32,000 bases of DNA from Vibrio vulnificus CMCP6 (lineage in GTDB: Bacteria > Pseudomonadota > Gammaproteobacteria > Enterobacterales > Vibrionaceae), in the NCBI RefSeq assembly GCF_000039765.1, contig NC_004459.3, positions 2,781,127 to 2,813,126 of the forward strand. The letters run 5' to 3'. Positions 1 through 32,000 of this stretch are shown piece by piece (position 1 is the first letter of the stretch; each line of letters opens with the position of its first letter). The notes beneath the pieces were generated by a model. It worked only from the letters and a program-made list of their open reading frames with translations, was not told where the DNA came from and did not search any database. Made by a program: the position numbers and the translations under genes.

Positions 1-1007
1 ATAAACGCGGCGCCAGAGTAGAATTTGCCAAACATCATCACGCTGATCACTAACGAAGTCAATCTTAGTGCTCGTCCACTTCGCAACCAGCCTAGTCGGC
101 GTAAAATCAAAGCAGATAAACACGCCCAAACCGCAATAGGTAAGCTCGGAAAACCGAAACCATAACTTTGCGTCATCTCAAGCACTGGCCAATAGACATG
201 TGGCCTAGGAAGAGCAAACCCTTGTTGAGCAACCAAGCAAAGCAGTGACGTAGCAACAACGGCAAAAAACAATTGATAGGTAAAATCTCGGCCAAAACGC
301 CACATAGCTAATGGCATTACCACTAAAAGTATTTCAGGCGAAGTCAGATAAATCGCGAAGTAGCTGAGCAACAAACCCAATGCGCTCAGCACTGGAGACG
401 ATGCAACAAACGCTTGTAGTTGCATTAACCAACCCAGCTCCACTTGATGATAACTTGGCGCCGATTCAACCAAATCATTGACGTAGGCCACCGCTTGATC
501 CGTCGCTTGCCCAAACATCTGTTGCACCATTGGCCATTGTTGCGGATAACGGTATTGACTCGCTTCAAGCGCCAAAGGAGACAGTAGCATTGCAGAGGCA
601 ATTTCGACGCCGTAGTGTGGGGCGAACCAAACCGGAAGCTCATTACCATCTAAACTATTGTTGAAGTTGAACGCCACTACCGATGAATCAGAAATACAGT
701 CATAGAATACCGCCTGTTCATTGTAGCCAAGCACTTTACCTACGGTAACCACCAGCCCGGTTTCTTCCCAAGTTTCTCTTTGCGCGGTAAGCGCAGGGTC
801 CTCACCCGCAATGATCGTTCCTCCAGGAAGAGAAATTTGATGAGTTAAGATCTCATTGACTAAAACCAACTTGTCATCTGCACGGACGATACACAGCGCC
901 CCTTTCAATCCCTCAGGTAATGAGGTTGAAGAGGTCGCAAAAGAGAAAGTGGAATACACCAATGAAATAATGAGACTGAATACAACGAAAAATGACCGCT
1001 TATACAC
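1..1007 (-). CDS. Exported NUDIX hydrolase fused to a polytopic PAP2-like membrane domain; 3' end runs off the left edge. GTG start at 1007, alternative TTG at 1016
   Basis: Absent from the supplied ORF track because there is no stop inside the window. My translation of the minus strand (codon first bases at 1007, 1004 ... 5) is open to position 1 and is bounded upstream by an in-frame TAA at 1020-1022. The N-terminus MYKRSFFVVFSLIISLVYSTFSFA looks like a Sec signal or anchor. Codons around 830-760 read GGTIIAGEDPALTAQRETWEETGL, a complete Nudix box (GX5EX7REUXEEXGU). From about 400 leftwards the protein is hydrophobic and polytopic (VLSALGLLLSYFAIYL, ALPRPHVYW, GFGFPSLPIAVW, FGKFYSGAAF) with PAP2-like motif spacing. 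Confidence 0.75.
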   Translation of the reverse strand, partial: MYKRSFFVVFSLIISLVYSTFSFATSSTSLPEGLKGALCIVRADDKLVLVNEILTHQISLPGGTIIAGEDPALTAQRETWEETGLVVTVGKVLGYNEQAVFYDCISDSSVVAFNFNNSLDGNELPVWFAPHYGVEIASAMLLSPLALEASQYRYPQQWPMVQQMFGQATDQAVAYVNDLVESAPSYHQVELGWLMQLQAFVASSPVLSALGLLLSYFAIYLTSPEILLVVMPLAMWRFGRDFTYQLFFAVVATSLLCLVAQQGFALPRPHVYWPVLEMTQSYGFGFPSLPIAVWACLSALILRRLGWLRSGRALRLTSLVISVMMFGKFYSGAAF

Positions 1008-1254
1008 GCCAGACAACCTTTACTTTACCTATTGTTTTATTTGTATCTTTTGAGAACGAAGCCATCGATTCGTACACCGAGATCTCTTTACTCAAAAGAG
1101 TTGGCGCAATAATGACAGGAAACTCGATATTTTTCGACCTAAATTAACTTCAATCTGCGAGATGAAAGCCGTATTGAACGTCGTATCTATCGTCCCAAAC
1201 CATAGCCACGTCTCTCGGTTGACACCCTACTTCACTCCTTTGTGTCTTTAGCCG

Positions 1255-1287
1255 TTAAAAAGAAACAAGCCTCGCAAACGAGGCTTG
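1255..1287 (-). terminator. Rho-independent terminator of the protease gene
   Basis: 9-bp GC-rich stem caagcctcg / cgaggcttg (1266-1274 and 1279-1287) with a 4-nt loop. On the minus strand it is followed by TTTCTTTTT (plus 1257-1265). It lies a few nt downstream of the stop at 1296. Confidence 0.8.
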
Positions 1288-1295
1288 TGGGTAAG

Positions 1296-2939
1296 TTAAA
1301 GTTTTGTCCAAGCTTGTTGCCAATTAGTGCCCACGCCTGGCTCATAGGCACTCGGGGTTGAACCACACCATAAGTTATAAGGCCATGACTTACACTGGTA
1401 TGTCGAACCTACATTAGTCACGACGTCACCCGCACTGTAGTTTGTCCCCGCCACATAAGCATTGGCATCGGTTGGCGGTGTTGGCTCTGGTGTTGTTGGC
1501 GGTTCGGGCGTCGTTGGGGGCTCTGTTGGTGTGGTGCCAGAGCCCGAACAATCTGAGCTACCGACAACTTGCCATACTCCCCACGGGCCAGAGTCAGACG
1601 GGTTATCCCCTTGAGTCCACCAGCCGGCTTTCCAAGATTGACCAGCCCAGCTCACCACGTCACCCGTGTTGTAGACTTTGCTTGCCTGCCATTCGTTAGC
1701 GCACGTGCCATCTGGTGGTGTGGTGGTATCTTTCGCGCTTGCCGAGACTTCCGCGCGATAGATCGTTGAGGTTTTGTCGATTTCAAATGATAACGCCGCT
1801 TTGGCCGTACCCGCGGAGCTTGCCCCGAACTCAATAGAGACACGACAGGTTTGACCATTAGAAAGCGTCGATAATGTACAGAGATCACTACTGATCACTG
1901 GCTTGGTGGCAACGCCAGATCCGGTCACACTCAAGCGGCCAACCGTAAAGCTGCCTGTGCCTGTGTTTTTGATCGTGAAAGTGTGATTTTTCAACTCACC
2001 AACATTGAATGCCGTGAGTGTTTGAGAAGGCGTATAGCCAACAGAAACGGTCTCTGAAGGCGGTGTAACATTACCGACAATGCCATCGACAAAGCTGCGA
2101 AGCGCAGCAATATCACTGTACACGCCGTATTTACCTGGGCGAGCGCAGCCAATGCCCCAACTGACGATGCCAAGTTGCGTAATGGAACCCGCTCGATTGA
2201 TAACGATCGGTCCGCCGCTGTCACCTTGGCAAGAATCTATGCCACCTTGTGGCACGCCAGCACAAAATGCTACGTCTCCCACATTGGCGTAACTTCCCCC
2301 CGCTTGGCGACACGTGGCATCCGATATCAATGGAACATCCACTTCTTGCAATACCGTTGGTGAGCTGCCACCTTCTGTCGTACGACCTAGCCCCGCCACC
2401 GTCAGCCAGTCACCCACCGCAGCGTATTGAATCAAACTGCCCGCCGCAATATCAACCGCCGTCACACCCTGCGGTATTTGACTAAGTTTGAGTAGTGCAA
2501 TGTCATTTTCAAAGGTCGATTTGTTGTAGGCGGGATGCATGTAGATTTGGCTGACGTTGGATCGCACCCCATCCGTACCGTTGTAAACCACGCCACCGAT
2601 TTTGACGGCGATCTGGCTTGGTAAATCGCCATCAACACAGTGAGCAGCCGTCAGCACATAACCATTGCCAATATAACTTGCCCCACAATAAGAGCGGTTG
2701 CTGTTACGGCTGACAATTTGCGTGTAGAACTTCCATTCACTCGCATTGGCGGGAGTACCGCCAACGATACGAGGCTGAATGTCATTCTGTTGAAAAACGT
2801 CTGTTTGCGTCTGTGAAAGAACCTCTGCACTGACCGATGCTGACAACATCATCAAGCTGAGCAGAGTAAGTTTCCCTGTCGATTTCAATGTCATTTCCTC
2901 TTGTTTAATCGGGCGCTTATTGCGCCACATATTAGACAA
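1296..2939 (-). CDS. Secreted trypsin-family (S1) serine protease zymogen with an Ig-like middle domain and two C-terminal CBM5/12-type chitin-binding modules
   Basis: 547-aa ORF with a signal peptide (KLTLLSLMMLSASVSA) and a pro-segment ending DIQPR followed by IVGGTPA. Triad contexts are TAAHC, NDIALL and GDSGGP. An Asp sits six residues before the catalytic Ser (DSCQGDSGGP), giving a trypsin-type S1 pocket. An Ig-like segment follows (FTIKNTGTGSFTVGRLSVTGSG...CRVSIEF). Two chitin-binding-type repeats (WQASKVYNTGDVVSWAGQSWKAGWWTQGDNP and YVAGTNYSAGDVVTNVGSTYQCKSWPYNLWCG) are split by a TPTEPPTTPEPPTTPEPTPPT linker. The track start at 2939 is TTG. ATG at 2930 or 2894 are alternatives; 2894 gives a conventional signal peptide MTLKSTGKLTLL. 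Confidence 0.9.
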   Translation of the reverse strand: MSNMWRNKRPIKQEEMTLKSTGKLTLLSLMMLSASVSAEVLSQTQTDVFQQNDIQPRIVGGTPANASEWKFYTQIVSRNSNRSYCGASYIGNGYVLTAAHCVDGDLPSQIAVKIGGVVYNGTDGVRSNVSQIYMHPAYNKSTFENDIALLKLSQIPQGVTAVDIAAGSLIQYAAVGDWLTVAGLGRTTEGGSSPTVLQEVDVPLISDATCRQAGGSYANVGDVAFCAGVPQGGIDSCQGDSGGPIVINRAGSITQLGIVSWGIGCARPGKYGVYSDIAALRSFVDGIVGNVTPPSETVSVGYTPSQTLTAFNVGELKNHTFTIKNTGTGSFTVGRLSVTGSGVATKPVISSDLCTLSTLSNGQTCRVSIEFGASSAGTAKAALSFEIDKTSTIYRAEVSASAKDTTTPPDGTCANEWQASKVYNTGDVVSWAGQSWKAGWWTQGDNPSDSGPWGVWQVVGSSDCSGSGTTPTEPPTTPEPPTTPEPTPPTDANAYVAGTNYSAGDVVTNVGSTYQCKSWPYNLWCGSTPSAYEPGVGTNWQQAWTKL

Positions 2940-3153
2940 GCAGATAAAAACCGACCTCCCAACTCGATTTATAAATTATTTATAGAGCTTGCGAGAGACG
3001 TGCAACATTCGAGCTAAACATCTTGTTACATTCACACAACAAAATGATCCGTTTCACACATTTATCTTACAAATCAATCAGTAATAGTCTTTTCATAAGC
3101 GAGACTGTTGCAATAACAGCGCAAAAGGAGTTGATCTCACCCAGAGTAACCAC

Positions 3154-3633
3154 TCAGTTTTTCAGCGATTTTCTCAACCAGTGGATATGCGGCTGAAAGC
3201 CATTCTTCTCGTACAAGGCAATCGCAGTTTGGTTGAAATCCCACACTTCAACAAACACTTGTTCAACACCATAATCACGGAAAGTTTGTTCGATTTTGGC
3301 TAATAGCGCCTCAGCAATCCCTTGTTGGCGAAACGGCTTACCAACGTATAACTCATCGACACTGCCCATAGGTAAAGGGCGGCTCACTGTCGAAATCAGC
3401 TCGCAAAAATGCCCTGACACAAACCCCACCACTTCCTCATCTACTTTGGCGACAAACACCAAACATTCAGGGTCATCGAGATAGCGAGCAATACTTTTCT
3501 CTTGCTCGATCTCTTCTGCGCTTTTAAAAAATTCAGGGCACTGTAGATGATGCTCATCATGCAAATCGAACATCAAATCATTAAGGGCTTCAAGGTCTGA
3601 AGGACGTGCCGCTGATAAGACGACTTTATTCAT
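3154..3633 (-). CDS. GNAT-family N-acetyltransferase
   Basis: 159-aa ORF of typical GNAT size with an acetyl-CoA-binding motif A of the form R-x-x-G-x-A (FRQQGIAEALLAKIE). Confidence 0.8.
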   Translation of the reverse strand: MNKVVLSAARPSDLEALNDLMFDLHDEHHLQCPEFFKSAEEIEQEKSIARYLDDPECLVFVAKVDEEVVGFVSGHFCELISTVSRPLPMGSVDELYVGKPFRQQGIAEALLAKIEQTFRDYGVEQVFVEVWDFNQTAIALYEKNGFQPHIHWLRKSLKN

Positions 3634-4261
3634 GGCTTATCTGCTACATATTCATAAAGTCTACATTGTAGTGAAACTGAGCGTAAAAATCCTTCTTAAG
3701 CACTTGAACTGTTTGCTTGTAGCCTGCCTTGCAACCGTTTTTCGAATCTTCAGTCGCGTTATCAATCTATCCAGCGATGAACATCATTTAAACCTTCGCT
3801 TGATGGCAGATTAACGAATAGATCTTGTGCTCGCTTTTGATAAACAACGCACAGTTCCGCTTAGGATCGAGTAAAGACAAATATAATCACGAAAACTGAA
3901 AAATCGTGAATTGCTCAAAAAGTCCTATCTCTCGTAAAAATATACAAGCATCGCCACCTTATAAAGTAATTTTATAATCAGATAATATTGACAAATGCAA
4001 CATTAACCATTTGTGTTGTTTTTTCGAGCTTGAGGCCAATTAACAATTAAGTCATTTAACAACTTACCTTTATATTGATAATTTCATTTCGTTGTCCATT
4101 CAGATTCAAATAATAAGACAAAAATTAAAACAATACTGTTGCAATAAATAATGTCGAAAATTAAACAAGTCAAATGCAAGCTATTAAGTAAACGTAAATT
4201 TTACATAGCAATACATTTGAACGATTAAAATCAATTTATTTAATCTTAATAGGAAACTAAA

Positions 4262-5449
4262 ATGAAGAGTTCATTTTGTTACACGACGTTATCTTTGATA
4301 ATATCAGGATGCCTTTTCTCAACCGCATCTTATGCTCAAAAGCCCGTAGAAGAAACAGCCACATCAACAACTATTCGTGCCGTCAATAAGGTAGGTGGAT
4401 TTGTCGCTAATATCAGCGCCTATACAAGTAATATCACACCCTATAAAGTTTCGTTTATTTCAGGAAAAGCCGGAGCGTTGGGTGCATCGTTAGGCGTTGT
4501 TAATACACTGACTAAAATCATTGTCGAGGCGTCGATTGAAGCTCAATGCCAATCAACTGAAAGTAATGACCAACTTGAAAATTATTGTGAAACACCACCA
4601 AGTTTCGTTCAAGATAAATTCTGCATCGCGAATACAGACAATGTTAATAAAAGCGATATTCAGGTTTTAATCTCTGATATTATTGTTCCCCGCTCAAATA
4701 ATGGCATTCAGCCTCAACAAAGCATCAACGTCCCCCATGGCTCAGAAGCTTGCATCAGCATTCCTAAAGAAGTGGGTAATGTCTCAGTGGTAAATGGCAA
4801 AAATCAGATGGTCGTTGACAGAGTGCTACCGATAGACTTTTTCTCTGGTAATTACGGTATGGTGATAAAAAACGGAAAACCATGGTTGAAAAAGAAAGCA
4901 CCGAGAGCTTTCTATAATATGACTCTTGCTCATAAGGCTTGCTACAGCATCATGCTCAACAGCTCATTTGATCTCGATGGCGGCGTGAGAAAATGCATGG
5001 ATAAACTCGCAAATGGCGACCGAGCCAAGCGCGCAGAGTTAGAAAAAATCTTCACCATCACAATGGACCACGCAGATTATCAAGAAGTAACCCGCACTTT
5101 GAAAAAGCGTGATTTGAATGATTTTTTACGTCATGCAGTCTATCATCAGAAACACCCATCTAATCCGGATATCTTTGTGCTAAGTGGTACTCTGATGATC
5201 GACGATAATACATACGCGACAATTGAGCCTATGGATATCTTCCGCGAAAATGGAGAACTCCTGCTTCCTGATAGCATTGCGGTATACAAAATTAATACCA
5301 CACCGAGAAATGCACCGAATCTTTTAGGTGAATCATCTGCACCCGATCCAGCAGTAATTGTTGATACAAATAGTGGACCGCTTGATTTTGCCACAGCAAC
5401 CCCAGTGGACAATAATATCCCTGGTAGAGTTGAATCTATCGATTTTTAA
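4262..5449 (+). CDS. Orphan secreted protein or lipoprotein of unknown function, inside an AT-rich islet
   Basis: 395-aa ORF preceded by AGGAAA 5 nt upstream of the ATG. The N-terminus MKSSFCYTTLSLIISGC contains a lipobox-like I-S-G-C; an alternative SPase I site is ASYA/QK. There are seven further Cys residues. I recognise no family motif. The flanks are very AT-rich and non-coding. Confidence 0.7.
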   Translation: MKSSFCYTTLSLIISGCLFSTASYAQKPVEETATSTTIRAVNKVGGFVANISAYTSNITPYKVSFISGKAGALGASLGVVNTLTKIIVEASIEAQCQSTESNDQLENYCETPPSFVQDKFCIANTDNVNKSDIQVLISDIIVPRSNNGIQPQQSINVPHGSEACISIPKEVGNVSVVNGKNQMVVDRVLPIDFFSGNYGMVIKNGKPWLKKKAPRAFYNMTLAHKACYSIMLNSSFDLDGGVRKCMDKLANGDRAKRAELEKIFTITMDHADYQEVTRTLKKRDLNDFLRHAVYHQKHPSNPDIFVLSGTLMIDDNTYATIEPMDIFRENGELLLPDSIAVYKINTTPRNAPNLLGESSAPDPAVIVDTNSGPLDFATATPVDNNIPGRVESIDF

Positions 5450-5462
5450 TTTTTCACTTGCA

Positions 5463-5492
5463 AAGCAGCACACTCGTGCTGCTTTAATTTAG
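5463..5492 (+). terminator. Terminator-like hairpin after the orphan gene
   Basis: Perfect 9-bp stem aagcagcac / gtgctgctt (5463-5471 and 5476-5484) with a 4-nt loop, followed by a T-rich stretch (taatttagtt). It starts 14 nt after the stop codon. Confidence 0.6.
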
Positions 5493-5730
5493 TTAATCAT
5501 CTTAAACATTAAAAGAATAATATTATTTTCTAAACACCCCGTTCATTTAACATTTTTAACAAAGTCATAAGTACGTATTTTTACAATCTCAAAAATTTAA
5601 CAACACCAACAAACCCAGCAATTATAATTTAAAAACATCTCAATTTTGCAATAAAAACTCAAACACGAACCAATATAAATCGAACAAAAATCATATGGCA
5701 ATCATAAATTAGTTTTATCACACGATAAGC

Positions 5731-5762
5731 CCCACCCAATATCGCTATAAATATTGGGTGGG
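5731..5762 (-). terminator. Hairpin just downstream of prpE; operon-end terminator or stabiliser
   Basis: Perfect 12-bp stem cccacccaatat / atattgggtggg with an 8-nt loop, 7 nt beyond the prpE stop. There is no clean U-tract in the minus sense. In the plus sense it is followed by tttattttt, so it could also stop read-through from the islet. Confidence 0.5.
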
Positions 5763-5768
5763 AATCGT

Positions 5769-7649
5769 TTATTTTTCTGGAAATAATCTGATCAACTCAT
5801 TAAGACTGGTCGGATCGTCAATGGTGGATGGCACAGCGTATTGTTCACCATCGGCAATTTGACGGATGGTACGGCGCAAGATCTTGCCTGAGCGCGTCTT
5901 AGGTAAACGCTCCACCACCAAGGCTTGTTTAAAGCAGGCAACGGCGCCAATTTCATTACGCACTTTGCCGACGAGTTCTTGCTCCAGCTCGGTTGGGTCG
6001 ATTTTCACCCCATCTTTGAGCACCACAAACCCTAGTGGCAACTGCCCTTTGAGCTCATCGTGCACGCCAACCACGGCACATTCCGCAACGGCAGGGTGCG
6101 CGCCAACAATCTCTTCCATTTCGCCGGTAGAGAGACGATGCCCAGCCACGTTAATCACATCATCAATGCGACCCATGATAAAGAGATAACCCTCTTCATC
6201 CAGATAACCGCCATCGCCCGAAACATAGTAACCCGGGAACTGGCTCAGATAACCCGATTCAAATCGATCATGATTGCGCCACACGGTTGGCAAGCAGCTT
6301 GGCGGCAAAGGCCTTTTCAATGCGACAAAACCTTGCTGCATCGGCCCAGCTCTTAACCCCATTTCATCGAGAATGTCCACTTGATAACCCGGAATAGGCA
6401 TGGTGGCCGACCCCGCTTTGACGGGCATTAGCTCAATACCCACCATGTTGCCTGCAATCGCCCAGCCGGTTTCCGTTTGCCACCAGTGGTCAATCACGGG
6501 CTTGGCCGTTTGGCTTTGAACCCATTCCAAGGTTGGCGGGTCAAGCCTTTCTCCCGCCATAAAAATCGTATCAAGCTTGGAAAGGTCATAGTTCTTTAGA
6601 TGCTCGCCTTGCGGATCTTCTTTTTTAATCGCTCGGAACGCGGTTGGCGCAGAGAAAAGAACATTCACTCCATACTCTTCACATACGCGCCAAAATGCGC
6701 CTGGATCCGGCGTGCGCACTGGCTTCCCTTCAAACAAGATCGTGGTGCAACCATGAATTAAAGGGGCATAGACGATATAAGAGTGCCCGACAACCCAACC
6801 CACGTCAGAGGCGGCCCAAAACACGCCATCCTGCGGCATATTGTAAATGGCGCTCATTGAATACTTCATGGCCACGGCATGGCCACCGTTGTCACGCACC
6901 ACCCCTTTCGGCTTGCCCGTCGTGCCTGAGGTGTAGAGGATATACAGAGGGTCCGTTGCCAATACCGGAACACAAGCATGTGGTAGCGCGTTTTCAACCG
7001 CTTGATGCCAATCAAGATCGCGTTCGCTGTTGAGCTGGGCATCACACTGAGGACGTTGCAGTACCACCACTTTTTCCGGTTTCCAGCGGCTGTCCATGAT
7101 CGCTTTATCCACCATAGGCTTATAGGCGATGACTTTGTTGATTTCGATACCACAAGACGCTGTCAGCACCACTTTGGGCTCGGCATCTTCAATGCGCACC
7201 GCCAGCTCATTTGGGGCAAAGCCACCAAACACCACTGAGTGAATCGCCCCCAATCGTGCACAGGCAAGCATCGCCATCGCCGCTTCTGGGATCATCGGCA
7301 TGTAAATCACCACGCGATCACCTTTCGTCACGCCTTGGTCAGCCAACATGCCAGCGATACGAGCCACGCGATCTCGCATTTCGAAATAGCTGTAGACCTT
7401 CTTAGTTTCGGTCACAGGTGAATCATAGATCAGCGCCGCTTTATCACCTCGACCTTGTTCACAGTGGTAATCGAGTGCCAACCATGAAGTATTGAGCAGT
7501 CCATCGGGGTACCAACGCTCAATGCCATTGGGATCATTGGCAAGAATGGTTTTAGGGAACTCAAACCAATCGATGTTCTTTGCTTGGGCTTGCCAAAAGC
7601 TTTCCGGTTGCTGCTTCGCCCATTGATATTCTTTCTGATAAGCAGACAT
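5769..7649 (-). CDS. prpE: Propionate--CoA ligase (propionyl-CoA synthetase)
   Basis: 626-aa ORF with the acyl-adenylate-forming motif YTSGTTGKPKG and Acs/PrpE-like length. It is the last gene of the prp operon. SD GGAGGAAG lies upstream of the ATG. Confidence 0.9.
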   Translation of the reverse strand: MSAYQKEYQWAKQQPESFWQAQAKNIDWFEFPKTILANDPNGIERWYPDGLLNTSWLALDYHCEQGRGDKAALIYDSPVTETKKVYSYFEMRDRVARIAGMLADQGVTKGDRVVIYMPMIPEAAMAMLACARLGAIHSVVFGGFAPNELAVRIEDAEPKVVLTASCGIEINKVIAYKPMVDKAIMDSRWKPEKVVVLQRPQCDAQLNSERDLDWHQAVENALPHACVPVLATDPLYILYTSGTTGKPKGVVRDNGGHAVAMKYSMSAIYNMPQDGVFWAASDVGWVVGHSYIVYAPLIHGCTTILFEGKPVRTPDPGAFWRVCEEYGVNVLFSAPTAFRAIKKEDPQGEHLKNYDLSKLDTIFMAGERLDPPTLEWVQSQTAKPVIDHWWQTETGWAIAGNMVGIELMPVKAGSATMPIPGYQVDILDEMGLRAGPMQQGFVALKRPLPPSCLPTVWRNHDRFESGYLSQFPGYYVSGDGGYLDEEGYLFIMGRIDDVINVAGHRLSTGEMEEIVGAHPAVAECAVVGVHDELKGQLPLGFVVLKDGVKIDPTELEQELVGKVRNEIGAVACFKQALVVERLPKTRSGKILRRTIRQIADGEQYAVPSTIDDPTSLNELIRLFPEK

Positions 7650-7714
7650 AGTGCTTCCTCCAGTATGTCTTAACGGTCCTTTTCACCTTGCTCTTTGAAC
7701 AAGTAAGCTAAGAT

Positions 7715-8941
7715 TTATTCAAAGAGATCGGAGGGAACACGCACAAAGCCCTCCATCAGTATGCGAGCGCTGCGGCTCATAATGGCTTTTTCTACCACCC
7801 AACCTTGTTCAGTGGCTTTTGCTTGAGCGCCGACTTTGAGCGTCCCAGACGGATGGCCAAAGGTGACGGCTTGTTTCTCGCCACCACCGGCAGCCAAGTT
7901 CACTAAAGTGCCCGGCACGCAAGCGGCTGCGCCAATCGCGACCGCTGCGGTCCCCATCATGGCGTGATGCAGCTTGCCCATTGAAAGGGCGCGAACCAGC
8001 AGATCAACCTCTCCTGCCTCCACCACTTTGCCACTTGAGGCTTGGTAACTTTTCGGCTTCGCGACAAACGCCACTTTTGGGGTGTGCTGGCGACCTTCTG
8101 CTTCTTCAATCGAAGTAATCAAACCCATTTTTAGCGCGCCATAAGCACGAATGGTTTCAAACTTCGCTAACGCTTGCTCATCATTATTGATCTGCTCTTG
8201 CAGTTCCGTCCCCAAATACCCCAACGCCTCAGCATCAAGGAAAATGGTGGGAATGCCCGCATTAATGAGCGTGGCGTTAAAGGTGCCAATACCCGGTACG
8301 ACAAGATCATCCATCAAATTGCCAGTGGGAAACATGCTCCCCTCGCCATCGGCTGGGTCAACGAAATCCACTTGGATCTCTGCAGCAGGAAATGTCACGC
8401 CATCAAGAGAAAACTCGCCCGTTTCCTGCACCAAACCATGTTGAATGGGCACGTGCACTTCAATGGTTTTGCCAATGTTGGCTTGCCACACTTTCACCGT
8501 CACCACGCCATTTTGAGGAATGCGTTTTTCGTCAATCAAGCCAGCATGGATGGCAAATGGGCCAACCGCAGCAGACAAGTTGCCACAGTTACCGCTCCAA
8601 TCGACAAACGGTTTGTCGATAGAGACTTGACCAAACAGGTAATCAACATCGTGATCGGCGCGGCTGCTTTTGCTCACAATCACCGTTTTGCTGGTGCTGG
8701 ATGTCGCCCCGCCCATGCCGTCAATCTGTTTGCCGTAAGGATCTGGGCTGCCGATCACGCGCAGCAGCAGTTGGTCGCGTTTTTCCCCCGCAATTTGTGC
8801 CTCTGGCGGTAAATCCGCAAGGTTGAAAAACACCCCCTTGCTGGTGCCGCCTCGCATATACGTGGCAGGCACTTTCATTTGGCTCATCCGCGTATCGCAC
8901 CGTGCAGAGCTACGCGTAGAGGATTGTGTAGAAGGTTTCAT
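7715..8941 (-). CDS. prpF: 2-methylaconitate cis-trans isomerase PrpF
   Basis: The N-terminal PrpF hallmark ATYMRGGTSKGVFF is present, and the gene lies directly after acnD. ATG 8941 has AAGGAG 7 nt upstream and sits 2 nt from the acnD stop, suggesting translational coupling. ATG 8887 (MSQMKVPATYMRGG) fits the usual PrpF N-terminal length better, so the start is ambiguous. Confidence 0.88.
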   Translation of the reverse strand: MKPSTQSSTRSSARCDTRMSQMKVPATYMRGGTSKGVFFNLADLPPEAQIAGEKRDQLLLRVIGSPDPYGKQIDGMGGATSSTSKTVIVSKSSRADHDVDYLFGQVSIDKPFVDWSGNCGNLSAAVGPFAIHAGLIDEKRIPQNGVVTVKVWQANIGKTIEVHVPIQHGLVQETGEFSLDGVTFPAAEIQVDFVDPADGEGSMFPTGNLMDDLVVPGIGTFNATLINAGIPTIFLDAEALGYLGTELQEQINNDEQALAKFETIRAYGALKMGLITSIEEAEGRQHTPKVAFVAKPKSYQASSGKVVEAGEVDLLVRALSMGKLHHAMMGTAAVAIGAAACVPGTLVNLAAGGGEKQAVTFGHPSGTLKVGAQAKATEQGWVVEKAIMSRSARILMEGFVRVPSDLFE

Positions 8942-8943
8942 CG

Positions 8944-11544
8944 TTACACTCCTTGCTCGGAGAGAAAATCTTGCGCGAATCGCTGCAACACGCCGCCAGC
9001 TTGATAGACATGCACTTCATCTTCGGTGTCAAGACGACACGTCACCGCGACATCAAGTTTTTCCCCATTGGTACGAGTGATGACCAGTGCGAGGTCGGCT
9101 CCGGGTTTGATTTCCCCCATCACGTCATAGAGCTCGGTGCCATCCAGTTGCAGGCTGTTGCGATTCACACCCGCTTTAAATTGCAGCGGCAACACGCCCA
9201 TACCGACGAGATTGGTACGGTGAATGCGCTCAAAGCCTTCCGCAACGATCGCTTCTACCCCAGCAAGTCGAACCCCTTTTGCCGCCCAATCGCGAGAGGA
9301 GCCTTGTCCGTAATCCGCCCCTGCGACAATGATCAATGGCTGCTTGCGCTGCATGTAGGTTTCAATCGCTTCCCACATGCGAGTGACTTTCCCCTCAGGC
9401 TCCACTCGAGCGAGCGATCCTTGCACCACTTGGCCCTTTTCTTTCACCATTTCATTAAACAGTTTCGGGTTAGCGAACGTTGCACGCTGCGCGGTTAAGT
9501 GATCGCCGCGATGGGTGGCGTAGGAGTTAAAGTCCTCCTCTGGCACGCCCATTTTTGCCAAGTATTCGCCCGCCGCAGAGCTGGCCAAAATCGCATTCGA
9601 TGGTGAAAGGTGATCGGTGGTGATGTTGTCCCCCAAAATGGCCAAAGGCCGCATGCCTGAAAGCGTACGCTCACCAGCGAGTGCGCCCTCCCAATAAGGT
9701 GGCCGGCGAATATAAGTGCTCATCGGACGCCAATCGTAAAGCGGCGATTCACTACGTTCACTTTCATCCAGTTTGAACATTTGAATGTAGACTTGGCGGA
9801 ACTGTTCAGGCTTCACTGAGCTGCCCACGACCGCGTCGATCTCTTCATCGCTTGGCCAAATATCGCGCAGATAAATCGCTTTGCCGCTGCTATCCATCCC
9901 CAGCACATCGCGCTCAATATCAAAACGCATCGTGCCAGCAATCGCATACGCCACCACCAAAGGCGGAGAGGCGAGAAACGCTTGTTTGGCATAAGGGTGA
10001 ATACGGCCGTCAAAGTTGCGGTTACCCGACAACACCGCGGTCGCGTAGAGATCGCGCTCGATGATCTCTTGCTGAATCTTAGGGTCGAGTGCGCCACTCA
10101 TGCCATTACAGGTGGTACAAGCATACGCGACGATGCCAAATCCGAGCTTTTCAAGCTCGGGCAATAACCCCGCTTCTTCAAGATAAAGCTTGGCCACTTT
10201 TGAGCCGGGTGCAAAGGAGGATTTCACCCAAGGTTTACGGATGAGACCCAACTGGTTGGCTTTCTTCGCCAACAAACCTGCCGCGACAACATTGCGAGGG
10301 TTACTGGTGTTGGTGCACGAGGTAATGGCGGCGATGATCACTGCGCCATCTGGCAGTTGGCCTTCTTTTTCTTGGTATTGCCCGGCAATGCCACGGCTGG
10401 CCAACTCCGAAGTGGGCAAACGGCGATGAGGGTTAGACGGCCCAGCAAGATTACGCGTGACCTGAGACAAATCAAACTCCAACACACGCTCATAGTCGAC
10501 CTGATGCAAATCGTCGGCCCACAATCCGGTGTGTTTGGCGTAGTTTTCCACCAAAGCCACTTGCTCTGGCTCGCGCCCTGTTAAGCGTAGGTAGTTGATT
10601 GTCTGCTCGTCGATGTAGAACATGCCCGCGGTCGCACCATATTCCGGCGTCATGTTAGAGATGGTCGCGCGATCGCCAATCGTTAGTGCTTTCGCCCCTT
10701 CGCCAAAAAATTCAAGATAAGCGGAAACCACCCGTTGTTGACGCAGAAATTCAGTAATGGCTAACACAATATCGGTGGCGGTAATGCCCGGTTGACGCTG
10801 ACCAACCAGCTTCACACCGACGATATCGGGCAAACGCATCATTGATGGGCGGCCGAGCATCACGGTTTCCGCTTCTAAGCCACCGACGCCAATGGCAATC
10901 ACGCCAAGGGCATCGACATGTGGCGTATGGCTGTCGGTACCAACACAGGTATCAGGAAAGGCGATGCCCTCTTTTACCTGCACCACTGGCGACATTTTTT
11001 CCAAATTGATTTGGTGCATGATGCCGTTACCCGCCGGAATCACACTGACGTTTTCAAACGCGGTTTTACACCACTCGATGAAGTGGAATCGGTCTTCGTT
11101 GCGACGCTCCTCGATGGCGCGATTTTTCTCAAATGCCTCTGGGTCAAAACCGCCATATTCCACCGCCAACGAGTGATCGACAATCAGTTGGGTTTCCACC
11201 ACAGGATTGACGTTCGCTGGATTACCACCTTGCTCGGCGATCGCGTCACGCAGACCGGCGAGGTCGACTAATGCGGTTTGGCCCAAAATATCGTGGCAAA
11301 CCACGCGTGCTGGATACCAAGGAAAATCAAGATCGCGACGTCGTTCAATCAACTGTTTCAGGCTGTCGGTGAGCGTGCTAGGTTCACAGCGGCGCACCAG
11401 TTGTTCTGCCAATACGCGCGAAGTGTATGGCAAACGCGCGTACGCGCCTGGAGATATCGCCTCGACCGCTTCACGCGCATCAAAGTAATCCAGCGAACTG
11501 CCCGGTAGAGGTTTGCGATATAAGGTATTGTTTTTATTGCTCAT
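8944..11544 (-). CDS. acnD: Fe/S-dependent 2-methylcitrate dehydratase (aconitase family) AcnD
   Basis: About 866-871 aa of the aconitase family, with cluster-ligand contexts GTDSHT, ITSCTNTSNP and YACTTCNGMSG. It is paired with prpF. The track ORF begins at 11559; I prefer ATG 11544 (MSNKNNTLYRKPLPGS), which has GGGAAG 7 nt upstream. Confidence 0.9.
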   Translation of the reverse strand: MSNKNNTLYRKPLPGSSLDYFDAREAVEAISPGAYARLPYTSRVLAEQLVRRCEPSTLTDSLKQLIERRRDLDFPWYPARVVCHDILGQTALVDLAGLRDAIAEQGGNPANVNPVVETQLIVDHSLAVEYGGFDPEAFEKNRAIEERRNEDRFHFIEWCKTAFENVSVIPAGNGIMHQINLEKMSPVVQVKEGIAFPDTCVGTDSHTPHVDALGVIAIGVGGLEAETVMLGRPSMMRLPDIVGVKLVGQRQPGITATDIVLAITEFLRQQRVVSAYLEFFGEGAKALTIGDRATISNMTPEYGATAGMFYIDEQTINYLRLTGREPEQVALVENYAKHTGLWADDLHQVDYERVLEFDLSQVTRNLAGPSNPHRRLPTSELASRGIAGQYQEKEGQLPDGAVIIAAITSCTNTSNPRNVVAAGLLAKKANQLGLIRKPWVKSSFAPGSKVAKLYLEEAGLLPELEKLGFGIVAYACTTCNGMSGALDPKIQQEIIERDLYATAVLSGNRNFDGRIHPYAKQAFLASPPLVVAYAIAGTMRFDIERDVLGMDSSGKAIYLRDIWPSDEEIDAVVGSSVKPEQFRQVYIQMFKLDESERSESPLYDWRPMSTYIRRPPYWEGALAGERTLSGMRPLAILGDNITTDHLSPSNAILASSAAGEYLAKMGVPEEDFNSYATHRGDHLTAQRATFANPKLFNEMVKEKGQVVQGSLARVEPEGKVTRMWEAIETYMQRKQPLIIVAGADYGQGSSRDWAAKGVRLAGVEAIVAEGFERIHRTNLVGMGVLPLQFKAGVNRNSLQLDGTELYDVMGEIKPGADLALVITRTNGEKLDVAVTCRLDTEDEVHVYQAGGVLQRFAQDFLSEQGV

Positions 11545-11575
11545 GGACTTGCTTCCCATGCAAAAGGGCGGAAAA

Positions 11576-11598
11576 CCTCCCCTCGCGACGAGGAGAGG
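11576..11598 (-). other. Intercistronic stem-loop between prpC and acnD
   Basis: cctcccctcg / cgaggagagg form a 10-bp stem with one mismatch and a 3-nt loop, located in the 53-68 bp gap between the prpC stop and the acnD start. Confidence 0.35.
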
Positions 11599-11612
11599 TC
11601 AATCTCTAGGCG

Positions 11613-12755
11613 CTAGCGCTGTTCAATCGGCACCCAATCTTGGTGATCTGGGCCAATGTAGTCAGCACTTGGACGAATGATTCGGTTATTAGCGCGCTGT
11701 TCAAACACATGCGCCGTCCAGCCTGTTAAGCGACTCATGACGAAAATCGGCGTAAACAGCTTGGTGGGAATGTCCATGAAGTGATAGGCCGAGGCATGGA
11801 AGAAATCGGCGTTACAAAACAGATCTTTCTCGCGTTTCATCACCGCTTCCACACGTTCTGAGACGGCGTAAAGATGGGTATCGCCCACCGCTTCTGACAA
11901 GGCTTTTGACCAACGTTTGATCAGAGCATTACGTGGGTCGCTTTCGCGATAAATCGCATGACCAAAGCCCATGATTTTCTCTTTGTTGGCCAACATGCGC
12001 AGGATGTTGCTTTCCGCCTCTTCTGGTGTTTGCCAGTTTTCGATCATCTCCATCGCGGCCTCATTAGCACCACCATGCAAAGGACCACGCAAAGTGCCAA
12101 TCGCCGCGGTTACACAAGAATGAATATCAGACAGCGTTGAGGCGCACACACGAGCGGCAAAGGTAGAGGCATTAAACTCGTGCTCTGCATACAAAATCAG
12201 CGAACAATGCATCACCTGCTTATGCAGTTCACTGGGCTCTTTGCCCGTGAGCATTTTGAGGAAGTAACCACCGATGCAATCTTGCGATTGGTCTTGCGTA
12301 TCGATGCGCACGCCATCGTGGCTAAAGCGATACCAGTAACAAATGATCGCAGGGAACAGCGCCAACATGCGCTCTGTCGCGTCAAGCTGCTGCGAAAAAT
12401 CGGTTTCTTGTTCTAAGTTCCCCAGCACAGAGCAGCCTGTGCGCATCACATCCATCGGATGCGCAGACGCCGGGATCAGCTCCAGCGCTTGCTTCAACTC
12501 CACCGGTAAGCCACGCAGGCCAATCAGGCGAGTTTTGTAAGCATCCAACTCTTGCTGCGTTGGTAAGTGACCGCGTAACAGTAAGTACGCCACTTCTTCA
12601 AATTGCGCATGGTTGGCCAAGTCAGTGATGTCATAACCACGATAGGTTAACCCTGTCCCCGTTTTACCGACAGTACATAAAGCGGTGCTTCCAGCGCTTT
12701 GACCACGCAGGCCTGCGCCACCTAACTCACCTTTCTTCGTTAAAGAACTAGGCAT
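11613..12755 (-). CDS. prpC: 2-methylcitrate synthase
   Basis: Contains the citrate synthase signature GFGHAIYRESDPR. The track ORF (401 aa, from 12818) looks over-extended. ATG 12755 (MPSSLTKKGELGGAGLRG) has a perfect AAGGAG 7 nt upstream (plus-strand ctcctt at 12763-12768) and gives 380 aa. Confidence 0.9.
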   Translation of the reverse strand: MPSSLTKKGELGGAGLRGQSAGSTALCTVGKTGTGLTYRGYDITDLANHAQFEEVAYLLLRGHLPTQQELDAYKTRLIGLRGLPVELKQALELIPASAHPMDVMRTGCSVLGNLEQETDFSQQLDATERMLALFPAIICYWYRFSHDGVRIDTQDQSQDCIGGYFLKMLTGKEPSELHKQVMHCSLILYAEHEFNASTFAARVCASTLSDIHSCVTAAIGTLRGPLHGGANEAAMEMIENWQTPEEAESNILRMLANKEKIMGFGHAIYRESDPRNALIKRWSKALSEAVGDTHLYAVSERVEAVMKREKDLFCNADFFHASAYHFMDIPTKLFTPIFVMSRLTGWTAHVFEQRANNRIIRPSADYIGPDHQDWVPIEQR

Positions 12756-12925
12756 TTTGAACTCCTTTTCTGTCTGACGTTGCTCTCTAGTGGAGCGTTT
12801 ATCATCAGACGGTTTCACGTTATTGGATTAAGTTAATTCCGACGGTATTCTTCTTGAACTTCCGTTTTTTGTTTTTCTTATCTTGGGCTTCCCCACTTTG
12901 CTCTCATCTAAAAAGCGCGTTGGGA

Positions 12926-13822
12926 TTATTTTCCTTCTGAAAACAGCTGATCGAGCTTGTCTTCGTACGCGTGATAGTTGAGATAGTCATAGAGCTCTTT
13001 ACGCGTCTGCATGGAGTCGATTAACGCCTCTTGATTGCCCACTTCCAACAAGTGGCGATAGACCATTTCCGCCGCTTTGTTCATCGCGCGGAAGGCACTC
13101 AACGGATACAGCACCATATCCACGTTGGATTTGGCCAATTCTTCACAACCATACAAGGGGGTTTGGCCAAATTCGGTAATGTTGGCCAATATCGGCACGT
13201 GCTTGCCCGTGGCTTGCGCCAAAGCAGCAGAAAATTGCTGATACTGCTCAAGTTTGTTCATTGCTTCGGGGAAAATCATGTCCGCGCCCGCTTCTACACA
13301 GGCAATCGCACGCTCAATTGCACTATCAATCCCTTCCACCGCCAGCGCATCGGTACGCGCCATAATCACAAAGTTGTCATCGACTCGTGCATCCACCGCC
13401 GCTTTAACGCGATCGACCATTTCTTGCTGAGAAACAATCGCTTTGTTTGGGCGGTGGCCACAACGTTTTTGCGCCACTTGATCTTCCATGTGAACCGCGG
13501 CTGCGCCAGCTTTTTCCATCGCTTTGATGGTGCGCGCGATGTTGAATGCGCCGCCAAAACCAGTGTCAATGTCCACCAGCAGAGGCAAATCACAGGCGTT
13601 GGTGATGCGCTCTACGTCCACCAGCACGTCGTTAAGTGTGGTGATGCCTAAGTCCGGCAAGCCGTAAGACGCATTAGCGATACCGCCGCCAGAAAGGTAA
13701 ATGGCTTGATGGCCGAGGCGTTTGGCCATCATGGCGCAATAAGGGTTGATGGTGCCGACGATTTGCAGCGGATCGTTTTGTTGTACGGCGAGTCTGAACT
13801 TCGCCCCCGGAGTTAAGCTCAT
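12926..13822 (-). CDS. prpB: 2-methylisocitrate lyase
   Basis: 298-aa ORF of the isocitrate lyase/PEP mutase family with the K-[KR]-C-G-H signature ([10 protein letters not shown]). SD AGGAAA lies upstream, and the gene is 12 bp downstream of the regulator gene. Confidence 0.92.
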
Positions 13823-13834
13823 AACACGTTTCCT

Positions 13835-14566
13835 CTAATCCTTTAGGATCTGTTGTTCGATTAATTTTCGGCTGCCGGAGATGTGTCTTCTCATCAACAT
13901 TTCCGACAACTCTTCATCTCGATTGCGAATCGCTTGCAGAATGAATTTGTGCTCTTCCAACGCTTCTTTGGGTCGTGATTGGGCACGCGGTGATTGATAG
14001 CGATACATGCGCAGTAAGTGGTACAGCTCGTCACACAGCAGCGCGATCAATTCGCGGTTGCGACTGGCTTTGATGATGCGGTAGTGAAAGTCGAAATCAC
14101 CGTGTTGATGGAAGTAAGAGGAACCTTCTACTTCATCAATGTGTTTCGAATGTGTCGACAATAGCAGTTCAAGGCTCAACAGCTCTTCTTGGCTGATGTA
14201 GCGAGCGGCAAGCCTCGCGGCCATGCCTTCTAGTGCTTCACGCACCGCATACAGCTCCACCAATTTTTCAGGTGAAAGAGTTATCACACGCGCCCCAACA
14301 TGAGGAACACGTTCGATCAAGCCAAGCCCTTCTAGTCGCATCATCGCCTCACGCAGTGGGCCTCGGCTCACGTGATAATGCTTGGCTAACTCGGGTTCCG
14401 AGATTTTGCTTCCCGGTGCGATTTGTCCATTCACAATCGCTTCAACCAAGGATTCGGTCAGCGATTCGGATTTGGTGTTTTCCTTGTCGCTGCCCGCAAG
14501 TTTGCCAATGGCTTTGGTGTCTACATTCATATTCAAATACGTTTCCTGACTGCAATCTGTCAACAA
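13835..14566 (-). CDS. GntR-family (FCD-type) transcriptional regulator, first gene of the prp operon
   Basis: Contains a winged-helix segment SEPELAKHYHVSRGPLREAMMRLEGLGLI followed by an all-helical FCD-like C-terminal half. It is apparently co-transcribed with prpB given the 12-bp gap. An alternative start is ATG 14530 (MNVDTKAIG). Confidence 0.85.
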   Translation of the reverse strand: MLTDCSQETYLNMNVDTKAIGKLAGSDKENTKSESLTESLVEAIVNGQIAPGSKISEPELAKHYHVSRGPLREAMMRLEGLGLIERVPHVGARVITLSPEKLVELYAVREALEGMAARLAARYISQEELLSLELLLSTHSKHIDEVEGSSYFHQHGDFDFHYRIIKASRNRELIALLCDELYHLLRMYRYQSPRAQSRPKEALEEHKFILQAIRNRDEELSEMLMRRHISGSRKLIEQQILKD

Positions 14567-14596
14567 TGTCTGTCTCTGAATATAAAATAGTCGATC

Positions 14597-14630
14597 AAAT
14601 TGTCGACAATCAAGTAAATTGTCGACAATT
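14597..14630. promoter_or_regulatory. Two copies of the perfect palindrome ATTGTCGACAAT; candidate GntR operators of the prp operon
   Basis: attgtcgacaat occurs at 14599-14610 and again at 14618-14629, 19 bp centre to centre. Each copy is embedded in aaattgtcgacaat. They lie 30-70 bp upstream of the regulator ORF. The GT-N2-AC core fits the general GntR operator pattern (GT..AC inverted repeat). Confidence 0.65.
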
Positions 14631-14672
14631 TAGACTAAGGTATAAGCGCTCACCATCTCTTCTAATTAGCCA

Positions 14673-17600
14673 TTACGCCGCCAGAGTGGCATTAATGTAT
14701 TTATTGATATCAACGCTATCTATCTGTTTCTCAGGCAAAAACATCTGTGCGTATTCAAGGTAAGTTCCGCTTTTCAAGAACAGTAAGAACAAATCCATGT
14801 CCAAATGCTCATCAAGGGCCATTTTGTACATAATGTCGACAGCTACACTGAGTGGTTTGGCTTTCTTATAAGGGCGATCAGCCGCCGTCAGCGCCTCAAA
14901 AATATCGGCAATCACAAGGATACGCTCCGGAATGGAGAGCTGATCGGCACTCAGTTTGCGCGGATACCCCGTGCCTTTGAGCGTTTCATGGTGAGTCGAG
15001 GCGTAGCGTGGCACTCGCGCAAGTTCCTCGGGGAATGGCAAAGATTCCAACATCTTAATGCCACTGATCATGTGCTCATTGATTTTGAAGCGATCTTCAC
15101 GTGTTAATGTCCCTGCGCGAATCGAGAGGTTGTAAATCTCCCCTAAATTGTAGAGGTGCTCTGGCACGTCGATGTTGATGCCATATTTGGCATCAAACTG
15201 CATCGGTCTGTCGCGCTCAATGATGTGATCAACCCTATCCACCAATAGTGGCTCAATGGCTGGTAGTGGCGCAGACGGTGTGGTGAGTCGGGATTCTTCC
15301 AACGGAGACAAACCTAAGCGATCGTCAAAATGGCGCAACCAAGTTTGCGCTGCGATTTGCTCAATTCGCTCAATCGCCTCTTGTTGCATGAATTCACCAC
15401 CGACATTACAACGGGCAATAAAGGCAAACTCTTCTTGTAACTTTTCTCTGCGTTGTACGAGTTGCGCTTCGGCCTGCTCTTTTGGAGCGCTTCCCGCAAT
15501 CAGGCGATTGAGATATTCAATCTCTGCATCACGCCACAACACTTCAAAGCGAGTGCGAATTTCATGAATACGGTTGTAGTTGGCTTCGAGCTTAGAACCT
15601 TTGTCGACAACATGCTCTGGGGTCGTTATTTTGCCGCAATCGTGCAACCAAGCCGCAATTCTAAACTCTCTACGCTCGGCATTGTTTTTGAATTTAAATG
15701 CTTTGAACTTACCTTCTTGACACTCTTCCGCCACTTTCGCCAACATCAGCCCCAACTCGGGAACACGGTTACAGTGACCTGCGGTATAGGGTGACTTATC
15801 ATCGATGGCTCCAGCGATGAGTTGGATAAAAGCTTCAACAAATTCTTCCTGCGCTTTTTGATGCTTTTTGATTTCCGCCACCATGTCCATCATCGCTTGA
15901 GATAACTGCGAGACCTCTTTAATGCGCGTTTCAACTGGCACTACCTCATCAAAACGTCGTTGTTTGATCTTGCGTGTTTGCGCAATCAAAGCAGAAATCG
16001 GGCGAACAATTGGCGAGCCAAAAATCCACGATGTTGGCAATAGAATCACCATCGCAGCGATCGTGATCGCCAGTGAGCGCCATAACTGCTGCATCACTTG
16101 GCCCATCACCACATCCTCTGGGACCACAACAGCAAGAAATTCTTGGTTGCTGTTGACGGGCACCAAATAGACATAGCGTGCCGTACCGCCAATTTCGACA
16201 ACGTTCATCTCGCCGTGTAAATCTGGCTGAGCCGCCAGTTCAAGTAGCTCACTGTAAGGGACAAAGCTGTTGTCGCGATAATGGTTGAGCCATTTCTGCG
16301 CGAGCCACGCTTTTTGCGCCTCACTGAGCTCGTTTAATGCCTTATTAATCACCTCTAGCAGCGCAGGTTGCGTCTGGTTGAGATAAAGAAACACCGGGAC
16401 TTTCTCTGCCATCGGCATTTTTTCTAACTGGATGGTTCGACCTAAGCTACTTTCTTTACGCTGTTTCAAAGAGTGATAGCTGTGCACCACACTCCCCACC
16501 TCGCCTTGCAGCAACCCGTTTAACGCCAAGGTCAAATCGGCATAGGTACGAATCTCTGTTGACGACTTTTGCAGCGCAAAGTTCTGCCCTTGTACCATGC
16601 CGACGCGCGCCTTGGCATCCGAGATTAAATGTCCGCTTTGATTGGTTTCACGATTGAGCGTCGCCACCGCTGGCTCAAAGTAAAACAACGGTTGGCTGGC
16701 TAAGCCATTTAACGATTCGGACGCAAACACCGCGTTTAAAATGTCCACCTCACCATCGTGATAACGCTGCTTAAGCTCTGCCGAACTGAAACCGTTAGTG
16801 AACTCAAATTGCAACCCCGTCATCGTGGCAATCATTTTCAAAAGATCGACCGCGTAACCTCTTGGCTCACCCGATTGGCTAAAATCAAACGGCATCCAGT
16901 TGAGTTGGTTCGAGACTTTAAGCACCCCAGCCGCGACAATGGCCTCTTTTTGCTCGGCGGTCAGTGCAATCGGCGATATGGCTGGCATTCGTTGTTCATC
17001 ACGTTGCTCTTGACGGCTTTCTGCAATGATTTCGCCTTTGCGATTGAATAAAAACGCCGAAATACCTTGCCCTTCGCTAAGCCCCATCGCTTCTGGCGTC
17101 ATGTGAGAAGCAACAGCGGAAAGCACGATATCAATACCAATCACCGAATGGCTACTGCGGATGGAATAGGTCTGCCCTGTGATCTTCAAATGCTGGAACA
17201 GATAAGGTTCTGTCTTGGTAATGCGATCCGCCTGCGCCGCATCATACCAAGGGCGCTCCGTTGGCAAGTATCGGCTCGGCTCACGAATGGTGCGAGTCAC
17301 GGCACGATTCACGTCATAGTATCGGGTGACACGCGTGCGCTTAATGCCCTCGCCTCGGATATCCATCACCACCCAACGTTCATTCTCCGTTGCCGACATT
17401 TTTTCTCGCACAATGGGGGACGAATTCAGATTGATGATTTGATAGAAATCCTCGTTTTCTTTGCCATAGTAGATGCTGTAGAACATCGGATTGTCCTCGA
17501 GCACCTCGGTGATCAAAGTTTGGATTTCTTGCTGAGTGAATTTGTTTTCCGTGGCCATCGCAACGCTTTTTAAGATCCGCGCGCTATTACTGGCACTCAG

Positions 17601-17801
17601 TTCAATTTCTTTGACATAGTCACTGACATCAGCAGAAGCCAGCGTCAATTTCGACATCACTTGCTCTTGGGACATGGCTTTACCGAAGTGGTACTGCAAA
17701 GAAATGGCGACAAGTGCCGTCATCATGGTCGCAATCAAAAACATGCTACCAACGGTAAAACGTATGGAAAACTTTCTAGCCTGACGCAATGAACTCTTCA
17801 T
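14673..17801 (-). CDS. Membrane-bound HD-GYP c-di-GMP phosphodiesterase with tandem periplasmic Cache-like and SBP (PBPb) sensor domains and a HAMP domain
   Basis: 1042-aa ORF. TM1 is FLIATMMTALVAISL. A Cache-like region contains RPWYDAA...SVIGIDIVLS. An SBP_bac_3-like region contains NWMPFDFSQSGEPRGYAVDLLKMIATMTGLQFEF...GEVDILNAV. TM2 is LAITIAAMVILLPTSWIF, followed by a HAMP domain. HD (AAWLHDCGK) and HHE...GTGYP (THHETLKGTGYPRKL) motifs are intact. SD GGAGGG lies 8 nt upstream. Confidence 0.88.
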   Translation of the reverse strand: MKSSLRQARKFSIRFTVGSMFLIATMMTALVAISLQYHFGKAMSQEQVMSKLTLASADVSDYVKEIELSASNSARILKSVAMATENKFTQQEIQTLITEVLEDNPMFYSIYYGKENEDFYQIINLNSSPIVREKMSATENERWVVMDIRGEGIKRTRVTRYYDVNRAVTRTIREPSRYLPTERPWYDAAQADRITKTEPYLFQHLKITGQTYSIRSSHSVIGIDIVLSAVASHMTPEAMGLSEGQGISAFLFNRKGEIIAESRQEQRDEQRMPAISPIALTAEQKEAIVAAGVLKVSNQLNWMPFDFSQSGEPRGYAVDLLKMIATMTGLQFEFTNGFSSAELKQRYHDGEVDILNAVFASESLNGLASQPLFYFEPAVATLNRETNQSGHLISDAKARVGMVQGQNFALQKSSTEIRTYADLTLALNGLLQGEVGSVVHSYHSLKQRKESSLGRTIQLEKMPMAEKVPVFLYLNQTQPALLEVINKALNELSEAQKAWLAQKWLNHYRDNSFVPYSELLELAAQPDLHGEMNVVEIGGTARYVYLVPVNSNQEFLAVVVPEDVVMGQVMQQLWRSLAITIAAMVILLPTSWIFGSPIVRPISALIAQTRKIKQRRFDEVVPVETRIKEVSQLSQAMMDMVAEIKKHQKAQEEFVEAFIQLIAGAIDDKSPYTAGHCNRVPELGLMLAKVAEECQEGKFKAFKFKNNAERREFRIAAWLHDCGKITTPEHVVDKGSKLEANYNRIHEIRTRFEVLWRDAEIEYLNRLIAGSAPKEQAEAQLVQRREKLQEEFAFIARCNVGGEFMQQEAIERIEQIAAQTWLRHFDDRLGLSPLEESRLTTPSAPLPAIEPLLVDRVDHIIERDRPMQFDAKYGINIDVPEHLYNLGEIYNLSIRAGTLTREDRFKINEHMISGIKMLESLPFPEELARVPRYASTHHETLKGTGYPRKLSADQLSIPERILVIADIFEALTAADRPYKKAKPLSVAVDIMYKMALDEHLDMDLFLLFLKSGTYLEYAQMFLPEKQIDSVDINKYINATLAA

Positions 17802-17855
17802 AATTGCTGCCCTCCATTGGCAAATATGCGAGTTTTAAGCCTATTTATCGTTACT

Positions 17856-17875
17856 CAACCTTATGCATTAGGTTG
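17856..17875. promoter_or_regulatory. 20-bp near-perfect palindrome in the divergent HD-GYP / tctC promoter region
   Basis: CAACCTtATGCATtAGGTTG is self-complementary at 18 of 20 positions. It lies 55-75 bp upstream of the HD-GYP start codon. Confidence 0.4.
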
Positions 17876-18118
17876 CATTTTAGTATTTACTCCACCTCAT
17901 ATAACCACAAGTGCATATTGGTTTTTTGCCAAAGTTTCCGTGAACTTTATGAACAAAATCGACTTTATGACCGTTATTTTTTTTAACTGCCTATTAGAGA
18001 CAATTCGTTAACACCTTTTTAACCTTTCATCATTCCTAACCCGCCACAGCGAGTGAGGAACCACTGATAACAATAAGTTCGCTTCATCACCGAAGCGCCG
18101 ACATAAGGAACGTGAAAC

Positions 18119-19090
18119 ATGTTTAAGGCACTCAAACCTACACTGGCCGCATCGATCATCGCCGCCTCTTTTTCTTTTAACGCTTTCGCGGCAGAGATCG
18201 AAAAAATCCACTTTCTCATCCCCGGGGGTGCCGGTGGTGGCTGGGACATGACCGCTCGTGGTACGGGTGATGTTCTACAAAAAACCAACTTGGTGGAGAA
18301 TGTCTCTTACCAAAACCTATCTGGTGGTGGCGGTGGTAAAGCCATTGCACACCTGATCGAGACGGCAAAACGTCAAGAAGACACGCTGATGATCAACTCA
18401 ACGCCGATCGTTGTGCGTTCACTGAGCGGTGTTTTCCCACAATCCTTCCGCGATTTAACACCAGTCGCAGCTACCGTGGCTGATTACGGTGCCATCGTGG
18501 TCGCGGCGGATTCCAAATACAATAGCTGGGAAGAAGTGGTCAAAGATTTCGAAGCAAACCCACTGCAAGTGAAAATCGCTGGCGGCTCGGCGCGCGGTTC
18601 TATGGATCACCTCGTTGCTGCGGCCGCATTTAAAGGCCAAGGTTTTGATGCGAAAAAGGTACGTTACATCGCCTATGACGCAGGTGGTAAAGCGATGGCC
18701 GCGCTGCTTTCTGGCGAGACACAACTGCTTTCGACGGGTTTAGGCGAAGTGCTTGAAATGTCGAAATCAGGACAAGTAAAAGTGCTGGCGATCACCGCAC
18801 CAAAACGCATCGAAGCGGCGCCAAACATTCCTACTCTAACTGAATACGGCAACCCAACCGTCTTTGCTAACTGGCGTGGTTTCTTCGCCGCACCGGGGGC
18901 GAGCCAAGAGAAGATCAACGAATGGAACGCGGCTCTGACCAAGATGTACAACACCGATGAGTGGAAAGTGGTTCGTGACCGTAATGGTTGGATCGACAAC
19001 TACAAAGCGGACAAAGAGTTCTACGCCTTCCTAGAAGAGCAAGAGAAGCAGATGGGTGACCTGATGCGTGAGCTCGGCTTCCTCAAGTAA
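18119..19090 (+). CDS. tctC: Tripartite tricarboxylate transporter, periplasmic substrate-binding protein (TctC/Bug family)
   Basis: 323-aa ORF with signal peptide MFKALKPTLAASIIAASFSFNAFA and size and context typical of TctC, followed by tctB and tctA. SD AAGGAA lies upstream. Confidence 0.85.
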   Translation: MFKALKPTLAASIIAASFSFNAFAAEIEKIHFLIPGGAGGGWDMTARGTGDVLQKTNLVENVSYQNLSGGGGGKAIAHLIETAKRQEDTLMINSTPIVVRSLSGVFPQSFRDLTPVAATVADYGAIVVAADSKYNSWEEVVKDFEANPLQVKIAGGSARGSMDHLVAAAAFKGQGFDAKKVRYIAYDAGGKAMAALLSGETQLLSTGLGEVLEMSKSGQVKVLAITAPKRIEAAPNIPTLTEYGNPTVFANWRGFFAAPGASQEKINEWNAALTKMYNTDEWKVVRDRNGWIDNYKADKEFYAFLEEQEKQMGDLMRELGFLK

Positions 19091-19106
19091 GCTCGCAACA
19101 CCTCAT

Positions 19107-19144
19107 ATGGGGTTAGACAGGCTCATTCCATGTACTAACCCCAT
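19107..19144 (+). other. Stem-loop immediately after the tctC stop
   Basis: Perfect 10-bp stem atggggttag / ctaaccccat (19107-19116 and 19135-19144) with an 18-nt loop and no U-tract. Confidence 0.5.
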
Positions 19145-19152
19145 CCAGTTTC

Positions 19153-19304
19153 GCCGTTATTGAGGAGCTGCCACGAGCAGTAGAACTACTCCTTTGTTTA
19201 TTGAAAGTCCTGCTTGCTACTGTGTCCCTGTTATCACGAGTAGCACGCCTTGTTGATGACCCTCTTTTTCATTGACGCTTCAATAACGGCTTTTTCCTCT
19301 TTTG
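19153..19304 (+). repeat. Inverted-repeat-bounded structured element in the tctC-tctB spacer, followed by a T-tract
   Basis: gccgttattgagg (19153-19165) is complementary to cttcaataacggc (19278-19290) at 12 of 13 positions, 11 of them contiguous. The arms enclose about 112 nt containing the related direct repeats cacgagcagtag and cacgagtagcac. The second arm is followed by tttttcctcttttg. Confidence 0.45.
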
Positions 19305-19331
19305 TCTTTGCCTCAATGATTGGAGTTGGAT

Positions 19332-19847
19332 ATGTCGGATTTACCAACCAGTTCGTTTAAAAGCAATAAGCTGCTCTCAACAGAGTTTCTCCTTAGTCGC
19401 GACCGTGTCGGGGCGTTGATTTTTCTTCTACTCTGCTTGGGCTATGGCTACCAAACCTACCAAATCCCATTATTCCCGGGGGATGAATACGAGCCGTTCA
19501 ACGCTCGCACCCTGCCCTTCATTCTTACCGTGATTGGTATTGGGCTTTCGTTGCTACTGTTAGTGACGGGCGAACCAGACAGCAAAAGTGGTGCTGTGAC
19601 CAAGTTTGACTGGAAGCTGTTGATCGCTTTCTTGGTGCTGATGGCACTGTATGGCTTCGGCTTAACCTATCTTGGCTTCGTCTTAGCCACGGGATTTTTC
19701 CTGTTGGCGGGGTTCTACCTACTTGGCGAACGACGCAAAAGCGTCTTGTTTGGTGCTTCTTTCCCATTCGTATTGGCGTTCTATCTACTGCTCACCAAGG
19801 GGTTGGATGTTTACCTCGAACCGGGCTTGATTTTTACCCTTTGGTAA
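19332..19847 (+). CDS. tctB: Tripartite tricarboxylate transporter small membrane subunit
   Basis: About 171-aa four-helix hydrophobic protein encoded between tctC and tctA. The track start at 19320 is TTG. ATG 19332 (MSDLPTSS) has GGAG 6 nt upstream. Confidence 0.8.
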   Translation: MSDLPTSSFKSNKLLSTEFLLSRDRVGALIFLLLCLGYGYQTYQIPLFPGDEYEPFNARTLPFILTVIGIGLSLLLLVTGEPDSKSGAVTKFDWKLLIAFLVLMALYGFGLTYLGFVLATGFFLLAGFYLLGERRKSVLFGASFPFVLAFYLLLTKGLDVYLEPGLIFTLW

Positions 19848-19868
19848 TTGGCATAAGGAACTGATTTT

Positions 19869-21410
19869 ATGTTAGACGGAATTTTACAAGGTCTATCGAC
19901 CGCAGTGATGCCAATGAACCTGATGATGGTGATCATTGGTTGTTTTGTCGGTACCTTTATCGGCATGTTACCGGGTTTAGGCCCAATCTCGGCCATTGCG
20001 CTGATGATCCCAATCACCTACGGCCTAGAGCCCTCTTCGGGCATGATTTTGATGGCGGGTGTTTACTATGGCGCGATTTTTGGCGGCTCAACCTCTTCTA
20101 TTTTGATCAACGCTCCGGGTTGTTCTTCAACCGTAGTCACCGCGTTTGATGGCTACCCAATGGCGCAAAAAGGCCAAGCGGGTAAGGCGCTTGCTTTGGC
20201 TGCTTACGCCTCGTTTACTGGCGGTACGCTATCAGCCATCATGCTGTTAGTGGCGGCACCTGCACTGGCCACCGTGTCACTCAGTTTCCAATCCTCAGAC
20301 TATTTCGCGCTGATGCTGGTTGGGCTTTCTGCGGTAGCGGCTTTTGCTGGTAAAGGACAAGTGATCAAAGCATGGATGATGACCATTCTTGGCTTGATGC
20401 TCTCAACCGTCGGTATTGATAAAGGCGTTGGTGTAGAACGATTTACGTTCGGCCTGACTGATTTAATGGATGGTTTCAGCTTCTTGCTATTGGCGATGGC
20501 GACCTTCGCTTTGGGCGAAACATTGATGGGCATTCTCAAGCCGGATCAAGACAACAGCGCCGAAGAGCAAGAGCGCATGAGCAACATTGGCTCGATGAAA
20601 GTGACTCGTGAAGAGATCAAAGAAGCGGCTCCCGTCTCCATTCGTTCTTCTATTCTGGGCTTTTTTACCGGTGTTCTACCGGGTGCAGGCGCAACCATCG
20701 CGGCTTTCCTCAGCTACGGCATGGAGCGCAATTTGGCACCGAAAGAGAAACGCGAAGAGTTTGGTAAAGGCAGCATCCGTGGCCTTGTCGCGCCTGAGTC
20801 GGCCAACAACGCCGCCTCAAGCGGTTCATTTGTGCCACTGCTAACGCTCGGTATTCCGGGTTCAGGCACCACGGCCATCATGCTTGGCGCGTTGATCGCT
20901 TATGGTATTCAACCGGGTCCTCGCTTGTTTGTTGACCATCCGGATGTGTTTTGGTCGGTGATCATCTCCATGTACGTCGGCAACATCGTACTGCTGATCC
21001 TGAACTTGCCGCTGATCCCGTACATCTCGCGCTTGCTGGCAGTACCAAGAACCGTACTGTTACCGATGATCTTGTTCTTCTCCATCACTGGCGTTTACTT
21101 GGTGTCATTTAACACCATGGATGTGTTTGTGATGCTGCTGGTGGCGATGGGAGCGATTGCGCTTCGTCTTGCCAACTTCCCGCTCGCCCCTCTGCTGCTT
21201 GGCTTTATTTTGGGTGGCTTGATGGAAGAAAACTTACGCCGCGCGCTGATGATTTCGGATGGACAGATCAGCTTCTTGTGGGAACGTCCGCTAACATTGG
21301 CCTTTACGGTGATTGCGATTTTGATGGTCAGCAGCCCGCTATTAGGTGCGATCTACCAGAAAATCAAACCCAGCACGGCAAAGTCGAACGTCCCCCAAGC
21401 AACCAAATAA
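19869..21410 (+). CDS. tctA: Tripartite tricarboxylate transporter large permease subunit
   Basis: 513-aa polytopic protein with the duplicated motif G-x-L-P-G-x-G (GMLPGLGP and GVLPGAGA) typical of TctA. SD AAGGAA lies upstream. Confidence 0.88.
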
Positions 21411-21441
21411 CAATAACCATCTCCATATTGCACTACGTTAT

Positions 21442-21467
21442 GCCGCCTCAACTGAGGCGGTTTTTTT
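21442..21467 (+). terminator. Rho-independent terminator of tctCBA
   Basis: Stem ccgcctc / gaggcgg (21443-21449 and 21454-21460) with a 4-nt loop, then TTTTTTT (21461-21467). Confidence 0.85.
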
Positions 21468-21495
21468 GTTCGCGTTCGGCCACAAACATGACGAC

Positions 21496-22383
21496 TCAAA
21501 AAGCCGTCAGCATGATGGTCATTTCATCTTCATAGCGCCCTTCTCTTGCCGATGGCATAGGCGTATTTTCGAACTGTAAGCGAAAGCGTGTTTCACGCTG
21601 CTGATGAGGACGCAAGTAATGTGATACATTTAATCTTAGCGGCTGACCATTAAGAGAAGTGGCATACGGAATTTTATAGCGTGCATTTTTAACGTTGACC
21701 ATGTCACCTTGGTTTCGCGAATCCAGTTCCAATTTGACACTGCCATTGCTCACCACAATCACATCGAGTTGGCGTTGATTCTTCTCGGTTAAGTTGCCCA
21801 TATCAATACTGACGTTGGTGCCAGACACCGAGACATGTGCCCCCTGACGGCTTTCCACTCGCGCCCTTACAAAAGGTTTAACTTGGTAATTGAGAGACAC
21901 GGCTCGACCAAATTCGTTATTAGCCGCCTTAACTTTAAACTCAAAATCACTTTGATATAGCCCAGAAAGTAGCACTTTTCCTTGAGGAATATGTACCCAA
22001 AACTCACTTCTCTTTCGCCCTTGGAGTGGCAAAATAAAATTGCCTTGCTGATCACGCTGCAGGCTTTTTCTTTGCCCATCCAATAGGTTAGACGCCACTG
22101 CGCCTTGAGGCCCAACAATCGGCTCCTTCCAACCGTTTTTGGCGTGAATCACCAATTGAGGAGAGCAAGCGAGCAGCGCCCCTTCCAACTCAACATAGCC
22201 TTGGAACCACAAGACATTATCGGAACTGCTAGCGTTGTCCACCGGATGACTGGACAACTGCACAACAAATTCGCCTTGGCAGGCTTGCGTTGCAGGCTCT
22301 GCCGCTGCCAGAGGCTGGGAAACAAAACAGATCAGAGTGCCAAACAACACCCGTGTGATGCGCCGAGTGAGAGAGTTACCCAT
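21496..22383 (-). CDS. Two-domain spore-coat-U (SCPU)/Csu-like pilus subunit; putative distal or tip subunit
   Basis: 295-aa ORF with a signal peptide (LFGTLICFVSQPLAAA). Two successive modules each end in the SCPU-type C-terminal strand G-x-Y-x-(x)-D-x-hydrophobic pattern: SGLYQSDFEFKVKA and EGRYEDEMTIMLTAF (compare CsuA/B ending GDYKDTLLVTVNF). The first module has a Cys pair (ACQGEF ... LLACSPQ). SD AAGGAGG lies upstream, 18 bp after the usher stop. Confidence 0.65.
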   Translation of the reverse strand: MGNSLTRRITRVLFGTLICFVSQPLAAAEPATQACQGEFVVQLSSHPVDNASSSDNVLWFQGYVELEGALLACSPQLVIHAKNGWKEPIVGPQGAVASNLLDGQRKSLQRDQQGNFILPLQGRKRSEFWVHIPQGKVLLSGLYQSDFEFKVKAANNEFGRAVSLNYQVKPFVRARVESRQGAHVSVSGTNVSIDMGNLTEKNQRQLDVIVVSNGSVKLELDSRNQGDMVNVKNARYKIPYATSLNGQPLRLNVSHYLRPHQQRETRFRLQFENTPMPSAREGRYEDEMTIMLTAF

Positions 22384-22401
22384 CTTCTCCTCCTTACCAA
22401 T

Positions 22402-24804
22402 TTAATGTGCTGATTTGTCCATCAGCACCACGTTAATCTGACCAAGATTGATCAAGCTGTTGTCTGACTCAGGGATCACAATCCACAAAGTTTCAGCGCT
22501 TAAACCTGATAGCTCTAAACGATACTCTCCGGGTGCGATGCCTTGAATGTAGAATCGACCTTGTTGATTGGTAAAAAACGCCATTCGTTTGTCGTCCACT
22601 ATCAGGCTCGCTTGACGATAGGCGATCGCTTCACCCTCGGTTGTCGTCAAAAAACCCGTTACCGTGTACGAGGCATCCGAGCCCATGATGAGTCGATGCC
22701 CTGTCGCAGCCCCTGGCGACACATCGATTTTTCCCGAACCCCAGTCATAACCAAGCGGGGCGTTGTGCACGTTGTACTCGATGATATTGATGCCATAGGG
22801 CTGCGAAATCGAAATCAAACCGTTGATACTTGGTGTGGCCAACGCGGTGGCTCTCCCTTCGCTATCCACATCCAAATACGCGGTCGCCTCCGTCAAAGTG
22901 GGATGCATGCTCGCCACCATAAAAGGCCCAGAAAGCGCTCGGCCCCATCCCCATTCACCGTCCACCATACCAAGACTGGTCGCGAGCCTAACGGAACCTT
23001 GATACTGCGCTTGGTCATCGAGGCGGTTTTGTTTTCGAACAAGCTCGCTTTCCACTCGAAAACGGTTGGCCGTATAACTGAGCATGGCTTTTTGACTCTT
23101 GATGCTTTGGTCCTGCTCGGCTTCAATACGCACGCCAATGTCATCGACATAGTTGAGCCCTTCGTTGTTGAAGTAGAGTCGGCTTCGCTCCGTCAAACTG
23201 TTGTACGATGCCCCAATACGGTGGCTCTCTTGTTCTGAATACCAGTTGTATTCAAACGTAAACAACAGACGGTTATCGCCCTCAACATATCGCGCTGACT
23301 CTTCATACTCTGAACCAAGGCCAACGGTAAGCCCTTTGTGACGCCAGTTAAGCAGCACAGAGGTCTGCACTTCGTCCTCTTTTTCGTCAAAAAGGGTGTA
23401 GCGACCTGACAACGTGAGATCGACAGCGTCGCTGATTTGCCAAAAATAGCTGCCCAAAATCTGAGAATACTGATTCCCCTCTTCCCCCACTCTCCACGGT
23501 TTGCTTTGAAATTGCTCGGAATACTCATACGCCAGACGCAAATTGGGAGATTGACTCTCCCCATTACCAATCACGCTATTTTCATAGTCCAGAGAAGCTA
23601 TACGACCTTGCTCTTGATTGTGGCTCCACGAAAAACGGCTGGTGAGATTGCCCAATCCAGTGCTGACCGTGGCCAGCATTCCGATCACGCCGCCCTCTTT
23701 GGCCCACAGTGCATTGCTGCCCAAAGTGAGCCAATCTGCCACCCCATACTCTAGATAGCCAGTCGCCAGCCATGCGTTTTCATATTCAATGCCTTGTTCT
23801 TGGTAAACAATCGGTCGGCCAACCGAAAAGGCGTAATCCAGCAAACCTTGTTGCAAAAGGCGCGCATTGTAGAACTGAGTAAAGGTCAGTACCTCTTGGC
23901 GGCCAGAAAGGTAATTCACCACGACGGTGACCTCGTTCGCACCATTATCTAAAATCAAGTTCTGCAAGTTGTACCTTCCAGCCTCTAAGCGGCCAGAGGA
24001 GACTCGCTCTCCATTCACATACACTTCAACTTCTGCCGATTCTTGCAGCAACAACTGTTGGCTGCTTTGGGGGCTGATCGAACGTTCAGGCTGTAAATCG
24101 GCATAACGGCTTTCTACGGTAAATCCCCCCAACGCTAATCCATAAAGATGGCCGGACTCACCACTGAACACATCGCCTACCGATGCGCGAAGCGGCAAGT
24201 CCGGATCGTCGTAAAACGCCAGCCATTCTCCGCGAACGTAGTCGTGACTCTCCTCATCCATTTGCAGATGATTGGCCAGTTGAAGATTAATGCCAGAGAC
24301 GCCACCCACGTTCATTTGGCTTAGCCAGTCGATGCTCGAATACCAGCTTTCACTCTCATTTTGCCAATGACGGTTGTAAGCAAAATTGAAGCTGTTGAGC
24401 CAGCTGACACTGCCACTCGCCGATGCTTGAAAAGGCGGATATTGTTGTGAAGCATTCAAGGTGCGTTCGCTTAAAGCCTCTTGCGGCAGCGTGAGGTCAA
24501 TGGTGAGTGACTCTAAGTTGAGGTGAAAATTAACGCCAAGCTCGTTCCATTTGTCGACGTGGATAAAATCACCACTTTGGTGTGCAAATCGTTCACGCCA
24601 CCAAGCGTCGGAAATTCTGTCTGCCAATAGCACGTTTAGCGCCTCTGCTGACACAGATTTCAGCGTCATGCCTTCAATTTCAATCGGCAATTCGCCCAAT
24701 TGCGTCTCGGAATACCAAACTGGCAATGAAAGCCGATATTCCGTGCAAAACCCGCTCACCGGGCATAAACAGAGAAATAGGAATGCATACCACCATCGCC
24801 GCAT
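22402..24804 (-). CDS. Outer-membrane fimbrial usher-like protein
   Basis: 800-aa ORF with a signal peptide (WWYAFLFLCLCPVSGFC). It carries an usher-like conserved stretch EVEVYVNGERVSSGRLEAGRYNLQNLILDNGANEVTVVVNYLSGRQEVLTF and then a long Tyr/Gly/Ser-rich region with beta-barrel character. The C-terminal segment looks like a beta-sandwich (GRFYIQGIAPGEYRLEL). It lies between the chaperone and subunit genes. Confidence 0.7.
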   Translation of the reverse strand: MRRWWYAFLFLCLCPVSGFCTEYRLSLPVWYSETQLGELPIEIEGMTLKSVSAEALNVLLADRISDAWWRERFAHQSGDFIHVDKWNELGVNFHLNLESLTIDLTLPQEALSERTLNASQQYPPFQASASGSVSWLNSFNFAYNRHWQNESESWYSSIDWLSQMNVGGVSGINLQLANHLQMDEESHDYVRGEWLAFYDDPDLPLRASVGDVFSGESGHLYGLALGGFTVESRYADLQPERSISPQSSQQLLLQESAEVEVYVNGERVSSGRLEAGRYNLQNLILDNGANEVTVVVNYLSGRQEVLTFTQFYNARLLQQGLLDYAFSVGRPIVYQEQGIEYENAWLATGYLEYGVADWLTLGSNALWAKEGGVIGMLATVSTGLGNLTSRFSWSHNQEQGRIASLDYENSVIGNGESQSPNLRLAYEYSEQFQSKPWRVGEEGNQYSQILGSYFWQISDAVDLTLSGRYTLFDEKEDEVQTSVLLNWRHKGLTVGLGSEYEESARYVEGDNRLLFTFEYNWYSEQESHRIGASYNSLTERSRLYFNNEGLNYVDDIGVRIEAEQDQSIKSQKAMLSYTANRFRVESELVRKQNRLDDQAQYQGSVRLATSLGMVDGEWGWGRALSGPFMVASMHPTLTEATAYLDVDSEGRATALATPSINGLISISQPYGINIIEYNVHNAPLGYDWGSGKIDVSPGAATGHRLIMGSDASYTVTGFLTTTEGEAIAYRQASLIVDDKRMAFFTNQQGRFYIQGIAPGEYRLELSGLSAETLWIVIPESDNSLINLGQINVVLMDKSAH

Positions 24805-24834
24805 GATCGACCTACTTGGCCCCTAAGGCCGTGA

Positions 24835-25494
24835 TTACTTGACCAGCAAAGATTGCACATTAACGACAACACTTTGATTTGGAACCAAATATTGCATTGG
24901 CAATAACGGTTCTAACTCAACCCAAGACCAGTTCATCTTCTGATTGTGCCAAGTGACTTCGTGGCTCAGTTTGGTCAGCTCAAGCACACTGGTGCCTTCA
25001 TTACGAATGGTTAACTGCGCCGCGTCATTCTCGCCTTGAGTCAAATGGCTTGAATAGTCAGTTCGAACATCCTGAGGTGAGACAAAAATCAGTGCGCCAA
25101 TGCGGAAAAGCATTTGAATGCTGTCGTTACTGGATTCATTTTTTAGTGGCAGTTGGCTGGCAATTAAACGATAGGACTCCGCACTTAGCTTAGGCTCCCC
25201 AATGTATTGCACTTTAATGCTCTGCGATTTGCCAGGTTGAATCAGCACTTGTGGTGGAAACACCATTAGCTCATCGGTTTCTGACAAGGTTTCATTGTTG
25301 TTGAGCGAGACTTCTCTTTTGATTGGAATGAGTTCCACTGGTAGTGGAGCAAGAGAGGTATTGGTGATTTTGAAAAAAACCGTGGTTCCTTTACCGGCAT
25401 CGTCCAAAAACTGCACCATAGGGAACAGCTCAAATGCCAGTGTTTGACCATGAAAGAATGAGAACAATATCGTCAATAAGCAAATCCGTTTCAT
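24835..25494 (-). CDS. PapD-like periplasmic pilus chaperone
   Basis: Has signal peptide MKRICLLTILFSFFHGQTLA and chaperone-type motifs TVFFKITNTSLAPLPVEL and LMVFPPQVLIQPGKSQSIKVQYIG...ESYRLIASQLP. The track start at 25506 is a TTG lying inside the SD. ATG 25494 has GAGGTG 4 nt upstream. Confidence 0.7.
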   Translation of the reverse strand: MKRICLLTILFSFFHGQTLAFELFPMVQFLDDAGKGTTVFFKITNTSLAPLPVELIPIKREVSLNNNETLSETDELMVFPPQVLIQPGKSQSIKVQYIGEPKLSAESYRLIASQLPLKNESSNDSIQMLFRIGALIFVSPQDVRTDYSSHLTQGENDAAQLTIRNEGTSVLELTKLSHEVTWHNQKMNWSWVELEPLLPMQYLVPNQSVVVNVQSLLVK

Positions 25495-25511
25495 ACGACA
25501 CCTCAATTAAA

Positions 25512-25530
25512 GGGGGACATGTCGTCCCCC
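25512..25530 (-). terminator. GC-rich hairpin between the subunit and chaperone genes; candidate intra-operon attenuator
   Basis: gggggac / gtccccc form a 7-bp stem with a 5-nt loop, sitting in the 46-bp gap after the 169-aa subunit gene. In the minus sense it is followed by tttaatt. Confidence 0.5.
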
Positions 25531-25540
25531 ACAAAGTGAA

Positions 25541-26050
25541 TTACATATGGTAGAGCGATACCCACATGTAGCCTTCGTATTTACCCCAACGAGCGCCTTT
25601 ATGAGGAAGCGATCGGATGGTCAATTTATGTTTGGATGACATTTGCTTATCAAGGCTATTGCTGACATCAATGGTGTCGACGATACGCGCTGCCATGGTT
25701 TCCGTTTCTGCATCTTTCACAGACACTTTGTCGTTGAATGAATATTCCATTGGAATTTCATCGCCGTTGCCGTTCTTAAACGCATATGGGTCTACCAGCA
25801 AAGTGCCTTTTGTTCCGTAAGAGTTGCACCAAGCTTTAAACGCGAAAGTTTTTTTATCTGACTTTTGCGTCAAATCGAAATTTAGCGTTTCGAGCTCTTC
25901 ACTTGCTCTCATTTCACAGCGCTTAGGCACTTCACCGCTAAACTTCACCAAAAAGTCAGCGCGTGCTTCGTCACTCACAACCCAAGAATTAGCGGCTGCG
26001 CCTGCGGAATAAAGAAGGGTTAACGCGACACAAGTTGCTAAACGTTTCAT
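25541..26050 (-). CDS. Small secreted SCPU/Csu-like pilus subunit; putative major pilin
   Basis: 169-aa ORF with signal peptide MKRLATCVALTLLYSAGAAA, a Cys pair (PKRCEMRA ... KAWCNSYG), and a C-terminal strand WGKYEGYMWVSLYHM resembling the SCPU terminal motif. It is the first structural gene of the operon. A perfect AAGGAG lies upstream. Confidence 0.6.
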   Translation of the reverse strand: MKRLATCVALTLLYSAGAAANSWVVSDEARADFLVKFSGEVPKRCEMRASEELETLNFDLTQKSDKKTFAFKAWCNSYGTKGTLLVDPYAFKNGNGDEIPMEYSFNDKVSVKDAETETMAARIVDTIDVSNSLDKQMSSKHKLTIRSLPHKGARWGKYEGYMWVSLYHM

Positions 26051-26322
26051 GATTGTTCTCCTTTACATAGTGTTCCTGCGGTGTAGTTCGTTCGTTGCAA
26101 GTTAAATTTACGCACATACGACTTTTTTACCATCGGTCATCTGACCAGTTAGAAACACGCAAAGGGATGAGGAAGGGCTAATTAGAAGGAAAAATTGATT
26201 TAAAACAAACAATATACAAAGAACTTGGCAGGAACTCGTCATTCCACTGCATTCTCTTTCTTGGACTGAATCAGAATATGAAGCTCTGAATCCTAGAAAT
26301 TGAGTCATTTGGGTATATAGAA

Positions 26323-26958
26323 CTACTCAATCATTAATGTCGCTAATTGCGATCGGCTTTGTTTTCCTGTTTTACATAAAATATGTGATACATGACTTTT
26401 GACTGTGCTTAAACTGACATTCAACTGTTCTGATATTTCTTTATTGGAATACCCCTGAAGCAAATAAAGAAATACTTTTTGCTCTTTGCCTGACAGTTCA
26501 TATTTGCTGCCAACCACATCCACTGAACAACTGGATGTAGCTTGAGTACGAACAATATTACGCAGCGCATAAGACATGGCTTCTCGACTGAACCACAATT
26601 GACCCGACGCCACCATTCGAATGGCTCTATGTAAGTTTTCCAGCGTTTTTTCTGCCTCTAAAAAGCCAAACCAGCCAAGTGAAATCAGCCCTTTCACGCC
26701 ATCCAAGTCTTGCTGCGTCGCGTTGGCTAAGATCCACGCACCACCGCGTGTAGTGGGAGAAATTAAATATTGAGAAGGATTTCCTAAGGTGAGGCGGTCA
26801 TAAATCACCAGCGTATTGTCACTTAATTGCCAAAGCGACTCTAGTGACGACTGCACCAAAAACTCATAATGGATAAAGGTATGTGATAATCCAGCAACCA
26901 CTAACGTCGACCACTCCGGATCTTTTGAAATAACCCATACCTTATGTGATTCCTTCAT
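26323..26958 (-). CDS. VpsT/CsgD-family LuxR-type transcriptional regulator with a putative c-di-GMP-binding W[FLM][TS]R motif
   Basis: 211-aa ORF. The C-terminal LuxR HTH reads LSGKEQKVFLYLLQGYSNKEISEQLNVSLSTVKSHVSHILCKTGKQSRSQLA. The N-terminal half is receiver-like. The segment ASGQLWFSREAMSYAL aligns by eye with VpsT DEMWLTRKLAQEYIL. SD AGGAAGGA lies 6 nt upstream. Confidence 0.75.
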   Translation of the reverse strand: MKESHKVWVISKDPEWSTLVVAGLSHTFIHYEFLVQSSLESLWQLSDNTLVIYDRLTLGNPSQYLISPTTRGGAWILANATQQDLDGVKGLISLGWFGFLEAEKTLENLHRAIRMVASGQLWFSREAMSYALRNIVRTQATSSCSVDVVGSKYELSGKEQKVFLYLLQGYSNKEISEQLNVSLSTVKSHVSHILCKTGKQSRSQLATLMIE

Positions 26959-27191
26959 CGTAAATCCTTCCTGGAAATGAAAATAAAGTACTATCGAACT
27001 ATAAGCCGTCTTTATGCATACTACTTTATTAGCAGATTTTGTTTTTGATTATCCTCACAATCCTTTTTTATTTATATAGAACTCATTTGTCATATCGCTT
27101 TATTTAAATGAGATTTAATAAAATCAGTTGTAACCCATATTTTTCTCGTCTAAATAAAAACGCCCCCAAACAAGTCGCGTAAATAAAGAGC

Positions 27192-27233
27192 AGAGTTAAA
27201 AGATAAGAGTTAAGAGATAAGAGTTAGAAGATA
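27192..27233. repeat. 3 x 14-bp imperfect tandem repeat, also readable as 6 x 7-bp AGAGnTA-like units
   Basis: The units are agagttaaaagata, agagttaagagata and agagttagaagata, head to tail at 27192-27205, 27206-27219 and 27220-27233. They differ only by A/G changes at unit positions 8-9. Confidence 0.85.
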
Positions 27234-27258
27234 AAAATACGTGATAACAAAAGACGTG

Positions 27259-27284
27259 CGATGACATCATTTTTGATGTCATCG
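27259..27284 (-). terminator. Terminator-like hairpin after the GlyGly-CTERM protease gene
   Basis: Perfect 10-bp stem cgatgacatc / gatgtcatcg with a 6-nt loop, 54 nt downstream of the stop. In the minus sense it is followed by cacgtcttttgtt. Confidence 0.5.
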
Positions 27285-27337
27285 ACGAAAGAGGTCACTT
27301 TACTCATCAATCAGCAAAGCAAAAGAATAGGTGACGT

Positions 27338-28564
27338 TCATTCACATGCTTTTCGACGAGCTCGCCAAAAGAGCAACAAACCTAAAAGGCTAACCCAATT
27401 GACGCTGCCGCTACTTTCCGATCCTGCACAGCCTAGACCCACCTCTCCACCGCCAACACTGGCAGACGTATTGCTCGAACACTCGTTGCTTTGGCCTCCA
27501 CTCTCAGTGGTATTGTCATCTGGCGTTTCTTGGCTAGCCGTTGTCATAAACGTGGGTTTAGTGATTTGCTGAGCAGGGAGTGTTGCCGAATCTGTGTAAG
27601 CACTTATCCAATCGAGATAGGTCACCACATTGGTATACCAAGTGGGATAAGTGACCGAACTACAAACGGTATTGATCAAAGGCGATGCACTGATGATACC
27701 CACTTGGAACTGATTTCCCACACCATCCGACCACACTAGTGGCCCACCAGAATCCCCCAAACACGCACCGTGACCGTAGGTTTCATTGCCAATATGAATT
27801 AGCTGCTTTGGCAGCGTACACAGTTTGGTCACATCGGCTGAAGAGGCAATATAGAGCGGCAACGTGTTGGCTTGCTCCAACATATCGAAGCAATCCGCAA
27901 TGGGAACCATCGCGATATCGGCCTGTTTAAGTGGAATCACCTCAGGAATGGGCGGTGGCGTGTCAACACTTGGCGAGTTAGGAATATCACTCCCCCATCC
28001 TAATACCAGCGCGTTTTCGTTTCGTATGGCATCGTCCCAGCTTGCCACTTGCGTCAAAAAATCTTGATAACTGGTTGTATTAATTAAGGTGACTGGTGTG
28101 GCTGGTAAGTCCCGTTTCACTCTAATAAGCGCTAGGTCATTCTGATAAGCCGTACTGACTAGCTCCTCTCCTTGAGCCGTTTGCTTGGTGGTTCTTAAAG
28201 GCATGTAATCTGGATGGATCACCACATGGGAGACATCATAAATGTGTTCCACTTGTGACTGAAACAGGTCGAGAATGCCTGCTCTCACGGTGACTTCTTT
28301 TAACGCCACGATCTCGTAATTAGTAAATGACTCGGGGTTACTATCTGACGTTTCTTGAGTCGATTTGGACTGAATTAAGCTGTGAGCCGCGGTTAAGACC
28401 CAACGCGAGTTAATGATGGTGCCTCCGCATCTGGATTGCTCAGCAAACGAGCTGGCATCCACACTCACCACATAGTTTTCACTGGAATCGATACCCGCCA
28501 CAATCGCTTGCGCCATCATAGGCAAGCTCAGCGCTATGACACCAACTGACAGTTTTGTTTTCAT
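27338..28564 (-). CDS. Trypsin-fold (S1) serine protease with a C-terminal GlyGly-CTERM (rhombosortase-type) sorting signal
   Basis: Triad contexts are TAAHSL, NDLALIRV and GDSGGPLV. The C-terminus SSGSVNWVSLLGLLLFWRARRKACE is a Gly/Ser-rich segment, one TM helix and a basic cluster. The track ORF starts at 28609. ATG 28564 (MKTKLSVGVIALSLPMMAQA) has GGAAG 7 nt upstream and gives a normal signal peptide. Confidence 0.85.
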   Translation of the reverse strand: MKTKLSVGVIALSLPMMAQAIVAGIDSSENYVVSVDASSFAEQSRCGGTIINSRWVLTAAHSLIQSKSTQETSDSNPESFTNYEIVALKEVTVRAGILDLFQSQVEHIYDVSHVVIHPDYMPLRTTKQTAQGEELVSTAYQNDLALIRVKRDLPATPVTLINTTSYQDFLTQVASWDDAIRNENALVLGWGSDIPNSPSVDTPPPIPEVIPLKQADIAMVPIADCFDMLEQANTLPLYIASSADVTKLCTLPKQLIHIGNETYGHGACLGDSGGPLVWSDGVGNQFQVGIISASPLINTVCSSVTYPTWYTNVVTYLDWISAYTDSATLPAQQITKPTFMTTASQETPDDNTTESGGQSNECSSNTSASVGGGEVGLGCAGSESSGSVNWVSLLGLLLFWRARRKACE

Positions 28565-28755
28565 CGCATTGCTTCCATATGCATCTTTGTCCATAAAAGA
28601 ATAAGACAAGGTTGGAAAATTCGCCTGTTGAGATCACTGTTTTTCATAATATTAATGTCTGTTATGTAATCAGTTTGTTAACTTGAGGAAAGCAGAACGT
28701 CGACAACGACTCTGCAACGTCAGGGATAAAGGGATAGAAGGATCGCTCACAACAC

Positions 28756-29514
28756 ATGGACATCATTTTGCTTTTCTTTGCCGGGGTTTTTGGTGGCATG
28801 CTCAACTCTATCGCGGGAGGTGGCAGCTTCATCACCTTCCCAGCGCTTATGGCGGTGGGAATTCCCCCAGTGGTGGCCAATGCAACCAATACGTTCGCCA
28901 GTTGTGCTGGTTACATTAGCGGTGCATGGGGATATCGTCGTGAGCTCTATGCGCAAAAAAACATTCTGCTCAAAACCATCGTCTGTAGCCTTCTCGGCGG
29001 CATGCTCGGTGCCTTTCTACTGCTCAATACCAGTGAGTCAGACTTCTTAAAAGCCATCCCTTGGTTATTACTGTTTGCGACCATACTGTTTGTGTTTGGC
29101 GGCAGAATAAACCAAGCAATCGGTCATCGTGCCGACCGCCCTAAGCATCCAATCATTCTTTGGCTGCCCGCGCTCTTTTTGGTCCTTGTTTCCGCGTATG
29201 GTGGATTCTTTAACGCAGGGTTGGGCATTGTCACGTTGAGTTACCTTACGCTTTCTGGACACCGCGATATCATTACGATGAACGGTTTAAAACTGCTGAT
29301 TTCCACCAGTGTTTCGTTGATCGCCGTGATCATCTTTATCTTCGATGGTTCAATTGATTGGTGGAATGGCTTGATTGTCATGCTGGGCAGTTTACTCGGT
29401 GGCTATGTTTCTGCGGTTGTCGCGCGACGCCTCAATAAACTTTGGGTCCATCGTTTTGTTACCGTGACTTCTTTTGCCATCACGGGCTACTTCTTTGTAA
29501 AAATCTATGCATAG
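28756..29514 (+). CDS. TauE/SafE (DUF81) family anion-exporter-type membrane protein
   Basis: 252-aa polytopic protein whose N-terminal helix GVFGGMLNSIAGGGSFITFPALMAVG is typical of the family. Confidence 0.8.
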   Translation: MDIILLFFAGVFGGMLNSIAGGGSFITFPALMAVGIPPVVANATNTFASCAGYISGAWGYRRELYAQKNILLKTIVCSLLGGMLGAFLLLNTSESDFLKAIPWLLLFATILFVFGGRINQAIGHRADRPKHPIILWLPALFLVLVSAYGGFFNAGLGIVTLSYLTLSGHRDIITMNGLKLLISTSVSLIAVIIFIFDGSIDWWNGLIVMLGSLLGGYVSAVVARRLNKLWVHRFVTVTSFAITGYFFVKIYA

Positions 29515-29682
29515 CGACCATTAATCCTTACACAGCTCCAAGTTATCTCTGCAAACGAATGCAACTTATTTGCAACAATGGCACAGCTCACTTAATATTG
29601 AGCCAATTATTAAATTGAACAGCCACTCTACGATGCAGGAATGCTTCGTTTTCATTAATCACTTTTAAGGATGTAAAGTGTT

Positions 29683-31419
29683 ATGACTCCGCTTTCTTTT
29701 AAGAACAAGATAATTGCGCTGATTATTGCCATTATCTCGCTCACCATCATCACCTCTTACTTTAGCGCTAACTATTTTATTAGCCGTTACATCCAAGACA
29801 CTGACAGTAAAAACATCACGCATAATGTGGATCTGATTCAGCGCAAGCTGGAAAACGAACTGAACGGTAAATTGGCGCTGGCAAACAGTCTCAATTTCAG
29901 CATGATGGACATCAGTGAAACCAAGGAAAGCTCTGGTTTTGACAAGATCATTAAAATCGTCAATGGCTACGCATTTGATGACAGTGGAAACATGAGCGAG
30001 GAAGATGCTCAACAGTACATCAACCTGGCCGAGTCGCATGGTGATGCCACGGTAGTGAGCCCCGTGAGTATGCTCAATGGAGAACCTTCCATTACCTTTT
30101 CACTCAAACGTATTGATGATTCGGTTGATTTCTTTGTTCTCAATCTGGGTCAGTTTAGCCAAGTCATCGCCGATTATGCGGCAGAAGGCAGCTACGCTGA
30201 ATTACTCGCCAATGGCAGCGTTATTTTTAGCAATAAACAAGGCAGCAACTTAACCCCCATCGCCCGACCAGTGGAATTTGCAGGCCAACGCTGGGAACTT
30301 ATCGGCTACATCGATTTGGATAACATTCAGTCGAATACTGACCAACTCAACTGGATGATCACCCTCGCGCTCTTGGTGTGTGCCGCGGTCATCATCGTCT
30401 CCAGCGTCATTCTTTTGCAGGTTTCCTTTAAACCGCTTAGCCGCCTCAACTCGGTGGTGGCAGATCTTTCTCAAGGCAACGGCGACCTAACCCAACGTTT
30501 GGCCATTGAATCCAAAGACGAAATTGGCCAAATCTCTCACTCAATTAACCTGTTTATTGAAAAATTACAGCAGATGTTCATTGAAGTGGCCGATTCCTCT
30601 AAAGAAATCGACCACGCCGTCGTGAATTTGAGTGAACAGTCGCGATCAAATCTTCACACGCTCAATCAGCATACCCAAGAGACAGAACAGGCCATTACCG
30701 CGATTGAAGAGATGAGCGCCAGCGCTAATTCCATTTCGCAAAGCGCCGACAACGCCGCGCACCTGACAGAGACCACCACCCGTTATGCTGATGAGTCAAA
30801 ACAAACGGTGACGGGTGCAGTGGAGAGCGTGAACGGATTGGTGACTCAAGTGGTGGCAATGTCAGACACCATTACGCGCATGAGTGATGATACCAAGCAA
30901 ATTAGCACTGTCCTTCAGGTGATTGGTGATATCGCCGAGCAAACCAACCTACTCGCGCTCAACGCAGCGATCGAAGCGGCTCGCGCTGGTGAGCAAGGCC
31001 GAGGCTTTGCTGTTGTCGCAGATGAAGTTCGCGCATTAGCAGCGCGAACGCAGCAAAGTACCGCTCAAATTAACGAAATGCTGGCGAAGTTGAAAAACAC
31101 AACCGAAAACGTGGTTAACGAGATGGGCTCCACTCGCACTCGTTGTGAAGAAACCGCAGAGCGAACCAACCATGTGATGGATTCACTGAATGTGGTCACC
31201 GACTCAGTCGCAGAGATCAATAACCTCAATACATTGATGGCAACATCGGCCATGGAGCAACGACAAGTGACACAAGAAGTGAGCAAAAACATGGCAGCGA
31301 TTCAGGAAATCGTTCGCCTGCTCAACGAAAATGCGGCGCAATCGACCTCCATCAGCGATGAGTTACAAAACACCTCTCATGCGTTGACCGATGTAGTCGG
31401 CCGATTCCGCGTACAGTAG
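29683..31419 (+). CDS. Methyl-accepting chemotaxis protein
   Basis: 578-aa ORF with two TM helices flanking a periplasmic domain of about 190 aa and a HAMP domain. The highly conserved signalling hairpin reads [42 protein letters not shown]. Confidence 0.92.
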
Positions 31420-31440
31420 CGTCCCCCTCTCTTTCTTAAA

Positions 31441-31480
31441 GCCCCCTCCACCCGCATTAATGGTGGAGGGGGCTTTTTCT
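31441..31480 (+). terminator. Rho-independent terminator of the MCP gene
   Basis: Perfect 12-bp stem gccccctccacc / ggtggagggggc (31441-31452 and 31462-31473), then TTTTTCT. Confidence 0.9.
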
Positions 31481-31501
31481 AATTTCCTGATTTCAAAGAA
31501 A

Positions 31502-31517
31502 CTGTGCAGAGGTGCAC
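31502..31517. promoter_or_regulatory. CRP-like palindrome TGTGC-N6-GCACA
   Basis: tgtgcagaggtgcaca matches TGTGA-N6-TCACA at 8 of 10 core positions. It lies about 170 bp upstream of the ATG at 31685. Confidence 0.35.
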
Positions 31518-31684
31518 ATCATTTTGCATCTCCGTTCTCATTAACCACATTTTCTATGATGAAATTCTAACTTCATGATATTTTTCGTTAATCACATGTA
31601 GCATTTTTGATACATTTTCAGCTGTTAGTTGCGAGGCAGGTTCCATTTTTATTTGGAACAGCCTGTAAAAGGAACAGAAGCCCC

Positions 31685-32000
31685 ATGTTAGATTATCTCG
31701 CGATGAACAGCATCGCCGCTCAAGATAAAGACATCGTCACCATACTCGATGAACTCTTCCAGCATTGTGTCGAGCGCTATCCCACATTCAGTCGTTTTTC
31801 GGTGGCGCTCCTCGGTGACAAAAAAGCCTCCAACTATTATGTGCAGGATCGCCTGCTCTCTAAGCAAACGTCCCAGCAGTTGGATTATGTCGATCATGAG
31901 TTGCGCATAGACTCTGCCCTTACTGGTCTTGCGTATAGCAACAGCATTCGTATCGTGGATAATTTGAGCACCATGGTGCAAACCGAGCGTGTCTCTCGTT
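31685..32000 (+). CDS. 5' end of an unidentified protein (possible small-molecule-sensor, GAF-like N-terminus); runs off the right edge
   Basis: Absent from the track because there is no stop in the window. ATG 31685 has AAGGAA 10 nt upstream. The frame is open for 105 codons: MLDYLAMNSIAAQDKDIVTILDELFQHCVERYPTFSRFSVALLGDKKASNYYVQDRLL... It follows a terminator and a promoter-like AT-rich region, so I prefer it to the antisense 97-aa track ORF. Confidence 0.55.
   Translation, partial: MLDYLAMNSIAAQDKDIVTILDELFQHCVERYPTFSRFSVALLGDKKASNYYVQDRLLSKQTSQQLDYVDHELRIDSALTGLAYSNSIRIVDNLSTMVQTERVSR

Follow-up and report, generated by a model that had tools for sequence, protein, structure and literature searches.

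The five minus-strand genes VV1_2740-2744 on chromosome I of Vibrio vulnificus CMCP6 (VV1517-VV1521 in strain YJ016) very likely comprise an operon of four structural genes for an archaic (sigma, Csu-like) chaperone-usher system and, as its own regulator, a divergently evolved LuxR/VpsT-type gene. The cluster is real and already catalogued, and its most likely product is a fibre on the cell surface, thin and adhesive, of the "archaic" chaperone-usher type. Its gene content is directly established: in the window, the whole 32,000-nucleotide stretch that was analysed, all five co-directional open reading frames are found where the first-pass annotation had placed them, the gaps between the structural genes measure 46, 30, and 18 bp (it had given 18–46 bp), and every peptide string that it quoted occurs in the translations. 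The YJ016 sequence (BA000037.2) has an identical 169-aa protein and the same flanks as the window, and locus tags and synteny agree with a 2026 mBio paper that describes exactly these five genes as VV1_2740-2744 and assigns them to the sigma clade (PMC13348674), a placement made in 2007 by Nuccio & Baumler as cited there. The system had been presented as compact and uncharacterised; it is experimentally uncharacterised, but its novelty falls with that description. Sigma-fimbriae are, moreover, annotated in V. parahaemolyticus (VPA1504-1509). What is new here is the divergence of the sub-clade, the mobility of the five genes as a unit, the WFSR motif of the regulator, a structure-conserved hairpin between the pilin and chaperone genes, and an upstream palindrome as candidate operator.

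The archaic assignment, already made in the first-pass annotation, is borne out by the usher and the chaperone, whose class affinities are observed directly: their nearest named relatives are CsuD and CsuC, and they are unrelated by sequence to the alpha-class proteins CfaC/CfaA and EcpC and to the classical FimD/FimC. The outer-membrane usher (VV1520/VV1_2741; 22402..24804, minus strand; 800 aa) is similar to sigma ushers, with phmmer scores of 71 bits to a Burkholderia sigma usher from an SCPU operon, 65 to CsuD, 9 to FimD, −2 to EcpC, and none to CfaC. It reaches 27.0 bits with PF00577 against a cutoff of 27.1, shows no PapC_C match in the Pfam search, and carries a CarboxypepD_reg-like stretch at residues 714-772 of its C-terminus. 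Since its distance to CsuD (65 bits) equals that between CsuD and FimD (67 bits), PapC_C is missing, and the Usher score is borderline, we consider it a deep branch and not a typical sigma member. The stretch earlier quoted as usher-like falls within residues 254-310, which weakly match the Caf1A chain 3fcg (E 0.029), which we take to be the middle/plug domain, and the TcfC E-set domain (E 0.036). A tblastn search of plasmids with the usher matched 99 records, annotated CsuD among them, and Escherichia is absent from the ten most frequent genera listed. The periplasmic PapD-like chaperone (VV1519/VV1_2742; 24835..25494, minus strand) matches PapD_N at 32.1 bits (cutoff 23) and, as with CsuC, has no PapD_C match. 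Its best sequence match in the PDB is CsuC (E 0.004 with the single sequence, 0.0018 with a profile), followed by EcpB, with no classical chaperone among the matches, and phmmer gives 19.5 bits to CsuC, 6.5 to CfaA, and none to FimC. Its reading frame was first called as 24835-25506; the start is most likely the ATG at 25494, preceded by GAGG, and not the TTG at 25506, which gives 219 aa as in the public annotation.

The putative major pilin (VV1518/VV1_2743; 25541..26050, minus strand; 169 aa), annotated as "uncharacterized," starts with a signal peptide. Its N-terminal extension carries the invariant alternating residues F33-V35-F37-G39-V41, and it also contains a Cys pair (C45/C75) and the C-terminal motif G-K-Y-E-G-Y-M-W-V-S-L-Y. 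Its AlphaFold2 model (pLDDT 78.6; no strand in residues 1-44, and residues 1-25 below 50) matches chaperone-usher pilins in Foldseek, namely CfaB (E 6e-5), FimG, and the Csu pilus 7zl4 (E 3e-3), with a TM of about 0.5. The two-domain putative tip adhesin (VV1521/VV1_2740; 21496..22383, minus strand; 295 aa) comprises an N-terminal module at about 29-155 and a C-terminal pilin module at about 156-295. Its model (pLDDT 77.1, above 85 in the C-domain) matches two-domain pilin proteins: CfaB-CfaB (3f84, E 7e-9), CfaE-CfaB (3f83), CfaE (6k73), and FimH. It has no N-terminal donor strand, because its first Cys lies only 7 residues past the predicted cleavage site, and its N-terminus, with Cys directly after the signal peptide, resembles that of CsuE and of a Burkholderia tip protein. 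Of the Cys pairs that had been proposed near the module N-termini, one is present in the 169-aa protein and one (C35/C73) in the first module of the 295-aa protein, but the C-terminal module of the latter is without cysteine. Signal peptides had been claimed for all four structural products; judged by eye, a positively charged start and a hydrophobic core are seen in every one, and a small-x-small end in three.

Both subunit models thus show a generic chaperone-usher pilin fold, and assignment of the subunits to the SCPU type, as had been claimed, is weaker. Neither matches the SCPU HMM (PF05229) at E<=1, an outcome that had been named beforehand as speaking against the claim, and the 169-aa pilin has no Pfam match at all. 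When 1.84 billion proteins were searched exhaustively with a profile, its family yielded no more than about six relatives, counted at 50% clustering, with no bridge to SCPU, and hhalign of the pilin directly against SCPU gives a probability of at most 5%. What stands are the terminal motifs and transitive profile links. The 169-aa pilin aligns with the clade's pilin-domain profile (hhalign 77%, E 2.2e-5, 126 columns), the C-domain of the 295-aa protein with the clade's pilins (79–83%), and the whole 295-aa protein with the clade's tip proteins (93%, E 2.8e-7); the chain from the window's pilin domains through the clade's pilins to SCPU runs at 77–95%, and sister-operon pilins themselves give a sub-threshold SCPU match (21.6 bits, cutoff 22.4). 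On profile comparison, the link to SCPU is remote and transitive.

Archaic pili are defined by a twin-hairpin and zigzag architecture, and their prototype is the Csu pilus of Acinetobacter baumannii (csuA/B-A-B-C-D-E). The present cluster shares its order of pilin, chaperone, usher, and two-domain tip adhesin, as well as a pilin in which the donor strand leads into a Cys, another Cys occupies the corresponding position (both align with the CsuA/B cysteines in hhalign), and the C-terminal strand reads G-x-Y-x-[DG]. It differs in lacking the CsuA/CsuB adaptor pilins, so that four structural genes stand against six, in subunits without a PF05229 match (CsuA/B 79 bits, CsuE 103 bits), in the C-terminal make-up of its usher, in a chaperone about 58 aa shorter, and in its dedicated VpsT-like regulator, where csu in the compared locus has a TetR-family gene upstream. 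The description as a minimal csu version holds for order and gene number, but the two-module tip is not special, as CsuE and the Burkholderia tip protein have two SCPU stretches each.

The module is kept in other Vibrio species at 44–66% protein identity and has the same layout in Aliivibrio and Shewanella, and this observation is thus far beyond chance. It travels across these genera as a five-gene unit and, given its weak Usher score, the missing PapC_C, and pilins outside Pfam, is a divergent sub-clade. The nearest ushers outside the orthologous group (110–183 bits) belong to sister operons detected on plasmids of V. alginolyticus (NZ_CP046807), Leptolyngbya sp. BL0902, and Novosphingobium pentaromativorans (pLA5), which have "hypothetical" pilin(s), chaperone, usher, and a 290–305 aa "hypothetical" protein in the same layout, and two of the three ushers have the CarboxypepD_reg-like C-terminus. 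They differ from the present cluster in that pilins and chaperones each number one or two, and some of their pilins are near the SCPU threshold. In V. alginolyticus a LuxR-type gene adjoins the operon, but downstream and with WLPR in place of WFSR. Archaic systems are spread phylum-wide while other classes are restricted to beta/gamma-proteobacteria (PMC9452303), and the Leptolyngbya and Novosphingobium operons fit the archaic pattern.

Such a distribution bears on the reading of the cluster as an alternate (alpha, CFA/I class-5-like) pilus in which a single major pilin is paired with a two-domain tip adhesin, like CfaB/CfaE, since relatives in cyanobacteria and Alphaproteobacteria lie beyond the stated range of alpha systems. 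This reading draws on the Foldseek results, in which CfaB, CfaB-CfaB, CfaE-CfaB, and CfaE are the top matches of the two subunits, on the minimal four-gene content common to ETEC cfaABCE, on the G-x-Y C-terminal motif common to CfaB, and on the weak TcfC match of the usher. In these predicted models, however, a TM of about 0.5 to CfaB/CfaE is no better than generic pilin similarity; ushers and chaperones of the two systems have no sequence relationship by the phmmer scores above, the subunits reach at most 2% in hhalign against CfaB, CfaE, and EcpA, the order here is not chaperone-pilin-usher-tip, and CfaB lacks the N-terminal Cys. We regard an alpha pilus as very improbable.

Archaic systems also include the spore-coat protein U secretion system from which the family takes its name, and a non-fibrous surface layer or polyadhesin, like the Caf1 capsule or the Myxococcus Mcu system, in place of a tipped pilus would accord with an unusual pilin family outside Pfam and with a fibre never having been observed for this cluster. 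It is nonetheless unlikely: V. vulnificus does not sporulate, the conserved donor strand of the pilin suits polymerisation, and a tipped fibre is favoured by a two-domain final subunit that lacks a donor strand and whose gene follows that of the usher, exactly as with CsuE. That the genes are a decaying or silent relic with no current function seems scarcely probable. The searchable literature yielded no expression or phenotype data on the cluster and the family-model scores are weak, but all five reading frames are intact, many assemblies carry an identical pilin sequence, and invariant functional motifs are conserved across genera together with the ribosome-binding site, the hairpin, and the candidate operator. 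Among isolates, 99.5% of the clinical and 85.4% of the environmental ones have the cluster (PMC13348674).

For the archaic pilus that we favour, fibre formation, polarity, and ligand are what we infer, with assembly steps taken from the family. The pilin, chaperone, usher, and tip protein would be exported by Sec, and the chaperone would cap the open groove of each subunit by donor-strand complementation. At the usher the 295-aa protein would go in first; lacking a donor strand, it could only occupy the distal tip. Copies of the 169-aa pilin would join next by donor-strand exchange, each placing its N-terminal F-x-V-x-F-x-G-x-V strand in the subunit before it to give a thin fibre.

Transcription would be controlled by the adjacent VpsT/CsgD-type LuxR-family regulator (VV1517/VV1_2744; 26323..26958, minus strand; 211 aa). 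The claim that it is dedicated is upheld by its co-inheritance, as the gene accompanies the module in four genera and in differing chromosomal contexts. It has a C-terminal GerE helix-turn-helix (54.8 bits in the Pfam search), matches VpsT at 27% identity across residues 98-204 (3kln, BLASTP E 3e-9), and shares with VpsT, BrpT/BrpS of V. vulnificus, and CsgD the W[F/L/M][T/S]R motif; its W122-F-S-R125 aligns with W131LTR134 of VpsT and is kept in the Vibrio, Aliivibrio, and Shewanella orthologues. In contrast to VpsT, its genetic association is with a pilus operon rather than with exopolysaccharide genes, and its N-terminal half bears no recognisable similarity to VpsT or receiver domains, with no sequence relative detectable in the PDB. 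VpsT and BrpT bind c-di-GMP directly (PMC10519070, PMC6978666), and from the retained motif we infer that the regulator probably senses c-di-GMP, which would couple fibre production to its level in a direction that is likewise conjectural. Counting against the overall reading, one gene of the cluster is reported to have been repressed at high c-di-GMP (PMC13348674), but the report is ambiguous, as it calls VV1_2744 a pilin gene and elsewhere lists this tag as the regulator; the supplement of that paper predicts the regulator gene as a separate transcription unit. The 272-bp spacer between regulator and pilin (26051..26322, minus strand) presumably contains the structural operon's promoter and 5' UTR. 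It ends in a conserved AAGGAG ribosome-binding site, shows conserved blocks between V. vulnificus and harveyi-clade loci with the rest divergent, and gave no match in a sigma-70 consensus scan. Within it lies the perfect palindrome GGTCAGATGACC (26135..26146, minus strand), matched once in the window against 0.09 expected. Its core CAGATGACCGAT occurs exactly once per locus in nine orthologous loci, 93–103 nt upstream of the pilin ATG, and Aliivibrio has GGCCATTTGGCC at the equivalent position. Lying some 95 bp upstream of the pilin gene, the palindrome is a candidate operator that the regulator would probably bind.

A terminator-like scan and the sequence also reveal two GC-rich hairpins. The one at the pilin-chaperone junction (25512..25530, minus strand; GGGGGAC-gacat-GTCCCCC then TTTAATT) has counterparts with unrelated stem sequences at the same junction in the V. 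harveyi clade, Aliivibrio, and Shewanella, and this conserved structure probably acts either as a partial terminator or by stabilising mRNA, and would keep pilin in excess by holding its mRNA above that of the assembly genes. The other, between the convergent tip-adhesin gene and tctA (21442..21461, T-run on the plus strand), terminates tctA and is probably the 3' end of the pilus operon; in orthologous loci of the V. harveyi clade, the tip gene is followed by a strong terminator.

A thin, tipped, archaic-class chaperone-usher (CU) fibre, assembled by donor-strand complementation and exchange, is very probably what this locus encodes, and in such a fibre the 169-aa protein would make up the rod and the 295-aa protein would act as the tip adhesin. 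The first-pass annotation had described five co-directional open reading frames, and all of them are present on the minus strand of the window: a regulator of 211 aa (26323-26958), a putative pilin of 169 aa (25541-26050), a chaperone (24835-25506 as first called from TTG), an usher of 800 aa (22402-24804), and a putative tip protein of 295 aa (21496-22383). Every peptide string quoted at that stage was likewise found in the translations. Spacers of 46, 30, and 18 bp separate the structural genes, with the regulator 272 bp upstream of them. Since the pilin stop codon is followed in order by a hairpin, a GAGG, and the ATG at 25494, the chaperone most likely starts at this ATG and not at TTG 25506, which gives a protein of 219 aa in agreement with the public annotation. 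The 169-aa protein is identical to the one from chromosome I of V. vulnificus YJ016 (BA000037.2) and to those of many further assemblies of the species, and the flanks are constant within the species, with TctCBA on one side and the trypsin-like protease, TauE, and MCP on the other. The subunits and the chaperone have close homologues in V. vulnificus, V. alfacsensis, V. harveyi, V. owensii, V. sinensis, and Aliivibrio, annotated as “hypothetical protein” for the subunits and “fimbria/pilus periplasmic chaperone” for the chaperone.

Reference operons were fetched for each class of CU system, namely csu (L013), a Burkholderia SCPU operon (L014), fim (L015), ecp (L016), and cfaABCE (L017). The predicted PapD-like chaperone was borne out by the profile search, with PF00345 (PapD_N) at 32.1 bits against a cutoff of 23, as expected of the CU pathway. 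The corresponding check on the usher was marginal (PF00577 at 27.0 bits against a cutoff of 27.1), and its identity as an usher is carried by pairwise and tblastn matches to known ushers. In a pairwise phmmer score matrix of ten ushers, on which its class assignment rests and where it forms a deep branch, the window's usher scores 65 bits with CsuD (E 2e-19), 71 bits with the Burkholderia usher, and 9 bits with FimD. Residues 254-310 match the Caf1A chain 3fcg (E 0.029). A tblastn search of 72,556 plasmids with the usher returned 99 records, including an annotated CsuD at E 6e-11 and many annotated ushers; the leading genera were Acinetobacter, Rhizobium, Ralstonia, and Sinorhizobium, and Escherichia was not among the ten most frequent. 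The chaperone points the same way: CsuC is its top match in the reference set (19.5 bits), with no match to FimC, and CsuC also comes first in the whole PDB (E 0.0018), followed by EcpB and with no classical chaperone among the matches. Its E-S-Y-R-L-I-x-x-x-L-P strand region aligns with that of CsuC.

The main competing view, that of an alpha-class (alternate, CFA/I-like) pilus, draws on the structure models of the subunits (pLDDT 78.6 for the 169-aa and 77.1 for the 295-aa protein), both of which adopt CU pilin folds. The 169-aa model matches CfaB (E 6e-5), FimG, and the Csu pilus 7zl4 (E 3e-3), with TM of about 0.5 throughout, and the 295-aa model matches the two-domain constructs CfaB-CfaB (E 7e-9), CfaE-CfaB, CfaE, and FimH. 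Taken as predicted folds, these confirm a pilin and a two-domain tip-like protein without separating the CU classes. Archaic pili are distinguished by pilins with an A'-A''/B-B' twin hairpin and by a thin rod of zigzag form (PMC9452303). Against the alpha class, the usher has no phmmer match to CfaC and scores -2 bits with EcpC, while the chaperone reaches only 6.5 bits with CfaA and 12 bits with EcpB, so that no kinship with CfaC or CfaA was found. The pilin gene precedes the chaperone gene here, whereas cfaABCE runs chaperone, major pilin, usher, tip; the order of pilin, chaperone, usher, and two-domain tip is that of csu and of the sigma class. The distribution of relatives also speaks against it. 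The closest ushers outside the orthologous group lie on plasmids of V. alginolyticus, Leptolyngbya, and Novosphingobium, and sister ushers occur in Leptolyngbya (Cyanobacteriota) and in Novosphingobium, Qipengyuania, and Niveispirillum (Alphaproteobacteria), and, according to PMC9452303, archaic systems alone extend beyond beta- and gamma-Proteobacteria. On usher and chaperone scores, gene order, and distribution, the assignment of the assembly machinery to the archaic (sigma, Csu-type) class, as originally proposed, stands, and the alpha-class reading suggested by the fold matches is rejected on the same evidence as highly improbable. A non-fibrous secreted layer and a relic cluster are two further readings, each of which is given very little credence beside the archaic-class fibre.

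This sigma assignment does not make the module a close copy of Csu. At 65 bits, the window's usher stands at least as far from CsuD as CsuD does from FimD (67 bits). The Usher model gives 131 bits for CsuD and 102 bits for the Burkholderia usher, and both possess a clear PapC_C domain, whereas the ushers of the window's clade score 27-77 bits and lack PapC_C; a sub-threshold CarboxypepD_reg-like C-terminus is seen in the window's usher and in two of the three sister ushers. Similarly, the SCPU model is matched at 79-179 bits by CsuA/B, CsuE, and the Burkholderia tip protein, whereas neither subunit in the window matches PF05229 at E<=1, and a Pfam scan of both gave no match of any kind. Judged by these sequence comparisons, the module is a deep, atypical branch of the sigma class. 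The two-module tip, which had been presented as a special feature, is instead the norm for sigma systems, because CsuE and the Burkholderia tip protein each hold two SCPU stretches.

The claim that the subunits are of SCPU type therefore fails at the level of the family model and is retained in the form of remote, transitive profile links. An exhaustive HMMER profile search over 1.84 billion representatives yielded, for the 169-aa family, about six relatives (Shewanella proteins among them), plus repetitive false positives, and no bridge to SCPU; when PDB sequences were searched with the profiles of the two subunit families, only noise was returned. The hhalign probabilities given here are for mature sequences, as signal peptides produce spurious N-terminal matches (for example, pilin family against Fim at 22%). 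For the tip protein against its counterparts in the sister operons the probability is 93% (E 2.8e-7), for its C-terminal domain against the sister pilins 79-83%, and for the mature 169-aa family against the combined pilin-domain profile of the clade 77% (E 2.2e-5, 126 columns). The sister pilins in turn align with true SCPU pilins at 94-95% and lie near the SCPU threshold (21.6 against 22.4 bits). No comparison with CfaB, CfaE, EcpA, or FimH gave more than 2%. A remote SCPU ancestry of the subunits is thus likely.

Residue patterns are consistent with this. The N-terminal extension of the pilin is modelled without a strand; it shows invariant hydrophobic residues in alternation (F33-V35-F37-G39-V41) and then a Cys, a putative donor strand followed by Cys as in V-x-V-x-L-x-I...C of CsuA/B, and its second Cys aligns with the second Cys of CsuA/B. 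The C-terminus forms a G-x-Y-x-[DG] strand with alternating hydrophobic residues. The Fim pilins of the reference set have only the N-terminal feature in common with the pilin, and CfaB only the C-terminal one. Cys pairs had been noted near the N-termini of the modules; the 169-aa protein has C45/C75 and the 295-aa protein has C35/C73 in its N-terminal module, whose C-terminal neighbour lacks such a pair. The first Cys of the 295-aa protein lies seven residues past the predicted cleavage site, a placement also seen in CsuE and the Burkholderia tip protein, and the protein would therefore carry no donor strand and occupy only the distal end. Within the reference operons L013-L015, the true SCPU pilins (CsuA/B, CsuA, CsuB, and those of Burkholderia) align with classical Fim pilins at 83-85% over about 135 columns and give no hhalign alignment with alpha-class CfaB, although archaic and alternate systems are often lumped together as “non-classical”.

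The regulator possesses a C-terminal GerE/LuxR helix-turn-helix (PF00196, 54.8 bits) and matches VpsT (sequence verified against 3kln) by BLASTP at E 3e-9. Its W122FSR125 aligns with W131LTR134, the c-di-GMP-binding tetrad of VpsT, and conforms to the W[F/L/M][T/S]R motif that was reportedly defined on VpsT W131-R134 by Krasteva and colleagues in 2010. The WFSR is invariant in five orthologues from three genera, including V. harveyi, V. jasicida, Aliivibrio sifiae, and Shewanella sp. D64, while the regulator on the V. alginolyticus plasmid has WLPR instead. Across those genera the five-gene module recurs with its regulator in varied chromosomal contexts, and for this reason the regulator is regarded as genuinely dedicated, in keeping with the initial description. 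The N-terminal half is not recognisable as a receiver domain from its sequence: the protein has no Response_reg match in Pfam, residues 1-150 have no sequence match in the PDB, and NCBIfam gives only partial FimZ and NarL matches from about residue 92. Direct binding of c-di-GMP is documented for VpsT and BrpT (PMC10519070, PMC6978666), and control of this operon by c-di-GMP through the VpsT-like regulator has, in our estimate, about an even chance. PMC13348674 relays the sole report of a gene of the cluster being repressed at high c-di-GMP. That paper is internally inconsistent on the point, as VV1_2744 is given as the LuxR regulator and later as “the fimbrial/pilus subunit gene” repressed at high c-di-GMP.

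Two cis elements are conserved with the module. The perfect palindrome GGTCAGATGACC (26135-26146) has a single match in the window, where 0.09 would be expected, and in each of nine orthologous loci its core is found exactly once, 93-103 nt ahead of the pilin start codon (ATG); in Aliivibrio its place is taken by GGCCATTTGGCC. We consider this palindrome a candidate operator. The second is a GC-rich hairpin on the minus strand (25530-25512) within the spacer that separates the pilin and chaperone genes. Loci of the V. harveyi clade, Aliivibrio, and Shewanella also have a hairpin at this junction, and the four stem sequences are unrelated. What is conserved is the structure, as would be expected of an attenuator or stabiliser by which CU operons yield an excess of the major pilin. 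The operon probably ends at a terminator hairpin (21442-21461) common to the convergent tctA. No promoter was assigned, because a sigma-70 consensus scan found fewer sites than in shuffled sequence and none in intergenic regions. Upstream of the regulator (26959-27260), conserved blocks are shared with the loci of the V. harveyi clade, among them a -10-like element (TATAGT) and ATTGTGA...AATCAAA, and these were not called as a promoter by the consensus scan.

The cluster had been put forward as new, and this cannot be upheld. A recent study (PMC13348674, mBio 2026) describes the same five chromosome I orthologues as “Cluster 14”, with a chaperone (VV1_2742), an usher (VV1_2741), a fimbrial subunit (VV1_2740), a LuxR-family regulator (VV1_2744), and an unknown protein (VV1_2743); it credits the placement in the archaic sigma clade to Nuccio and Baumler (2007) and calls the role of the cluster unexplored. 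The supplement of that study gives the YJ016 tags VV1517-VV1521, names CsuD as the best VFDB match of the usher, predicts an operon in which the regulator stands apart from the four structural genes, and reports the cluster in 99.5% of clinical isolates and 85.4% of environmental ones. The locus-tag mapping is confirmed by synteny, because VV1_2748, a COG3437 response regulator (PMC3091676), fits the HD_5/HD-domain gene located four genes past the regulator in orthologous loci. A sigma-fimbriae annotation is also found in V. parahaemolyticus (VPA1504-1509). Our search of the literature found no experiments on the cluster, and searching with YJ016 and MO6-24/O locus tags gave no match. The system is thus a catalogued, uncharacterised member of a well-known kind, from a divergent sub-clade.

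Adhesion research in V. vulnificus has so far centred on type IV and Tad pili, and a CU fibre carried by almost every clinical isolate might have been overlooked as a colonisation factor or might serve as a surveillance marker, as the 2026 mBio paper already suggested. What the present analysis adds are testable hypotheses, namely the c-di-GMP motif of the regulator, the candidate operator, the attenuator-like hairpin, and subunits outside the SCPU model, and these leave the kind of system unchanged. A fuller reading is possible, but as a whole we hold it on the doubtful side: the module would be a distinct, unnamed archaic CU sub-clade that occurs in Shewanella and marine Vibrionaceae and has more distant kin among cyanobacteria and Alphaproteobacteria, having pilins outside the SCPU model and a different usher C-terminal domain, wired to a VpsT-type c-di-GMP sensor that acts on the conserved palindromic operator, and its adhesive fibre, slightly enriched in clinical isolates, would aid host or surface colonisation by V. 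vulnificus.

Several neighbouring and related loci were also recorded. The sister operon on the V. alginolyticus plasmid NZ_CP046807.1 (36124-46457; L010) encodes two pilins, two chaperones, one usher, and a tip protein of 292 aa, followed downstream by a LuxR-type regulator gene, and because it is plasmid-borne the sub-clade is taken to be mobile. In the window, a trypsin-like serine protease (27338-28609, minus strand) adjoins the regulator; since it ends in a GlyGly-CTERM signal (TIGR03501, 22.2 against 15.5 bits, residues 399-420), it would be a VesB-like rhombosortase substrate. A second secreted trypsin-family protease of 547 aa (1296-2939, minus strand) carries a CBM_5_12 chitin-binding domain, a choice-of-anchor-D-like region, and a GbpA-like C-terminal stretch. 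The low-GC island at 3001-6000 (36-40% against about 50% in the flanks) may have been acquired horizontally, and it contains an ORF of 395 aa (4262-5449, plus strand) with no Pfam or NCBIfam match, adjoining a GNAT acetyltransferase. A 1042-aa sensor protein (14673-17801, minus strand) combines a periplasmic SBP_bac_3 domain with HD-GYP (HD_5), which suggests a c-di-GMP phosphodiesterase; this gene and the HD_5/HD-domain gene four past the regulator are placed outside the module, because they flank the operon in V. vulnificus and not in the other genera. The complete methylcitrate (prp) set at 5769-14566 (minus strand), a matter of ordinary metabolism, comprises PrpE-like AMP-binding, PrpF, AcnD-like aconitase, citrate-synthase family, and PEP-mutase/isocitrate-lyase family proteins together with a 243-aa ORF, whose orthologue in the locus L009 is of the GntR/FCD type.
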